Assembly: GCA_040752695.1 (NCBI GenBank)
Contig: JBFMGO010000014.1
Location: forward strand, 13,673 to 77,672
Direction: 5' to 3'
Length of the DNA: 64,000 nucleotides
From: a bacterium
GTDB lineage: Bacteria; SZUA-182; DTGQ01
The notes under the pieces are model-generated. The model made no database searches, was not told the origin of the DNA, and was given only the letters and a program-made list of their open reading frames with translations. The first letter of the stretch is position 1. The number at the start of each line of letters is the position of its first letter. Positions 1 through 64,000 of the stretch are shown in pieces. The translations under genes were made by a program, and so were the position numbers.

Positions 1-109
1 GGAAAACTATAAGGAGGAAGGGGGGGGAAAAGATCAAGGGATGTCCTTAACTGATACTGTGGGTCAAGAGGAAGAAATAGTTCCCTCGTTGAGGGGAATG
101 GTACTGAGA

Positions 110-193
110 GCAGTTAGCATGGTTATTAAGGCAGTTACAGCGGTTGTTAAGGCAGTTACAGCGGTTGTTAAGGCAGTTACAACGGTTATTAAG
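110..193. repeat. 4 x 21-bp tandem repeat (GCAGTTACAGCGGTTGTTAAG)
   Basis: Units at 110, 131, 152, 173; the middle two are identical. Confidence 0.9.
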
Positions 194-222
194 CAGGAAA
201 GAATAAATCCGGAGGATTCATT

Positions 223-723
223 ATGAAAAGGTATGCAATGCTTTTGATAGTTTTAATCGTACTGTTTGGATTTGTCGGAATGGCCGCAGCAGGCCCGGAG
301 GGAGACCCCAATATTCCTGAATTACCTCCAGCAGGGAATGTTTTAGTATCAAGCAAGGTTCAGGTAACAGCCCAGATAGGGGGGTGGGCTTCGCTCAGTC
401 GGGTTGTCGCACCAAGCAAAATTGGTTTCGTAGGTAAGCCAAATGAAGAACAATCCAGGTATGACGGCTGGATAGAGGTGCAGTGTAATGTACCCGTGAT
501 AATGACTGCGGAAATAACAGCTCCTTTGACAAATCCACAGGGTAATCAGATCAAGACCATGGTCAGCCTTGATTATGGTCCATTCGATGTATTGGTATCA
601 GGGCAGACCTGGGGCGGATATGAACAGCATAACCTCGGCCTGTACGGAGTTTTAGGAGATCCTGCTCAGGAAGCCGGTGAGTATACAGGAGAAGTTACGG
701 TTACTTTATCAAGGCCGCTCTGA
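223..723 (+). CDS. Secreted pilin-like beta-sandwich protein (fimbrial subunit/WxL-like C-terminus)
   Basis: GGAGG RBS; signal peptide (MKRYAMLL...MAAA); C-terminal AGEYTGEVTVTLS strand typical of chaperone-usher pilins and WxL-like proteins. Confidence 0.6.
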   Translation: MKRYAMLLIVLIVLFGFVGMAAAGPEGDPNIPELPPAGNVLVSSKVQVTAQIGGWASLSRVVAPSKIGFVGKPNEEQSRYDGWIEVQCNVPVIMTAEITAPLTNPQGNQIKTMVSLDYGPFDVLVSGQTWGGYEQHNLGLYGVLGDPAQEAGEYTGEVTVTLSRPL

Positions 724-860
724 TCCCTGCAGGTCTTTTGAAAGAAGAAGAGAAAAGGAGCATAATGGCATAAAAAGAGCAGCCGTGATGAAGAATGGAA
801 GATTCGTAAGCAAAAAAGGTTAGTATCCGCGACAGCGGATAAATGACGACAAGAATGGCA

Positions 861-899
861 TGGCTGAGGGGTGATGGCAACTCCTTCACCCCTCAGCCA
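861..899 (+). terminator. Stem-loop between the pilin-like and chaperone-like genes (terminator or mRNA stabiliser)
   Basis: TGGCTGAGGGGTGA...TCACCCCTCAGCCA inverted repeat; no clear U-tract. Confidence 0.45.
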
Positions 900-952
900 A
901 AGATCCATAGACTATTCTATGGTCCATGTTCTGAGCCATTGGAGGGTTATTA

Positions 953-2662
953 TTGTTTGGCCGTTGTATTCCCGACAGCAGCGGGAAAAAAGATCGTGAT
1001 CAGCCGGGGGCCCGGCAGGTTTGTCTTGCTGTTTTGGCCCTTAGCGGTATTTTTACCTTTTCCTGCCTCTTCCCTTCTTTATCCTGGGCTGTTGGCTTCG
1101 TGGGTGTGAACCCTTTGCTCATAGATCTTGAACTTTCAACAGGCAAAAGAGGCGAATTCGAAATGGAAGTATATTCCATCTCAAATGAAGATGTCCCTGT
1201 TCATTTTTCCCTCTTTGATGTCATACAGAAAGAGGATGGAAGTACGGAATTTTCGGATATCGGCAGCAACCGCTATTCATGCACTCCCTGGATAAAACTT
1301 GAAAAGAGTGATCTTACCATACCCGCTGGTGAGAGCGTAATCGTCAAGGGTGAGATCACCGTTCCCCTTGCCCATGCCGGGAGCAGGCTGGCTGCCATTA
1401 TGGTCGAACCTTGTCGCGGGCAGAAAGAAGCCGGTATCATTGTAAAATTACGGTATGCAGTTATTCTCAGACTGAAGATAACGGACAGGCCAGCCATGGA
1501 AGAGGCAAGGCTTGACAGATTCGGCAAAAAAAAATTAGCGGATGGTACACCTGCCCTTGAGGCGGTTCTCTTCAACAAGTCCGAGACAGACTATAAGGTT
1601 AAGGGAAGTGTCCTCATCCAGGACGGTTCAGGAAAGATATTCACTGAGCTGAATCTTACTACGGACTCACTCGAGCGAAAGAAAAAAGAGGGAAAGAAAG
1701 AAGAAAAAGAAAAAAAGAAAGGCACAGCGGCCACCACCGGAGGGGAAGAAGATCAAAGGATCTATCCAGGCGCCCGGGTGGCCTTTTGGGCGGGATTGGA
1801 CAAACCAGTACCTCCGGGCGATTATGTGGCTATCCTGAACATGCGGTATGGCCAGAGAAGCCTGACGGCCAAAGAAAATATCAGCTTCACTGAAGAGGAT
1901 ATCGCCCCTATAGCCAGGAAGTCTGCACAAGGGGTATCCTTCGAGATTAAGCCCTCTTATCTTGAGGTGAAGGGACAACCTGCAGGTATAAGGACAGCGG
2001 TTTTTACGATCATCAATCTGGTCGATGAGCCCCAAAAGGTATCATTATCAATCAAGGATATCGAGTATGATCCCAATGGGCAGGTCCTCGTAAAGGACCC
2101 TGGCACTACACCCTATTCTGCAAACGGATGGCTTCAGCTTGAGCGGTCTGAATACGAGATAGGGCCGAGGCTTTCACAGAGCGTGTCGATGAGAGTCGAG
2201 GTTCCTGCGTCAATCGTCCAGGTCGGGAACAGGTATGGCCAGGTAGTGGTTGAAAAGTCTTACCAGGGGGGATTCGAGACGGCCCATGGGGAAAAAGGCC
2301 GCATGGAAGTGGGAGTGATTCTTCCCGGTAAGGTTGAACCCGCTTTTGAGGTTAAGTGTCTCAAACGGCTGGAAAAGGATAAAGGATTCGGGGAATTGGT
2401 GGCAGAGGTCAGGAATAATGGCCCGGTCCATGTGATTCCAAAGGGAAGAGTTATTATCAAGGACGTTTATGATAATAAGGTTGACGAGGTGGAACTTAAT
2501 CTGATAGTCAGAGCCCTGCTGCCCTACTCAGAGGGGAGGATGAGAGGGGAGATAAAGAAAAAGCTCATCCCCGGTGAATATATTGCCATCGCCGAGATAG
2601 ATTACGGCGGAAAGGAAAAGGCAACCTCGAAGATAACCTTCAAGAAGCAACCTCGCTCATGA
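953..2662 (+). CDS. Exported tandem Ig-fold protein, fimbrial chaperone (PapD/EcpB)-like or DUF916/DUF3324-like, internally duplicated
   Basis: TTG start with GGAGGG RBS; signal peptide; two copies of ...YS(C/A)xxWxxLExS...VP and PG(D/E)YxA...YG. Confidence 0.6.
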   Translation: MFGRCIPDSSGKKDRDQPGARQVCLAVLALSGIFTFSCLFPSLSWAVGFVGVNPLLIDLELSTGKRGEFEMEVYSISNEDVPVHFSLFDVIQKEDGSTEFSDIGSNRYSCTPWIKLEKSDLTIPAGESVIVKGEITVPLAHAGSRLAAIMVEPCRGQKEAGIIVKLRYAVILRLKITDRPAMEEARLDRFGKKKLADGTPALEAVLFNKSETDYKVKGSVLIQDGSGKIFTELNLTTDSLERKKKEGKKEEKEKKKGTAATTGGEEDQRIYPGARVAFWAGLDKPVPPGDYVAILNMRYGQRSLTAKENISFTEEDIAPIARKSAQGVSFEIKPSYLEVKGQPAGIRTAVFTIINLVDEPQKVSLSIKDIEYDPNGQVLVKDPGTTPYSANGWLQLERSEYEIGPRLSQSVSMRVEVPASIVQVGNRYGQVVVEKSYQGGFETAHGEKGRMEVGVILPGKVEPAFEVKCLKRLEKDKGFGELVAEVRNNGPVHVIPKGRVIIKDVYDNKVDEVELNLIVRALLPYSEGRMRGEIKKKLIPGEYIAIAEIDYGGKEKATSKITFKKQPRS

Positions 2663-4314
2663 CCAGAATCTTACGATACACCCCTTTCTTAGCTTTTTTG
2701 TTCTCTCTTTTCATGTTCCTTTCAGCAGCAGGCTGCGTCCATGGTGATTATGCACTTTTAGAAGAAGGCAAGCGGCTTTACGAGAGGCAGGAATATGAAA
2801 AAGCAGTCAGTAAGTTTCTGGAAATAAAGCATAATTACCCACATAGTAACGTAGCCGAACTGGCAGATGATTATGCAAAAAGGGGCGAAGATGCCCTGAG
2901 CAGAAAGAAAGAAACCCGGAAAGAGCTTGTACCAAAAGAGCCCATACCAAAAGAGCATATACAAAAAGAGCGCATACCAAAAGTGCTCAGGCCGGAGGAA
3001 AAATCGTCAAAGCCAGGTGGGCAGAGGAACAAAGAGTTAATTGCTCATGGTGAATCGGCGCCAGCCCATTCGAACAAGGGAGACGATGCTGTCAGGAAAA
3101 AGGAAGATGCTCGTAAAGAAGCCGCACTGCAAAAGAAAATACCAGAGCCAAAAGGACCAGAGCCTGAAACAAAGGGTTCAGAGCCTGCAAAAGCAAGCAA
3201 AGAGCTGGGGAAAAAGCCGGAAAAGCTCCTCACGAATGTGTTCTATGATACCGATATACGGGAGATAATCAGAAACCTTTCTGCCGAAACAGGTGAAAAT
3301 TTAATTACCGATGATACCATTCAAGGCATTATTTCACTAAAATACGAAAATCAGCCTCTTGAAAAGGTATTAAAGATGATACTCGCCGCAGGGGGATATA
3401 CTTTCAAAAAGATGGATGATTATTACCTCATCGGCTCGGCTGATCCCCGGAGCGCACTGTTCAATTTCCTGAGCAGGACTGTCTCTGTGAAACCAAGATT
3501 TTTAAAGGCCAAGGAGATTTTAAAACTCATTTCCCCTTCATTTGCCCCATCGATCCAGCTCAATGAAGAGCGCAACCTGCTTACTATCACCTCATCCCCC
3601 GAAAAGATAGAAAGGATACTTGAGGACATCAGGATAATCGATAAAAAGCCACGGCAGGTGACACTTGAGGCAATCATTATAGACCTTTCATCAGATGCAA
3701 GGAAGAGTCTGGGTATAAACTGGACAGGGCAATCGGGCAAGTTTCCCGGATCTATGGAGGACCTCGATATAACATTCGGCTATACCGATACGCAGGTCTT
3801 AACTCAGCAGATTACGGCCAAGATTCGTGCGCTGGTTGAGAATGGTTTAGCCTCAGTGAAAGCTACGCCCCGGGTAACTACCATGGATGGGGAGGACGCT
3901 GAAATCAACCTGAACCTTGAACAATATATATCCATAACTTCAGGTCCGGTCTCTTATCCCTATAGCTCAGTCCAGACAATCAAAGCAGGGATCAGTCTCC
4001 ATATCGTTCCCTTCATTTCAGAAGATAATGAAATTCTGGTGAAAATAAAACCGGCAGAAGTAAGCGATTTTGTCGGAACAGGGCCGGGAGACCTTCCTCT
4101 AATCAATAAACGTTCGGTTACTACTTCAGTGATGGTTAAAGATACCGAAACCATAGTTATAGGAGGTCTCCTCAGAAAGCGGGATGTCAACCGGGTTTCA
4201 AAAGTTCCCATTCTCGGCTATATACCAGTTATAAATATATTCTTTAGCAAGAGAGAAAAGGTAACCGAAGATTCAGAGGTGCTTATATTGATAACGCCTC
4301 GTATACTCCAATAA
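2659..4314 (+). CDS. Secretin (GspD/PilQ family) with N-terminal TPR-like domain and STN/N domains
   Basis: Secretin motifs QVTLEAIIID, ATPRVTTMDG, IVIGGLL, KVPILGYIP, EVLILITPRI; possible lipobox AAGC. Confidence 0.9.
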   Translation: MTRILRYTPFLAFLFSLFMFLSAAGCVHGDYALLEEGKRLYERQEYEKAVSKFLEIKHNYPHSNVAELADDYAKRGEDALSRKKETRKELVPKEPIPKEHIQKERIPKVLRPEEKSSKPGGQRNKELIAHGESAPAHSNKGDDAVRKKEDARKEAALQKKIPEPKGPEPETKGSEPAKASKELGKKPEKLLTNVFYDTDIREIIRNLSAETGENLITDDTIQGIISLKYENQPLEKVLKMILAAGGYTFKKMDDYYLIGSADPRSALFNFLSRTVSVKPRFLKAKEILKLISPSFAPSIQLNEERNLLTITSSPEKIERILEDIRIIDKKPRQVTLEAIIIDLSSDARKSLGINWTGQSGKFPGSMEDLDITFGYTDTQVLTQQITAKIRALVENGLASVKATPRVTTMDGEDAEINLNLEQYISITSGPVSYPYSSVQTIKAGISLHIVPFISEDNEILVKIKPAEVSDFVGTGPGDLPLINKRSVTTSVMVKDTETIVIGGLLRKRDVNRVSKVPILGYIPVINIFFSKREKVTEDSEVLILITPRILQ

Positions 4315-4467
4315 TTTGATGAAGATAGCCCCCCCTTCCTCCCTCCCAAACTGAAGTTACTTCGCCCCAAATCTTGAAAACATTCTGGATGAGCTTGAAA
4401 AAGGATAGGACTTTTACGTTTTAGATTGCCTCCACTTTAACTCCACAGAGTTTTGTGGTGCTACCCA

Positions 4468-4483
4468 AGGCATGAATATTGCA
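4468..4483 (+). promoter_or_regulatory. Putative sigma-54 (-24/-12) promoter of the formate dehydrogenase operon
   Basis: AGGCATGAATATTGCA: GG and GC at canonical spacing. Confidence 0.55.
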
Positions 4484-4621
4484 TATTATACTTATTACAC
4501 AAGCTCTTGGGGGGCAGATTATAGCCATTACAGAACAACAAGATCCCAAATTCCCAAGCAGGTCATCACATGACAGCCCTTAAATCCTATAACTATCAAT
4601 CCCTTCTCAAAGGAGGACTCA

Positions 4622-7606
4622 ATGGATCTGAGTCGAAGAGGTTTTCTTAAAGCATCAGGTGCAGCCGCGGCGTCTGCAGCCATAGGCTCTCTGGGATTCG
4701 ACCTTTCAGGTGTGTCGGCGTATACTCATCCTCTCAAGATCAGCTATGCCAAGGAAACTACCACTATCTGCCCCTTCTGTTCATGCGGGTGCAGCATTAT
4801 TGTGCATACTGTGGACGGCAAGGTCATCAACACCGAGGGGGACCCCGACTCGCCCATCAATGAGGGGGCGCTGTGCGCCAAGGGATCGGCCCTCTATCAG
4901 GAGGCACACAGCGAGTATCGGCTGCGCAAAGTCCGCTACCGTGCTCCTGGAAGCAGCACCTGGGAGGAAAAGGACTGGGACTGGGCGCTGGACAGAATCA
5001 GCCGGAATGTCAAAAATACCAGGGACAATACCTTTGTCACAAAGACCAGCGATGGCCTGATCGTCAACCGGACCGAAGGGATTGCCAATCTTGGGGGAGC
5101 AGCGATCAATAACGAAGAATGCTATATTCTGGCCAAGCTTGCCAGAAGCTTAGGATTCGTTAATCTCGATCATCAGGCCAGGGTCTGACACTCCTCTACA
5201 GTAGCGGCTCTGGCAGAGTCGTTCGGTAGAGGTGCAATGACCAATCACTGGATCGATCTGAAAAACAGTGACTGTATTATCGTCATGGGCAGCAATGCAG
5301 CGGAAAATCATCCCATGTCGTTCCGATGGGCTCTTCGGGCCAGGGATGAGCGGTCGGCCAGGATCATCAGCGTGGACCCGCGCTTCACCCGTACCTCGTC
5401 TCTGGCCGATATCTATGCGCCGCTGCGCTCCGGCACGGATATTGCCTTTATTGGCGGGATGATTAACTATTGCCTCCAGAATCAGCTCTACAATCAGGAA
5501 TATGTAGTGGAATATACTAATGCCGGCCATCTCATATCCGAAGACTTCTCCTTCTCCGAGGGGCTTTTCTCCGGCTATGATCAAACCGCCAGAAAGTATG
5601 ATAACGCCAGTTGGGCCTACCAGCTCGATGAGAATGGGGTTCCCCTTGAGGACAAGACCCTTCAGAATCCGCATTGCGTATTTCAACTGCTCAAAAACCA
5701 CTTCAGCCGCTATGATGTTGACACGGTGTGCAAGATTACCGGAACTCCCAGGGAGAAATTCCTGGAAGTGGCCAGGACCTTCTGTGCAACCGGAGATCCC
5801 CGCAAAGCCGGAACCATCATGTATGCCATGGGCTGGACCCAGCACACTACCGGCACGCAGATCATCCGGGCTTTTGCCATCCTGCAACTTCTTTTGGGCA
5901 ATATTGGCATTGCCGGTGGCGGAGTCAATGCCCTGCGGGGTGAGCCGAATGTGCAGGGATCAACCGATTATGCGCTTCTCTTCCACCTTTTACCCGGCTA
6001 TCTGAAGGTTCCGGTTGATAAGGACACCTCCCTTCAGGCATATCTTGACAGGTGCACACCGGTGTCAAAAGATCCCAAAAGCGTCAACTACTGGAAAAAC
6101 TATCCCAAGTTCATGATCAGCCTGCTCAAGGCCTGGTATGGGGAGAATGCCACAGCGGAAAATGAGTTCTGTTTTCATCTACTGCCAAAGGCCTCAGGCA
6201 ATTACTCGCATATGTCCATCTTCCAGAGCATGTATCAGGGGAAGATCAAGGGACTTTTCTGCTGGGGTCAGAACCCGGCTGTGAGCGGTCCCAATGCACT
6301 GATGGAGCAAAAAGCCCTTGAGAAGTTAGACTGGCTGGTCTGCACGGACATCTTCGAGACGGAAACTTCCATCTTCTGGAAACGCCCGGGTGCAAACCCT
6401 GGCGATATCAAAACCGAGGTCTTTCTTCTTCCGGCTGCATCCTCATCCGAGAAAGAGGGAAGCATCAGCAACAGCGGCCGCTGGGCCCAGTGGCGGTACA
6501 CATGTGAGCAGCCCCAGGGAGAAGCAAGATCAGACCTTTGGATCATGAATTCCCTCATGCTGCGGCTGAAAAGGCTCTATGCTCAGGACCCTGGTCCGTT
6601 CCCTGACCCGATCACCAGGCTTAGCTGGAATCTCGGCTCAGCCGACAAGCCAAGCGCTGCTGTCGTGGCCAGAGAGATCAACGGGTACGATCTTTCTTCA
6701 GGCAGGCTGCTCGATAATTTTACTCAATGCCAGGACAATGGAACAACATCTTGCGGTAACTGGCTCTATTCGGGCAGTTACACGGAAGCGGGTAACCTGA
6801 TGGCTCGACGGGGAAAGGATGATCCCACCGGTATGGGCCTTTATCCCAACTGGTCCTGGTGCTGGCCACTCAACCGCAGAATTATCTATAACCGTGCCTC
6901 CTGCGATACTCAAGGCAGGCCCTGGGATCCTGACCGTGCGGTCATCTGGTGGAATGAGGCCATGCAGCAGTGGGAGGGAGATGTGCCGGATTATGGCAAG
7001 AAAGTTCCGCCAAAGAATAATGCCGGGGCCTTTATCATGAAGACCGAGGGGCATGCCCGGCTCTTTGGCATGGACCTGGCGGATGGACCGTTCCCGGAGC
7101 ACTATGAGCCGTATGAAAGCCCTGTGGATAATATTCTCTCATCCCAGCAGATAAACCCTTGTGTCTTCCTTGGCTATAATACGGACCTTGACAAGAAGGG
7201 CAATCAGCGTGAGTTTCCGATTGTGGCTACCACCTACCGGATCACCGAGCATTGGCAGAGCGGGATCGAAACCCGCTGGCAGCCGTGGCTCTGTGAGCTG
7301 ATGCCGGAGATGTTCGTCGAATTGTCCAGGGAACTGGCCAAAGAGAAAGGGATCAGTAATGGGGATCTTTGCACCGTCGCATCGGCCAGAGGCTCGATCA
7401 GGGCCGTAGCTGTCGTTACCGCCCGGTTCAGACCCTTTCTGGTCGATAACCGCGTGGTCCACCAGATCGGGCTCCCCTGGTGCTATGGCTATGCAGGACT
7501 GGCTACCGGAGATCCGGCCAATATCCTGACGCCGAATATTGGAGATCCAAACACCAGGATACCCGAATACAAGGCATTCCTGTGTGCTATCAGGAAGGGG
7601 GTGTGA
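4622..7606 (+). CDS. fdnG: Formate dehydrogenase alpha subunit, selenocysteine-containing (Sec UGA at 5186-5188), Tat-exported
   Basis: SRRGFLK Tat motif; CPFCSCGC...C Fe-S motif; in-frame HQARV-UGA-HSSTVAALAESFGRGAMTNHW joins ORFs 4622..5188 and 5237..7606 (994 aa); ALRGEPNVQG motif. Confidence 0.95.
5194..5231 (+). promoter_or_regulatory. Bacterial SECIS element
   Basis: Hairpin just 3' of the UGA: CTCTAC/GTAGAG outer stem, GCGGCTCT/AGAGTCGT inner stem, G-containing apical loop. Confidence 0.8.
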
Positions 7607-7612
7607 TGAGCC

Positions 7613-8416
7613 ATGAGTATGAAACGAATTGGTCTTTTGATGGATACTTCGCGGTGCCTGGCCTGCCGGGCCTGCCAGGTGGCCTGCAAGCAATGGAACA
7701 AACTTCCTGCTGAGCCGAAAGAATCCTGGAAAACCAGAGGCAGCTATGAAAATCCTGCCGACCTTTCTCCGGTCACCTGGACGCGAGTGAGGTTCACTGA
7801 ATATGAGCAGCATGGCGGCGGGGTCGAGTGGCTTTTTCGCAAATTGCAGTGCATGCAGTGCCAGGACGCCACCTGCCTGAAAGTATGCCCTGAGAAAAAG
7901 GCTCTTTATCGGAACCAGGATGGATTGGTTGTTCTTGACAGCGCCTATTGCACGGGATGCGGATACTGCACCCAGAACTGTCCCTTTGAAATTCCCCGCT
8001 TCGATGCCAAAGAAAGAAGAACCTTCAAGTGCAATATGTGTTATGACCGCATCGCCAATGGCCTGATCCCGGCCTGTGCCAAAGCCTGTCCTGCACAGGC
8101 GATCCAGTTCGGCCCGCGAAATGAACTGATTGAAAAGGCCCATCAGCGCATTCAGGCTCTGAAAGGAAAGGGATTCCCGGAGGCTTCACTTTACGGAGAG
8201 AATGAGTGCGGCGGCCTTGGGGTAATATATATTCTGAAATATGGCCGGAGCAAGTATGAGGGGCTGCCTGCTGATCCCAAAGTGCCCCTGTCGGTCAAAC
8301 TGTGGAAAGACTGGCTCAAACCCGTGGGACTGGCCTCATTTTTAGGCGGACTTGGCTTTGTGGTCTTCCATTACGTCCTGCACGGGCCAAAGATTATTGA
8401 AAAGGGAGGTGATTGA
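7613..8416 (+). CDS. fdnH: Formate dehydrogenase iron-sulfur beta subunit
   Basis: Four Cys-cluster motifs (CLACRACQVAC, CMQC..C..C, CTGCGYC..C, CNMC..C..C); C-terminal TM anchor. Confidence 0.93.
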   Translation: MSMKRIGLLMDTSRCLACRACQVACKQWNKLPAEPKESWKTRGSYENPADLSPVTWTRVRFTEYEQHGGGVEWLFRKLQCMQCQDATCLKVCPEKKALYRNQDGLVVLDSAYCTGCGYCTQNCPFEIPRFDAKERRTFKCNMCYDRIANGLIPACAKACPAQAIQFGPRNELIEKAHQRIQALKGKGFPEASLYGENECGGLGVIYILKYGRSKYEGLPADPKVPLSVKLWKDWLKPVGLASFLGGLGFVVFHYVLHGPKIIEKGGD

Positions 8417-9063
8417 TCATGGCTGATTATTCTTCTGAGCTGAACCTGGTTAAGGTTTCCAACTGGTTTGAACGCCTGTCCCATACGGTTTTGGCCATCA
8501 GTTGGCTGCTCCTGGTCTTTACGGGCCTGGCTTTCTATTCCAAAAAGTTTGCCCTGTTCGGAGAATTTTTCGGCGGCCTTCGAGCCACTGTGCCGGTGCA
8601 TAATTATGCCGGCCTTGTTTTTCTGTTCTCGGTAGTGATGATATTCTTTGCCATGTTTAAGGAATCGGCCAAAATTGACAGCGATGATATCAAATGGGTA
8701 CTGTGTGCAGGCGGCTATCTGTGGCCAGCCAAAGCGCCCGAATCAGGGCGGTTCAATACGGGACAAAAAGGGATGTACTTTTTCACGGTCATTATGGGTA
8801 TCATTATGGGCGTGACTGGCTGGACCATGTGGCATGCCCCGACCACCTCTTATAATAAGGCGTGGGTATCTATCTGCTATCCGGTCCACTCTCTTGGCGG
8901 GATTCTCTTTTTTTCTGCCTGGATAGTTCATGCCTATTTCGGATCGATCTGCAACCCGGGCAGCATCGAGGCCATAACTCATGGATGGGTATCCAAGGCA
9001 TGGCTGCGGCTTCAGCATGGGAAGTGGTTCAAAGAGCATGTCCCGGTGAATAAAAAGATGTAA
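8413..9063 (+). CDS. fdnI: Formate dehydrogenase cytochrome b (gamma) subunit
   Basis: Four TM helices; heme His residues (ERLSH, VHNY, VHSL, VHAY); GRFNTGQK motif. Confidence 0.92.
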   Translation: MIMADYSSELNLVKVSNWFERLSHTVLAISWLLLVFTGLAFYSKKFALFGEFFGGLRATVPVHNYAGLVFLFSVVMIFFAMFKESAKIDSDDIKWVLCAGGYLWPAKAPESGRFNTGQKGMYFFTVIMGIIMGVTGWTMWHAPTTSYNKAWVSICYPVHSLGGILFFSAWIVHAYFGSICNPGSIEAITHGWVSKAWLRLQHGKWFKEHVPVNKKM

Positions 9064-9086
9064 GAGCCTGTGATAAGCCTACCCCC

Positions 9087-9130
9087 AAATCCCTCCTCCC
9101 CCCTTTTCTAAAAGGGGGGAGGAGGGATTT
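9087..9130 (+). terminator. Perfect 21-bp inverted repeat after fdnI (terminator / CCCCCTTT-AAAGGGGG repeat)
   Basis: AAATCCCTCCTCCCCCCTTTT-CT-AAAAGGGGGGAGGAGGGATTT followed by TT. Confidence 0.7.
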
Positions 9131-9222
9131 TTAACATAGAGTCCAATTAAGCTTTGCACACTATGTGGATACTTTTCAGGTTTTGGCTGAATTTTCCATG
9201 GGGATCGGGGATTCGTGAACGA

Positions 9223-9252
9223 TTGACAGTTCCATGAATGATGGAGTATACT
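9223..9252 (+). promoter_or_regulatory. Putative sigma-70 promoter for the Lrp/trp-like cluster
   Basis: TTGACA-18 bp-TATACT. Confidence 0.55.
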
Positions 9253-9369
9253 GGGTTTCTAATAGAAAAAGGTATTCCCATCATTATGTTTATTTCACAA
9301 TATTTATTATCACATACCAGCTTTTATCGACTTTAGCACCTTTTCCTTGACAATAGAAGGAGCGCTATC

Positions 9370-9645
9370 ATGATTACATCGGTTGTAATGATTACGTGTG
9401 AGGTGGGTAAGGTTCACCAGATCGCAGAGGATCTGGTGAACCTGGATGGAATTGCCGAGGTGTACTCTATATCCGGTGAGTACGATATCATGGCCATTAT
9501 CCGGGTGAAGGAGTACGATTCTCTGGCCAAGCTGGTATCACAGGATATCGCCGGTCTTGATGGCATCACCATGACCAACACCCACATGGCCTTTCGCTGC
9601 TACTCGAAGCATGATATGGAGAGAATGTGGTCGGATTTTCTCTAG
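9370..9645 (+). CDS. Lrp/AsnC ligand-binding (RAM) domain protein, no HTH
   Basis: EVYSISGEYDIMAIIRV motif; 91 aa; AGGAG RBS. Confidence 0.88.
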   Translation: MITSVVMITCEVGKVHQIAEDLVNLDGIAEVYSISGEYDIMAIIRVKEYDSLAKLVSQDIAGLDGITMTNTHMAFRCYSKHDMERMWSDFL

Positions 9646-10523
9646 GATTTGATGGCGGTATTGATGATGGCGCATTTCCCGGTGATAATAGATGCTCGCC
9701 TGATAATGGCTCGATACCCAGGGATAGCGGCCGCTCAGTTGATGATGGCTCATCTCCCAACCATGGTAGCCACTCGCTCTCAGGCGCGATCCTGAAGGCG
9801 CAGGAGCGGGGCGAGGCAGCGGTGATTGTCGATATCAAGCCGGTTTCTCCCCGGGACGGCGACCTGATAGGAAACCGTGATCCGGCGGAGCTGGCCAGGT
9901 CACTGGAGAGAGCCGGTGCATGCGCCTTATCGGTGGTGACAGAACCCCGGCATTTTGGCGGCAGCATCAGGACGCTGGCCGAGGTTGTCCGGGCGGTTTC
10001 TTTGCCTGTTCTCAGAAAGGATTTCATCTCCGGTCTCGATCAGATCGATGAGTCTCGAAAAGCAGGCGCATCCAGTGTGCTGCTCATTCTGGCCACTATT
10101 CCCGCAAGCTTAGTGTCTCCTTTGTATCAGCGCTGCCGCGAACTGGGTCTGGAGGCGGTAGTCGAGATACACAACCGGACGGAGTTCGATCGGGCGATGG
10201 CCTTGTCTCCCGCCCCCGCCATTATCGGCATCAATAACCGGGATATCCTGAACCTTGAGAAAGATGGCGGCAGCGTGCTCCTGACCGAGGAACTGGCCCC
10301 ATTAGTCCCCGACTCGGTGGTAGTAATTTCGGAAAGTTCCCTGACTACACCTGACGATATAGCTCGCGCCATCAGAGCGGGCGCGGACGCCGTGCTGATA
10401 GGCACTGCCATTTTGAAATCGGACGATCCAACTGCACGCCTTGCGGTACTCAGTCAGGCTGCGAGGATGGCCTGCAGGGAGAATAATCCATTGACCAGAT
10501 TGCCCGGTGTCGGAAGACCATGA
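9627..10523 (+). CDS. trpC: Indole-3-glycerol-phosphate synthase-like protein (divergent TrpC homolog)
   Basis: DIKPVSP, LSVVTEPRHFGGS, VLRKDF, VVEIH, GINNRD, ISESS, LIGTAI; GTG start after GGAG; low-complexity N-terminal 50 aa. Confidence 0.8.
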   Translation: MVGFSLGFDGGIDDGAFPGDNRCSPDNGSIPRDSGRSVDDGSSPNHGSHSLSGAILKAQERGEAAVIVDIKPVSPRDGDLIGNRDPAELARSLERAGACALSVVTEPRHFGGSIRTLAEVVRAVSLPVLRKDFISGLDQIDESRKAGASSVLLILATIPASLVSPLYQRCRELGLEAVVEIHNRTEFDRAMALSPAPAIIGINNRDILNLEKDGGSVLLTEELAPLVPDSVVVISESSLTTPDDIARAIRAGADAVLIGTAILKSDDPTARLAVLSQAARMACRENNPLTRLPGVGRP

Positions 10524-11212
10524 CCAGAGTCAAGATATGCGGTCTCATGAGCCGCACCGATATCGATATGGCTGTTGCTGCCGGAGCTGATTCCTTAGGA
10601 TTCGTGACCGAATATCCGATTTCTGTACCGTGGAACATCACCCGCCAAAAGTCTGCCGAACTGGTGGCGCAGAGCCCGCCCTTTGTGACCACTACTGCGG
10701 TCGTGGGTGGTGAAGTGGCGCAGATGGTGGGCATAGCCCAGGCGGTCAGGCCGCATTTTTTGCAGCTTCATGGCGATGAAACCCTGGAGGAGATCCAGGC
10801 TGTCTGTGATGCGCTTACTGGTACCGGCATCAAGGTGTTGAAGGCGCTTCGGATCGACGTGCAGACGGGAAAAGCGCAGTTTTCCATTCAGGACCCGGTT
10901 GAAGCCTGCCGCGTTCTGGCCCGGTCCGGCCTGGCCGGACTGGTTATCGATTCCAAGACCGCAAGCCGCCCCGCTGGCACGGGTGTTGCACTGGACTGGC
11001 GTATGGTCAAAACGGTGTCAGACAGTATCCTCCTGCCCCTCATCCTGGCCGGCGGGCTGACTGCACGCAATGTCGGTCAGGCCATTGCTCTGGTGCGGCC
11101 CTATGCCGTGGACGTAATCAGCAGCGTGGAAAGGGAGCCAGGCGTGAAAGACGAACAACTGATCAATGAGTTTGTCAAGGCTGCAAAAGCAGCCTTGCTC
11201 CCTGCAAATTGA
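10520..11212 (+). CDS. trpF: Phosphoribosylanthranilate isomerase-like protein
   Basis: VKICG, LQLHGDE, VIDSK...GTG, ILAGGL, AVDVISSVE. Confidence 0.85.
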   Translation: MTRVKICGLMSRTDIDMAVAAGADSLGFVTEYPISVPWNITRQKSAELVAQSPPFVTTTAVVGGEVAQMVGIAQAVRPHFLQLHGDETLEEIQAVCDALTGTGIKVLKALRIDVQTGKAQFSIQDPVEACRVLARSGLAGLVIDSKTASRPAGTGVALDWRMVKTVSDSILLPLILAGGLTARNVGQAIALVRPYAVDVISSVEREPGVKDEQLINEFVKAAKAALLPAN

Positions 11213-11265
11213 TAAGCTGTTAAGCTGAGCGGGCTTTCTATCACTATAAACTTTAGGATAGTTCC

Positions 11266-11994
11266 ATGAAAAGACCGTATACATTTATGCTGGTGGCTGT
11301 CAGCCTGGACGGTAAAATATCTCCCAGGCGGCGTCCGGGACAGCCCAACCCGATTGGCCCATCCCTCATCGATGCGGATATCATGAAACTGCATAATTCC
11401 CAGCGCGCGAATGCAGATGGCATTATGGTGGGCCTCAACTGCATCCTTTTGGACGATTCGCGCCTGACCCTGCGTGAGGGCCGTCCGGGGCACCAGCTTA
11501 CGCGCATCGTGCTGGATGGATTGGCCGAAGTCCCTCCGACGGCAAAAGTGCTGAATAGGGATGCACCCACGATTATGGCTGTAACAGAGGATGCACCCAT
11601 CGAGCGGGTCCGGGCCTTCCAAGATGCCGGAGCTCAGATTGTGACTGCCGGACACGGCAAATATGTGGATCTTGTACTGCTCATGAATGCCTTATACGAG
11701 CAATTCGGAATCAGGCGGCTTTTAGTTGAGGGTGGCGGAACGGTGCACCAGTCGATGATCAGCGCCGGCCTTTACGATGAGATTCATCTGATCATCTGCC
11801 CCTTTGTCATTGGCGGCTCCGCATCCATCACACCTGTGGAAAGAAGCTCTTTTTGGCCAAAGGAAAAGGTACCGACCTTTCAACTGGTGAAGGTCGATGT
11901 CCTCGGTGATTATCTCTCTGTAATCTACAAACCAGGTCCGGATACTTCCTGTACGTTATCGGCCACTGCTGAATGTGAGTTACCGGCTACCTAA
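11266..11994 (+). CDS. RibD C-terminal-domain reductase (Rib7/ArfC-like), stand-alone
   Basis: SLDGKI, DGIMVG, RIVLD, LLVEGGG, GLYDEIHL..CP..IGG; no deaminase domain. Confidence 0.85.
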   Translation: MKRPYTFMLVAVSLDGKISPRRRPGQPNPIGPSLIDADIMKLHNSQRANADGIMVGLNCILLDDSRLTLREGRPGHQLTRIVLDGLAEVPPTAKVLNRDAPTIMAVTEDAPIERVRAFQDAGAQIVTAGHGKYVDLVLLMNALYEQFGIRRLLVEGGGTVHQSMISAGLYDEIHLIICPFVIGGSASITPVERSSFWPKEKVPTFQLVKVDVLGDYLSVIYKPGPDTSCTLSATAECELPAT

Positions 11995-12075
11995 ATGAAT
12001 ACCTTTGACTGAAGGATTTCAATTGAAGGACCGAATGACTTCAAATGAAGGATTAGAATGAAGGAGTAAACGGGT

Positions 12076-13191
12076 ATGGAGACAAAAGAGGATCGTTGGA
12101 GAAAGTTTGGTGCCATTGTTGTCCGTCTAACGCGTGGTGAAAATATTACCAGGGAGGAAGCGCGGGAGTGCTGGAGGCAAATCTGCGAGGAGGAGCAGAG
12201 CGATCTGCAGCAGGGCGGTTTTATCGGTGCGCTCAAGTCCAAGCCTGAGACACCCGAAGAGGTGGCCGGAACCTTTGAGGCCCTCTACGAGCACGATACT
12301 CTGAAGGTGCAGGTAAATACGCCTGAGCCCCTGATCGATAACTGCGGCACAGGCGCTGATACCCTGAAAACAATGAACATCAGTACGGGAGCTGCCATTG
12401 TTTCATCCTCCCTTGGCCTGTATGTGGTCCGGCACGCTGCACGGGCGATTTCATCCAACTGTGGGGCCATCGATGTCATAGAGGCACTTGGCGTGAACGT
12501 GGAATCAACTCCCGATATCCCGAAAAAGAGCATCGAAAACGCAGGCATCTGCGCCTGGAATGCCTTTTTACCCACGGTGCACCCAAAGACCCTGGCCAGG
12601 GTTTTGTCACAGATCCGGTTTGGTTCTGCCATTAACCTGGTGGGGCCGCTCCTGAATCCCACCATGCCGACCTTTAAAGTTATGGGTGTACCGACCCTGG
12701 AAATGATCGAGATCGAGATCAAGACCCTGCGGGAGCTGGGTTTCAGGCGGGCATTCGTCATGCACGGGCTGGACGATGAGTCCGGAAAAGGCATGGACGA
12801 GTTATCTACTCTTGGAACCACTCACGTGGCCGAGTTGTCCGAGGATGGATCGATCGAGAATTACACCCTGACTCCCGAAGATTTCGATCTGAAGAGGGCG
12901 AGGTTTGAGGACGTGGCTTCAAGCCGTGACGTACAAAAAGACGCTCTGGCTCTGCTCCGGGTGCTGGCAGGCAAAGACACGGGACCCCGGCTTGATATCG
13001 TCTGTCTGAATGCAGCTCCGCTGCTTTACATCACAGACAAGGCCAAGGATCTGAAAACGGGCCTCACGATGGCCAGGGAAGCGGTGGCAGATGGTCGCGC
13101 CCTGAACAAACTGCGCGATTGGGTCACCTGGCAGAACGAAAAGCCGGAGGATGGCCTTCCGAAACTGGAAGAGATGATCAGCAGGCTTTGA
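12076..13191 (+). CDS. trpD: Anthranilate phosphoribosyltransferase-like protein (divergent TrpD homolog)
   Basis: DNCGTGAD, NIST, GPLLNP, GMDE, LNAA; atypical RHAAR in place of KHGNR. Confidence 0.8.
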   Translation: METKEDRWRKFGAIVVRLTRGENITREEARECWRQICEEEQSDLQQGGFIGALKSKPETPEEVAGTFEALYEHDTLKVQVNTPEPLIDNCGTGADTLKTMNISTGAAIVSSSLGLYVVRHAARAISSNCGAIDVIEALGVNVESTPDIPKKSIENAGICAWNAFLPTVHPKTLARVLSQIRFGSAINLVGPLLNPTMPTFKVMGVPTLEMIEIEIKTLRELGFRRAFVMHGLDDESGKGMDELSTLGTTHVAELSEDGSIENYTLTPEDFDLKRARFEDVASSRDVQKDALALLRVLAGKDTGPRLDIVCLNAAPLLYITDKAKDLKTGLTMAREAVADGRALNKLRDWVTWQNEKPEDGLPKLEEMISRL

Positions 13192-13268
13192 TCCGGAGGA
13201 CAAACGGATCATTGATGCCAAACGGGTAATATCGAAGGTAAGCAGGTAACGAGGGTAAGCAGGTAACC

Positions 13269-15482
13269 ATGCAGATAAGATATTCCAGTTGCTATTTTTG
13301 TACAAGTAAAGGCTGTGCCATGAAGGTCTATGTCGAGGGTGACCGGATAAAGAGAGTAGCTGTCGATACCAAGGCCCCGGTTACACCCAAGGCATTTTGT
13401 GTACGGCCGACCCTGGCCAAAGAGTATCAGGAGCATCCTTTCCGGTTGCACTATCCCTTGAAGCGCAGGGCAGAGCGCGGCGCAGATCAGTGGGAGCAGA
13501 TATCATGGGACCAGGCCCTCGACGAGATAGCGGAAAAACTGCAAAATCTTCGCAATCGCCATGGCGCTGAAACTCTGGCCACCAGTTCGGGCACGGGCCG
13601 TGGTGCGTGGGATTTTGCCAAAGGCCGTTTTATGAACCTGTTCGGCAGCCCTAACCGCTTCGGTGCGGTCACGATCTGCTATGGCCCCCGCAGCATGGTC
13701 TGGTTCACTACGTTTGGCGGGTCGGTCGTGTCAGATCAAAAGCCTGGCAAGACGCGGATGATGGTGCTCTGGGGCCGCAATCCCCACGAGGGTGGGCCAT
13801 CGTCGTGGCACAGCTTTAAAAAGGCAGGTCAGGCAGGCGCGTTGACCATGGTCGTCGATCCCCGGTGCACCGAAGCGAGCCGCACGGCAGACTGCTGGGT
13901 GCAGCTTAAGCCGGGCACGGATGCGGCCCTTGCCCTTGGCCTTATGCATATCATCATTGAAGAGGGGCTCTACGACCGGGAGTTTGTCGAAAACCATACC
14001 TTCGGATTCCCTCAGCTCAAAGAAAGGATTAAGGAATATCCGCCGGAAAAGGCAGCCCGGATCACGGGTCTTTCCGAATACAAGATACGCGAGACAGCCA
14101 GGTTTTTTGCGGCGAATCAGCCATCGACCATGGTCATCGGCGTGGCGGCAGAGCACAGCTCTCCAAACAGCATCCAGGCGATTCGCGCCATCAATATTCT
14201 TTTCGCTCTATGCGGCAGTATTGACAAAGCAGGCGGCAGCCTGATCGCAGGCCCGTGCTCAGGATTCATACCGGATGCTGCCATGGAGCTGAATCATATG
14301 CTGACTCCTGAACAGCGAAAGAAACAGATCGGCAGCGACCGCTTCCGTTACCTGAGTTATCCCGGATGGGAACTGGTCGAAGAGCAACTTCGCAAAAAAT
14401 GGGGCGACCGCCATCCCGCCGCTGTCTATCTGAACTGCCTGGCCCATGCACCCAGCGTCTTCCGGGCTATGCTGACCGAAAAGCCCTATCCGGTAAAAGC
14501 CCTGATTGTCTCCGCCAGTAACCCCCTTCTCTCCTATGCCAATACCAGGCTCGTCTATCAGGCGCTCAAGGCCACAGAGCTTCTTTTGACCTTTGACATT
14601 ACCTGGACGCCTACGGCTCGTATCTCAGACTACGTGCTGCCTGCCGCCTGCTGGATGGAGCGGCCCGACATGGGCAACTTCGCTTCAGTGGGTGCATATC
14701 CCCTGGTTCAGATCGGCGAGGCAGCCCTCCCAAGCCGTGTTCCGGGCAAGTACGAGCGGTTGAACGACTATGAATTCTGGCGGGAACTTGGCCTTCGACT
14801 GGGACAGAGCGAGTACTGGCCATGGAAAACTTTCGAGGAGGTATGGGAATACAGGCTGCGTGAAATAATGGATAGACGAGGTGTCGAGACGCTCCCGGAA
14901 TTTATTCGTCAGCAGCGCTGGGAGATCGATCCCCCAAAAGCCGGCCTGTGCAGTCAGGGGCCGCTGGCGACTCCATCAGGTAAAGTGGAACTTTATTCTA
15001 CCATTTTCGAGAAGCTGGGTTACGATCCGCTGCCCGGTTATCTGGAGCCGGTCGAGCCTGAGGATATTGTGCGCAAATATCCTCTTTTGAATATCAGCGG
15101 CTGTCGCGTCATGCCGTATCACCACAGCGAGTTTCGCCACGTCAAGGGCTTTCGCCAGCGCCAGCCTGACCCAATCGTCGAAATCCACGTGGACCTTGCC
15201 CGGCGCAAAGGCATTGCTGACGGTGACTGGGTTTGGATCGAATCACCGATCGGACGGGTAAAGCAGCGTGCACGTCTGACGACTTCATTCGCCCCTGAGT
15301 ATATCGTTACTCAGCACTCCTGGTGGTTTCCGGAAATGGCCGGTGAAGAACCATTCGTGCACGGGCTCTGGGAGTCGAACATCAATGTCATCACGGACGA
15401 TGACCCTGCCAAGTGCGACCCCATCTCCGGTGGCTGGCCATTCAAGGGCCAGTACCTCCGCTGCCGCATCGAGAAGGTATGA
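13269..15482 (+). CDS. Molybdopterin (bis-MGD) oxidoreductase, acetylene-hydratase-like family, cytoplasmic
   Basis: CYFCTSKGC..C Fe-S motif; ISWDQALDEIAEKL, RFMNLFGSPN, TICYG, PGTDAAL, DYVLP, TPSGKVELYS; no Tat signal. Confidence 0.9.
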   Translation: MQIRYSSCYFCTSKGCAMKVYVEGDRIKRVAVDTKAPVTPKAFCVRPTLAKEYQEHPFRLHYPLKRRAERGADQWEQISWDQALDEIAEKLQNLRNRHGAETLATSSGTGRGAWDFAKGRFMNLFGSPNRFGAVTICYGPRSMVWFTTFGGSVVSDQKPGKTRMMVLWGRNPHEGGPSSWHSFKKAGQAGALTMVVDPRCTEASRTADCWVQLKPGTDAALALGLMHIIIEEGLYDREFVENHTFGFPQLKERIKEYPPEKAARITGLSEYKIRETARFFAANQPSTMVIGVAAEHSSPNSIQAIRAINILFALCGSIDKAGGSLIAGPCSGFIPDAAMELNHMLTPEQRKKQIGSDRFRYLSYPGWELVEEQLRKKWGDRHPAAVYLNCLAHAPSVFRAMLTEKPYPVKALIVSASNPLLSYANTRLVYQALKATELLLTFDITWTPTARISDYVLPAACWMERPDMGNFASVGAYPLVQIGEAALPSRVPGKYERLNDYEFWRELGLRLGQSEYWPWKTFEEVWEYRLREIMDRRGVETLPEFIRQQRWEIDPPKAGLCSQGPLATPSGKVELYSTIFEKLGYDPLPGYLEPVEPEDIVRKYPLLNISGCRVMPYHHSEFRHVKGFRQRQPDPIVEIHVDLARRKGIADGDWVWIESPIGRVKQRARLTTSFAPEYIVTQHSWWFPEMAGEEPFVHGLWESNINVITDDDPAKCDPISGGWPFKGQYLRCRIEKV
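15140..15480 (+). repeat. 341-bp direct repeat, copy 1 (3' end of the Mo-enzyme gene)
   Basis: Identical on visual comparison to 16446..16786 (offset 1306). Confidence 0.93.
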
Positions 15483-15578
15483 GGTGCTGCCTATTCTCTC
15501 TGAATAGAGCAGGGGCTCCGGCAGTGATCAATGATCCGGTCTGCTTTTTTGAATTTCACAAATGAGAGGAAGATATTT

Positions 15579-16001
15579 CTAGAAGGGGACAATTACCTTA
15601 ATGCCTGGGATCTTCTCAAAATCTTTCCTGTTTTCTGTAATAATTTCGCTCAGACCATTTTCCTTCATACAGGCCACAATCAGTGCATCCCATAAATGAA
15701 TTCCATATTCGGCAACGTAGTCCAGAGCACTCAAAAAGGTATCAACATCTCTATCGATAATCCTCCAGCTTTCTGATTTTAAAAAATCTTCCACGATAGA
15801 TTTTGCCACTGATATATCGACAGGGTTTTCGACTTTTCTGGTGATAACAGCGAAGAACTCCATAAGGTTTTGCAGGCAGACAGCACCTCCGCCCTCCTTC
15901 CAGTTTTGCTTGAGAATATCTCTTGAAACCTCATGCCTCTTTCCTTCAGAAGTATCGTAAGCATACACGAGGATGTTTGTGTCGATAAGCTTATCTGGCA
16001 T
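15579..16001 (-). CDS. vapC: PIN-domain (VapC-family) toxin
   Basis: LIDTNILVYA, LMEF, LWDALI, ITENRKDF. Confidence 0.92.
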   Translation of the reverse strand: MPDKLIDTNILVYAYDTSEGKRHEVSRDILKQNWKEGGGAVCLQNLMEFFAVITRKVENPVDISVAKSIVEDFLKSESWRIIDRDVDTFLSALDYVAEYGIHLWDALIVACMKENGLSEIITENRKDFEKIPGIKVIVPF

Positions 16002-16206
16002 ATAAGTCTTCGCGTCTTGAGTAGAGTTTTTTACCTAAAGAAAAACCTTCATCCAGAAGTTTTAATTGTCTTTCTTTTATTTCATCTTGCTCCTTTTTAT
16101 TCATAACCTTTAGAGTAACGACCGCTTGTGTCCCGGCAGGAAAACCTGTTTCTTTATCGAGACGGACGATATTGCCTTCAATCACTCCTTTATAAACCTT
16201 TTTCAA
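15991..16206 (-). CDS. Cognate antitoxin (DUF104/VapB-like); TTG start at 16206 preferred, ORF open to 16257
   Basis: KGVIEGNIVRL N-terminus and RREDLYAR C-terminus; overlaps the PIN gene start. Confidence 0.7.
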   Translation of the reverse strand: MKKVYKGVIEGNIVRLDKETGFPAGTQAVVTLKVMNKKEQDEIKERQLKLLDEGFSLGKKLYSRREDLYAR

Positions 16207-16430
16207 AGACTTCACCTCCTCTACAGGCAAGAAGATCACCGCTTCAAAATTTACCATATTGGATTATCCTATTTATAGAATATACTATTTCCTCTGGGAG
16301 CTGTAAAGGAATTTCATGCTGGCCAATCGCAGGTAAATCACACAAGGCCAATTGGTAAAAGTATAGATCTGGCTGCCCTGCAACTTCACGGTTTTTCCTC
16401 TTGCTTTTTCTTTTCCATCGGGTCATCTGA

Positions 16431-16791
16431 AGCGAGTTTCGCAATCGTCAAGGGCTTTCGCCAGCGCCAGCCTGACCCAATCGTCGAAATCCACGTGGAC
16501 CTTGCCCGGCGCAAAGGCATTGCTGACGGTGACTGGGTTTGGATCGAATCACCGATCGGACGGGTAAAGCAGCGTGCACGTCTGACGACTTCATTCGCCC
16601 CTGAGTATATCGTTACTCAGCACTCCTGGTGGTTTCCGGAAATGGCCGGTGAAGAACCATTCGTGCACGGGCTCTGGGAGTCGAACATCAATGTCATCAC
16701 GGACGATGACCCTGCCAAGTGCGACCCCATCTCCGGTGGCTGGCCATTCAAGGGCCAGTACCTCCGCTGCCGCATCGAGAAGGTATACTGA
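16431..16791 (+). pseudogene. Duplicated 3' fragment of the Mo-enzyme gene (repeat copy 2, 16446..16786)
   Basis: Exact copy of the C-terminal ~113 codons without a real start; small indel at the 5' junction. Confidence 0.88.
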
Positions 16792-16838
16792 ATAAAACAC
16801 GTAAGTCTCATTTCCGAGAAAGTTCTCCTTCGAAAAGA

Positions 16839-16888
16839 TTGACTTCAGCCGATTAGACAGCTATGATATTAATAGCTCATATGGGCTA
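16839..16888 (+). promoter_or_regulatory. Sigma-70 promoter plus palindromic operator of the DinJ-YafQ-like TA pair
   Basis: TTGACT-17 bp-TATGAT; near-palindrome TAGCTCAT/ATGGGCTA at 16873-16888. Confidence 0.6.
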
Positions 16889-16931
16889 CTATTATCATAG
16901 CTATTCTATAAGAGATAGGAGAATTGGGCCA

Positions 16932-17192
16932 ATGAGTAAAACATCAACAGTGAGAGCCAGAATTGAGCCTGGCTTAAAAAAAGAAGTGGAAGATCTTTTT
17001 CATAAATTGGGATTATCGACCACAGAAGCAATTAATATTTTTTACTGCCAGGTAAAAATGAGGCAGGGATTACCATTCCCTGTTGCCCTTCCTAATGAGG
17101 AAACAAAAAGAATATTTGAAGATACTGATAAAGATCAAAACGTTATTCATTGTTCAGATGTAGATGAATTGTTTAAGAAGCTCAAAATATAA
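16932..17192 (+). CDS. dinJ: RelB/DinJ-family antitoxin
   Basis: VRARIEPGLK, LGLSTTEAINIF, GLPF, PNEET; AGGAG RBS before ATG 16932. Confidence 0.9.
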   Translation: MSKTSTVRARIEPGLKKEVEDLFHKLGLSTTEAINIFYCQVKMRQGLPFPVALPNEETKRIFEDTDKDQNVIHCSDVDELFKKLKI

Positions 17193-17461
17193 TGTTGAAA
17201 CCCGGCTATACCAAACAGTTTCAAAAAGATTTGAAAAGGATGGAAGGGCAGGGAAAGAATATCGAAAAGTTAAAATCTATTATTATCCAACTTGTTAATC
17301 AAAAACCGCTCAATGAAGGACACAGAGATCATAAGCTTATTGGTAATTATAGAGATAGACGCGAATGCCATATCGAATCTGATTGGCTGCTTATTTATAA
17401 GACAACAGAGGAAGAGATTATTTTTGAAAGGACCGGATCACATTCTGATCTTTTCAAGTAA
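17192..17461 (+). CDS. yafQ: YafQ-family (RelE superfamily) mRNA interferase toxin
   Basis: QFQKDLK, RDHKLIG, RECHIESDWLLIY, RTGSHSDLF. Confidence 0.93.
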   Translation: MLKPGYTKQFQKDLKRMEGQGKNIEKLKSIIIQLVNQKPLNEGHRDHKLIGNYRDRRECHIESDWLLIYKTTEEEIIFERTGSHSDLFK

Positions 17462-17501
17462 TTTTGACGGTGTTCCTTTCCAGTAATACTGTAGAGTAAA
17501 G

Positions 17502-18896
17502 ATGCTTATGAGCGAGATGCTTATGAATGACAGCCTTGACAGCCTGCCCATAGGATGGAGTCTGGAATCATCGGGAGAAGGGCTCGGCAGAGTGCTTCGC
17601 TACCGTTGGGTCATCTTCTCCATTCTGGCTTTCAGTTATATCCTTGTTTACTTTCACCGGCTGTGCCCGGCTGTGGTTGCCGGAGACATGATGCGGGACC
17701 TTCACGCCACCGGCGTTTTGCTGGGACTGCTTGGCTCTGCCTACTATTACCCTTACGCCCTGATGCAGCTTCCCGCCGGGCTTCTTGCAGATTCATGGGG
17801 ACCGCGCAAGACCATTACCACCTTCTTTGCGGTCGCCTGTGCGGGTTCGCTTATCCTGGGCTGGGCGCCGTCGCTTTCCTGGGCGATTTTCGGACGGACC
17901 CTGGTCGGGATCGGGGTATCGATGCTGTTTGTCCCTACCATGAAGATTCTGGCCGAGTGGTTCGACAGGCAGGAATTCGCCAGCATGGCTGGAATCCTGA
18001 TCGCCATGGGGGGCGTCGGATCAATTACCGCTACTTCGCCGCTGGCCTACATGAGCAGGGCAGTAGGATGGCGACTGTCGTTCACCATTGTGGGTATCAT
18101 CACCCTGATCCTGGGCATTTTACTCTGGCTCATGGTGAGGGACAGGCCCCAGGACATGGGCTGGCCATCCCCCCTGGAGAACGGCGCTGATGATGAGCGG
18201 CCAGCCGGCATCGGGCTGTTCGAGGGAGTAAAAAACGTGCTTTCGTATGGCCCTTTCTGGCCTCTGGCTATCTGGTTCTTTTTCGGCTGCGCCGTATTTT
18301 TCTCCTTTATCGGCTTATGGGGAGGCCCTTACCTTATGCAGGTCTATGGCCTGAGCAAGCCCCAGGCAGGCAATATCCTGATGATGTCGGCCTTCGGGAT
18401 GGTGGTCGGGAGCCCTATTTTGAGCTTTCTCTCAAACCGGGTGTGCAAAGGCAGAAAGCCGCTTTTGATGATCTCAAGTTTCATGACGGTCCTCATCACC
18501 GCTGCCTTGACTTTTCTCACTGACAGGCTGCCCATTCCCGGCCTTTACCTGCTCTGCTTTTTCACGGGTGTGTTCGTCAATGCCATCGTGGTGATCGGCT
18601 TCACAGCGACTAAAGAGCTTTTTCCCGTCAGCATTGCCGGGACATCCACAGGACTGGCCAATTTTTTCCCCTTCCTGGGAGGTGCCCTTCTTCAGCCCTT
18701 CATGGGATATCTGCTCGAGCGGTATGGAAAGGCCGGTGAATCCTTCACCGCAGCCGGTTACAGCCGTGCCTTCATGGCCATGTTCGTCTGTGCAATAATC
18801 ACCTTTGCGGCCAGCATCTTCATCAAAGAAACCCTCATCAGGGAACCTCTCATCTCAGGGAACCTCAAAGAGGGCTTGAGAAGGAAGGGTGAGTAA
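17502..18896 (+). CDS. MFS transporter (sugar-phosphate-permease-like group)
   Basis: About 12 TM helices; motif A GLLADSWGPRK; YFHR in TM1. Confidence 0.9.
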   Translation: MLMSEMLMNDSLDSLPIGWSLESSGEGLGRVLRYRWVIFSILAFSYILVYFHRLCPAVVAGDMMRDLHATGVLLGLLGSAYYYPYALMQLPAGLLADSWGPRKTITTFFAVACAGSLILGWAPSLSWAIFGRTLVGIGVSMLFVPTMKILAEWFDRQEFASMAGILIAMGGVGSITATSPLAYMSRAVGWRLSFTIVGIITLILGILLWLMVRDRPQDMGWPSPLENGADDERPAGIGLFEGVKNVLSYGPFWPLAIWFFFGCAVFFSFIGLWGGPYLMQVYGLSKPQAGNILMMSAFGMVVGSPILSFLSNRVCKGRKPLLMISSFMTVLITAALTFLTDRLPIPGLYLLCFFTGVFVNAIVVIGFTATKELFPVSIAGTSTGLANFFPFLGGALLQPFMGYLLERYGKAGESFTAAGYSRAFMAMFVCAIITFAASIFIKETLIREPLISGNLKEGLRRKGE

Positions 18897-19160
18897 TTTA
18901 CCCTCCCTACATACCTCCAGGGGGTAATTGCCGGTTTTTTCTCTTGCTTTTTCTTTTTCATTTTGAGAACATAATTAACTTAACTGCGACAGATTCCTGC
19001 CATCCGCGTAAAGGAGGTCAGATTCCAGGAGCCAGAACGCGCAGAGCAGGAGCCAGAGCCCGGAGTGAGAGAGGGGGGGGAGGAGAGCCGCTCCCTTTCA
19101 TGCGAATATTTTGGTATTCCCTTGAGAGTTTCCTGGAAACTCGCCGGAGATAATCGGTAC

Positions 19161-20300
19161 ATGTTTTTGCTTTTCCTTTTCGGGGGATTTTCCACAGGAT
19201 TTTGCCTGATCATATATGGAATATATATCCTGGCCTTTATCAAAGGGAGAAAGTATCTTCCCATCGACGAACTAAAGGAGTATGTGCCTGTTTCCGTGCT
19301 TATTCCGGCAAGGAATGAAGAAAAGGTCATGGAGAGGAAGATCAAGAACCTGGCTGAAATCGATTATCCCCGCGAACTGCTTCAGGTCGTTGTCGTTGAT
19401 GATGCATCGACTGATCAAACCAGGGAGGTCGCTCAGGCAGCCCTTTCCCGATATCGTATTTCCGGCATGGTTATTTCAAACGACACCAGAAAAGGTACAA
19501 ATTACAATTATAATCATGGGATGAAGTACGTATTCCATGATGTTGTCGTAACCACCGATGCCGATGTGACCTTGGAAGGTCAGGCGCTGAAGAGAATGGT
19601 GGCTGTTTTACAGAATGACGATAAAATCGGGGCCGCCTGTGGGGAATTGGTGCCGCTCATTGACGGTCAGTATATTTCGACAGGGGTCGAGAAGCCCTAC
19701 CGCGATGTTTTTGGAAAAATGTGCTCCTGGGAAAGCGCACTGCACAGCACCTACTGCTTTAACGGCCCGCTGATCGCCCTGAAAAAGCAGGCTTACAGCC
19801 CAATGAATCCGCACAAGGGAGCAAGTGATACCAATATGGCGCTGTCCGTTATACGCAATGGCTATCAGGCCAAGTACATTTCCTCGGCAAAATTCTACGA
19901 ATGGGTTCCAACCAAGCTGGCTCAGCAGAAAAAACAGAAGATTCGCCGGGCATCCCGGCTTCTGGAATCCACCTGGGCGGCCAGGGGGATGCTGTTCGAT
20001 AAGAAATACGGAAAGTTCGGTATGGTGGTACTGCCTCTTCGGATGGCCATGCTCTTTTTGGTACCTGCCCTGTGCCTGGTTTCCCTGGTCTTTTTTGGCA
20101 TGCTCTCTTTGCGGTTCCTCGGTATTCTGGGTTTGTTTCTCTATCTCCTTATTTTATTGGGAGTTATCGTGCTGGGAGCTTACCGTACCAACTTCCTGAC
20201 ATCTTTCATCTGGCATCAATACTATTTGCTCGCCGGTTTTGTTAACATGATCAAACCCATGCACATCTGGGAGTCTGTGGATAGAACGGCTTTACATTAA
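19161..20300 (+). CDS. GT2 glycosyltransferase (CESA/IcaA-like, membrane-anchored)
   Basis: VLIPARNEE, VDDASTD, TDAD, QKIRRA; N- and C-terminal TMs; ATG 19161 after GGAG. Confidence 0.88.
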   Translation: MFLLFLFGGFSTGFCLIIYGIYILAFIKGRKYLPIDELKEYVPVSVLIPARNEEKVMERKIKNLAEIDYPRELLQVVVVDDASTDQTREVAQAALSRYRISGMVISNDTRKGTNYNYNHGMKYVFHDVVVTTDADVTLEGQALKRMVAVLQNDDKIGAACGELVPLIDGQYISTGVEKPYRDVFGKMCSWESALHSTYCFNGPLIALKKQAYSPMNPHKGASDTNMALSVIRNGYQAKYISSAKFYEWVPTKLAQQKKQKIRRASRLLESTWAARGMLFDKKYGKFGMVVLPLRMAMLFLVPALCLVSLVFFGMLSLRFLGILGLFLYLLILLGVIVLGAYRTNFLTSFIWHQYYLLAGFVNMIKPMHIWESVDRTALH

Positions 20301-20360
20301 TACGCTTTCTTGACGTAATATATCGGCATGACCATGAAGATATGAAGCGATTATGAAGAT

Positions 20361-21644
20361 ATGAAGCAGCAGGCGCAAAAGATTTTGATTATCTCTCTAT
20401 CGGGTATCGGAGACCTTATTTTATTCACTCCAGCCATTCCCTTGCTGCGAAAGAGGTTTCCTGAGGCAGAGATTTCCCTTCTCGTGAAAAAAAAGGAAGC
20501 GGCAAAAGTGCTCAAAGGGAATCCTTATATTGATAAAATCATTGTCTTTGATCCGCAAAAAGCATCGATAAAAGAGAACATCCTGTTTTATTTCAGTATG
20601 CGAAAAAGAAAGTATGACATCAGCCTTTCCACCTTTCCGGCCATGACTTTTCTCAATAATCTCTCCACCTTCGCCATCGGCGCCAGGAAGCGCTGGGTCT
20701 ATAAAACAGACCACCCCCTGCTCTCTTTCGATTTTTTACAAAACAGGCGTATCCCTTACCAGCACGGTAAACACCGGATTGATTATAATCTGGCTCTGGT
20801 CAAGGCCCTTGCCCGTGAGCAGGAATCGGGCAGTGAGAAAAAACCGGGCACTGAAGATCCGATTGAACTTGAAACAAACCCTTTGGATCAGGTGTATATT
20901 TACGGGAGAGGTCACGCTGGCTGCGGAAGTTCCGGCGACGGCAATAACGGCAATAATGGTAATAACGGTATTCATGGGAATAAAAGAAACAGCAGAAAAT
21001 ATGGAAGCAATGGAAACGGCAGGGGTAATGGAAGTGATGGAAGGGATGAAAGATACGGAAATTACCAAAAGGGCCAATCCGGGCAAATCCTGCTGCGGCT
21101 TGGCGCAGACCCCCTGGAGTTGTTCATTGGGATTCATGCCGGTTCAGGAGACAACCAGCCATTTAAGAGGTGGGGTGAAGAAAAATTCGCCCTGCTGGCT
21201 GATAAGATTCAAAAAGAGTTCCCCTTTCGCGTCATTCTGCTTGGGGGACCGGAAGAGGAAGAGCTGTCGAGAAGAGTTGCCAGGCATATGGCAACCACTC
21301 CTCCCGTAATTGCTGCAGGAAGAACCTGCATCGAAGAGACCCTGGCCCTTATCAGTCGGTGTGAACTTTTGATCAGCAATGATTCAGGGGTCATGAACAT
21401 GGCTTTTGCCCTGCGCAAAAAGATCCTGGCCATCTTTGGCCCCACCGATGATACCTGTACCAGGCCTCTGGGCAAAAACGATGTCGTTATTTTAAAGGAA
21501 TTCCCCTGCAAACCGGCATGCAGAAAGAGATATCTCTACAGCAAGGAGTGCAATTTCGGCTACCGATGTCTCAAGGAGCTTTCGGTGGATGAAGTGTGGA
21601 ACGTTGCGCGGGGTGTATTGGAATCCATGGTGAGACAGGAATAG
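20361..21644 (+). CDS. GT9 glycosyltransferase (heptosyltransferase-like) with Gly/Asn-rich insertion
   Basis: GIGDLIL..P, HAGSG..KRW, SNDSG.MNMA, AIFGPT. Confidence 0.9.
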   Translation: MKQQAQKILIISLSGIGDLILFTPAIPLLRKRFPEAEISLLVKKKEAAKVLKGNPYIDKIIVFDPQKASIKENILFYFSMRKRKYDISLSTFPAMTFLNNLSTFAIGARKRWVYKTDHPLLSFDFLQNRRIPYQHGKHRIDYNLALVKALAREQESGSEKKPGTEDPIELETNPLDQVYIYGRGHAGCGSSGDGNNGNNGNNGIHGNKRNSRKYGSNGNGRGNGSDGRDERYGNYQKGQSGQILLRLGADPLELFIGIHAGSGDNQPFKRWGEEKFALLADKIQKEFPFRVILLGGPEEEELSRRVARHMATTPPVIAAGRTCIEETLALISRCELLISNDSGVMNMAFALRKKILAIFGPTDDTCTRPLGKNDVVILKEFPCKPACRKRYLYSKECNFGYRCLKELSVDEVWNVARGVLESMVRQE

Positions 21645-21671
21645 AAATTTTGAAGCCTGGGTGTACGATGA

Positions 21672-21824
21672 GAAGAAGATGGAGAAATGTGCCCATATGC
21701 TTTCTTTGATAGGTCTTTTCAAGGAGGAAATGTGATGGAAATGAAATATTTCCCCGACACTGATACCTTGTTGATAGATTTTACAGATGAATCACCTTCA
21801 GACGGAACATCCTTCAATGGATGA
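21672..21824 (+). pseudogene. Remnant of a DUF2283-type toxin-antitoxin pair
   Basis: AGGAGG RBS then MEMKYFPDTDTLLIDFTD (21735-21824, 29 aa, truncated), preceded by EDGE...AFFDRSF. Confidence 0.5.
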
Positions 21825-22749
21825 TTTCAAGACAGGTCGCCTTCGAATTGCAGTGACGATTCCCTGCTATAATGAAGATGCCTCCATCGGCAAAGTAATC
21901 AAGGATTTTCAAAAGGCATTGCCTGAAGCCCGGATTATTGTCTTTGATAATGATTCCACCGATAATACTGCTCAGATCGCCCAGGGCAGCGGGGCCTGTG
22001 TGATCCGGGAGGGAAGAAGGGGAAAGGGAAACGTGATCCGGTCTATCTTTGAGAAGATAGATGCTGATTTCTACGTCCTGGTCGATGGCGATGACACCTA
22101 TCCGGCTGAAGAGGTGGGAAAACTGTTGACCCTGGTCCAAAATGATCAGGCGGATATGGCTATCGGCACGCGACTGGATAACTTTACCAAGGAATCGAGA
22201 GAACTTCTCCATAGTATCGGCAACCGGGTATTGTTAAAGATTCTGAACCTGTGTTTTCATACAAACCTGTCAGATATCCTGTCCGGTTACCGGGTATTCA
22301 ACCGGGAGTTTGTGAAAACCGTCCCCCTTTTTTCAACAGGATTTGAGATTGAAACCGAGTTAACCATTCAGGCACTGATGCGTGAATTCCGTATCCGGGA
22401 GGTTCCGATAACGTACCGGTCCAGACCTCAAGGGGGGAAATCCAAAATCAAGCCCTTCAGGGACGGGTACCGGATTCTCATGACTATTCTTATGTTTACC
22501 AGAGATTTGCGGCCTATGATTTTCTTCCCCGCTCTCAGCCTGTTCTTTATTCTGGGGGCATTTATCCCGGGGTTTCGGGTCATCCGTGAATATCTCCAGA
22601 CCGGTCTCATCCGCTACCTGCCTTCTGCCATACTGGCTACAGGCATGGTAATCCTTGGGATTCTTTTTTTCATTGCAGGTTTTATCGTTCATACCCTGAA
22701 CCGCAGGTTTAATGAAATCAACCTTGTCTTAAAAAGGATGCAAAAATAA
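21787..22749 (+). CDS. GT2 polyprenol-phosphate glycosyltransferase (DPM1-like)
   Basis: IPCYNE, DNDSTD, GKG, VDGDDTY, DILSGYR, FEIETE; two C-terminal TMs. Confidence 0.9.
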   Translation: MNHLQTEHPSMDDFKTGRLRIAVTIPCYNEDASIGKVIKDFQKALPEARIIVFDNDSTDNTAQIAQGSGACVIREGRRGKGNVIRSIFEKIDADFYVLVDGDDTYPAEEVGKLLTLVQNDQADMAIGTRLDNFTKESRELLHSIGNRVLLKILNLCFHTNLSDILSGYRVFNREFVKTVPLFSTGFEIETELTIQALMREFRIREVPITYRSRPQGGKSKIKPFRDGYRILMTILMFTRDLRPMIFFPALSLFFILGAFIPGFRVIREYLQTGLIRYLPSAILATGMVILGILFFIAGFIVHTLNRRFNEINLVLKRMQK

Positions 22750-22770
22750 AAGAGGATGCAAAAATAAAAA

Positions 22771-24681
22771 ATGTTATCGCACGATGAGCAGAAACAGAAT
22801 ACGAACCGAAAGGGGATGGCAGTCTTGATCGCCATCCTTGCCCTTGGATTTAGCTTGCGGCTGTGGGGAATTCAATTCGGATTGCCCGAGTATTTTTATG
22901 TCGATGCCACCAAAACCGTATATCCGGCCAAGAAGATCGCCTACAGCTTTCTGAGTGGAAAACCGGACCTGGACCCCCAGTTTTATCAATATCCAACCTT
23001 TTATGTTAATATACTCGCCCTGGAATACATATGCTATGGATTCGGCAAGGGGCTTTCGATCAAGGCCCGGAATCACCTGAGCAGTCTCAGGGAAGCAGTG
23101 AGTATCCTCTATCAGGATCAGGCCAAAGAGCATGTATTCTTTTTGCTGGCCCGGCTGACCAGTGCCGTGGCCGGCACTCTGACTATTCTGCTCCTTTACC
23201 TGGCGGGCATGGCAGGCTATAAGGATCGCAGGATAGCTTTGCTGAGCGCCTTTTTTCTTGCCGTTACCTTTCTTCATGTCAAGGACGCCCAATACCCGAT
23301 GACCGACGCAATGATGGCCTTTATGGCAATTTGCGCCTGGCTCTTTATTCTGAAAATCACCCACCACGGTGCTGATGAAGCTGATAAAGCCGATGAAGCT
23401 GATGGAGCTTATAAAAGTGAAGGAGGCAGGGGGAGGAGAACCGGGAGAGGCACCGGAGGCACCGCAGTCACCGGAGTCGCTACAGTCAACAGGGCCAATG
23501 GAGGCAGCGGATGTCATGGGGGTGATAGGGGTGATTGGGGTGACAGTGGCAGAAAGAAGGCGGCCGATGGTGGTCAGGGAGGTGGCGGACGTGGCTTTTG
23601 GAGGAAGGACTATATCCTGGCAGGGCTTTTCATCGGACTGGGTACTTCTACCAAATATCTGCCCCTGTTCCTGCTCCTGCCCTTCGGGATGGCTTTTGTG
23701 ATAGATTATTATCAGAATAAAAAGTACCGTACCTATCTTATGCAATGCATTATCCTGGGCCTTCTTTTTATCCCGCTCGGCTTTCTCATCGGGACACCGA
23801 GCTTTATTTACAGATCAGGTCGGTTTACCAACAGAGCCGCTTCGGAAAAGAGCGGGCAATACAATATCGGAGGAAAACCGGGAGATGTTCAGCAGGGGTA
23901 CTTCGATTACCTGTTTTCCCGAAATTCAACCTATAACGAACCTTTCGCCCAAAACTCTTTAATGGGCTCAATGGGCATCCCGCTCCTTTTGCTGACCATT
24001 CTGGGAATTTTTTATGCTTTACGGCAGGGAATTGCACAAAAGGCTAACCGGGGGAATGCAGACCTTATCCTGAGTGTATCGTGCCTGGTTTTTTACTGTC
24101 TTATGGCCCAGCCGGGACAGTTGCGGACAGTACGGCATTTTTATTGGTTTTTGCCCATCTACGCACTTTTGGCCAGCCGTGTGCTGACCGCAGCAGGAGA
24201 TCTGCTCAGGAAGCAGAACATGGTTGTTATCCCTCTTCTGGGTATCCTGATAGCCAGTCCCACCCTGTGGCGTACCGTGCGGTATGATTATCTTCAGTCC
24301 CATACGGACAACCGGGTTTTTGCCCGGCAGTGGATTGACGAGAATCTTCCTGCAGGCAGCAAGGTGCTGATGCCGAACCTGTATCACCCCAAAATCTCTC
24401 AGCAAAAATTCCAGGTGCTCATCTATAACCGGGGTACCATCAACCAGAAGGTGTTGACCTTTGATGCATTGCTGGCCAACGGTATCAACTACTGCCTCAC
24501 CATCAGCTACTTTGATGACCGCTACTTCACCCAGGAGGCGTTGAAGGATTTTCCATCCATTGTCAGTCATTACCGGGCATTCTGCACATCTCTCGAAGAG
24601 CGGGGGCAATTGGTGAAGGAGTTTCCCTCTAACCTCGTCGACAAGCCAGGCCCGACGATCAGGATATTCAAGATTTCCTGA
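22771..24681 (+). CDS. GT-C membrane glycosyltransferase (PMT/ArnT-like, GT39/83) with Gly-rich insertion
   Basis: LRLWGI.FGLP, YPT, ARL.SA..G, GL.TSTKY; multiple TMs plus periplasmic C-terminal domain. Confidence 0.8.
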   Translation: MLSHDEQKQNTNRKGMAVLIAILALGFSLRLWGIQFGLPEYFYVDATKTVYPAKKIAYSFLSGKPDLDPQFYQYPTFYVNILALEYICYGFGKGLSIKARNHLSSLREAVSILYQDQAKEHVFFLLARLTSAVAGTLTILLLYLAGMAGYKDRRIALLSAFFLAVTFLHVKDAQYPMTDAMMAFMAICAWLFILKITHHGADEADKADEADGAYKSEGGRGRRTGRGTGGTAVTGVATVNRANGGSGCHGGDRGDWGDSGRKKAADGGQGGGGRGFWRKDYILAGLFIGLGTSTKYLPLFLLLPFGMAFVIDYYQNKKYRTYLMQCIILGLLFIPLGFLIGTPSFIYRSGRFTNRAASEKSGQYNIGGKPGDVQQGYFDYLFSRNSTYNEPFAQNSLMGSMGIPLLLLTILGIFYALRQGIAQKANRGNADLILSVSCLVFYCLMAQPGQLRTVRHFYWFLPIYALLASRVLTAAGDLLRKQNMVVIPLLGILIASPTLWRTVRYDYLQSHTDNRVFARQWIDENLPAGSKVLMPNLYHPKISQQKFQVLIYNRGTINQKVLTFDALLANGINYCLTISYFDDRYFTQEALKDFPSIVSHYRAFCTSLEERGQLVKEFPSNLVDKPGPTIRIFKIS

Positions 24682-25333
24682 TAGCGGCTTGGTCGATCTT
24701 CCCTTTTTCAAAGCGCCGCATGCATCGCTTATACAGCTTTTTCAGCTTTTACAAAAAGGGCAGGGGGGAGAGGAGATCTTTGGGAGGAATATCCTCTCAT
24801 TCAAAACGTGGCCGTGTAATTCCCTCGACGTGTACTCACATCCTGCTTTCCTGAGGCCAGGCGCCGTTGAGCCGCTCTTCCAGAAGTCCTCGCCGGGTGC
24901 GGTAATCTGTAAAAACCTGGTCGATCCGGGATCTGAATTGTTCCACCCTGCAAAAATGCTGAGCAGGATCTCTCACTTCCACAAAGCGGGCTACCGCTTC
25001 GTAATGATCATATCATAAACTCGCTATAAACTCATTGCCAAAACCTGCATTTTCGATCCTGAATGGAATGCGTCTGTCTGAAAGCAGATGGGACATTTTC
25101 TGTGTCGACGACAGAAATAACATATATATTTACAATATGTTACGACAACCAGCCAGATTTATCAAGAGGTTAATGCATATGTAGATCTATGCATAATGCT
25201 GAAAAAAATTGCACAATAATGTTGCAACGCGTTGCGCATTGAGCAGATATGATCCTTGTTCAATTATGGATATTGTTATCTTTTATAAAATGTATATTTT
25301 ATTTATTTTAAGTAAAATATATTTATTTAAATT

Positions 25334-25349
25334 TGGCATACTTTTTGCT
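25334..25349 (+). promoter_or_regulatory. Putative sigma-54 promoter of the flp/tad locus
   Basis: TGGCATACTTTTTGCT matches TGGCAC-N5-TTGCW; upstream AT-rich tract and palindrome GCAACGCGTTGC (25224-25235). Confidence 0.7.
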
Positions 25350-25768
25350 ATTATATAAGTATTATTAGAATTTGATTAGCTTTTATTCTTATCTCTGGAA
25401 AATAGATGGAAGTAGATTTTTCAGAATGAAAAATATCTGATTAAAAAGGCTCTTATATATTGACTGGGTGAACGGGGTACATGCAATGAGCTTATTCCAA
25501 AACACTCCTCATCCCCCTTTTCCCACGGGGGATGAGGAGGCAGATATCGTTTTTTAAGCTCAAGGAGTGCGGATGTAGCTTAAAAAACAAATGCAAAGCC
25601 GGGCTGACGAAGAGGGGGGTGGTGATCAAGAAACGGATAGTGGAATAGAAGGACTGATAGGAGTAAAAAAGAAAGTATATTTTGGGTAATAGTATATTTT
25701 AGGTAACAGGGTTTATTAAGAATCGAAATAGTTTATTGACTTATAAAGTCGTAAGGAAGGTAAATACT

Positions 25769-25933
25769 ATGGATCAGTTAGTCAAGTTTTTACAGGAAGA
25801 GGACGGAGTTACCGCTATTGAGTATGCCTTGATCGCTGCTACAATCGCTGTATTTATTATTGGCATCTTACAAGCCACGGGTGGTGCTTTGGAAAGAACT
25901 TTTCAGGCGATCATCGATGTACTTCCCACCTAA
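25769..25933 (+). CDS. flp: Flp/Fap pilin 1
   Basis: EEDG|VTAIEYALIA prepilin motif; 54 aa. Confidence 0.93.
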   Translation: MDQLVKFLQEEDGVTAIEYALIAATIAVFIIGILQATGGALERTFQAIIDVLPT

Positions 25934-26107
25934 GCTTGTGTAGTTTTTAGAAAATGGGGGTGGAGTTACTACTGATAGGGACCTAATGATTGTGGTGGTT
26001 ATTACTGTTACTGTAATGGCAGTGGATATATCAACAGAGAGATAAAGATCCCAGAGATTGTAACTGCCTTCCTCGTAATCTAAATAGCGGCTAGTTACTT
26101 ATCCTAA

Positions 26108-26160
26108 GGGGGGTGTATTGCGTATCTTTTCATTTCCAAAGAAGGCGCAATGCATCCCCT
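26108..26160 (+). terminator. Stem-loop downstream of flp1
   Basis: GGGG.TGTATTGCG...CGCAATGCATCCCC imperfect inverted repeat. Confidence 0.4.
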
Positions 26161-26378
26161 AGTGGTTATTTTTAAGGAATAGGTATTTATACTTGTTCAA
26201 CTTAGGTTTTGATTGGCATGAATATTGGTAATCGTGTTAATGGACATATTTTTATGGTATTTTGAATACAATATTGAAATAAATAATAAATTTTTACCAA
26301 AATAGCTAATCAATAATCATGCCTGGAAAAACCAAAGTTGAAGCACTATAATCACTTATCTTATAAAAGGAGATTTTA

Positions 26379-26555
26379 ATGTTAAGAAAGACAATGTTAA
26401 AAAAGACAGTTTATTTCCTGATATCCGAGGATGGCAATACATGTATTGAATATGCTTTGATCGCGTTCATTATGGCAATGGCTCTTTCGAGCTCTCTTCC
26501 TTCATTAGCCGAAGATATGGAGTCAGTATATCGGACGTTAATCAACGCTTTTTAA
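26379..26555 (+). CDS. flp: Flp/Fap pilin 2 (58 aa; absent from the ORF track)
   Basis: AGGAG RBS; MLRKTMLKKTVYFLISEDG|NTCIEYALIAFIMAMALSSSLPSLAEDMESVYRTLINAF. Confidence 0.8.
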   Translation: MLRKTMLKKTVYFLISEDGNTCIEYALIAFIMAMALSSSLPSLAEDMESVYRTLINAF

Positions 26556-26623
26556 TACGGTTAGCCAAAAAATTAACCAACAAATTAACAGGGGTATTTC
26601 ACTAATTTTCGAGAGAGAGGCAG

Positions 26624-27157
26624 ATGGACCGAGGGCTCATTCAGGCAATTCCCATTTTATTGTTGGCCGTTATACTGCTCATAGCTGCCATAAGCGACTT
26701 TCGTACCCGGAAGATTCCCAACCGGCTTACCTTTCCTACGGCAGCGGTGGGAATAATTTACCATACCTGCGTAAGCGGATGGAAGGGGCTCCTTTTCAGC
26801 ACAGCGGGCGTAGTCGCAGGGCTTGCGCTGCTCATGGTTTTTTATCTCATGGGGGGAATGGGCGCAGGTGATGTCAAACTCATGGGAGCTGTCGGCGGTC
26901 TTTTGGGGCCAGAAGGAGTATTGGCAGCCTTCGTGGGCACTGCCCTGATCGGAGGTATCTATGCGGTTGGGCTTCTGGCTGTACACGGAGATCTCCCTGA
27001 CATGGTCAGGCGGTACGGAATAATGCTGAAGACGTTTTTCTTCACCCATCGGATGGTTTACATTCCTCCGGAAAACAGGGAATCACGGCCAGTTTTGTGC
27101 TATGGATTGGCGATCGCAATTGGTACGTTACTCTCGGTTTTCATAAGGGTTATTTAA
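26624..27157 (+). CDS. cpaA: Prepilin peptidase, A24 family (TadV/CpaA)
   Basis: SDFRTRKIPN and GMGAGDVKL catalytic Asp motifs. Confidence 0.93.
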   Translation: MDRGLIQAIPILLLAVILLIAAISDFRTRKIPNRLTFPTAAVGIIYHTCVSGWKGLLFSTAGVVAGLALLMVFYLMGGMGAGDVKLMGAVGGLLGPEGVLAAFVGTALIGGIYAVGLLAVHGDLPDMVRRYGIMLKTFFFTHRMVYIPPENRESRPVLCYGLAIAIGTLLSVFIRVI

Positions 27158-27518
27158 AGATTATCTCATGGGAAAACAGGCATGGGAGAACATGACTGAA
27201 ACAAGAGGGGGGCAGGAGGATTCATGAGCAGGGGGGTGATATCGAAGAGTTAATGTCATATGCGTTAAGCCAGGATGGGCTTGACCTGAGGGGCTTTAGA
27301 GCTTAGCTTAAGGTATATGAGATTGACTTGGTGCAAAAGGGGCTTAATACCCATAAGACAGGTGACAGGTATACCTTTCAAGGGGTATGGCACTGTGCAG
27401 GGAGTAAACTCAAGACGGTGAGCAGAAGAAGGGCCGGGCTGTGATTAAGAAGACAAGGTGTACTGCCAAGAAGGGGAATAACGATGAGAAGGAATGAGAG
27501 CGAAGAAGGAGATGCATA

Positions 27519-28523
27519 ATGGAAAAGAAGAAATCGATCATCATGGTTGGCCTGGCCATGGTCATATCGTTCATTATTACGATTCTGGTCATGAAAAGTA
27601 TAAAAAAGGACATACCTCCCCCACCCCAAGCGAAATTAGTCACGCAGCCAATAGCGGTAGCGGCTTTCGATTTACCGTGGGGCACCTCCCTTTCCAGAGA
27701 GCAGATCAGGATGGTGCCTTTTCTCCAAAAAAGTCTGCCGATGGGATCTTTTTCCGATTCCAATTCCCCGGGAAAACTGGTCGGGCGGACCACTATCTAT
27801 CCGATCAATGCCGGGGAGCCGATATTGGAGTCAAAACTGGCCTCGAACGACCCTAAAAACAACGGGGTGGCCGCAATCGTTAATATTAAAAAACGCGCTA
27901 TGGCGGTGAGGGTTGATAAGGTTATTGGCGTAGCCGGCTTTATTTATCCCGGTCATCGGGTAGACATTTTAGTAACCTTAAAAGAGAAGGATCAGGAAAA
28001 GCGTACCGGCCCTATAACCAAGACAGTGCTTGAAAACATATTAGTTCTGGCTGTAGGTACAAAAATGGCTGTAGATACAGAACCGGGACTGGTAAGCAAG
28101 GGTCTGGAAGAGACGGGGTTGAAAGAAAAAGATAAAAAAACTGTCGCGGTAGATGTGATCACCCTTGAAGTAACACCGGAAGAGGGGGAAAAACTGGCCC
28201 TGGCCGCTAATGAAGGCAGGATACAACTGGCGTTGAGAAGTTCCAACGACATCAATGCCGTTGAAACGGCTGGAATGACCATACCGGTCCTTTTGAGCTC
28301 CTGTACGTCTCCTTCACCTCCGCCGCCTCCTAAAGTCTGCACCGTGGGCCGTGGCGTCAAGCGCCAAAAAAACCGGAGCACTAAAAATCCGCCCAAAGCT
28401 GCATCCAAACCTGCACCTTTCACCGTCGAATTAGTCAAAGGAGCCCAAAAGAGTGAAGTGAAATTTGATGAGAATGATGTGGAACTTGATAATAGTGAGG
28501 TGAAACGTGAACGGAGGATCTAA
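27519..28523 (+). CDS. cpaB: Flp pilus assembly protein CpaB/RcpC
   Basis: N-terminal TM; SAF domain; RAMAVRVD..IGVAGFIYPGHRVDIL; ITLEVTPEE. Confidence 0.93.
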   Translation: MEKKKSIIMVGLAMVISFIITILVMKSIKKDIPPPPQAKLVTQPIAVAAFDLPWGTSLSREQIRMVPFLQKSLPMGSFSDSNSPGKLVGRTTIYPINAGEPILESKLASNDPKNNGVAAIVNIKKRAMAVRVDKVIGVAGFIYPGHRVDILVTLKEKDQEKRTGPITKTVLENILVLAVGTKMAVDTEPGLVSKGLEETGLKEKDKKTVAVDVITLEVTPEEGEKLALAANEGRIQLALRSSNDINAVETAGMTIPVLLSSCTSPSPPPPPKVCTVGRGVKRQKNRSTKNPPKAASKPAPFTVELVKGAQKSEVKFDENDVELDNSEVKRERRI

Positions 28524-30048
28524 GTGCATGGTAAGACAGCATGGAGTCAGGCGATACAGGAGAGGGGTCTTTTTTTTCATCATCCTGCACCTTTGCCTTT
28601 TACTTCCCTCATCATGCCGGGCGGCTCAGGCGGAGAAGGCGGGCATTATTGCAACCACACCGCAGACATTGAGCCTGGCGGTTGGGAAATCGATTGTCAT
28701 TGAGAGTCCGGTGCCAGTGGAACGGGTAACCCTTGCCGATCCTGCTGTGGCGGATGTACTGATACTGTCTCCTCAGCAAATTTACCTGAACGGGAAGGTC
28801 CCCGGTCTCACCAACATCACCCTATGGAGCGACAGGGTGAGAATCTCCGATGTTTTCGATCTCGAAGTCGTACCGGATATCACCCGGCTGAAGGAAAAAC
28901 TCCATGAAATATTTCCCCAGGAAGAAAATATCCGGATCACGGCCACCCACGACAGCCTCAGCCTGTACGGCACCGTTTCCAGTTCGGCCAGCCTCTCCGA
29001 AATACTGGCTCTGGTTCAGTCATACACGCCCAAAGGCAAAGGGGGAGAGTCGATGGTTAATAATTTTCTCGAGGTGGAAGGTGTGCACCAGGTGATGATC
29101 GAGGTTCAAATATCGGAGATGTCCCGGAGCCTGATCAAGGAATTGGGTATTAACTTCAGTGGGGTGAGTGCAGATGGAACAAAATTCGGGGTGAGTCTTC
29201 TCGACAGATTGTCAGGCATTGACAAGCTTTCGGCAGGTGAGAGCTTTACAACAAAGGAATTGGGTTTATCATCCAACCTGAATGCGATCTTCCGGTTTTA
29301 CGGAAATGATGTTCCCTGGACAGTCCTGATGAACGCATTGAAGGACGAGGGACTGGTAAAGGTCCTGGCTGAACCGACATTAATCACCTTAAGTGGCAAG
29401 CCTGCCGATTTTCTCGCCGGTGGAGAATTCCCTATTCCGGTCCCTCAGGAGGGAGGAATTACCATAGAATACAAGAAGTTTGGCGTAGGGCTTCAATTCA
29501 CTCCCATCGTACTGAGCAGCGGAAAGATCAACATGGAGGTGTCGCCGGAGGTGTCCGAACTTGATCCATCGAATTCCCTGTCCTGGAGCGGTTTTAAAAT
29601 ACCGGGCCTGAGCACGAGGCGCGTTTCGACGGTGATCGAGCTGGGTGACGGGCAGAGTTTTGCCGTTGCCGGTCTTTTGAAGAATAATGTCGGAGAATCT
29701 GTCCAGAAATTTCCTCTTCTTGGTGATATCCCTATCTTGGGTTCACTGTTCAGGAGCAGCTCTTTTCAAAAAAACGAGACCGAACTGATCATCATTGTTA
29801 CTCCTCACCTGGTAAAACCGCTCGATATGGCCAAACAGACCTTACCTACAGGCGAATACAGAGAACCGGATGACCTGGAGTTCTACTTTCAGGGAAAACT
29901 GGAAGGGAGAGGAGAACCGTTTCTTTCGTCTCCTGCTCCTTTAGATCTGCCATCGGCCCTGACGCTTCAAGGCAAGAAGGGAGTGCTTTTCCATGAGGTG
30001 CCTGCCGGAGATGGACTGGAAGGAGATTTTGGCCACATTGTGCCTTAA
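28507..30048 (+). CDS. cpaC: Tad secretin CpaC/RcpA (start may be ATG 28528)
   Basis: LAEPTLITLSG..A.FLAGGEFPIP, FGVGLQFTP, LGDIPILGSLFRS. Confidence 0.95.
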   Translation: MNGGSKCMVRQHGVRRYRRGVFFFIILHLCLLLPSSCRAAQAEKAGIIATTPQTLSLAVGKSIVIESPVPVERVTLADPAVADVLILSPQQIYLNGKVPGLTNITLWSDRVRISDVFDLEVVPDITRLKEKLHEIFPQEENIRITATHDSLSLYGTVSSSASLSEILALVQSYTPKGKGGESMVNNFLEVEGVHQVMIEVQISEMSRSLIKELGINFSGVSADGTKFGVSLLDRLSGIDKLSAGESFTTKELGLSSNLNAIFRFYGNDVPWTVLMNALKDEGLVKVLAEPTLITLSGKPADFLAGGEFPIPVPQEGGITIEYKKFGVGLQFTPIVLSSGKINMEVSPEVSELDPSNSLSWSGFKIPGLSTRRVSTVIELGDGQSFAVAGLLKNNVGESVQKFPLLGDIPILGSLFRSSSFQKNETELIIIVTPHLVKPLDMAKQTLPTGEYREPDDLEFYFQGKLEGRGEPFLSSPAPLDLPSALTLQGKKGVLFHEVPAGDGLEGDFGHIVP

Positions 30049-30170
30049 CATGTTAGCAAAAGCCTTAACTATAGTAGCAAAAAAGGGGGCCTGACCCCCT
30101 CGAATGCTTAGCCGATGCTTATGAGGGTAACCTCAAAGAGACTGTCAAGACGGCAGGGGAGGATTATGAT

Positions 30171-30452
30171 ATGAAGAAAAAATGCCTTGTTTTCATAACG
30201 CTGTTTGTTGGGTTCATGGTTTTGGCCGGTTGCGGTGGTGGTCTCAGTCGGCTGGAGGCTGACTACGGGACCTCGTATGCTCTTGCCAAGCGGAACCAGA
30301 CCCTCAACCCGGATGCGGGGGAAAAACCGGCGCCGGCTGCTTGCAGGCTCGATGGTCAGGCAGCCCAAAAGACGGTCGAGAAGTATCAAAAGGGCTTTGG
30401 ATGCCAGACCGAAGCATCCTCACATGCTGTCGGCATCAGTATCGGCAAATAG
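30171..30452 (+). CDS. Small lipoprotein of the Tad locus (pilotin-like)
   Basis: Lipobox LAGC; QTLNPDA...LDG motif; follows the secretin. Confidence 0.75.
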   Translation: MKKKCLVFITLFVGFMVLAGCGGGLSRLEADYGTSYALAKRNQTLNPDAGEKPAPAACRLDGQAAQKTVEKYQKGFGCQTEASSHAVGISIGK

Positions 30453-30470
30453 CAGCCAGTTTGGAAGGAG

Positions 30471-30908
30471 GTGTTGGCAATTATGAGAAAACCAGAATTG
30501 GCTGATGAAAAAGGTGTAGCGGTAGTAGAATTTGCTCTTGTTCTTCCGCTGTTGCTTGCCCTTTTTTTCGGCATGGTCGAATTCGGTGTGATCCTGTATG
30601 ATCAGCATTTAATTACCAATGCGACCAGGGAGGGCGCGCGCGCTGGGATTGTGGCTCAAGATCCCAGAGTAAATGATGATGCTATAAAGAAAATTGTTAA
30701 AGATAATATGTCGTACCTTATAAGTCTCGGTAAAGGGGCCGTAGCATCACAAGACCCAAATGTTATTCACCCTACGAATCCAAATTTTGGAGACGACCTT
30801 ACAGTTAATGTGTCTTATCAATACCATTTTCTGGTCGCTTCCGCTCTTATTCCAGGGCTCGGCGATTCGATTGAGTTGCGTGCCCAAACGGTGATGAAAT
30901 ATGAATAA
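30471..30908 (+). CDS. tadE: TadE-like pseudopilin
   Basis: KG|VAVVEFALVLP and NATREGAR. Confidence 0.92.
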   Translation: MLAIMRKPELADEKGVAVVEFALVLPLLLALFFGMVEFGVILYDQHLITNATREGARAGIVAQDPRVNDDAIKKIVKDNMSYLISLGKGAVASQDPNVIHPTNPNFGDDLTVNVSYQYHFLVASALIPGLGDSIELRAQTVMKYE

Positions 30909-32112
30909 CACAGAAAATAATGACAATAAGAAAAAATGGACATGGCTCATTTCAGGCATAAGGGGTCAGAGGGGGGCGGTAGCCATTTTGGTAGCGTCGT
31001 TTCTTGTATGTTTGACTGGTGTAGCGGCATTAGTTATTGATATGGCGAACCGCCATGTCAATAAGAACACCCTTCAAAATACTTCTGATGCGGCAGCATT
31101 GGCCAGTACCAGGGTGTTAGGAGAAAAGTACAAATCGTTGCAGGAGGGGGACGAGTACGTTTGTGATCAAGGAGCCATTGATGAGATTATCAGCGCCTGC
31201 ATCGATGTAGCAGTAAAGAACAGGCCTGCTGGAGAAAAGGAAATTATCACTATCACTGATAGCGATGTATGGATCGGAAACTGGGATAAGGTAAATAATA
31301 AATTGGATCCTAATTATCCAATCAGGGACAGTCGTGTTTTTCTGCTTATCAATCCGGATGGAGTAAAGGTAATAGCCCATAGAGATGGAGAAAACCAGGT
31401 ACCCACCTTTTTTGCCAGGATATTGGGTATAGACGCTATGAACGTTGCTGCAGATGCCACGGCTGCTCTGCTTCCTGAAATACCCGGCGGCACCGTACCT
31501 CCCGGCGTACCTCCCGGTGGACCTTCTGGAACATCCATCGGGCGCATTCCCATCACGGTTGGGGTTAGCGAGCGTATTTTTAAAGAACATGATATAGATG
31601 GTGAAACGGTTAGAATTCATCCCCTTGGGAGTGAATTAGGCATAGATTTTAATGAATATTTCGGGTGGCATACCTATGACCGGGAAGCGAATACTGATAA
31701 CTTGAAGGATATCCTGAGAGAATTTCAAGAAGGGAAACTCGAATGCCCGGATGCGGTAATAGGCAGAACAGTATTCAATTTCTTTTATCCTGGTGTAGAG
31801 CGTGCTGGGCAGGACATGGCGGATGCTTTTGGCCCCATACTGGAGCTCGATTCGGATACGCAAAGAAATAATTATGGTGATCTTGACGAAGACCCTAATA
31901 CCTGGACGATACCCATAGTGGTTTATGAGGATAGCAGCACTTCCGTGCCTGAACATCCGGAAGGTGAGAAACTTATCGTAGGGTCCTGCAGGCTGACTGT
32001 AACAATTGTTGGAGAGGGGGGCGGAACTGAAACGATAATAGAGGGCATCATTGACGATGAGCCGGATGATGTGCCGATACAGGCATCGGCTATCCCTGTA
32101 CTCGTGCAGTAA
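30901..32112 (+). CDS. tadG: TadG-like pilus-associated protein
   Basis: RG|AVAILVA, LQNTSDAAALA, TFFARILG..V.A.ATA. Confidence 0.85.
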   Translation: MNNTENNDNKKKWTWLISGIRGQRGAVAILVASFLVCLTGVAALVIDMANRHVNKNTLQNTSDAAALASTRVLGEKYKSLQEGDEYVCDQGAIDEIISACIDVAVKNRPAGEKEIITITDSDVWIGNWDKVNNKLDPNYPIRDSRVFLLINPDGVKVIAHRDGENQVPTFFARILGIDAMNVAADATAALLPEIPGGTVPPGVPPGGPSGTSIGRIPITVGVSERIFKEHDIDGETVRIHPLGSELGIDFNEYFGWHTYDREANTDNLKDILREFQEGKLECPDAVIGRTVFNFFYPGVERAGQDMADAFGPILELDSDTQRNNYGDLDEDPNTWTIPIVVYEDSSTSVPEHPEGEKLIVGSCRLTVTIVGEGGGTETIIEGIIDDEPDDVPIQASAIPVLVQ

Positions 32113-32163
32113 AAAGACATTTCCATGAGGTGAGGGGGGCAAGAGCGAGAAAACTGGCAGGGG

Positions 32164-32428
32164 AATTCCCATGCAGTGTCCTCAAGACAGATCGCATTCA
32201 ATCCGCGGCTGGATTCAGCACGTAACATGCAGGGGGTGGGACTTATTCCCCACCAACGATGGTAGAGGGCAGGGCAAAAGAGCCCCACCCCCTGCATGTT
32301 GAGTATCGGTGATACCTTGCCCCATGATCAAGGGGATGTTTTTATTTCCCCCCTTTGTAAAGGGGGACAGGGGGGATTTGGAGAGATTTTCGAGGAATGC
32401 CCCCCATTCAATATCGGCCGGGGTAATT
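32164..32428. mobile_element. Putative MITE/REP composite element between tadG and tadZ
   Basis: Ends AATTCCC...GGGGTAATT; internal 17-bp IR (32224-32240/32284-32300) and CCCCCCTTT-AAAGGGGG hairpin; similar to 61409..61660. Confidence 0.5.
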
Positions 32429-32549
32429 GCCGGCCAGGGCACTAAACTGACTGCATCGCCCTTGCGGCTATACCTGTATATTGTTTTGGGAGCAGGAGTG
32501 GCAAACAGGATATGATCGAACCTTAAAACTGGGAGTTGAAAAACACATT

Positions 32550-33770
32550 ATGCCTGAAAACAGTATTTCAGTGAGATTCAGAATCAAGACGCAGAAGATA
32601 AGAGAGGAATTGGAAGAGGCCATCTCCTCGATAGAGGGGTTTGTTCTCCAGCGGTCTGAGAGCTCACAGCCCTGCGACCTTCTGATCATGGAAATGGGAG
32701 ATGATCCGGCAGAGGAGTTTCGGCTGGTAAATGATTTCCAAACCCTGGGAATAGCGGGCGAGGTTTTTCTGACCTCGGATGTCACGGACTCTGAGACCCT
32801 GCTCAAGGCTTTAAGAACCGGCGTCAGGGAGTTTTTCCCCCAGCCTCTTCAGAGGGAAGAGGTGAAAACCGCCCTTATACACTTTAAAGAGCGGTTCGCG
32901 GAACAAAAGGGACAGGGAGGAGCAGGCAAGTCCTCATCGAAGAAGGGTAAGATAATAGCTGTCCTGGGCAGCAAGGGCGGGACGGGAACGACGACGGTAG
33001 CGGTAAATCTGGCTGCCTGCCTGGCCGGACCGGGTGGGGGGCAGTCAATCGCTCTTTTGGACATTGGTTTTCCTTTCGGGGATGTATCGCTCTATTTAGG
33101 CATAAAACCCCTTTTTGACTGGACAGAGGCTGTCAGGAACATTTCCCGGCTGGATAATACCTATCTGACGAGTATTCTTACGAAACACTCTTCAGGGATT
33201 TACGTATTGCCATCTCCAGCCAGGCTGTCCGGGGAGCAGGAAATTGCCTCGGAGGACATGAAAGCTCTTCTTGAGGTCATGCGCACCATGTTTGATTTTA
33301 TTATCGTAGACTGCGCACAGGCTCTCGATGGAGCGGGCAGAATGGTTTTGAAGGAGTCGGATACGGTTCTTATGGTTACTCTTCTCAGCCTTCCCTGCCT
33401 TGTTAATGTCAAAAGAATCCTGTCCACTTTCCGGGACTTCGGTTATCCTTCTGAAAAGGACATACAAATACTGGCGAACCGGGTCCATAAAAACTCCCCC
33501 GTTTCTCTGAAGGAGGCGGAAGAGAGTGTCAAGAAAAAATTCCTGTGGGTATTTCCGAACAACTATCAACTGACCATGAGAGCCATCAATCAGGGAAAAT
33601 CCCTTTGTGTTCTGGATCATGGTGCTGAAATATCCAAAAAGTTCAGAGAGTTGTCTTCTGCTTTTTCTGGCAGGAGCGAGAATGATGCAAAGGAGGGTTT
33701 TGCCGGTTCCAGGGTGGGGAAATTGCTGACAAAAATTATCGGCGAAAGCGCCATCTTGTCAAGTCATTAA
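32550..33770 (+). CDS. cpaE: TadZ/CpaE (receiver-like domain plus MinD/ParA-type ATPase)
   Basis: ALRTGVREF; deviant Walker A KGGTGTTT; FDFIIVD. Confidence 0.92.
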   Translation: MPENSISVRFRIKTQKIREELEEAISSIEGFVLQRSESSQPCDLLIMEMGDDPAEEFRLVNDFQTLGIAGEVFLTSDVTDSETLLKALRTGVREFFPQPLQREEVKTALIHFKERFAEQKGQGGAGKSSSKKGKIIAVLGSKGGTGTTTVAVNLAACLAGPGGGQSIALLDIGFPFGDVSLYLGIKPLFDWTEAVRNISRLDNTYLTSILTKHSSGIYVLPSPARLSGEQEIASEDMKALLEVMRTMFDFIIVDCAQALDGAGRMVLKESDTVLMVTLLSLPCLVNVKRILSTFRDFGYPSEKDIQILANRVHKNSPVSLKEAEESVKKKFLWVFPNNYQLTMRAINQGKSLCVLDHGAEISKKFRELSSAFSGRSENDAKEGFAGSRVGKLLTKIIGESAILSSH

Positions 33771-33828
33771 TACTGAGCGAATCAAGTCATGAATAGTTAT
33801 CAAAACATCAGAAGATTAAGGAGAATAC

Positions 33829-35151
33829 ATGGCCCTCGTGGGTGAAAGACCGTTTACATTCTCAAGAACGAATGAATACATCGAGATGAAAGCAAGAGTT
33901 CATGATCGCCTTCTGGAGGTTTTGGACCTGTCGCTGATCGATTCTCTTGACCAGGTTTCATTGAGACGGCAAATCCGGGAACTGACTGAGGAAATAGTAT
34001 CGGAAGATCAGTTCAGCATGCCCCTTAATTCCGAAGAGCGGGAGCGATTTTACCGCGAAGTTCAGGATGAAGTGGTCGGGCTTGGGCCCATAGAGCCTTT
34101 CATGCGAGATCCTACGGTTTCGGATATCATGGTGAATGGGTATAAACAGGTATATGTGGAGACGCGGGGGAAATTACATCGTACTGATGTCCGCTTCAGG
34201 GATGATGCCCACTTGAGGAAAGTCATTGACAGAATTGTATCCGCCGTCGGGCGCAGGATTGACGAGTTCTGCCCTATGGTGGATGCCAGGCTGCCGGATG
34301 GCTCGCGAGTCAATGCCATCATTCCTCCTGTGGCTGTCGATGGACCTTCGCTGTCGATTAGGCGTTTTGCCGTTGATCCACTCGAATTGGATGATTTGAT
34401 CGAATTAAAAACCCTGATTCCGGAAATCGGAGAACTTCTGCAGGGGATCGTCAAGGCGAGGCTGAATGTTTTGATTTCCGGAGGAACCGGCAGCGGAAAA
34501 ACCACGCTTCTGAATGTGCTTTCCCGGTTTATTCCCGCTGACGAGAGGATCGTCACGGTCGAGGATGCTGCAGAGCTGCAACTGAAACAGGAACATGTAG
34601 TCCGTCTGGAAACGAGGCCTTCCAATGTCGAGGGCAAGGGTGAGATCAGCACCAGGGATCTGGTGAGGAACACTCTGAGAATGCGGCCTGAGCGGATTAT
34701 CGTCGGTGAGGTCAGGGGATCGGAGGTTCTGGACATGCTCCAGGCAATGAACACGGGGCATGATGGATCACTGACGACTATCCATGCCAACTCACCCCGC
34801 GATGCTCTCATCCGGCTGGAGACACTGGTGGCCATGTCCGGGCTCACCATCCCCCATGAGGCAGTCAGGAGATATATCTCATCTGCCCTGAATGTCATCA
34901 TTCAGTGTGCACGTCTTGTCGATGGAAGCAGGAAAGTGATGAGTCTCCAGGAGGTTACGGGAATGGAAGGAAACATAATCACCATGCAGGAAATCGTTTG
35001 CTTTGAACAAACCGGCATGGATGACAACGGCAGAGTAAAAGGGAGATTCAGAATGTCAGGTGTCCTGCCGCGGTTTATAGACAGATTTAAGGTGCGGGGA
35101 ATCCCCTTTTCGTATGAAACCTTCGGCACCCCAAGAGTGTTGGAGATTTAG
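33829..35151 (+). CDS. tadA: TadA/CpaF pilus assembly ATPase
   Basis: [38 protein letters not shown]. Confidence 0.97.
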
Positions 35152-35164
35152 GGAGAGAAAGAGT

Positions 35165-36142
35165 ATGCTCCATATCATCGCTTCTATTGCCCTCTTTGCC
35201 ACTTTGGTATTCTTTTTTATCGAGATCTTCCTGATTCAAAGAGCCATACGGAATCCGGAAGCGAAGAGACTTAAAAAGCAGCTTGAAGAGATCACCGGTG
35301 AAGCCCCAAGACGTCCCTCCGTTACTACCATCAGGCTGAAGCAGCAAAGGAGTGATATTCCCTGGCTCAACAGGGTGCTGTCAAGTGCCTGGGCACCCCT
35401 TATACACTGGTTTGATCAGATTCTGCTGCAATCCAATACCCAGCATCCCCTGGGAGTTTTTGTCCTGTTCAGTCTTCTTCTTGGTCTGAGCGGATTTTGT
35501 ATTGTCTTCAGGCTGACCAGGAGCTACCCTCTCGCATTTCCCGCGGGAGGGCTGGCGAGTACCTTGCCCTTTTTCTACCTTTCCATAAAAAGGATGCGCA
35601 GAATGCGCAAGTTTGAACAGCAGTTGCCCGATGCCCTCGATTTGATTGCACGGGCATTAAAAGCAGGACAGGCTTTCCCCGGCGGGCTCCAGATGGTGGC
35701 CCAGGAGTTTGACGATCCCATAGGCCCTGAATTCGAAAAAACCTTTGTTCAGATCAACCTCGGTGCCGGTTATCAGGAGGCATTAAAAAGTCTCACCGAT
35801 CGCGTCGATTGTCCTGACCTCAAATTTTTTGCCATTTCCGTTATTATTCAGAGACAAACCGGTGGGAATCTAGCTGAAATTTTGGAAAACATCAGCCGTC
35901 TCATCAGGGAAAGATTCAAGCTGCGCGGTCATGTTCGAGCCCTGGCTGCTGAAGGGAAGCTGTCTGCCTGTGTTCTGATAGCACTCCCTTTTTTAATCTT
36001 TATTACGCTTTCTTGCATCAATCCGGATTATGTCAATGTTTTAGTAACGAATGATATTGGGAAGATGCTGATTTTCGGCTCGCTGGTCATGATGATGCTG
36101 GGAGTTTTCATTATGAAAAAAATTGCTACCATAAAGGTTTAG
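35165..36142 (+). CDS. tadB: TadB inner-membrane platform protein
   Basis: FEQQLPDALDLIARALKAG, QRQTGGNLAEIL. Confidence 0.93.
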   Translation: MLHIIASIALFATLVFFFIEIFLIQRAIRNPEAKRLKKQLEEITGEAPRRPSVTTIRLKQQRSDIPWLNRVLSSAWAPLIHWFDQILLQSNTQHPLGVFVLFSLLLGLSGFCIVFRLTRSYPLAFPAGGLASTLPFFYLSIKRMRRMRKFEQQLPDALDLIARALKAGQAFPGGLQMVAQEFDDPIGPEFEKTFVQINLGAGYQEALKSLTDRVDCPDLKFFAISVIIQRQTGGNLAEILENISRLIRERFKLRGHVRALAAEGKLSACVLIALPFLIFITLSCINPDYVNVLVTNDIGKMLIFGSLVMMMLGVFIMKKIATIKV

Positions 36143-36161
36143 ACAGGCGGAGATCGATACC

Positions 36162-37112
36162 ATGAATTATTATTTAATATGCGGATTAATATATTCCGAT
36201 ATCCTGTTAGCCACCATGTGGATTTACCTTTATGTCATTTACATCAGGGAACGCCATAACCTCATGGAAAAAATTAAACAAGATGGGGTCAGGCAAAAGG
36301 GGCGGGGGACCAAGATCCTGTCCGGATCGGGTGCCGTTATCTCCTGGACCAAACTGTACTTGACAAAGGTTATGAGCAAACTGGGAAACAAGCTGAAGCC
36401 GAAGAACGAGGGGGAATTGTCCAGCGCGCAGACAAAGCTTTTACGTGCCGGTTACCGGAACAGAAACGCTGCCATCATTTTTTTCGGTGTCAAGGGCTTT
36501 TTTGTCATTCTATTTCCGTCCATCCTTCTCCTTCGATTTTTTGTCTTCAGGCCATCGAGCGTTTCCCGGTTTACGTTTCTCCTGCTCCTGTCCACAGTGA
36601 TTAGTCTTTATTTACCTCAGCTCTGGCTCTATGTACGCATTTCCCGAAGAAAAGAGAGGATAACCGAAGGATTTCCCGATACGCTTGACCTGCTGGTTGT
36701 CTGCGTTGAAGCGGGTATGGGGCTGGATGCAGCTATAAACCGCGTTGCAGACGAGATGAAACTGGTCAACAATGTGATCAGCGAAGAACTTCAAATGCTC
36801 AACCTGGAACTGAGGGCAGGGAAACCGCGTCTGGATGCCCTGAGGAGCCTCGCTTTCAGGACTGACCTGGACGATGTAAAGAGCCTGGTAACCTTATTAA
36901 TTCAAGCAGACCGGTTTGGTACCAGTGTAGCACAGGCATTGAGGATTCAATCGGACTCCATGAGAACAAAAAGATATCAGAAAGCAGAAGAGAAAGCTGC
37001 CCAGTTATCGGTGAAACTCCTGTTTCCCCTTATCTTTTGCATTTTTCCATCTCTCTTTATTATCATCCTGGGACCAGCGGTTATTCGACTGCTGGAAATT
37101 TATCACCGCTGA
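36162..37112 (+). CDS. tadC: TadC inner-membrane platform protein
   Basis: FPDTLDLLVVCVEAGMGLDAA, QADRFGTS, KLLFPLIFCIFP. Confidence 0.93.
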   Translation: MNYYLICGLIYSDILLATMWIYLYVIYIRERHNLMEKIKQDGVRQKGRGTKILSGSGAVISWTKLYLTKVMSKLGNKLKPKNEGELSSAQTKLLRAGYRNRNAAIIFFGVKGFFVILFPSILLLRFFVFRPSSVSRFTFLLLLSTVISLYLPQLWLYVRISRRKERITEGFPDTLDLLVVCVEAGMGLDAAINRVADEMKLVNNVISEELQMLNLELRAGKPRLDALRSLAFRTDLDDVKSLVTLLIQADRFGTSVAQALRIQSDSMRTKRYQKAEEKAAQLSVKLLFPLIFCIFPSLFIIILGPAVIRLLEIYHR

Positions 37113-37278
37113 TTACAGAAAGAGCATTAACCCTTGAATAACATTTTTATTCACACCGGAGGTTTTTGAATATGAAGAATAGAGGCAGGCAGCCTGTTAC
37201 CAATGACAATATCAACGCACTAACAGACCGGCATCCGATCCTGCAGAGAGGATTGCTCAGGTCGAAACAAATACGCCT

Positions 37279-38238
37279 ATGAGACCGTTGACACTTTTTC
37301 GTACACTCATTTTTTCCCTTCTCCTTATCATCGCTACGGGCCTTTTGGGGTGTGCCACTGTGGGAGACCAGAAGAATGTTCTTGGTGAGGGCGACTATGA
37401 GCGGTGGCTGGACATGGAAAAGCAAATTGACTCAGAACCGCTGGCGGAAGAAGCTGCAAACAGAGGGCCGGCAGTAACTGCCGAAGAATTTGAAGAGCTC
37501 GGTGACCGGTACGTCAGACAGGGCAAAACGGGTATGGCTCTTTTAGAATATGAAAAGGCTCTTCGCCTGAAGCCGCATGAGTCTATCCTTCGTTACAAGA
37601 TGGGGATTATCTACCTGAAAAGGGATATGATCAACGAGGCACTGAAGGCCTTTGAGGAGGTTCTCTCGGATAATCCGAAAAATGCTCTGGCTCATGAAGG
37701 CAAAGGACGGGTATTTCTCGCCAGGGGCGAACTGGATGCAGCAAAAGAGAGCTTCCAGACGGCTATAAATCTCAACCCGCAATCATGGCAGCCGTACGTT
37801 TTCCTGGGATTGGTTTATGACCATAAGAAGCAGTATATATCCGCTATCAACGAGTATCAGAAGGCGATAGCCATAAACCCGGCTTCAAGTACCCTGTTGA
37901 ATAATCTGGGAATGTCCTATTACCTGAAAGGAGATTATCAGCAGGCAGTAGATACCTTGACCGAGGCATCGCAAATGGTGCAGGTAGACCCAAAAACATA
38001 TAATAATCTCGGCCTGGCCCTGGGCAAAGCGGGAAAGTATGAGGAAGCGCTGGAGGCTTTCAAAAAGGGCGGGGATGAGGCTGCCGCTTACAATAATCTC
38101 GGGTGTCTCTACATGGGTGACGGGAAATATGAGGAAGCGATTCAGTCATTTGAGAAAGCGGTTGAAAACAAAGCTGGTTTTTACCCAAAGGCTCATGAAA
38201 ATCTCATAAAGGCCAGGGCCGCTCTATTCAGCAAGTAA
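37279..38238 (+). CDS. tadD: TPR lipoprotein, TadD-like
   Basis: Lipobox LLGC; multiple TPRs (NNLG..Y); last gene of the tad operon. Confidence 0.85.
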   Translation: MRPLTLFRTLIFSLLLIIATGLLGCATVGDQKNVLGEGDYERWLDMEKQIDSEPLAEEAANRGPAVTAEEFEELGDRYVRQGKTGMALLEYEKALRLKPHESILRYKMGIIYLKRDMINEALKAFEEVLSDNPKNALAHEGKGRVFLARGELDAAKESFQTAINLNPQSWQPYVFLGLVYDHKKQYISAINEYQKAIAINPASSTLLNNLGMSYYLKGDYQQAVDTLTEASQMVQVDPKTYNNLGLALGKAGKYEEALEAFKKGGDEAAAYNNLGCLYMGDGKYEEAIQSFEKAVENKAGFYPKAHENLIKARAALFSK

Positions 38239-38605
38239 GCAAGCAAGTAAGTAAGTAATTGAGGCAGGAGGCAGGAGGCTGAGAAGGCTCGATGTGAGGG
38301 CTGGTGTTGCCGGGGTTGATGTTTAATGTCGCTGGACTAGGATGCTGGTTGCCGGGGCTGAACGCTTGATGCCGAAGTTGGGTGGGGTGCAAGGATGCAG
38401 GACAATGGTGCTGGAGGCTTGGAGCAGGCTTACGCTGTGGAGGCTGGATATTGTGGCGGCTGGTGGCTGGATGCGGGGTGGCGCAGTGCTGGGCAAAATG
38501 GTCCAGGCACTGCGCACCCCGTAATCTCAACCATGTATTGGTATCGGTTCATCGAAGAGCGCCAGATTTCCTTTTCCCTTGTGGGGCAGTTCGTTTTTTC
38601 ATCTT

Positions 38606-39994
38606 TTAAGGCAGTCCGGCCATTTTGTCAGGCTGTACTGCCTGGTCGAATTCTTCTTCAGTTAAAAATCCCAGGTTACGTGCAGCCTCTTTCAGGGTGG
38701 TTTTTTCCTGGTATGCTTTTTTGGCAATCTGGGCGGCCCGGTCATAGCCGATTTTCGTATTGAGGGCAGTGACCAGCATAAGAGAATTTTTCACATACTC
38801 CTCGATTCGTTCACGGTTGGGTTCGATTCCTATCACGCACTTATGATTGAAGGAAATGGACGCGTCGGCCAGCAGCCGGATGGACTGGAGCAGATTGTAA
38901 ATCATCACCGGCTTGTAGACATTCAGCTCGAAATTGCCGGAGGCTCCGGCCAGAGTGATGGCGGCATCGTTGCCGATTACCTGGCAGGCGACCATAGTCA
39001 GGGCCTCACACTGGGTGGGATTAACCTTGCCGGGCATAATGGAGCTCCCCGGCTCGTTTTCCGGTATGCTGATTTCAAACAGTCCGCACCGTGGGCCGCT
39101 GGCCAGCCACCGGATATCGTTCGCGATCTTCATCAGACAGCAGGCCACGGATTTCAATGCCCCGCTGGTTCCTACCACTGCATCGTTGGCAGCCAGTGCC
39201 TCGAACTTGTTTTCAGCGCTGACAAAGGGCAGCCCGGTCAACCGGGAAATTTCCCCGGCAACCTCGATGCCGTAATTCGGCGGCGCATTGAGCCCGGTGC
39301 CGACGGCGGTTCCTCCAAGGGCCAATTCCGAGAGGTGAGACAGGGTATTTCGGATCGCTTTGATTCCATGCTCGATTTGAGAAGCATATCCGGAAAATTC
39401 CTGTCCGAGCGTCAAGGGGACAGCATCTTGCAGGTGTGTCCGGCCAATTTTGACGATACCGGCAAATTCCCTTGATTTTTCCCCAAGCACATCTTTCAAC
39501 TGAGTCAGGGCGGGCAGCAAGCGGCAGGTGATCTGCTCAAAGGCCGCAATGTGCATGGCGGATGGAAAGACATCGTTTGAGGATTGGGACTTGTTGACAT
39601 GATCGTTGGGATGGACGGGATATTTACTGCCGAGTGTTCCTCCGAGGATTTCGATGCTGCGGTTTGCGATGACCTCATTGATATTCATGTTGGTCTGGGT
39701 TCCGCTGCCGGTCTGCCAGACTATGAGGGGGAAATGGTCATCCAGTTCGCCAGCGATGACTTCGTTGGCAGCCAGCTCAATCGCCTCTGCCAGCTTTCGA
39801 TCCAGCACTCCCAGCCGGGCATTCACCCTGGCCGCGGCTTTTTTCAGGATACCGAGCGCCCGGATAAATTCCCTGGGAAAACGCTCAGTACCGATTTTAA
39901 AGTTTTCCAATGACCTCTGGGTCTGGGCACCGTAATACCGGTCCGCTGGGACTTGAATTTCTCCCACGCTGTCTTTTTCCATGCGATTCGACAT
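38606..39994 (-). CDS. fumC: Fumarate hydratase class II
   Basis: [37 protein letters not shown]. Confidence 0.98.
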
Positions 39995-40194
39995 ATTTTT
40001 CCCCTCTTAAGATGTGATTTATTTTTAAACCCAAGCGTGATATATATGTTAAGTTCAATCAAAATTCCCTTGCTAACTATATCACAGTGTTGCCAAGTGC
40101 TTATAGGGATTTTCGAATAATATTTCTTTACGAAAAGCTCATTTATGGTTAGAATAAGAATAAATACACTTAGAAAGAGGGAGGATCTTGCTCA

Positions 40195-41283
40195 ATGCGT
40201 TCTCAGGTAACCGTTGTGAAAACCAAACCGGACACTGTCATCGAGGATATTCAATCTCTTTGCACTTCGGCCGGTTTGGAAAAGGCTCTATCCCCGTCGC
40301 AGGGAACTATTTTAAAGGATAATATCTCCTGGCACTACCCCTATTTAAGTGCCAACACCACGCCATGGCAGTTGGAAGGAGTCATTCGGGCACTTAAGGG
40401 GGCGGGATTCAGCAATCTGGTGGCTGTCCATAACAATACGGTGGTAACCGACCCTTTCAAGGGCGGGAGATTGAATAAACTTGAGCCTGTTTATCGCAAG
40501 TACAAGATCCCTGAAAGGTACAATTTCAATCCTCAGCACATCCAGTGGATTGCCTACAAGCCAAAGGCAAAAATGATGGCACTGGATAAAATTTTCCCCG
40601 AAGGGATCAGGATTCCCGAATATTTTATCGGTAAAAACATACTTCATCTGCCTACGGTAAAATGCCATATTTATACAACGACTACAGGGGCCATGAAGAA
40701 TGCATTCGGAGGACTGCTCAACACCAGACGTCACTACACCCACAGCGTTATCCATGAGACCCTGGTTGATCTTCTGGCTATTCAGAAGGAGATCCATACG
40801 GGTATTTTTTGCGTCATGGATGGGACTCTCTGCGGCTGCGGACCAGGCCCTCGAACCATGATCCCCGTTGAAAAAGACTACATGCTGGCCAGTGCGGACA
40901 GTGTGGCCATTGATGCGGTGGCTGCCAAAATGATGGGGTTTGACCCTCTGAAAATCGGATTTATCCGCATGGCCCATGAGGCGGGCTTAGGGGTTGGTGA
41001 TCCCAGAGAGATTGAAATTCTGGGGGAAGATATTAAAAATGTGAATTTTCACTTTTGGGTGGGCGACAATTTCGCCAGTCAGTTCGGGGATCTGTTCTGG
41101 TTCAGTCCCTTGAAACGGTTTCAGAAGTTCTTTTTTCATACTCCCTTAGTCTATGCTTTCGTATTTAGTTCCTTTTTTTATCATGATAAAATCTGGTGGC
41201 CTTTTGTGGGCCAGAAGATTCAAAAGACCATACGGCTCAATACCAAGTGGGGGAAATTCTTCCATGAATATGGAAGGGGATAG
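40195..41283 (+). CDS. DUF362 domain-containing protein
   Basis: LPTVKCH..TTTTGAMKN.FG, DG...GPGP, D.VAIDA. Confidence 0.8.
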   Translation: MRSQVTVVKTKPDTVIEDIQSLCTSAGLEKALSPSQGTILKDNISWHYPYLSANTTPWQLEGVIRALKGAGFSNLVAVHNNTVVTDPFKGGRLNKLEPVYRKYKIPERYNFNPQHIQWIAYKPKAKMMALDKIFPEGIRIPEYFIGKNILHLPTVKCHIYTTTTGAMKNAFGGLLNTRRHYTHSVIHETLVDLLAIQKEIHTGIFCVMDGTLCGCGPGPRTMIPVEKDYMLASADSVAIDAVAAKMMGFDPLKIGFIRMAHEAGLGVGDPREIEILGEDIKNVNFHFWVGDNFASQFGDLFWFSPLKRFQKFFFHTPLVYAFVFSSFFYHDKIWWPFVGQKIQKTIRLNTKWGKFFHEYGRG

Positions 41284-41382
41284 AGAGTTCAGGTCTTCAG
41301 AGCTTTCGGAGTACGAAGGGCTCTTGGTGTTCTGTAGGTATCAGGTTACAGTTGAAGCATTCGTGTGATAAGGAGGTCTGTC

Positions 41383-42042
41383 ATGGAAAGTAAACATTTT
41401 TCTTTTTTCATTCTTTCCCTCTTCTCCCTGCTGCTGGCCATATCCCCTCGCCAGTGCTTTGGTGCTATGGTTCCCTACCAGGGAGGAACGGTGACTACCA
41501 TCGAAGGGAAGATCACCGGTATTTATACGGTCGATAACCGGACAACTTCAGAGCTTGGGTTTCACCTGAAGGTCGAGACATCCGCAGGGGATTACATCGT
41601 TCATGTTTCCCCGCAATGGTATGCGGATAAGCAAAACTTCCAGTTCATGGAAGGGGAATTGCTGACTGTTACCGGTTCAGCTTTTACGCGAGATCAGCAA
41701 AAGAATATCTATGCGGCCACTATTACCCGGCGGTTCAGCGCTCTTGCACGAGAGCAGCAGATCATGCTTGCCTCTGAAATCCTCGCTCCTTCGAGCGATC
41801 TTCAGGCTCTGGCCAGAAAGTATGCAATCTCGATCGAAGAGGCAGAGCGCATCAAAACCAGAGTGGCGCAGTACCTGGATCAGGCCCTCTTTCCTGAGCC
41901 GGTTCAATTGAGGGATCCCAAGACAGGTGACGGGCTGTGGGGAGGCAGATTTTACGAGCAGAACATGCCGTTAGTCCGGCAGCAGAAACAGTGGGAGATG
42001 CGAAAAAGAATGCAGGAGACGCGGGGAGGAAAGCCACAATAA
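41383..42042 (+). CDS. Exported OB-fold-like protein with a helical insertion
   Basis: AGGAGG RBS; signal peptide; GFHLKV..VHVSPQWY..G..LTVTGS..LRD..G..LW pattern. Confidence 0.6.
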   Translation: MESKHFSFFILSLFSLLLAISPRQCFGAMVPYQGGTVTTIEGKITGIYTVDNRTTSELGFHLKVETSAGDYIVHVSPQWYADKQNFQFMEGELLTVTGSAFTRDQQKNIYAATITRRFSALAREQQIMLASEILAPSSDLQALARKYAISIEEAERIKTRVAQYLDQALFPEPVQLRDPKTGDGLWGGRFYEQNMPLVRQQKQWEMRKRMQETRGGKPQ

Positions 42043-42060
42043 GCAGGGATAAAACTTTAT

Positions 42061-42143
42061 GATCAGATAGATCAGATATGTCTTGATCTATCTGATCTAT
42101 CTGATCTATTTGATCTATTTGATCTATTTGTAAATCTGAGATC
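42061..42143. repeat. 9-bp GATC-containing repeat (5 x TGATCTATY plus 2 inverted copies)
   Basis: Direct units 42084-42128; inverted units 42061-42078. Confidence 0.88.
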
Positions 42144-42158
42144 TAAGGAGATTGGTTG

Positions 42159-43085
42159 ATGTCTTTTTATGATACCGTTATCATTGGAGGAGGCCCGGCT
42201 GGATTGAGTGCAGGTCTTTACGCTGCCAGGGCCGGTCTGAAATCCCTTCTTTTGGAAAAGAGCTTCCTGGGAGGGCAGGCCATAACTACAGACAAGGTGG
42301 AGAATTATCCGGGTTTTCCTGAGCCGATAAGCGGTCTGAAGATTATCCAGAATATGGAGGAACAGGCACGCAAGTATGACCTGGCCATAGACGTGCAGGG
42401 GGTAAAGTCCCTCGTGCGTAATCACGAGACGGATTTTCGCATCTATCTGGAGAACGGGCAGGAGCTTGGCAGCCATACGGTTATTCTGGCCACCGGCGCA
42501 TCACCCATACGCCTTGGTGTCCCCGGTGAAGAGGAATTCACCGGCCGCGGCGTTTCTTACTGCGCTACCTGCGATGGGCCGCTCTTTCGGGAGAGGGAAA
42601 TCGTAGTGATCGGAGGTGGAAACTCTGCCCTGGAAGAAGCGCTCTTTCTGGCCAAATTCGCTCAAAAGGTGACGATCGTTCACCGCAGGAGCGCACTGCG
42701 CGCAGATAAGATTCTTCAGGAGAGGGCTTTTCAAAACCCGAAAATACATTTTCTGTGGGGTTCGACGGTCCAGGAAATCAAAGGGGATACCCAGGTGAGG
42801 GAGATCATCGTACAAAACCTTGCCGATCAATCTGTAGCCTCTCACCGGATCGACGGTCTGTTTATTTATGTTGGCTCAAAGCCCAACACTGCGTGGCTGC
42901 CTTCGACCGTTGCGGTAGATCCGCAAGGCTTCGTCATTACCGACGAGAAGCTTTCCACCAGTCTAAAGGGGCTTTTTGCTGCCGGGGATTGCCGGCAAAA
43001 ACCGCTGCGGCAGATCGTTACCGCCGCCAGTGACGGGGCCCTGGCCGGAATGATGGCTTACCACTATCTCCAGGAAAATACTTGA
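42159..43085 (+). CDS. trxB: Thioredoxin-disulfide reductase
   Basis: GGGPAG, VENYPG, GVSYCATCDG, GGGNSA, FAAGD. Confidence 0.97.
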   Translation: MSFYDTVIIGGGPAGLSAGLYAARAGLKSLLLEKSFLGGQAITTDKVENYPGFPEPISGLKIIQNMEEQARKYDLAIDVQGVKSLVRNHETDFRIYLENGQELGSHTVILATGASPIRLGVPGEEEFTGRGVSYCATCDGPLFREREIVVIGGGNSALEEALFLAKFAQKVTIVHRRSALRADKILQERAFQNPKIHFLWGSTVQEIKGDTQVREIIVQNLADQSVASHRIDGLFIYVGSKPNTAWLPSTVAVDPQGFVITDEKLSTSLKGLFAAGDCRQKPLRQIVTAASDGALAGMMAYHYLQENT

Positions 43086-43111
43086 CAAATAATGAGTAAA
43101 TACTGTATATT
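43082..43111 (+). promoter_or_regulatory. Putative sigma-70 promoter
   Basis: TTGACA-18 bp-TATATT. Confidence 0.5.
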
Positions 43112-43158
43112 GACCCAGTTTGCTTGGCTATTAACTTAGGAAAAACAAAAGGTTCATC

Positions 43159-44163
43159 ATGTTACCATCGAGCATTTCCTCTCTGATTGGTGAAGACCTG
43201 TGCAAGGTCGATCAGCATCTCAAAAGTTTATTGGAATCGGATAATCCTCTTATTTCGCAAATCGGAAATTACATTTGTCAAAGCGGCGGCAAACGGGTGC
43301 GCCCAATCTTACTGCTGCTGAGTGCCCGGATGGCAGGCTGCGAAAGTCAGCAGCCAATGGATGACGAAAGCCGCAAAGAGCGGGCTGTCCATCTGGCCAG
43401 TATCGTAGAGTTTATTCATGCAGCTACATTGCTGCATGATGACGTAATCGATGAGGCTCATCTTCGCAGGGGCAATCCTTCAGCCAACCGAAAATGGGGA
43501 AACCAGTTGCCTGTGCTGGTGGGAGACTATTTGTATGCCACTTCATTTTACCTGCTGGTCAAAGATAACGATACCAGAATGATGGAAACGGTATCCATGG
43601 CCACGGCCACGGTAACGAATGGTGAGATCCTGCAATTGCAAAAAGCCGGGGACCTGTTTATCAAGGAAGACGAATATATCGAAATCATTGCCAAAAAAAC
43701 CTCCTGCCTGATGGCGGCCAGTTGCCGGATCGGTGCTTTCCTGGGAGAGGTTTCACAAGAGCACGTCAAGGCCCTCCATGACTATGGAACAGATGTCGGC
43801 ATTGCCTTTCAACTGGTGGATGACCTTTTGGATTACATCTCCTATGAAGAAAAGCTTGGTAAGCCGGTCAATAATGACCTGAAGGGGGGAAACTGTACGC
43901 TGCCTCTGATCCGGACCCTGCAAGTGGCATCGGCGGAGGAAGTAAACCGGATTTGTCAGGCACTTTCCAGGCCGGCTTTCTCCAGAGAGGATTTAGCCTG
44001 GATCGTGAGCCTGATCAAAACCTACGAAGCAGATACATATACCATGGATCGGGCAGCCTGGTATGTGCAAAAGGCCAAGAACAGGCTGGCCATGTTCGGG
44101 GATTCCGCTTACCGGCAGGCTCTCCTGGAATTTTCAGATTATATCGTACAGAGGGATTTTTAA
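43159..44163 (+). CDS. Polyprenyl (octa/heptaprenyl) diphosphate synthase
   Basis: GGKRVRP, LLHDDVID..RRG, KT, FQLVDDLLD. Confidence 0.95.
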   Translation: MLPSSISSLIGEDLCKVDQHLKSLLESDNPLISQIGNYICQSGGKRVRPILLLLSARMAGCESQQPMDDESRKERAVHLASIVEFIHAATLLHDDVIDEAHLRRGNPSANRKWGNQLPVLVGDYLYATSFYLLVKDNDTRMMETVSMATATVTNGEILQLQKAGDLFIKEDEYIEIIAKKTSCLMAASCRIGAFLGEVSQEHVKALHDYGTDVGIAFQLVDDLLDYISYEEKLGKPVNNDLKGGNCTLPLIRTLQVASAEEVNRICQALSRPAFSREDLAWIVSLIKTYEADTYTMDRAAWYVQKAKNRLAMFGDSAYRQALLEFSDYIVQRDF

Positions 44164-44174
44164 TTACTCATACC

Positions 44175-45212
44175 GTGAAAAAAGTACATCTGACGTTTAT
44201 GAGAGGAGCCCTGGCTCTGGCTTTCGCCAGTGCGGTCTTATGGCTGATCCCGTCCTGTAAGCTCCCCTTTACCCAATCTGCCAGGGTTTACCAAAGAGAG
44301 AGATTTTTAATGGGGACCCTCGTCTCCATATCGGTGGTGTCCGATCAAAAGGATCGGGCCATGACAGCTATGGATCAGGCCTTTTCGGTTTTGCAGGATA
44401 TCGAAAACCAGGCCAGCAAAAGAATCCTCACCAGCCTGACCAGCAAGATTAACCGGGCTGCGGGCCAAAACGGTATTCCTGTCTCTTCGCCTTTTCTGGA
44501 AATGATCGCCAAATCCCTTGAATGTTCCAAAATGACCCACGGTGCCTTTGATGTTACAGTCGGGCCTGTTACCGAGCTCTATCATTTCGAGGATGGGCAG
44601 GGAGTTCTCCCTGATCCAGAGGCAATCAGGCAATTACTGCCCCTGGTCGATTATCGGAATATCCGCATCGACAAGGAGTTAAGGACCGTCATGCTGACCA
44701 TGGCCGGAACCGGGATTGACCTGGGAGGAGTCGCCAAAGGGTTTGGAGTGGATCAGGCGGTGAAGTCGCTTCAGGAAAGTGGACTGCCGGCTGGCATTGT
44801 CAACGCCGGAGGGGATATCCGGCTCTTTGGCTGCAAGCCTGGACAAAAGCCGTGGGTCATTGGAATCCAGCATCCCCGGCAATCCGACAAGGTCATAGCT
44901 TCTTTGGAGATTACCGATAAGTCGATTGTTACTTCAGGGGATTACGAGCGGTTCTTTATCCAGGATAATGTCCGCTATCACCACATCCTCGATCCTGCGA
45001 CCGGCCTGCCCGCCAGAGGCTGCCAGAGTGTAACCATTGTCTCTGAAACCGCTCTTTTTGGAGATGCCTTAAGTACCGGGGTCTTCGTCCTTGGCCCGGA
45101 AAAAGGGATTGCACTGATCGAAAGCCTGCCTGGCGTCGAAGGACTCATTATTGACCAGGAGGGCAAGCCCACAGTCTCCTCTGGCCTGCGGTCTTCGCTC
45201 GTTTGGAGGTAA
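44175..45212 (+). CDS. apbE: FAD:protein FMN transferase lipoprotein (start 44175 or 44199)
   Basis: MGT, GAFDVTVGP, DLGGVAKG, NAGGDI, TSGDYER, HHILDP; lipobox-like IPSC. Confidence 0.95.
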   Translation: MKKVHLTFMRGALALAFASAVLWLIPSCKLPFTQSARVYQRERFLMGTLVSISVVSDQKDRAMTAMDQAFSVLQDIENQASKRILTSLTSKINRAAGQNGIPVSSPFLEMIAKSLECSKMTHGAFDVTVGPVTELYHFEDGQGVLPDPEAIRQLLPLVDYRNIRIDKELRTVMLTMAGTGIDLGGVAKGFGVDQAVKSLQESGLPAGIVNAGGDIRLFGCKPGQKPWVIGIQHPRQSDKVIASLEITDKSIVTSGDYERFFIQDNVRYHHILDPATGLPARGCQSVTIVSETALFGDALSTGVFVLGPEKGIALIESLPGVEGLIIDQEGKPTVSSGLRSSLVWR

Positions 45213-45236
45213 AAAGCCATTAAGGTTTTCCGTGCT

Positions 45237-45611
45237 TTGACCCTGGGGGACAAGGTCCTGATTTTCCTTTTGATTCTCATCAACCTTGGCTCTGTTTTCT
45301 TCCTCGGCAGGATGGGGAAAAGTAAACAGGTGATTATCCAGGTGGATCAGAAAGTTGTGGGCATCTATGACCTCCATGCCCCTGCCGCAAGGAGGGTGGT
45401 GGTCCAGGGGCCTTTGGGCGATTCGGAAGTCGAAATTCAAGGGGGAAAGGTAAGAATGCTCCGATCTGCCTGCCCTGGTAAGACCTGCCAGAAGGCCGGC
45501 TGGATCAGCGGTCAGGGACAGATCATCTGCTGTGTACCCAACAAGGTCCTGATTCGCATATCAGGCGATGAGAGCGACCCTTCACTCCACCTGGATGGTA
45601 TTGCCCAGTGA
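45237..45611 (+). CDS. NusG domain II-containing membrane protein (DUF1312, EetA-like)
   Basis: N-terminal TM; CPGKTC..GWI..G..I.C.PN. Confidence 0.9.
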   Translation: MTLGDKVLIFLLILINLGSVFFLGRMGKSKQVIIQVDQKVVGIYDLHAPAARRVVVQGPLGDSEVEIQGGKVRMLRSACPGKTCQKAGWISGQGQIICCVPNKVLIRISGDESDPSLHLDGIAQ

Positions 45612-46261
45612 AATGGAGGGGAGGGGAGAAGAAAGAGAAGCAAAGGGCAGAGAAGCAAAAGGCAAAGAGAAACAATATCATGGATAGATCTCAGAGACAA
45701 AAGAAAATCAACCGCACCATTCTCCTTTCTCTCTTATCGAGTATGGCCGTAATCTTTTTCGTTGTTGAATCGGCCATCCCGAACCCCGTACCCTGGCTGA
45801 GATTGGGTCTGGCCAATATCGTGGTCATGGTGGCTATCGTTTTCTACGGGGTGAAGGACGGGCTTTTGGTGTCATTCCTGCGGGCCATGGCAGGGTCTAT
45901 GATTGTGGGAACCTTCCTGGGGCCGAGCTTCTGGCTGAGCATATCGGGAGGTCTGGCCAGCGCGCTGATCATGGGCCTATTATACCGGTTTTGTTCACCC
46001 TTTTTCAGCCTGATCGGCATCAGCATTGTCGGTGCCTATACCCACAGCCTGACTCAGATGGTGCTGGTCTTTGTATTTCTCATCCAGCGCAGGGAGATTT
46101 TTTACCTCCTGCCGGTTATTCTCTTTAGTGCTCTGGCCACCGGGTTTATTAACGGCCTGGCCGCTACATTTCTGGTAGAGCAGTTGCACAGGGTTCTCTC
46201 CCGTTCCATGCATGCGGCTATTCTTAAGGGCCAGGGCATGCATGAAGGGCAGGGCCTGTAA
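45608..46261 (+). CDS. Gx transporter / Hpre_diP_synt_I family membrane protein (EetB-like); start may be 45680
   Basis: ESAIP.PVP.LRLGLANI, S.IGISIVGA..H...Q. Confidence 0.9.
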   Translation: MKWRGGEKKEKQRAEKQKAKRNNIMDRSQRQKKINRTILLSLLSSMAVIFFVVESAIPNPVPWLRLGLANIVVMVAIVFYGVKDGLLVSFLRAMAGSMIVGTFLGPSFWLSISGGLASALIMGLLYRFCSPFFSLIGISIVGAYTHSLTQMVLVFVFLIQRREIFYLLPVILFSALATGFINGLAATFLVEQLHRVLSRSMHAAILKGQGMHEGQGL

Positions 46262-46306
46262 AAAAGAGTCCTGAAGCTGATCCTCCTGGGCAGGGAAGAA
46301 GTGCAC

Positions 46307-46460
46307 TTATTGCTGGCTCTCGAAACGCTGCTGCAAGAAATGGTAGGTTCTCTCAAGCTCAGGAAAATACTGTTTGATGTGGCCATAAATTCGCTTGGAT
46401 GTTTCTTTATCGTAGACATGAAAGGTTTCATTCAAAACCAGATTTCTATATTTTTTATTT
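46307..46460 (-). pseudogene. Probable remnant of a HEPN (HI0074-like) gene
   Basis: Minus frame NETFHVYDKETSKRIYGHIKQYFPELERTYHFLQQRF, preceded in another frame by IKNIEIWF; no start. Confidence 0.4.
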
Positions 46461-46604
46461 GACTTCTTGATCTATGACCTGATAAAATCATTATAATGAA
46501 TGCTATATGAAAACCCTATTAACTCATATAATTTTACTCTAAAACCCTATTAACCCATAGAACGATTTTTCTCCCCAGAAGTCGAACAGAAGGTTTCAGC
46601 AACT

Positions 46605-47540
46605 TTGTTAAAAAAGAAGGTATATTTCTTTATATTTTGTTTTATCTTTTTTATTCCTCTCCTTGTGACTGCCCAAACACTTGATATTCCAAAACCGAGC
46701 AGGCCCAGTCGTTATAGTCAAGGATTAATTCCTCAGACGCAACCCTTACTGAGTGCGTTGCCGGATGAAGAAGAAATCCTGCGGCTGGCTTCGGGAACTA
46801 CGATCCCATTATTTCCGCTTCCTGATGTCCGCTCTTTTACTACCAATGCACCTCAGTACCCGGCAACCTTCACCCCGGTTTCACTCTTACCCTCTGGGGG
46901 GGCAGGATCAGGTCCGATAGGATCGGCAAGCTCAACAGACCTGACAGGATCGATCCCTCAAATCATCTCGGCCTATTATCCGCCGGCCAGTACTTCCGCA
47001 ACTATGCCAGGGAATGCTGACTCCCGCCAGGCTCAGTATTGGGAAGGATATGGTCCGATCGGCCAGCAGGCCCAAGCCGCACCTGTCTTGGTAAGCGGTC
47101 CCTTTGTACAGCCATCTTTCACTCAACCGGCATTACCGGCCACTCCTCCGACTACGGGGCAGGGGTTCGGGCCGGCTCCTTATTCTGCACCTTCTCCTCA
47201 GCCGGTCCCTCTGCCAGGGCCATATCAGCAGCCATGGCCTCAGCAACCACTGGTCCCATTAGCCCAGCAACCGGGAATTCGGCAGACAGCATGGACTCAG
47301 GTCCCTGTCGTCCAGCCGCTCCAGGCAGCCGATGCTTTCCTCTTGGGATATCCAGCGCCATTCTGGCCGGGGGCACCATCGTCTCCCTATTATCCTCCTC
47401 AAGTGTCTCCTTTTGGACTCAGTTTCTCTCCATCTCCTTTGGGGCTGGTTCATTATGGAAACGCATTTTTTACCGCTGCACATTATTCTGCCCCATTTCA
47501 GTCTTATCCTTTTTCTCCCTTCTTTGGGCCGGTTTTATAA
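46605..47540 (+). CDS. Secreted Pro/Gln-rich low-complexity hypothetical protein
   Basis: 311-aa ORF with signal peptide (...LVTAQ); TTG start. Confidence 0.6.
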   Translation: MLKKKVYFFIFCFIFFIPLLVTAQTLDIPKPSRPSRYSQGLIPQTQPLLSALPDEEEILRLASGTTIPLFPLPDVRSFTTNAPQYPATFTPVSLLPSGGAGSGPIGSASSTDLTGSIPQIISAYYPPASTSATMPGNADSRQAQYWEGYGPIGQQAQAAPVLVSGPFVQPSFTQPALPATPPTTGQGFGPAPYSAPSPQPVPLPGPYQQPWPQQPLVPLAQQPGIRQTAWTQVPVVQPLQAADAFLLGYPAPFWPGAPSSPYYPPQVSPFGLSFSPSPLGLVHYGNAFFTAAHYSAPFQSYPFSPFFGPVL

Positions 47541-47691
47541 ACCAGGCTCTTTCTCCAGCAAGGCTTGACCCTCTGTCCCGAATCTGTTAGACTAAAGAAA
47601 GATATGTTGAGAACATGAGCATTAACTGCTTGATTAATGGCCAGATACATAATTCCGGCCGGTTTTTTGCTTCAGGTGAAGCAGGTTTATC

Positions 47692-48603
47692 ATGCAAAAG
47701 AAAAACTATTATGAAATTCTGGGTATCAGATCCGACGCCACGGCTGAGGAAATAAAAAAAGCCTACCGCTCCCTGGCTTTAAAGTATCATCCTGACCGAA
47801 ATACTGCGCCCGATGCAGCCGAAAAGTTCAAGGAGATTACGGCTGCTTACGGAGTACTCATCGACGAAAATAAACGAAGGGAATACGATCGGTTCCAGGC
47901 AGCCGGGCAAGCTGGCAGAAGAGGCGGATACGAGTACCGCAGCCAGCAGCAGCAAGGTCAGGATTTCCGGTATTCTCAGGAAGATATCTTTCGTGATCTG
48001 TTCAACAACCCCTTCTATACTACCATTTTTCGGGAGCTGCACAGGGAATTTTCCAAAAGTGGATATACCTTTAATGAGGAGTTTTTCCGGAAGGTATTCT
48101 CGGGCTATGCGCAGGGCATCTTCTTTACCGGCTGGGTCTATGGCTTTCCAGGAGGAGGAAGGGGAGGGAGGCAACACGGCAGCGGCGGTAGTATCAGCGG
48201 TACTTTTTCCGACCTTTTCGGCCTCTCGATGGAAGAGATAGGGGATGTTCCTATCAGGCTCTCCCCTGCTTCAGCAGGTTTAAAGGGCACATTGCGCCAT
48301 TGGGGACATAAGCTGAAAGGATTGATCCTTCCTGATCACAACCAGGGACAGGAAGAGGACAGGAAGGCCATTCAGCGATCAGAACTCGGGTTATCGTATG
48401 AGCTTGGCATTACCCGGCGGGAAAGCGCTGAAGGAGCCCAAAAAGACCTGATCTTCGATAAAGGGGATTCTGCGGAAAGATTGGTGGTCACTATTCCCCC
48501 CGGTGTTCGTGATGGCACTAAACTGCGACTCAAAGGGAAAGGCAAGGCTAACTCACGCGGAGAAACCGGGGATATTTACCTTACTATCAGAATCCAGGAT
48601 TAG
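47692..48603 (+). CDS. DnaJ-class co-chaperone (J domain plus partial DnaJ_C, CbpA-like)
   Basis: [33 protein letters not shown]. Confidence 0.92.
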
Positions 48604-48625
48604 GAGCAGAGCTTTTCAATTCACT

Positions 48626-48913
48626 TCACTCAATCACCCTGGGCACGGCAAAAAAGTCGTTATCCCTTTCCGGAGCAGCAGCCAGGACCTTTTCGGTGGG
48701 ATAAGAGGGCTGCATTTCATCCTCTCGCATCACGTTTTCCAGTGGTAGAACGTGTGAGGTTGGCGGAACATTTGTCGTATCTAATTCATTCAGCTTGTCC
48801 ATATACAGCAAGATACTATCCAACTGCTGGGTAAATAATCCCTTTTCTTCATCAGAGAGCTTCAGTCTGGCCAATTTAGCCACGTATTCCACTTCATCGA
48901 TGGTAATTTTCAT
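48626..48913 (-). CDS. gatC: Asp/Glu-tRNA amidotransferase subunit C
   Basis: VAKLARL, LNELDT..VPPT, RED, F.VPRVIE. Confidence 0.95.
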   Translation of the reverse strand: MKITIDEVEYVAKLARLKLSDEEKGLFTQQLDSILLYMDKLNELDTTNVPPTSHVLPLENVMREDEMQPSYPTEKVLAAAPERDNDFFAVPRVIE

Positions 48914-48964
48914 GTACTCGTCTCCTTGTTTTAAGCATACATACAACGGTGAAAAAATCTTTTA

Positions 48965-51223
48965 TTATATTTTTTTCAGCCTGGCATATTTAACCAGGAG
49001 CTTCTTTCGCAATCCGCCAAAGTTAACCGAGACTTTGGTATGTTCCCCTTCTCCTTCACAATGGAATATCACTCCCTCTCCCCACTGTTCATGATAGACC
49101 CGGTCACCGGGTTGAAGTTTTCCGTTTCCTTTTTTTTCGTCCGGGGTTTGATTTTCCCATCCCTTAGAGGAGAAAAACTGCTTTGGAGCTTTTTCCGTCC
49201 TGGCAGTGGCTGCAAAGGGGACCGCTCCTCTTACTGCCTCAGGAGTGCAAGCGGCGTTTCTCCGGGCTGCTTTTGCCTCTGTCGTGCCGGGGGTGCCAAG
49301 GCAGAAAAAATCCTGAGGGATTTCCTCGATGAACCGGGAGATTTCCGTTTCCTGGATAGTTCCATAAATCATCCTCTGCTCTGCCCGTGTGAAGAAGAGC
49401 TGATTTCTGGCGCGGGTCATGCCCACATAGCACAGCCTGCGCTCCTCCTCCAGATCCTCCGCGTTCATGGTGCTGCGGGCCAGGGGGAAGAGCTTTTCTT
49501 CCATGCCGGTTATAAAAACCACGGGGAATTCCAACCCCTTAGCGCTGTGTACCGTCATCAGGGTCACTGCTCCGGATCCTTCGTGGTATTCATCGATATC
49601 GGAAAGGAGACTGACATAGTCGAGAAATTCCTCCAGACTGCTGTCCGGATTCTGGCTTTCGAAGTGCCGAATACCGGATTGCAGCTCCTTGACATTCTCG
49701 ATCCGCGCCTCTGCCTGGTCTGTCTGTTCCTCTTGCAGGTAAGCGAAGTAATCGATATCTTTCAGGACAAGGTCCAAAAGTTGTGAGAGAGTGTGGCCTT
49801 CGCAAAAGTCTTTCCACTTCTTGAGAGATTGGAGGAAAGTACTCACATGGTGCCTTTGAGTGGAATTCAGCTCCTGGGTCTTGAGAATAGCAATAAGAGC
49901 CTGACCGAAGGTGATGCGGTTTTCATCAGCCAGGGCTTCGATTTTGGCCAGGCTGGTCTGGCCTATCTTTCTTGGCGGTACATTGATGATCCGCTGCAAA
50001 CTCAGCCGGTTATCCGGGTTTGAGATTACTTTCAGGTAGGCGATAAGGTCTTTTATTTCCTTGCGCTCATAGAATTTCAATCCGCCAACGATCTGATAGG
50101 GGATGCCATCGTTACGCAGGGCCTCTTCAATGGTTCGTGATTGGGCATTGGTTCGATAAAGAATGGCAAAATCGCGATAATCGGAAAAACCGCAAACCTT
50201 TAGCTTGCGGACCTTTTGGCTGATATACCGGCTTTCTGCCTGCTCGTCCTGTGCCTCGTGGAGCGTGATCCCGGTTCCTTCCTCGTTTTCCGTCCACAGT
50301 TTTTTGACCTTTCGCAGGTTATTGTGGCTGATCAGGTGGTTGGCTGCTCCCAGGATGGTCCGGGTAGAGCGGTAATTTTGTTCCAGCCGGAGTGTCCTGA
50401 CCTCCGGAAACACCTTTTCGAAATCGAGAATGTTACGAATATCAGCTCCTCTCCAGCGGTAAATGGACTGGTCGTCATCCCCGACAACGCAGATGTTGCG
50501 ATGTATCTGAGCCAGAAGGTTCACGAGCTGTGCCTGGGCGTGGTTGGTGTCCTGATACTCGTCGACCATAAGGTAGCGGCATAGATTCCGGTAGTGCTCC
50601 AGTACGTCAGGGCACTCCTGAAAGAGCCGGTAGGTAAGGAGCAGCAAATCATCGAAATCGAGGGCCTGATCTTCGCTCAGGCGCTCCTCATAGGCTTGGA
50701 AGATCCGGGCGACGCGGGTTTGGAAAAAGTCCCCTCTGGCCAGATCCCTGTATTGCACGGCGGATAAAAGGTCATTCTTGGCGCGCCGAATTTCAGCCAT
50801 AACCGCGTAAGGGTGGATAGTCTGAGGATGATCGTCCACGTCAGCCACACATTTTTTCACTATCTTGACCTGATCATGGGCATCGAGGATGGCAAAATCA
50901 CTGCTCATCCCTAACCGAAAGATATGCTGGCGCAATATCCGCACACATGCCGAATGGAAGGTGCTTATCCATACCTTGAGGCCGTCGGAATGATGTAAAA
51001 GGGCTCTCACCCGGTTTTTCATTTCTTCAGCAGCCTTATTGGTAAAGGTAACGGCCAGAATGTTCCAGGGAGATACGCCCCTTTGCGTGATAAGATACCA
51101 GACCCGGTAAGTGATGGTTCTGGTTTTCCCTGAGCCTGCACCAGCAAGGATCAAAAGCGGTCCTTCGGTATGCGAAACCGCCTCACGTTGAATGGGATTG
51201 AGACTATCGAGTGGAGAATTCAT
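48965..51223 (-). CDS. pcrA: UvrD/PcrA DNA helicase
   Basis: AGAGSGKT, TFTNKAA, DEYQD, GDDDQSIY, QNYRS, HSAKGLEF, EERRL. Confidence 0.97.
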   Translation of the reverse strand: MNSPLDSLNPIQREAVSHTEGPLLILAGAGSGKTRTITYRVWYLITQRGVSPWNILAVTFTNKAAEEMKNRVRALLHHSDGLKVWISTFHSACVRILRQHIFRLGMSSDFAILDAHDQVKIVKKCVADVDDHPQTIHPYAVMAEIRRAKNDLLSAVQYRDLARGDFFQTRVARIFQAYEERLSEDQALDFDDLLLLTYRLFQECPDVLEHYRNLCRYLMVDEYQDTNHAQAQLVNLLAQIHRNICVVGDDDQSIYRWRGADIRNILDFEKVFPEVRTLRLEQNYRSTRTILGAANHLISHNNLRKVKKLWTENEEGTGITLHEAQDEQAESRYISQKVRKLKVCGFSDYRDFAILYRTNAQSRTIEEALRNDGIPYQIVGGLKFYERKEIKDLIAYLKVISNPDNRLSLQRIINVPPRKIGQTSLAKIEALADENRITFGQALIAILKTQELNSTQRHHVSTFLQSLKKWKDFCEGHTLSQLLDLVLKDIDYFAYLQEEQTDQAEARIENVKELQSGIRHFESQNPDSSLEEFLDYVSLLSDIDEYHEGSGAVTLMTVHSAKGLEFPVVFITGMEEKLFPLARSTMNAEDLEEERRLCYVGMTRARNQLFFTRAEQRMIYGTIQETEISRFIEEIPQDFFCLGTPGTTEAKAARRNAACTPEAVRGAVPFAATARTEKAPKQFFSSKGWENQTPDEKKGNGKLQPGDRVYHEQWGEGVIFHCEGEGEHTKVSVNFGGLRKKLLVKYARLKKI

Positions 51224-52218
51224 TCCTGCACCGCCTCTACCGGCACCTTGGCCGTATTTATTTCCCGAAAAGAAAGGCCCCTTTTCCACAGAAACAATAA
51301 CCCTAAAAGAGACTCAGGGATATATTGAATCAGATGTGTTACAATCGCGTAACTCAAAGCCAGGTGTTTGTTTTTTACGCCCCCTAAGAGGAGTCCTTTA
51401 ATACAAAAGTAATGAAAAGTGCCAATAAACCCTGGTGAGGAGGGGATCGTGACACCAAGGAAGATCATGGAAATAAGGAGAAGCAGCCTTGAGAAGGTTA
51501 GTGTTATGCCAAAAGCAAGAGCAGCGAAATAGTAGATCCCTCCCGTGAATAGAGCGATGACGATCGACAAAAAAGCGATAGCCAGAAGGTGCCCTTTGGA
51601 TTCCAGCACCAGAAGCCCCTGCCCAAAGTCATGGATCGACTCCTGCAACCGCTCGGCCGCTTTGCGGGAAAACGGGGCGATCAGCTTGTAGCTCAACCGG
51701 AAAAGCCACTCTTGATGATATCTCATCAGGAACACAAACAGGAGGAGGACACCGAATGAACTCACAACCAGCGTGATGGCATTTCCCCTGGTTCCTGCCG
51801 GCAGAGGCAGATAGCGGGAGCCGAGTGCCAGAATGAAAAGCAGGGTGATTACGTCGAAAAAACGTTCCGTAACGATGGTTGCCAGAGATGATGCACCCCT
51901 TACTCCCTCAGTCTTGCTTAATACCAGTGCCCGCACCACTTCACCGATCCGGGCTGGCAGAACATTATTCGCCAGGTATCCAATGGTAGTGATTTCAAAT
52001 AAATCCGCAGTCCTGACTTTTTTTACCGGGCTGAGCAGATATTTCCACCGCAGTGCCCGAAACAAGGTAAATAAGAAGATTAAAATGAGCACCACCACAA
52101 GATAGGAGTACCTGACCTCAGTCAATGACTTGTGCAGCGCAATAAAGTCGATATTCCGGAATACCAGATACAGGCAAAGGGCACTAATGGCCAAACCAAG
52201 AAGGAATTTTTTTTTCAA
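51220..52218 (-). CDS. LPG-synthase TM-region / flippase-like membrane protein (UPF0104)
   Basis: RALRW, NNVLPARIGEVVR, ERFFD, PSSPGFIG. Confidence 0.9.
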   Translation of the reverse strand: MKKKFLLGLAISALCLYLVFRNIDFIALHKSLTEVRYSYLVVVLILIFLFTLFRALRWKYLLSPVKKVRTADLFEITTIGYLANNVLPARIGEVVRALVLSKTEGVRGASSLATIVTERFFDVITLLFILALGSRYLPLPAGTRGNAITLVVSSFGVLLLFVFLMRYHQEWLFRLSYKLIAPFSRKAAERLQESIHDFGQGLLVLESKGHLLAIAFLSIVIALFTGGIYYFAALAFGITLTFSRLLLLISMIFLGVTIPSSPGFIGTFHYFCIKGLLLGGVKNKHLALSYAIVTHLIQYIPESLLGLLFLWKRGLSFREINTAKVPVEAVQE

Positions 52219-52272
52219 AGCTTTGCTGTGCTCCTCATCACGGTGCTGTCACTCTTGGCCCCTATATCGCTT

Positions 52273-53187
52273 TTAGACATAGGTGAGCCAGTAGAAAAAG
52301 TCCGGGTTGCGGCCATGGACAACATCGAAATAGGTTTGCTGTAATTTCTGTGTTATCGGCCCTCGGCAGCCATTTCCTATTACCCGGCCATCCACCTCCC
52401 GTATCGGAGTAACCTCGGCTGCGGTTCCACAGAAAAAAGCCTCGTCGCTGATGTAAAGCTCGTCACGGGTGAACCTTTTGACGACAACTTTAAGGTGTTC
52501 CCTGGCAGCAATTTTCATGATCGAATCGCGGGTGATACCTTCTAAAATGTTATCTACCGGAGGAGTGTAAACCACTCCATCCCTGATAATAAAAATATTC
52601 TCTCCAGGGCCTTCGGCGATAAATCCTTCAGGGTCCATTAACAGGGCTTCTTCATAGCCGTCTTGCAGCGCCTCGCGCTTGGCCAGTTGAGAAATGATGT
52701 AATTGCCGGTCAGCTTCGCCAGATGCAGGCCAATGTTGGCAGGCTGGCGCATATAAGAAGAGATCTTGACCTTGATCCCTTTTTCCAGACCCTCCTCACC
52801 CAGATACGTACCCCAGGGCCAGACCGCTATAGCCACGCGAACCGGGTTATCCCTGGCAAACAGCCCCATAGCCCCATCTCCGAGAAATAAGATCGGCCTG
52901 ATATACCCTGCCTCCAGTTGATTGGCAATGAGCGTTTCTTTTATTGCCGCTGCTAAGGCTTCCTTTGGAAAGGGGGAATCTATCTGTACGATAGCCGCAG
53001 AGCGCAGGAATCTCTCTAAATGTTCATCTAAACGGAAGATTGAAGAACCCTGATCGGTTTTATAACATCGTATCCCTTCGAATATCCCTAAACCATAATG
53101 CAGGGAATGAGTCAATACATGCACCTGAGCCTGGTCGTAATCGACAAGCATTCCATCCATCCATATTTTCTTATTTTTGTGCTCCAT
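52273..53187 (-). CDS. ilvE: Branched-chain amino acid aminotransferase
   Basis: LHYGLGIFEGIR, YIRP, AKLTGNY, EGPGENIF, LEGITR, GTAAEVTP. Confidence 0.97.
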   Translation of the reverse strand: MEHKNKKIWMDGMLVDYDQAQVHVLTHSLHYGLGIFEGIRCYKTDQGSSIFRLDEHLERFLRSAAIVQIDSPFPKEALAAAIKETLIANQLEAGYIRPILFLGDGAMGLFARDNPVRVAIAVWPWGTYLGEEGLEKGIKVKISSYMRQPANIGLHLAKLTGNYIISQLAKREALQDGYEEALLMDPEGFIAEGPGENIFIIRDGVVYTPPVDNILEGITRDSIMKIAAREHLKVVVKRFTRDELYISDEAFFCGTAAEVTPIREVDGRVIGNGCRGPITQKLQQTYFDVVHGRNPDFFYWLTYV

Positions 53188-53237
53188 AATCGAAAAGGTC
53201 CTCCTCGTTTAACAGTAGCCCACGAATGTGGATTAGA

Positions 53238-53425
53238 AACAGGCAATAACCTGATAATGTCAAGATGATATACAGGCAATAATATATACAGGCAACAATA
53301 CACAGGCAACAATTCACGGGCAATATCATACAGACAATAATACACGGGTAATAACATAAAGGCAATATCATACAGGCAATATAATACACGGGCGATACTA
53401 TGCAGATGATAGTGTACAGGCAGTA
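53238..53425. repeat. Degenerate tandem array of about a dozen 14-16-bp units (core TACAGGCAATA)
   Basis: Repeated ACAGGCAA/CACGGGCAA variants upstream of ilvE. Confidence 0.85.
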
Positions 53426-53440
53426 GCAATCTAATATTTT

Positions 53441-53469
53441 ATCTTAATCGGTTAATCGGGTATTGTCAA
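53441..53469 (-). promoter_or_regulatory. Putative sigma-70 promoter of ilvE
   Basis: Minus strand TTGACA-17 bp-TAAGAT. Confidence 0.55.
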
Positions 53470-53541
53470 TTTTTTTATACCCTTTTCCTTGACCTTTTAA
53501 ACCCTGGTAAGAGATAATACAGATGAAGACGGAGGTCAGAG

Positions 53542-54546
53542 GTGAAAGATTACATTATTTTTGCGGCTTCAGACGGCACGGCTGCCACGGCCAGGACAGT
53601 GATTCAGGCGGTGCTGGCCCAATTCCCTGATGCAAGGGTTGAAGTGAAAATGAGGCCGCAGTTAAAGACAGGCGAGGACATCGGACAACTCATCCAAAAA
53701 GCCAAAGAGGAGCAGGGGATCATTGCCTATACGCTGGTTTCCCCTGAGTTGAGGGAGATATTACTTGGGGAAGCCAGAGCGGCCGCTGTCACGGCCATCG
53801 ATCTGCTTGGTCCGCTCCTCTTACGGATGGAGGAATTCCTGGAAGTCCCTCCCAGGGGGATGCCGGGTACATTCAAACCTTCCTCTTATGGATACGATTC
53901 CAGAATCGAGGCCATCAACTTTACCGTGGACCACGACGACGGGAAAAATATTCACTCGGTGGGCCAGGCAGATATCGTGATTTTGGGGATATCCAGAACC
54001 TCTAAAACTCCCTTGAGCGTATACCTTGCCTTCCGTGGATGGAAGGTGGTAAATGTGCCTATTATTCCCGGCGTAGAGCCGTTCGAAATCTTAAGCCGGA
54101 TCGACCAGAAAAAAATCGTCGGGCTGACCATCGAGGCTGAACAGTTGGCCAGGATTCGAAAAAAACGAATGGAGAAATTTAACCTGAGCGTTAAAGATAC
54201 CTATTCCGATCTGAAATCCATTCAGAAAGAAATTTCTTATGCCGAATCCATCTACCAAACCCCCCCGGTCTGGCCGGTGATCGATGTTACCCATAAGTCT
54301 ATCGAAGAGATCGCCCAGGAGGTCATAACCGCTCTGGCCAGGCGCAGCATCGAGGGCATCGGCGAGGGCGTCGGTGCTGGGAATAGCGGTGAGGGCATCG
54401 GCGGGGGCTTCGGCGCTGAGGAAAACGATGAGGGCAGCGTTGAGGACAGCGCTGGGGAAAATGCAAAGGGCAGTGCCGAGGACAACGCCAAGGAAAATGC
54501 AAAGGGCGCGATCAAGGGCGAAAAGCATGAAGGGACGGCCTCATGA
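53542..54546 (+). CDS. PEP synthase/PPDK regulatory protein (DUF299 kinase/pyrophosphorylase) with acidic repeat tail
   Basis: SDGT..TA, RIEAINFTVDHDDG, GISRTSKTPLS.YLA, DVT.KSIEE.A. Confidence 0.93.
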   Translation: MKDYIIFAASDGTAATARTVIQAVLAQFPDARVEVKMRPQLKTGEDIGQLIQKAKEEQGIIAYTLVSPELREILLGEARAAAVTAIDLLGPLLLRMEEFLEVPPRGMPGTFKPSSYGYDSRIEAINFTVDHDDGKNIHSVGQADIVILGISRTSKTPLSVYLAFRGWKVVNVPIIPGVEPFEILSRIDQKKIVGLTIEAEQLARIRKKRMEKFNLSVKDTYSDLKSIQKEISYAESIYQTPPVWPVIDVTHKSIEEIAQEVITALARRSIEGIGEGVGAGNSGEGIGGGFGAEENDEGSVEDSAGENAKGSAEDNAKENAKGAIKGEKHEGTAS

Positions 54547-56465
54547 AGGCTCTTCAGGATCTTGAGTTCCTGATTGAGTCCATTCTCGGTCAGGAGGGAA
54601 AACTGGCCGGGATGTTCGGTAACTATGAATACCGGCCCGAACAAATCAGGATGAGTAAAGCCGTAGCCGCCTCCTTGCTGAACGAGATTCCTCTTTTGGC
54701 CGAGGCAGGGACCGGCACGGGCAAGACTTTGGCCTACCTGATTCCTGCCATAGCCAGCGGCCAGAAGGTCGTTGTCTCGACCGGCACCAAGAACCTGCAA
54801 GAGCAAATCTACCTGAAGGATATCCCTTTGCTGTCCAGACTGATTCCAAAAAAGTTTCTGGCCTGCAATCTGAAGGGCAGGGGGAATTATCTCTGTCAGA
54901 GACGATGGAAGGATTTTTGCCGCCATCCCCGCCTGAGCGGCCCCCGCGACCTGAATATCTTTAAAAAGATGCAGGAATGGACATTCAAAACCAGGTTCGG
55001 CGACCGGGGAGAGCTTGACTTTCTGGCGGATCACGAGCCTTTATGGGAAGAGGTCAACTCTAAAAGGGATCTGTGCCTGGGGCAAAAGTGTGGGAACAGC
55101 CGGGAATGCTTTATCAGCCGGCTGCGGCAGGAGGCTGCCGGAGCGGACCTCATCATTGTCAATCACCACCTTTTCTTCTCTGACCTTTTAATCAAGGACA
55201 CCACCAAATCCGAGGTGCTTCCCCGCTACCAGGGCGTCATCTTTGACGAAGCTCACCAACTGGAGGATATTGCCACAGAGTACTTCGGCCTTTCGGTCAG
55301 TAACTACCAGATTCTGGAACTGATACAGGACATACGCAGGGAATTGGAGCAGGCCAAAATCAAGGACAACCCGCTCAGTGATGCCTTGAATCTCCTTGGT
55401 CAGCGATCGGGGGCCTTCTTCGTGCAATTTCCGCAAGGCGTGGAAAAGAAGCGGCTGAAACCGGCTGATGTTTCCAGCCTGTTAGAGGAAAAGCATCTGG
55501 CCCTGGCCAGCACGATCGAGCTTATCGCCAGCCAACTGGTGGGGCTAAAATCCAAATCCGAGGTTCTCCACGCCTGCGAGCGCAGAAGCCGGGAGATCAG
55601 GGAGAACTTGGGCTTTATCATGGACATGAAGGACCCCGAATACGTCTTCTGGGTTGAAAGCCGCAGCAGGGCAGTGTACCTGCACGCATCCCCCATCGAT
55701 GTTTCCCCGGATTTGAAACGGCTCCTTTTCAGTAAAATCAAGCGCACAATCCTGACTTCGGCCACCCTTTCCGTAGACGGAAGTTTCGACTATATCAAGT
55801 CCCGCCTGGGCCTGGTTGAATCTCCTACGGAACTGGTGCTAAAGTCCCACTTCGATTATGCCAGACAGGCCATGATTTACATTCCGGTCCATCTTCCCGA
55901 TCCGCAGAAAGAGGACTTTATCACCCAGGCAGCAGAGGAAATCGAGAAAATCGTCAGGGTATCGCGAGGCCGGGCCTTCATCCTTTTTACCAGCTACAAA
56001 AACCTCGATCAGATACACCGCCTGCTGCAAGGAAAACTCCCCTACCAGATCCTCAGGCAGGGTGAGCGCTCAAAAACTGCCCTTTTGGAGGAATTTAAAA
56101 AGGATGTTCACTCTATTTTGCTCGCCACCAGCTCTTTCTGGGAGGGAGTGGATGTCCAGGGCGATGCCTTAAGCTGCGTCATCATCGACCGACTCCCCTT
56201 TGCCGTGCCGACCGAGCCCCTAGTTGAGGCCAGAATCGATTATCTGCGCGAAGAAGGGGACAATCCTTTCATGACCTATCAAATCCCGCAGGCTATCATT
56301 ACCCTGCGACAGGGGGTGGGCCGCCTGATCCGCAGCCGCGAGGATCGCGGCCTTTTGTGCATCCTGGACCGCCGCCTCCTCACCAAACCCTACGGCAGGC
56401 TATTCCTGCAAAACCTCCCCCAATGTCCCGTATGTAAAGACTTACGGCAGGTGAGTATTTTTTAA
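54543..56465 (+). CDS. DinG/YoaA-family ATP-dependent helicase
   Basis: EAGTGTGKT, KGRGNYLC, DEAH, TSATL, FWEGVD, QGVGRLIR. Confidence 0.95.
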   Translation: MKALQDLEFLIESILGQEGKLAGMFGNYEYRPEQIRMSKAVAASLLNEIPLLAEAGTGTGKTLAYLIPAIASGQKVVVSTGTKNLQEQIYLKDIPLLSRLIPKKFLACNLKGRGNYLCQRRWKDFCRHPRLSGPRDLNIFKKMQEWTFKTRFGDRGELDFLADHEPLWEEVNSKRDLCLGQKCGNSRECFISRLRQEAAGADLIIVNHHLFFSDLLIKDTTKSEVLPRYQGVIFDEAHQLEDIATEYFGLSVSNYQILELIQDIRRELEQAKIKDNPLSDALNLLGQRSGAFFVQFPQGVEKKRLKPADVSSLLEEKHLALASTIELIASQLVGLKSKSEVLHACERRSREIRENLGFIMDMKDPEYVFWVESRSRAVYLHASPIDVSPDLKRLLFSKIKRTILTSATLSVDGSFDYIKSRLGLVESPTELVLKSHFDYARQAMIYIPVHLPDPQKEDFITQAAEEIEKIVRVSRGRAFILFTSYKNLDQIHRLLQGKLPYQILRQGERSKTALLEEFKKDVHSILLATSSFWEGVDVQGDALSCVIIDRLPFAVPTEPLVEARIDYLREEGDNPFMTYQIPQAIITLRQGVGRLIRSREDRGLLCILDRRLLTKPYGRLFLQNLPQCPVCKDLRQVSIF

Positions 56466-56684
56466 AATTCAGAGGAATACGAATGACTTTTCAGCTCTGA
56501 TCCGAAGGTAATTGGAAGCATGGGGGAGCCACCTTGATCTTGATTCGCTCCGCTCCGTCTTCTGCCCTGAATTCCTTGCCATCAATCCTGTTCTCTACCC
56601 AATCGATTTCAGGGAAAGCGACTTATCGCGAGGAATATGAATACCTGCTCCTGGTAACCACTCTAAAGCGGATTTTTTGCCTGC

Positions 56685-57491
56685 TTATAAGAAGGTAATC
56701 CTTCCCGTGTCTCCAACATTGATCTGCAGGAGCTGGCTGGCACTGGTCTTGTTTGCAAATATTTCCAGATTCTCCGTACTTCCAAAAAGAGCGCCAACCT
56801 GTGAGATATGACTCAGAGCAGCATAATGGGTTAGCAGGCAGGTTATGGACTGGGAGGCAATTTCCAGGTGAAATTCATGCTTTGGGCTTCGAGAGAGTTC
56901 CTGGCGGAAAAAATCCTGTTTGATACTGCTGATCAGGTTACCAAAAGTATCAATATGAATAATCTGAAACTCAAAAGCATGCGGGGCCAGGCAGCGGGGT
57001 ATTGGAACGTCAATCTGCTGGTAATTATCAATCCCTGGGCCAAAAGACTGGGGTGAAAGGCCCGTAGAGAGCCAGGCTGCTACAGGGGCAAAGATATCAC
57101 GACCGTGGAAGGTCTGGCTGATTTTTGGCAGAAAATAGTGCTTTTCGGTCAAGTGGAAAACCTGAAGATCGGGCTGCTCAACATACAGGTAAGATAAAAC
57201 ACCGTTATCCGGAGCTACAAAGAAGAATTGAGGCGTCTGCACCAGAATGGCTCTTCTTTGGCTGCCGACACCGGGATCAACGACCACCACATGGATAGTC
57301 CCTTGCGGGAAATACCGATAAGAGCTGCCGAAGAGAAAGGATGCTTCCGAAATACGGTGGGCCGGAACCCGATGGCAAATATCAACGATTCGCACGCAGG
57401 GATTGATGCTGAGGATAACACCTTTCATGATACCGACAAAAGGATCCTCCTCGCCAAAATCTGTAGTCAGGGAGATGATGGGCTCATGCAT
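56685..57491 (-). CDS. SAM hydroxide adenosyltransferase (DUF62, chlorinase/fluorinase family)
   Basis: LTTDFG, VVDPGVGS.R, APDNG, TFHGRDIFAP, DTFGN. Confidence 0.93.
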   Translation of the reverse strand: MHEPIISLTTDFGEEDPFVGIMKGVILSINPCVRIVDICHRVPAHRISEASFLFGSSYRYFPQGTIHVVVVDPGVGSQRRAILVQTPQFFFVAPDNGVLSYLYVEQPDLQVFHLTEKHYFLPKISQTFHGRDIFAPVAAWLSTGLSPQSFGPGIDNYQQIDVPIPRCLAPHAFEFQIIHIDTFGNLISSIKQDFFRQELSRSPKHEFHLEIASQSITCLLTHYAALSHISQVGALFGSTENLEIFANKTSASQLLQINVGDTGRITFL

Positions 57492-57504
57492 TCCGACATC
57501 CAGT

Positions 57505-57598
57505 ATAGTAATTCTTTATAGCAATCCTTATATAATAATTCTTTTTATAGCAGTCTCTTATGGCAATCCTTCATCGTAATTCTTTATATCAATCCTTT
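57505..57598. repeat. Degenerate 13-16-bp tandem repeat (AATTCTTTATAG / CAATCCTT variants)
   Basis: About seven units filling the intergenic space. Confidence 0.7.
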
Positions 57599-58416
57599 GC
57601 CGTTTGAGTAACTTCCGTGTAAATCTCTGGCCGGCGATTTTTTAAAAAGGACCATCCCTTTCGCACCTCGTCAATCAGGCCAAGATCGATGTCAGCCATA
57701 ATAATGCCATCGTGGTGGCTTGAGGGCTTCATCAGCGGATTGCCGTCAGGGTCAATGCAAAAGGTGCGGCCGTAGAAGTTCTGATCCGCCTCCTGGCCGA
57801 CCCTGTTGATGCGGAAGCAAAAGACGCCGTTGGCAATAGCATTGGCAGAGATCATTCTTTCCCACTTTTGCATGGAGCCAAAAGAGGCGCAGGCAGTGGG
57901 GCAAAAAATGATCTGGGCTCCTTTCAGGGCCAAAATCCTGGATCCTTCAGGGAAAAAGTTATCCCAGCACATCTGTATGCCGATGGTTGCCAACTGGGTG
58001 CGGAATATGGGAAACCCCAGGTTTCCGGGAGAAAAATAATAGGTCTCTTCCCAGAAAGGGATTTCGGGAAGGTGGTTTTTTCGATACACACCCAGAATAA
58101 CGCCATTTTGGTCGATAACTACACAACTATTGTAATAGACATCATTTTCCTTCTCGAAAATAGGGGCTATGATGGCCATTTGAAGTTCTTTTGCCTTATG
58201 TTTCAGAGACATAATCAAGGGGCCGTGCATCTCTTCGGCAAGTTTGAAGTTGTCCCCGTCCTTGCTTTGAGGGAACCAGAAGGAATGAAATAACTCCTGG
58301 AAGCAGACCATCCTGGCTCCGCCCTCAGCAGCCATCTGGAGCATGCAAAGGGCTTTCTGGATATTCTGCTCCGGATCTGCATGGCACTTCATCTGGATTC
58401 CAGCAACTTTTATCAA
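57589..58416 (-). CDS. Carbon-nitrogen hydrolase (N-carbamoylputrescine amidase / beta-ureidopropionase-like)
   Basis: Catalytic triad motifs QELF, YRKNHLP, MCWD; E..YF.PG. Confidence 0.9.
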   Translation of the reverse strand: MIKVAGIQMKCHADPEQNIQKALCMLQMAAEGGARMVCFQELFHSFWFPQSKDGDNFKLAEEMHGPLIMSLKHKAKELQMAIIAPIFEKENDVYYNSCVVIDQNGVILGVYRKNHLPEIPFWEETYYFSPGNLGFPIFRTQLATIGIQMCWDNFFPEGSRILALKGAQIIFCPTACASFGSMQKWERMISANAIANGVFCFRINRVGQEADQNFYGRTFCIDPDGNPLMKPSSHHDGIIMADIDLGLIDEVRKGWSFLKNRRPEIYTEVTQTAKD

Positions 58417-58471
58417 CGATACGATCTCCTTAGAATACAGCTAACCTGCAAGAAGCACTCGGAGGGAGCGC

Positions 58472-61156
58472 TTATTGTCCGCAGCATTTTTTAAATTTTT
58501 TCCCGCTCCCGCACACGCATGGATCATTTCGCCCCACCTTTGGCTGTTTTCTCTGGACAGGCATCTGCTTTTCACCGCTGGCCCTGGCTGCCTGATCAAT
58601 CTCTCTTTGTACTTTGACTCTTCTGCGCCGCTCCCGCTCTTCTTCCTCCCGGTATTCCTGAACCATGAAAAGATGCTGAATGGTCTGTTCCTTGATTCGA
58701 TGAATCAGGTCGTTGAAGAGTTGAAAACCTTCCTTCTTATATTCGATCAGGGGATCCCTTTGGCCATACCCCCGCATTCCGATGCCTTCTTTCATGTGGT
58801 CCATTTCCAGGAGATGGTCTTTCCAGTTTATATCGATGGACTGGAGCATGATGATTTTTTCCAGGTGTCGCATCATGGGGCTGGTGATGATCTTTTCCTT
58901 CTTTTCGTAATTGGCTAAAATCGCCTCCAGGATTTGATCATAGAGCTTGGCCTGTGTCGTATTATCGAGGAGGTTACTCAAGTCGTACTTTAAACAAAAT
59001 TGTTTGATCAGTGCGTTGCTCAACCCTTTAAGGTCCCAGTCCTCAGGACGGTTGGTGCGAGAGGCGGAGGTATAGGTGGACAGACAATCATCGAGGCAAT
59101 CCCCGATCATCTGGTCGATGAGTGATTTTAGATCATCCTTTTCCAGTACCTGCCGCCTTTGCTGGTAGATGACCTCTCTTTGCTTGTTCATGACATCGTC
59201 GTATTCCAGAAGATGCTTTCTGGCCTCGTAGTTCTTGGCCTCCACCTTTTGCTGGGCATTTTCAATAGCTTTGCTGATCATATTGTGCTCGATCGGCTGT
59301 CCGTCATCAATGCCCAGTTTATTCATGACCTTGGTGATCATTTCTCCGCCAAAGATACGTAACAGGTCATCTTCCAAGGATAGATAGAAGCGGGAAGAAC
59401 CAGGGTCTCCCTGACGTCCCGATCGCCCGCGGAGCTGGTTGTCGATCCGGCGGCTCTCATGCCTTTCCGTACCCAGGATATGCAGGCCTCCCAGTTCCTT
59501 GACCCCCTCTCCCAGCACGATGTCCGTTCCTCGTCCGGCCATGTTGGTGGAGATGGTCACTGCACCCATCTGACCTGCCTGGGCCACGATTTCCGCTTCC
59601 CTCTCATGGTGTTTGGCGTTCAAGACATTATGGGGTATACCCCTTCGCTTGAGCATTTCGTGAAGATGCTCGGACTTTTCGATGGCGATAGTTCCTACCA
59701 GCACTGGCCGTCCTATCTTGTTCAGTTCCACGATTTCGTCAATAGCTGCATTGAATTTTTCCCGTTCCGACTTGTAAATGACATCTGGATAGTTGGTTCT
59801 TCGGAGGGGCTTATTCGTGGGAATAACGATGACATCCAGGTCATAGATTTTTCGAAATTCCGTGGCTTCAGTATCCGCAGACCCCGTCATACCGGCCAGT
59901 TTCTCGTAGAGGCGGAAATAATTCTGAAAGGTAATGGTAGCCAGAGTCTGATTTTCCTGGGCTACCTTGACCCCCTCCTTGGCCTCCAGCGCCTGATGCA
60001 GCCCGTCGCTGTATCGTCGTCCAGGCATCAGGCGGCCGGTAAATTCATCGACGATAATGACTTCGCCCTCTTTGACCACGTAGTCCACATCTTTTTTGAA
60101 AAGCTTATGGGCCCGCAACGCCTGCTCGAGGTGGTGGATGGTATCCAGATGCTTGGCAGACAGCATGCCATCCTGACCTTCCTGCTGTTCGTACAGGTCA
60201 TGAATTCCCAAGATCTGCTGCGCATTGAGAATTCCTTCCTCGGTAAGTGTAACGGTCCGTTTTTCCTCGTCTATCTCATAGTCCTTATCTCTGTTGAGCC
60301 GGGGGATGACCCGGTCGACCAGAGTATATTCATCCGTGGATCCTTCGCTGGGACCGGAAATAATCAAGGGGGTCCGGGCCTCATCGATCAAAATGCTGTC
60401 GACCTCATCGACAATGGCAAAATAGTGTCTTCGCTGGACATAGTCCGCGAGCGTGAATTTCATGTTGTCCCGCAGATAATCGAATCCGAATTCATTATTG
60501 GTTCCGTACGTGATATCGCAGCCGTAAGCCTGCTGACGCTCCTTGTCGTCCAGATCATGAACAATCAGCCCTACACTCAGGCCGAGGAACTGATACACTT
60601 TCCCCATCCACTCGCTGTCACGTCTGGCCAGATAATCGTTGACCGTAACAATATGAACTCCCTCACCGGTAATACCATTCAGGCAGGCGGGAAGGGTAGC
60701 GACAAGGGTTTTCCCCTCTCCGGTAGCCATTTCAGCGATATTCCCCTCGTTCAGAACCATCCCTCCCATGAGCTGCACATCGAAATGCCTCATGTTCAGG
60801 ACCCGCTTGGCTGCCTCGCGGGTTATGGCAAAGGATTCGCACAGGATCTCATCCAGGATCTGCTGCCGAATCTTAGCCATACTTTTATGTATTCTCTCAG
60901 ACTCCACTTTGTCTTGAAGGTCAAGAAGATTGAGCTGGGCTAAGCGGGCATCGTCAATCCCAGCGTCGGTTTTCATCTTTTGCAGCTTTTCCTGATAGGA
61001 TTGCCTGAACTTATCAACTCTGCCACGAAGTTCAGCATCGCTTAAACGGCTCATCTCCGGCTCAAGGGCATTTATCTTCTCCACGGAGAGCATGAGCCGT
61101 TTAATTTCCCGTTGGTTTTTACTCCCCACAATTTTGGTTAAAAGACTTTGAAGCAT
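58472..61156 (-). CDS. secA: Preprotein translocase subunit SecA
   Basis: [40 protein letters not shown]-terminal SEC-C motif. Confidence 0.99.
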
Positions 61157-61408
61157 AATACGATGGTCCTCATTATCCGAGATTCGGTACTCTCAGCGTT
61201 AACTGTCAAATGGGTAAAGGTTCTATAGCGGTTTTCACTTGAGCAGAACTACAGTAGTTGCCGCTGAACCGCTAACGACAGCACGTTATGTTGTAGTACA
61301 TACGACTGCAAACCGCTATAAGAGCCTATCCGTAAAATCCTGGACTGCCGCATCACTGCGAGAACCAGGCTCGCGTTTCGGATAGGTGTTCAGTATACAG
61401 ACCGCGAT

Positions 61409-61660
61409 AATTACCCGGCTGTTTTTTTGTATCACTGATATAAATCCAGTGCACCTGATAGAGAATAGGCCGGGTGGGGCAAAAAGCCTCACCCGATATC
61501 GCTGATGTTGGTGGGATACGGCCCCACCCTGCATTTATTTTACTTTCCGATGCTCCCTGGCTACGTATTTCAGATACGCAGGCCAGCAAGACTATAACCC
61601 TGGCCTAAAGCCTGATCGAGGATTAAACCTGTTTGCACGGCTTGAGCTTGCGGGGTAATT
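61409..61660. mobile_element. Putative MITE/REP composite element between secA and the M23 gene
   Basis: Terminal IR AATTACCC/GGGTAATT; internal GGGTGGGGC..GCCCCACCC hairpins; similar in reverse to 32164..32428. Confidence 0.5.
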
Positions 61661-61679
61661 CCAGGGCAGGTCTTGCCTC

Positions 61680-62621
61680 TTAAAAAAGCTTAGCCAAAAG
61701 GTATTTCCTCGGGTTGAGACACTGGCCGTCTTTTTTAATTTCGTAATGCAAGTGAGGCGCTGTGCTTCTCCCCGTGTTTCCGACATAACCAATAAGCTGG
61801 CCGCACTTTACCCTATCGCCTGATTTTACAACATTTATCGAATTATGTCCATACAAAGTGGAGAAACCGAAAACATGCTGGATGATAATCAGATTTCCAT
61901 ATTCACCCTTGCGGCCACTGAAAGTGACAATCCCCTGGCTGACAGCGTAAATGGGAGTCCCGGTTCGGGTGGCAATATCAAGCCCCTTATGAAACACTCT
62001 CCTTCCGGTAAAGGGAGAGATTCGATAGCCAAAGGGAGAACTGATCCACCCATGGGTAGGCCAGGGAGATGGCTGAAAGGTCGGATGTTCCTTCTGCCCC
62101 CGTATCCTAATCAGCTCAAGAAAATCCTCTTTGATGCAGGAGTCTCTCCCTGTGTACTTGCAGTACTCCTGGGAAAGCAGTACCAGGTCAATTTCCTCAA
62201 GATCTTCTTCCAGCTTGGGTAAACGAAGCGAATCAACGAAGACAGAACCCAGTTCGAGGGAGAATTCCTCACCGGGACTTTGCGGATTCCAGAAAGCGAT
62301 CCCCTGAGAGGATGAATTCCAGCCGTTGTACAGGATGATCTGATCAGGGCTAAAATCGATCGCCGTTTCCTCCTGGATGTCCGTCTCTTCTCCCCCAGGA
62401 GCAAACAAAGAGAATAACGGCCTAGACTCCTCATCCGGAAGGGACGGTTTCAGGGGTAAAGGTTCGAGAGAATGGATATTGGCCTCGGCCAGAGTCGGTG
62501 CCTCACACAAAGGAATTCTCCGCTTGACAAAATCAAAGGAGAAACAAATGCCAAGGACGATAACCAATAAAAAAGCAGCAAAAACCTTTCCAAAGAATTT
62601 TCTCGATATTTCAATCAGCAC
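61680..62621 (-). CDS. M23-family metallopeptidase, membrane-anchored
   Basis: HKGLD, YGNL, YGH, GRSTAPHLHYE; N-terminal TM. Confidence 0.93.
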   Translation of the reverse strand: MLIEISRKFFGKVFAAFLLVIVLGICFSFDFVKRRIPLCEAPTLAEANIHSLEPLPLKPSLPDEESRPLFSLFAPGGEETDIQEETAIDFSPDQIILYNGWNSSSQGIAFWNPQSPGEEFSLELGSVFVDSLRLPKLEEDLEEIDLVLLSQEYCKYTGRDSCIKEDFLELIRIRGQKEHPTFQPSPWPTHGWISSPFGYRISPFTGRRVFHKGLDIATRTGTPIYAVSQGIVTFSGRKGEYGNLIIIQHVFGFSTLYGHNSINVVKSGDRVKCGQLIGYVGNTGRSTAPHLHYEIKKDGQCLNPRKYLLAKLF

Positions 62622-64000
62622 TTTTAACTCCCATCCCCCTACGATAATCCCAGTTGCATATTACAGGTTGCGACAGGTTGCGAGCGAGTTATAGGTTTGC
62701 TGGTGAATTGCAAATCTGAAAGGAATTGGCATATGTATTGGCGTATGTATGAATTGGCGTATTATGAATGTGAATGAGTCGAAGGCTGATATACTCCATG
62801 CTATAAAACCTGAAAAACTCATAACCCGTAACGCACCCGAAACTCGTAAAAATAATCCCCAAAATCTGCAATAAATGATTCACCTGATAATAATCCCAAA
62901 GCCTTTAAACCCATAATCCCGCACATTTAAATCCATAATCCCGTACATTTGGATCAGAGTAATAAAGGTTAACTGGTTCGTATCAAAACTACGTCCCTTT
63001 TCCCCAAGCGATAGCCGCCGTACCTTGTCTTGGAGAGCAATGCGCACATTCTGTGCCTCATTCATGAGGCCGAATCAACCCGAGAATGTAAAATCCCCTT
63101 CAACATTCCCCTGCTGAGAAAGGATCCGAGTGGCTGCCTGAAGATTTTTTAAATAAAAAACATTCCATCGGGGCATGGGCCTATCTGGAATGGGAATAAT
63201 ATTCTTCATAACTATTCATCGGCATTAATAAAATAATAATCGGCAGCAAACAAACCGGCGGCTTCGAATAAAGAATACTAACGAAAGAATATTAACGAAA
63301 GACACCATTACTGTAAAGATCGTACTTCCAGATTTCCTGAACTGTAATGATAGTACTTCCGGATTTCCCAGATTTCTCGGGTTTTCCCTGGATTCCCTTT
63401 GTTCTCATCGGAAGTTCCTGGTTCCACCGGGAGTGGGTGACTCCCTGGGCTCCTCTTGGGAATTCCCCGCTCACTTAGGGGCCCCCTGGTTGTTCAAGAT
63501 CCAGAATAATAGACTATCCTGAAAGATTTTGCAAGCTCTTCTGTTCTGGCATAAAGGAAAGCGATGGATTATCCATGGCTCTGGCGGGGGCATCTGTACA
63601 TTCCCCCCTTGATGCAGGATGGGTGAATTCTCGTGTCCTTCCGGTAAGCCTGCATGAAAAATAGGAAATAAAGCATTATCATAGGTTATCCAACAGACTA
63701 AGATAAGGGAGGATAATCTGTGAAACAAGATTGCGAACCAGTCGTTAACCCTGAATCCAGAGTGAACAAGTTATGCATAGTAAGTTCTGTGTTTTCCCTC
63801 TGATTTTTTTTGGAAAAAACACGCTACTCACTCATAATAAGATACAAAGTTACGGATTTATGTCATTGTCTTCACCTTAACCATGAAAATTATGTTTTCT
63901 GGGCATACCTATCCGCTCAACTGGCGACTGCCGGTGTATTAAGGATTTTGGGATAGTGAGTATGTCTATACCGGCAATGGATTTAATACTTGATACAGCC

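Follow-up and report, generated by a model that had tools for sequence, protein, structure and literature searches.

A conserved six-gene operon with divergent TrpC-, TrpF- and TrpD-like paralogs, a RibD_C reductase and a Mo/W enzyme as a candidate for an undescribed pathway

Results and Discussion

Between positions 9370 and 15482 of the window, by which we mean the whole 64,000-nucleotide stretch of DNA analyzed, Pfam identifies six co-oriented genes coding for a RAM protein, a TrpC-like and a TrpF-like enzyme, a RibD_C reductase, a TrpD-like enzyme and a Mo/W enzyme. With moderate confidence we regard them as a self-contained, horizontally transferred operon for an undescribed pathway that is distinct from the tryptophan and riboflavin pathways of the cell, and its product is probably a ring compound other than tryptophan. 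What we observed directly is the gene set and its conservation, the status of the genes as paralogs, and Trp-like enzymes that keep catalytic residues but have lost anthranilate-binding ones; these findings are best read as a PRPP-dependent route that would start from a non-anthranilate amine and build an N-heterocycle. Our literature search returned no description of such an operon or pathway. Below, G000 is the window's own genome, and G001, G002, G010 and G041-G045 are other operon-bearing genomes.

Organization of the operon

Each gene named in the preliminary description was found in its place by Pfam (Table 1). Between the operon and the upstream genes for formate dehydrogenase lies a terminator-like hairpin (9101-9126). 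The promoter-like site that follows it is a consensus match only, and the 11 promoters counted in the region lie within the range of shuffled sequences (mean 8.8, sd 3.2). The end of the RAM gene overlaps the start of TrpC2 by 19 nt, the TrpC2 stop and the TrpF2 start share 4 nt, and the GC content of the operon is 0.555 against 0.494 for the window. As had been described, trpE, trpG, trpA and trpB are missing from the window: tblastn with the TrpE, TrpG, TrpA and TrpB candidate of G000 gave 0 matches at E <= 1e-3.

Table 1. Features of the operon and of the region around it, in window positions.
Feature	Position	Strand	Basis and remarks
Promoter-like site	9223..9252	+	TTGACA-18-TATACT, 11/12 consensus match; between upstream terminator and RAM gene
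RAM (Lrp/AsnC ligand-binding) stand-alone protein	9370..9645	+	91 aa, no HTH; PF01037, E 4e-16
TrpC2, IGPS-like (beta-alpha)8 barrel without canonical N-terminal lid	9627..10523	+	PF00218, 188 bits
TrpF2, phosphoribosylanthranilate-isomerase-like barrel	10520..11212	+	PF00697, 108.6 bits (canonical copy 148.9)
RibDC, RibD_C (DHFR-fold) NADPH reductase, archaeal Rib7/MjaRED type	11266..11994	+	PF01872, 128.6 bits
TrpD2, PRPP-dependent phosphoribosyltransferase of variant TrpD clade	12076..13191	+	PF00591, PF02885
Mo/W-bis-pyranopterin enzyme, cytoplasmic, one [4Fe-4S], acetylene-hydratase-like	13269..15482	+	Molybdop_Fe4S4, Molybdopterin, Molydop_binding (Pfam)
PIN-domain toxin (15579-16001) and presumed antitoxin, 88 aa (15991-16257)	15579..16257	-	PF01850, E 1e-13
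Second copy of the Mo gene 3' end (~355 nt)	16431..16786	+	Direct repeat of 15126-15480; blastn 99.4% over 356 nt
RelB (16863-17192)/YafQ (17192-17461) toxin-antitoxin pair, inserted	16863..17461	+	PF04221, PF15738
MFS transporter, anion:cation symporter-like	17502..18896	+	PF07690

The first gene codes for an Lrp-type ligand-binding domain that indeed lacks an HTH, as the preliminary description proposed. Its orthologs share 56-85% identity, and a profile built from 15 of them matches the Thermus stand-alone RAM protein 2djw (E 1.4e-22).

Conservation and housekeeping copies

Scanning 185,579 species genomes gave 16 loci with orthologs. In 11 of them the six genes stand in the same order, which together with the window and G002 makes 13 genomes; of the remaining five loci, three are truncated at contig ends and one is interrupted by an N gap, while one (L050) is complete except for the RAM gene. 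The RibD_C ortholog was outside the operon context at none of the 16 loci. The flanks of the operon are unlike one another at every locus, and no family recurs beside it in more than two loci among the 16 flanking ORFs and the 49 of 95 listed flanking ORFs that were scanned. Neither trpE, trpG, trpA nor trpB was joined to the operon in the loci examined. Identity across phyla is 55-91% for the six proteins. By their record titles, the carriers belong to at least five phyla (Phycisphaerae, Lentisphaerae, Desulfobacterales, Syntrophobacteria, Desulfuromonadales, Gammaproteobacteria and Gemmatimonadota are named, besides the window's own small phylum), and the hosts are anaerobic sediment bacteria. 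Among 40 relatives of G000, the operon is present in just three.

G000 has two matches each for IGPS, PRAI, TrpD and RibD_C. The higher-scoring set consists of trpE-G-D-C-F on contig C15 and ribD on contig C58, and trpB-A is on contig C23. G001, G002 and G010 likewise have a canonical TrpC, and all five further genomes (G041-G045) have canonical TrpD and TrpC. The preliminary description had considered that these might be the only trpDFC copies and that their linkage to the reductase and the Mo enzyme might not be conserved. Neither is the case: a separate canonical trp operon exists (C15, C23), so the trpDFC-like genes of the operon are extra divergent paralogs, and they remain strictly linked to the genes for the RibD_C reductase and Mo enzyme across phyla.

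The downstream region and the transporter

Two toxin-antitoxin insertions and then an MFS transporter gene follow the six genes. Neither the PIN pair, which has no counterpart between the Mo and MFS genes of G001 and G002, nor the RelB/YafQ pair is found at the orthologous position in these genomes. The direct repeat (15126-15480 and 16431-16786) brackets the PIN insertion; its second copy has 96% amino acid identity to Mo residues 619-737, and the extra 98-aa ORF at 16495-16791 (PF01568) is this duplicated Mo 3' end. GC content is 0.416 over 15483-17501 as against 0.555 in the operon, and 0.557 in the MFS gene, the same as in the operon. The best NCBIfam subfamilies for the transporter are PgtP and the D-galactonate transporter, both far under cut-off.

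These observations bear on the possibility that the operon serves salvage or catabolism, with the MFS protein importing an aromatic amine or acid, and the Mo enzyme turning this compound into the amine, which the Trp-like enzymes would lead into indole or tryptophan metabolism or detoxify. The anion-type transporter gene, which matches the operon in GC, comes immediately after the Mo gene (73-80% identity) in G001 and G002 and lies beyond the insertions in the window, and the patchy accessory distribution among relatives is typical of a catabolic or salvage trait. However, among the 13 loci with at least 1.5 kb of downstream sequence visible, the transporter follows the operon in three, all of the window's own genus; no further transporter or catabolic gene recurs among the flanking ORFs scanned; and PRPP-consuming steps would be expensive for catabolism. 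We therefore consider salvage or catabolism unlikely. The import proposed in the preliminary description is not borne out, as the transporter is outside the conserved unit; with no transporter among the six conserved genes, the substrate is at least equally likely to be endogenous.

The Trp-like enzymes

TrpD2 scores 280.6 bits against TIGR01245, above the cut-off of 199.05 (canonical copy, 426), and every source annotates TrpD2 as anthranilate phosphoribosyltransferase. Its orthologs are 72-91% identical across phyla, and identity to it is 75% or more in each of the best 120 clusters of homologues (90%-identity clusters). All 15 orthologs have GTGAD and a C-terminal extension, five residues are inserted ahead of GMDE, and RHAA and GA(I/V)D replace KHGN and GSAD, respectively. 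When TrpD2 is aligned to TkTrpD (5noe), R119-H120-A121-A122 fall on KHGN (101-104) and Leu177, also found in 15 of 15, falls on the essential Arg159; by contrast, the canonical TrpD of G000 has both KHGN and the Arg. The TkTrpD study describes KHGN as an anthranilate-binding motif and Arg159 (Arg193 in Mtb, Arg164 in Ss) as binding anthranilate and essential for catalysis (PMC5537072). Two arginines of TrpD2, R175 (-2) and R181 (+4), flank the position of the lost Arg and might take over carboxylate binding.

TrpF2 is under every NCBIfam cut-off (best 151 vs 215). It retains Cys7 (KICG) and Asp144 (DSKT), which we take to be catalytic. In 17 of 17 orthologs the canonical S-P-R segment, presumably part of the anthranilate site, is replaced by (I/V)xVPWN, three residues longer, and there is also an insertion of ~12 aa.

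TrpC2 has 35% identity to the canonical TrpC of G000 and is under the cut-off of all 14 matching NCBIfam IGPS-named models (best 210.9 vs 284). The motifs DIKP.SPRDG, LRKDF, VE(I/V)H, GINNRD and SES are kept across 16 orthologs; they presumably include the equivalents of K53, K110, E159 and N180, on a numbering mapped through the motifs of the family. TrpC2 also keeps Arg205 and the hydrophobic residues that line the anthranilate pocket and, because they are kept, a benzene-like ring, even anthranilate, is possible at this step. PF00218 is covered only at profile positions 43-251 (canonical copy, 1-254 at 309 bits), so that positions 1-42, the region of helix alpha-0, are missing; the GTG at 9627 is the sole in-frame start, and the first ~45 aa, an N-terminal extension, are not conserved. 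In published work on IGPS, K53, K110, E159 and N180 are essential and alpha-0 helps to enclose the ligand (PMC7681013).

Could the three enzymes still convert anthranilate to indole-3-glycerol phosphate, for instance under another condition or regulation, with the reductase and the Mo enzyme unrelated or auxiliary? They keep their catalytic residues, TrpD2 passes TIGR01245, TrpC2 retains Arg205 and the hydrophobic pocket residues, the housekeeping trpB-A could complete the synthesis of tryptophan, and amino acids, the typical ligands of RAM domains, would suit feedback by tryptophan. Nevertheless, the anthranilate-binding parts of TrpD2 and TrpF2 are rebuilt in every ortholog, canonical copies exist in each genome examined, no trpE, G, A or B is joined to the operon, the linkage of reductase and Mo enzyme is as strict as that of the Trp homologues, and the clade of TrpD2 occurs in non-trp contexts. 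A second tryptophan branch thus appears improbable, and the proposal in the preliminary description of an aromatic amine other than anthranilate fits the rebuilt sites.

Relatives of TrpD2 and the cobamide genes

In a quick tree search with SH-aLRT support only, the TrpD2 group was monophyletic (100) within a non-canonical clade, and a branch with support 100 sets this clade apart from 30 canonical TrpDs, a placement not foreseen in the preliminary description. The Lentisphaerae TrpD2 grouped with Desulfuromonadales copies (support 100). Other branches of the clade adjoin CobT and Zn-ADH genes rather than trp genes. Particularly, a Lentisphaerae MAG (L142) has CobS, CobT, Zn-ADH and a TrpD-like gene in a row with CobU adjoining, a Desulfobacterales MAG (L140) has the TrpD-like gene next to an ADH_N-CobT fusion, and Methanothrix-type contigs have archaeal CobT (TIGR00303, above cut-off), Zn-ADH and a TrpD-like gene (of 8 loci scanned, 7 have the ADH immediately upstream, and CobT was confirmed in the two scanned with NCBIfam). 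Such cob-linked branches flank the operon clade on both sides, so TrpD2 might keep the acceptor class of these relatives, and the operon might elaborate the lower-ligand base of a cobamide or a related component of the corrinoid loop. G000, G001 and G002 do have cobT, and they have one, one and two ThiC-family genes, respectively; with a single one, G000 and G001 have none left over to act as a Bza-type benzimidazole synthase. Against this reading, which we also judge improbable, cobamide genes adjoin the operon at none of the examined loci, no CobT was found either in the operon-bearing G010 (88% complete) or in five further genomes from its family, the cobT/ThiC pattern is the same in relatives without the operon, a fused pyrrole from TrpF/TrpC chemistry would offer no imidazole-type N for cobalt ligation, and the link is one of phylogenetic neighbourhood only. 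That the six genes have no joint function, as chance neighbours or through selfish co-transfer, is highly implausible given their identical order in 13 genomes despite unrelated flanks, the RAM/TrpC2 and TrpC2/TrpF2 overlaps, and the identity kept by all six proteins across phyla.

The reductase and the Mo/W enzyme

RibDC has no deaminase domain, unlike the canonical ribD of G000 (C58), which is bifunctional. It scores 163.7 bits against TIGR01508 (cut-off 186.45), its nearest structures are 2azn and 6p8c (~125 bits), and its orthologs (63-81% identity) have an invariant longer loop, SPRR.PGQPNP.GPS. The archaeal reductases nearest to it act on an N-ribosylamine 5'-phosphate, the functional group made by a TrpD-type reaction.

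Among solved structures, the Mo enzyme matches acetylene hydratase best (2e7z, 428 bits over the full length), followed by thiosulfate reductase (228). Its Fe-S motif begins at residue 8 and therefore leaves no space for a Tat signal; C8, C11, C16, C44 and C137 are retained in 15 of 15 orthologs. Asp13 of acetylene hydratase, which we take to be the catalytic Asp, is replaced by Thr/Ser12-Ser13 in all 15, and Ile113, Ile142 and Trp179, whose roles we likewise presume, correspond to G110, Y138 and G/S176.

Proposed pathway

From the chemistry of the families, we infer the steps, order, substrate and product of the favoured PRPP-dependent route as follows. TrpD2 would use PRPP to phosphoribosylate a (hetero)aromatic amine that is not anthranilate at its exocyclic amino group; this amine most likely has no ortho-carboxylate, or is an o-diamine or aminopyrimidine. 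TrpF2 would carry out the Amadori rearrangement to the 1-amino-1-deoxyribulose 5-phosphate, and TrpC2 would catalyze, by acid/base chemistry, a condensation and dehydration closing the ring onto a neighbouring ring atom, to give a fused N-heterocycle with a glycerol-phosphate chain. The Rib7-like reductase would use NADPH to reduce a C=N bond, either in the open-chain ribosylamine, giving an N-ribityl compound, or in a cyclic imine. The indole analogue and the N-ribityl-aryl compound put forward in the preliminary description are candidate products. Because this scheme gives the reductase and TrpF2 the same possible substrate, at least one assignment of order must be wrong unless the pathway is branched. 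The Mo/W enzyme may add water or a hydroxyl to the ring system or perform a two-electron step, before or after the others, and the RAM protein, a possible ligand sensor in the preliminary description although its gene is missing from L050, may bind a small effector and modulate the enzymes, perhaps TrpC2, which is translationally coupled to it and has no lid of its own. Given a dedicated pathway, two classes of substrate seem to us equally possible, a carbocyclic arylamine without ortho-carboxylate and an o-diamine or aminopyrimidine, with some other class only slightly less likely; the o-diamine or aminopyrimidine would lead to a pterin-, flavin-, quinoxaline- or deazapurine-like product.

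Gene Content and Layout of the Operon Region

A preliminary description of this DNA, made from the sequence alone, had proposed a non-canonical trpC/trpF/trpD-like cluster with a RibD-type reductase and a Mo-enzyme as a candidate for an undescribed aromatic-amine or cofactor pathway. When the ORFs between positions 5237 and 22749 were scanned with Pfam, every gene that it had listed at 9370-18896 was found, and six of them, all co-oriented, form an operon: a gene for a RAM protein (an Lrp/AsnC ligand-binding domain without HTH), IGPS-, PRAI- and TrpD-like paralogs (TrpC2, TrpF2, and TrpD2), a RibD_C reductase (RibDC), and a molybdopterin oxidoreductase of the acetylene hydratase (AH)-like type, referred to here as the Mo enzyme. 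Neighboring genes overlap by 19 nt (RAM/TrpC2) and 4 nt (TrpC2/TrpF2). The absence of trpE, trpG, trpA, and trpB from the window also held, as tblastn with TrpE, TrpG, TrpA, and the TrpB candidate of the same genome (G000) returned no homologue at E <= 1e-3. Between the operon and the formate dehydrogenase genes upstream lie a terminator-like hairpin and a promoter-like site, the latter a consensus match only. An Rfam scan of positions 8900-19200 (E <= 1) gave chance-level matches only, with no riboswitch ahead of the RAM gene, and no common element other than the ribosome-binding site was found in 120 nt taken from each of 15 operon leaders. The GC content is 0.555 in the operon, 0.557 in the MFS gene, 0.416 in the inserted stretch, and 0.494 in the whole window.

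Features of the operon and its surroundings, with positions in the window
Feature	Position	Strand	Evidence
Formate dehydrogenase-N-like operon, periplasmic	4622-9063		
Formate dehydrogenase catalytic subunit	4622-7606		
In-frame TGA in the catalytic subunit	5186-5188		
Terminator-like hairpin	9101-9126		
Promoter-like site	9223-9252		Consensus match
RAM (Lrp/AsnC ligand-binding) protein, 91 aa, without HTH	9370-9645	+	Pfam PF01037, residues 6-76
TrpC2, IGPS-like	9627-10523	+	Pfam
TrpF2, PRAI-like	10520-11212	+	Pfam PF00697
RibDC, RibD_C reductase	11266-11994	+	Pfam
TrpD2, TrpD-like	12076-13191	+	Pfam
Mo enzyme, molybdopterin oxidoreductase, 737 aa	13269-15482	+	Pfam
Direct repeat, copy at the 3' end of the Mo gene	15126-15480		
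PIN toxin and small partner ORF	15579-16257	-	Pfam
Direct repeat, other copy	16431-16786		
98-aa fragment with Molydop_binding domain	16495-16791	+	Pfam
RelB/YafQ	16863-17461	+	Pfam
MFS transporter	17502-18896	+	Pfam
Three glycosyltransferase genes	19065-22749		

The two copies of the direct repeat (about 355 nt, 99.4% identical) lie on either side of the PIN toxin-antitoxin module, and the Mo gene is intact despite the repeat at its 3' end. The repeat is the mark of a recent insertion or duplication, which is absent in G001 and G002, two genomes of the same genus. In the formate dehydrogenase operon upstream, the catalytic subunit carries a twin-arginine signal (SRRGFLK) and is followed by the 4Fe-4S and cytochrome b subunits; its in-frame TGA has a context, ARV-TGA-HSS, that is typical of selenocysteine, and the ORF finder reports only the portion past it. 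The glycosyltransferase genes downstream of the MFS gene (GT2, GT9 heptosyltransferase-like, GT2) are unrelated to the operon and are not conserved neighbors of it in other loci.

Canonical Copies in the Same Genomes

Whole-genome family searches of G000 (6.05 Mb, 96.6% complete) gave two matches each for IGPS, PRAI, TrpD, and RibD_C, one of them in the operon on contig C14. The higher-scoring trp genes are arranged on C15 as a trpE-G-D-C-F run; chorismate-binding enzymes were found on C15 only and TrpA on C23 only, where a TrpB candidate adjoins it. The genome therefore holds the separate canonical trp genes whose existence the preliminary description had left to be established. Canonical IGPS, about 35-42% identical to TrpC2, stands alongside the operon copy in G001, G002, and G010 (the last from another family of the same order), and all five operon-bearing genomes of other lineages that we searched (G041-G045) have both a canonical TrpD (387-418 bits, vs. 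279-288 bits for the operon copy) and a canonical full-length IGPS (253-275 bits, vs. 184-196 bits for TrpC2), with a bifunctional-size RibD besides RibDC in four of the five. The paralogs are distant from these copies: TrpD2 is 33-38% identical to canonical TrpDs, and TrpC2 is 35% identical to the canonical TrpC of G000. We consider it unlikely that the operon is a redundant tryptophan module.

Identity of the operon proteins to those of the window across all loci, same-genus genomes included, and family-search scores of the paired copies in G000
Protein	Identity	Canonical copy	Operon copy
RAM protein	56-85%		
TrpC2 (IGPS)	55-72%	C15, 308.9 bits	C14, 188.1 bits
TrpF2 (PRAI)	58-79%	C15, 148.9 bits	C14, 106.9 bits
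RibDC (RibD_C)	63-81%	C58, 189.2 bits, 402-aa frame	C14, 128.4 bits
TrpD2 (TrpD)	72-91%	C15, 426 bits	C14, 280.6 bits
Mo enzyme	68-85%		

Conservation and Spread of the Operon

With TrpC2 as the query, a 65-70% identical copy was found in 3 of 40 related genomes (G001, G002, and G010), all of which have the six genes in the same order. The genes flanking the operon differ among these three and the window genome. When one genome from each of 185,579 species was searched with an alignment of the reductases of these four genomes, 18 loci were returned, 16 with RibDC orthologs (63-79% identity) and two with distant RibD_C genes (35% and 24%). The six-gene order is complete in 11 of the 16 (L035, L036, L038, L039, L041, L043, L045, L046, L047, L048, and L049), L035 and L036 being contigs of G001 and G010. 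As for the other five, L037, L040, and L042 end at contig ends, L044 is broken by 400 N, and L050 is without the RAM gene. The preliminary description had raised the conservation of the neighborhood with RibD_C and the Mo-enzyme as a point to be settled, and it is strongly conserved: the complete block is present in 13 genomes, the window genome and G002 included, and a RibDC ortholog occurs in another context in none of the 16 loci. The loci belong to genomes labelled Phycisphaerae, Lentisphaerae, Desulfobacterales, Ca. Desulfatibia, Syntrophobacteria, Desulfuromonadales, and Gammaproteobacteria, to which the source names of TrpD2 relatives add Gemmatimonadota; within the window's own phylum, 4 of the 20 genomes in the collection carry an ortholog of the Mo enzyme. 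Throughout the loci examined, linkage of the Trp paralogs is to the RibD_C reductase and the Mo/W enzyme, and in no case to trpE, G, B, or A. Pfam scans of the flanking regions at 15 loci (in 12 of these, 49 of the 95 listed flanking ORFs) showed no recurrent extra partner beside the operon. The six-gene cluster is a conserved, mobile unit, and a chance neighborhood is excluded by these data.

Some individual loci deserve mention. In L038, from a Phycisphaerae MAG, divergent DAHP-synthase-family and radical-SAM genes lie just upstream of the operon (6342-8107 of the locus, minus strand); they occur at this locus only and may either supply this lineage with an aromatic precursor or be there by coincidence. 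The TrpD2 ortholog of L037 (QIEJ01000224.1, 917-2010 of the locus) was matched in two pieces that overlap but differ in frame (residues 1-146 and 151-371), so this short contig may contain a frameshift or a sequencing error. The more distant RibD_C match L051 was rejected as a relative of the operon, being judged from ORF sizes only to be part of an ordinary rib operon.

The Acceptor Site of TrpD2

TrpD2 is above the cut-off of the NCBIfam model TIGR01245 (280.6 vs. 199.05 bits). The best 120 protein-database clusters of its relatives, all at least 75% identical, are named, where named, only 'anthranilate phosphoribosyltransferase', and an ESM Atlas look-up returned only clusters auto-named in the same way. 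Since it passes the curated model and its relatives are so named, metabolic reconstructions would count these genes as tryptophan biosynthesis. TrpD2 keeps the fold and the Pfam family of TrpD, together with GTGxD, N-I-S-T, and GMDE, but KHGN is changed to RHAA and an essential Arg to Leu. According to excerpts of the study of TkTrpD, the conserved motif KHGN serves both anthranilate binding and catalysis, anthranilate is also bound by an essential Arg of helix alpha-8 (Tk Arg159, Mtb Arg193, Ss Arg164), and PRPP and metal are bound by GTGGD and the D-E motif (PMC5537072). We placed the residues of TrpD2 by phmmer alignment to TkTrpD (5noe), whose chain numbering matches GTGGD (74-78), KHGN (101-104), and Arg159 of that paper, and we aligned 15 operon TrpD2 orthologs with the canonical TrpD of G000. 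R119-H120-A121-A122 of TrpD2 fall at TkTrpD K101-N104, and all 15 orthologs have RHAA (in RHAARA) where the canonical copy has KHGN. Leu177 falls at Tk Arg159, in a segment that reads ARVLSQIRFGS in 15 of 15 orthologs vs. GPRKEIGIRT in the canonical copy; judging from the alignment, the arginines two residues before and four after the lost Arg position might compensate for it. The PRPP loop, G91-T-G-A-D95, agrees with GTGGD at four of five positions, and both GTGAD and GMDE are present in all 15 orthologs, as are GA(I/V)D vs. the canonical GSAD, a 5-residue insertion before GMDE, and a C-terminal extension. The canonical TrpD of G000 has the textbook motifs throughout.

TrpF2 and TrpC2

TrpF2 matches Pfam PF00697 with 108.6 bits (threshold 22.7) and is below the cut-offs of all 13 NCBIfam models that it matched (best 151 vs. 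215). In T. maritima TrpF, Cys7 is the general base and Asp126 the general acid, and Arg36 of the S-P-R segment binds the carboxylate of anthranilate. Cys7 and Asp144 of TrpF2, which align to these two catalytic residues (1lbm), are kept in 17 of 17 orthologs. Pro37 stands at the position of Arg36, and in the same 17 orthologs the S-P-R segment (ESPRKV in the canonical copy) becomes (I/V)xVPWN, with 3 extra residues; an insertion of about 12 residues is likewise present in all of them. Compared with canonical TrpF, TrpF2 keeps the fold and the Cys and Asp, whereas the S-P-R segment is replaced.

TrpC2 matched 14 NCBIfam models named for IGPS and reached the cut-off of none (best 210.9 vs. 284 bits). 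All 16 orthologs compared keep K71, K131, E180, and N203 of TrpC2, found in the motifs IKP.SP, RKDF, VEIH, and GINNRD; matched by motif, these residues are presumably the counterparts of SsIGPS K53, K110, E159, and N180. At the place of E51, the same 16 proteins have Asp. Excerpts of a study of IGPS give K53, K110, E159, and N180 as essential, describe N-terminal helices (alpha-0/alpha-00) that close the active site over the substrate, and put a canonical IGPS at about 1000 times slower on the decarboxylated substrate (PMC7681013). The Pfam match of TrpC2 begins at profile position 43 of 254, with 1-42, the N-terminal helices, missing, vs. 1-254 in the canonical copy; it begins at positions 9-35 in the operon TrpC2 of G041-G045, and the ortholog ORFs begin a few residues ahead of the barrel. 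TrpC2 keeps the fold and the Lys/Lys/Glu/Asn motifs of canonical TrpC but is without the N-terminal lid. Because a canonical IGPS retains some activity on the decarboxylated substrate in the excerpted account (PMC7681013), ring closure without the carboxylate would be chemically possible, with adaptation needed. Given that folds and catalytic motifs are retained in the TrpD, TrpF, and TrpC paralogs, the three reaction types are probably the same, namely N-phosphoribosylation of an amine, Amadori rearrangement, and cyclodehydration.

RibDC, the Mo Enzyme, and the RAM Protein

RibDC is below the cut-offs of both TIGR01508 (163.7 vs. 186.45 bits) and the ribD_Cterm domain model (147.9 vs. 150.15). 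Its best structure matches are 2azn and 6p8c (about 125 bits), and it aligns over its whole length with the Rib7-type reductases of M. jannaschii and relatives. Like the archaeal/fungal riboflavin reductase Rib7/MjaRED, the 2,5-diamino-6-ribosylamino-4(3H)-pyrimidinone 5'-phosphate reductase, it is a stand-alone RibD_C protein with the motifs SLDGK, R..DGIMVG, DD.RLT, and EGGG, and what Rib7/MjaRED reduces is an N-ribosylamine 5'-phosphate, the kind of bond that comes from TrpD chemistry. It differs in being under the curated cut-off, in a longer invariant loop after SLDGK, and in that the genome has its own bifunctional ribD elsewhere (C58). No other rib gene was found in the operon or nearby among the Pfam-scanned ORFs of window 5237-22749.

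The best solved relative of the Mo enzyme is acetylene hydratase (2e7z, 428 bits over residues 8-723), followed by thiosulfate reductase (228 bits). The Fe4S4 motif begins at residue 8, so that the protein would be without a Tat signal. With the acetylene hydratase of Pelobacter acetylenicus it shares the monomer-type cytoplasmic architecture, the cluster cysteines, and the Cys metal ligand; C8, C11, C16, and C44 ([4Fe-4S]) and the metal ligand C137 are present in 15 of 15 orthologs. In acetylene hydratase, the catalytic Asp13 stands beside a cluster cysteine, and a small hydrophobic ring includes Ile113, Ile142, and Trp179. All 15 orthologs of the Mo enzyme have Thr/Ser12-Ser13 and a one-residue insertion at the position of Asp13, and Gly110, Tyr138, and Gly/Ser176 at the three ring positions compared, so the catalytic Asp is absent and three pocket residues are changed. 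With these residues replaced throughout, the Mo enzyme is AH-like in architecture but is predicted to be unable to work as an acetylene hydratase does, and a larger pocket and a different substrate would be expected. A separate AH-like paralog, 38-40% identical and with His-Gly at AH Asp-Ile, occurs outside a trp-like context in two genomes of the same class (G016:C73:1751-3832 and G017:C92:10910-12994); it was discarded as a clue to the pathway, its neighbors in G016 being only HEAT-repeat and glycosyltransferase genes.

The RAM protein is closest to the stand-alone RAM protein 2djw of Thermus thermophilus (E 1.4e-22, residues 1-84), and its NCBIfam matches are only to the C-terminal halves of Lrp-type regulator models. 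It has in common with 2djw and the Pyrococcus proteins 2cvi/2e1a a length of about 90 aa and a RAM fold with no DNA-binding domain, whereas its gene is the first of an enzyme operon and is translationally coupled to TrpC2. Among 15 orthologs, Cys10 is invariant, and a motif F-R-C-Y-S-K-H in the C-terminal region is present in most, not all. At L050 (Gammaproteobacteria MAG, 8280-8600 of the locus), TrpC2-TrpF2-RibDC-TrpD2-Mo are complete, and no RAM gene was found there even by relaxed tblastn, which indicates that the pathway can do without the RAM protein.

A Variant TrpD Clade and Cobamide Genes

An exhaustive search of 50%-identity representatives yielded TrpD2 relatives of about 370 aa at 73, 53, 47, and 44-37% identity, followed by canonical TrpDs of about 340 aa at 33-38%. 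The longer proteins share (K/R)HGA vs. KHGN, SQIRFG, an insertion before GMDE, and a C-terminal W..QN extension. In a quick maximum-likelihood tree of 68 rows with SH-aLRT support only, 30 canonical TrpDs are set apart from 38 variant-plus-operon sequences with a support of 100, and the TrpD2 sequences of the operon, 16 in all, form a monophyletic group (support 100) that sits within the variants; for TrpD, this supplies the phylogeny that the preliminary description had pointed to. P0155, which had been labelled canonical beforehand, groups with the variants. Five TrpD2 relatives of odd length (P0124, P0134, P0140, P0145, and P0147) were considered as possible fusion proteins and dropped, no second domain being found in them.

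A metagenome scan with an alignment of the variants returned 80 loci (L053-L132) with proteins 57-84% identical to P0123, whose cluster has Methanothrix as its named members. In none of the 80 did we find a TrpC2, TrpF2, RibDC, or RAM homologue beside the variant TrpD. Instead, a Zn-dependent dehydrogenase gene, threonine/polyol-dehydrogenase-like, is directly upstream in seven of the eight loci scanned, and both loci that were scanned with NCBIfam have an archaeal-type CobT, scoring above the TIGR00303 cut-off, as a neighbor; the arrangement CobT-ADH-TrpD-like is seen in Methanothrix-type contigs such as L065 (5746-9113) and L107 (6937-10393). A third TrpD-like gene is also present in three of the five genomes G041-G045. 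In G045, a Lentisphaerae MAG, it belongs to a run CobS-CobT-ADH-TrpD-like beside CobU (L142, C20, 7525-11973 of the locus); in G042, a Desulfobacterales MAG, it adjoins an ADH_N-CobT fusion (L140, C2, 8017-11450 of the locus); in G043, its context is uninformative. The cobT-linked variants resemble TrpD2 in belonging to the same clade and in being paired with the gene of an NAD(P)-dependent oxidoreductase, but they are only 37-53% identical to it and have cobamide nucleotide-loop genes instead of TrpF/TrpC/RibD_C/AH-like neighbors. The pair of variant TrpD and Zn-dehydrogenase is possibly an undescribed step in the formation or activation of the lower ligand, and it may bear on the source of lower ligands in anaerobes without known bza or bluB. 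Judging from these sister groups, the acceptor used by the ancestor of the variant clade may have been a base akin to the lower ligands of cobamides.

Proposed Function of the Operon

Taken together, our assessment leans toward the operon being a dedicated pathway for a heterocycle that does not derive from anthranilate. The most economical reading would be that the TrpD, TrpF, and TrpC reaction types are kept and applied to another amine, that the Rib7-like reductase would reduce a C=N bond of the ribosylamine or of a cyclised imine, and that the ring system would be the target of the AH-like enzyme. GTP cyclohydrolase I chemistry likewise involves a ribosylamine, an Amadori rearrangement, and ring closure; by analogy with it, and with a Rib7-like reductase in the operon, aminopyrimidine or o-diamine substrates would be kept in play. 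More tentatively, and short of what we would call probable, the product may be a new small N-heterocyclic cofactor or redox mediator made from PRPP and a non-anthranilate amine (with a ring resembling that of a pterin, quinoxaline, or deazapurine, or else an arylamine carrying an N-ribityl group), the AH-like W/Mo enzyme being its last biosynthetic enzyme or its user.

Other explanations have to be weighed against a dedicated heterocycle pathway. That the operon is a salvage route for an imported compound is unlikely; an MFS gene is directly 3' of the Mo gene in G001 and G002, and none was found in the operon region of G010. A route to a cobamide base, to which the cobT-linked sister groups of TrpD2 would lend some weight, is quite improbable, as the operon is never beside cobamide genes in the loci examined and is present in G010, where no CobT was found. 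A correlation with cobamides was looked for and abandoned, since neither CobT presence nor the copy number of the ThiC family tracks the operon in 21 relatives. In G002, cobT lies on the same contig as the operon, about 11.5 kb away (G002:C36:85188-86198); this is probably a coincidence, given that it is not adjacent and is not near the operon elsewhere. We hold in equally low regard a second, anthranilate-using branch of tryptophan synthesis: TrpD2 carries the name and the family signature of a TrpD, but the lost anthranilate and carboxylate contacts in TrpD2 and TrpF2 point to a substrate that would have no ortho-carboxylate. To the idea that the six genes have no joint function we give almost no credence.

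Full-text literature searches, covering few subscription journals and no supplements, turned up no account of the operon and no paper that links an AH-like enzyme to trp genes or a TrpD-like gene to cobT. The families are all known ones; new within the literature searched are their combination, the rebuilding of the acceptor sites, and a TrpD clade apart from the canonical one. The results also flag a systematic annotation error, in that TrpD2-type genes are named anthranilate phosphoribosyltransferase. TrpD, TrpF, and TrpC are textbook cases of single-pathway enzymes; if a dedicated heterocycle pathway is borne out, the operon, strictly conserved across phyla, would be an example from nature of a pathway segment recruited as a whole into new chemistry. 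The operon would also provide the first functional context for an AH-like enzyme that cannot be acetylene hydratase. If true, then together with the cobT-linked sister groups it would reveal an overlooked branch of TrpD-type phosphoribosyltransferases, annotated as tryptophan enzymes and building other rings in anaerobes, and it would bring a new metabolite or cofactor to anaerobic sediment bacteria.
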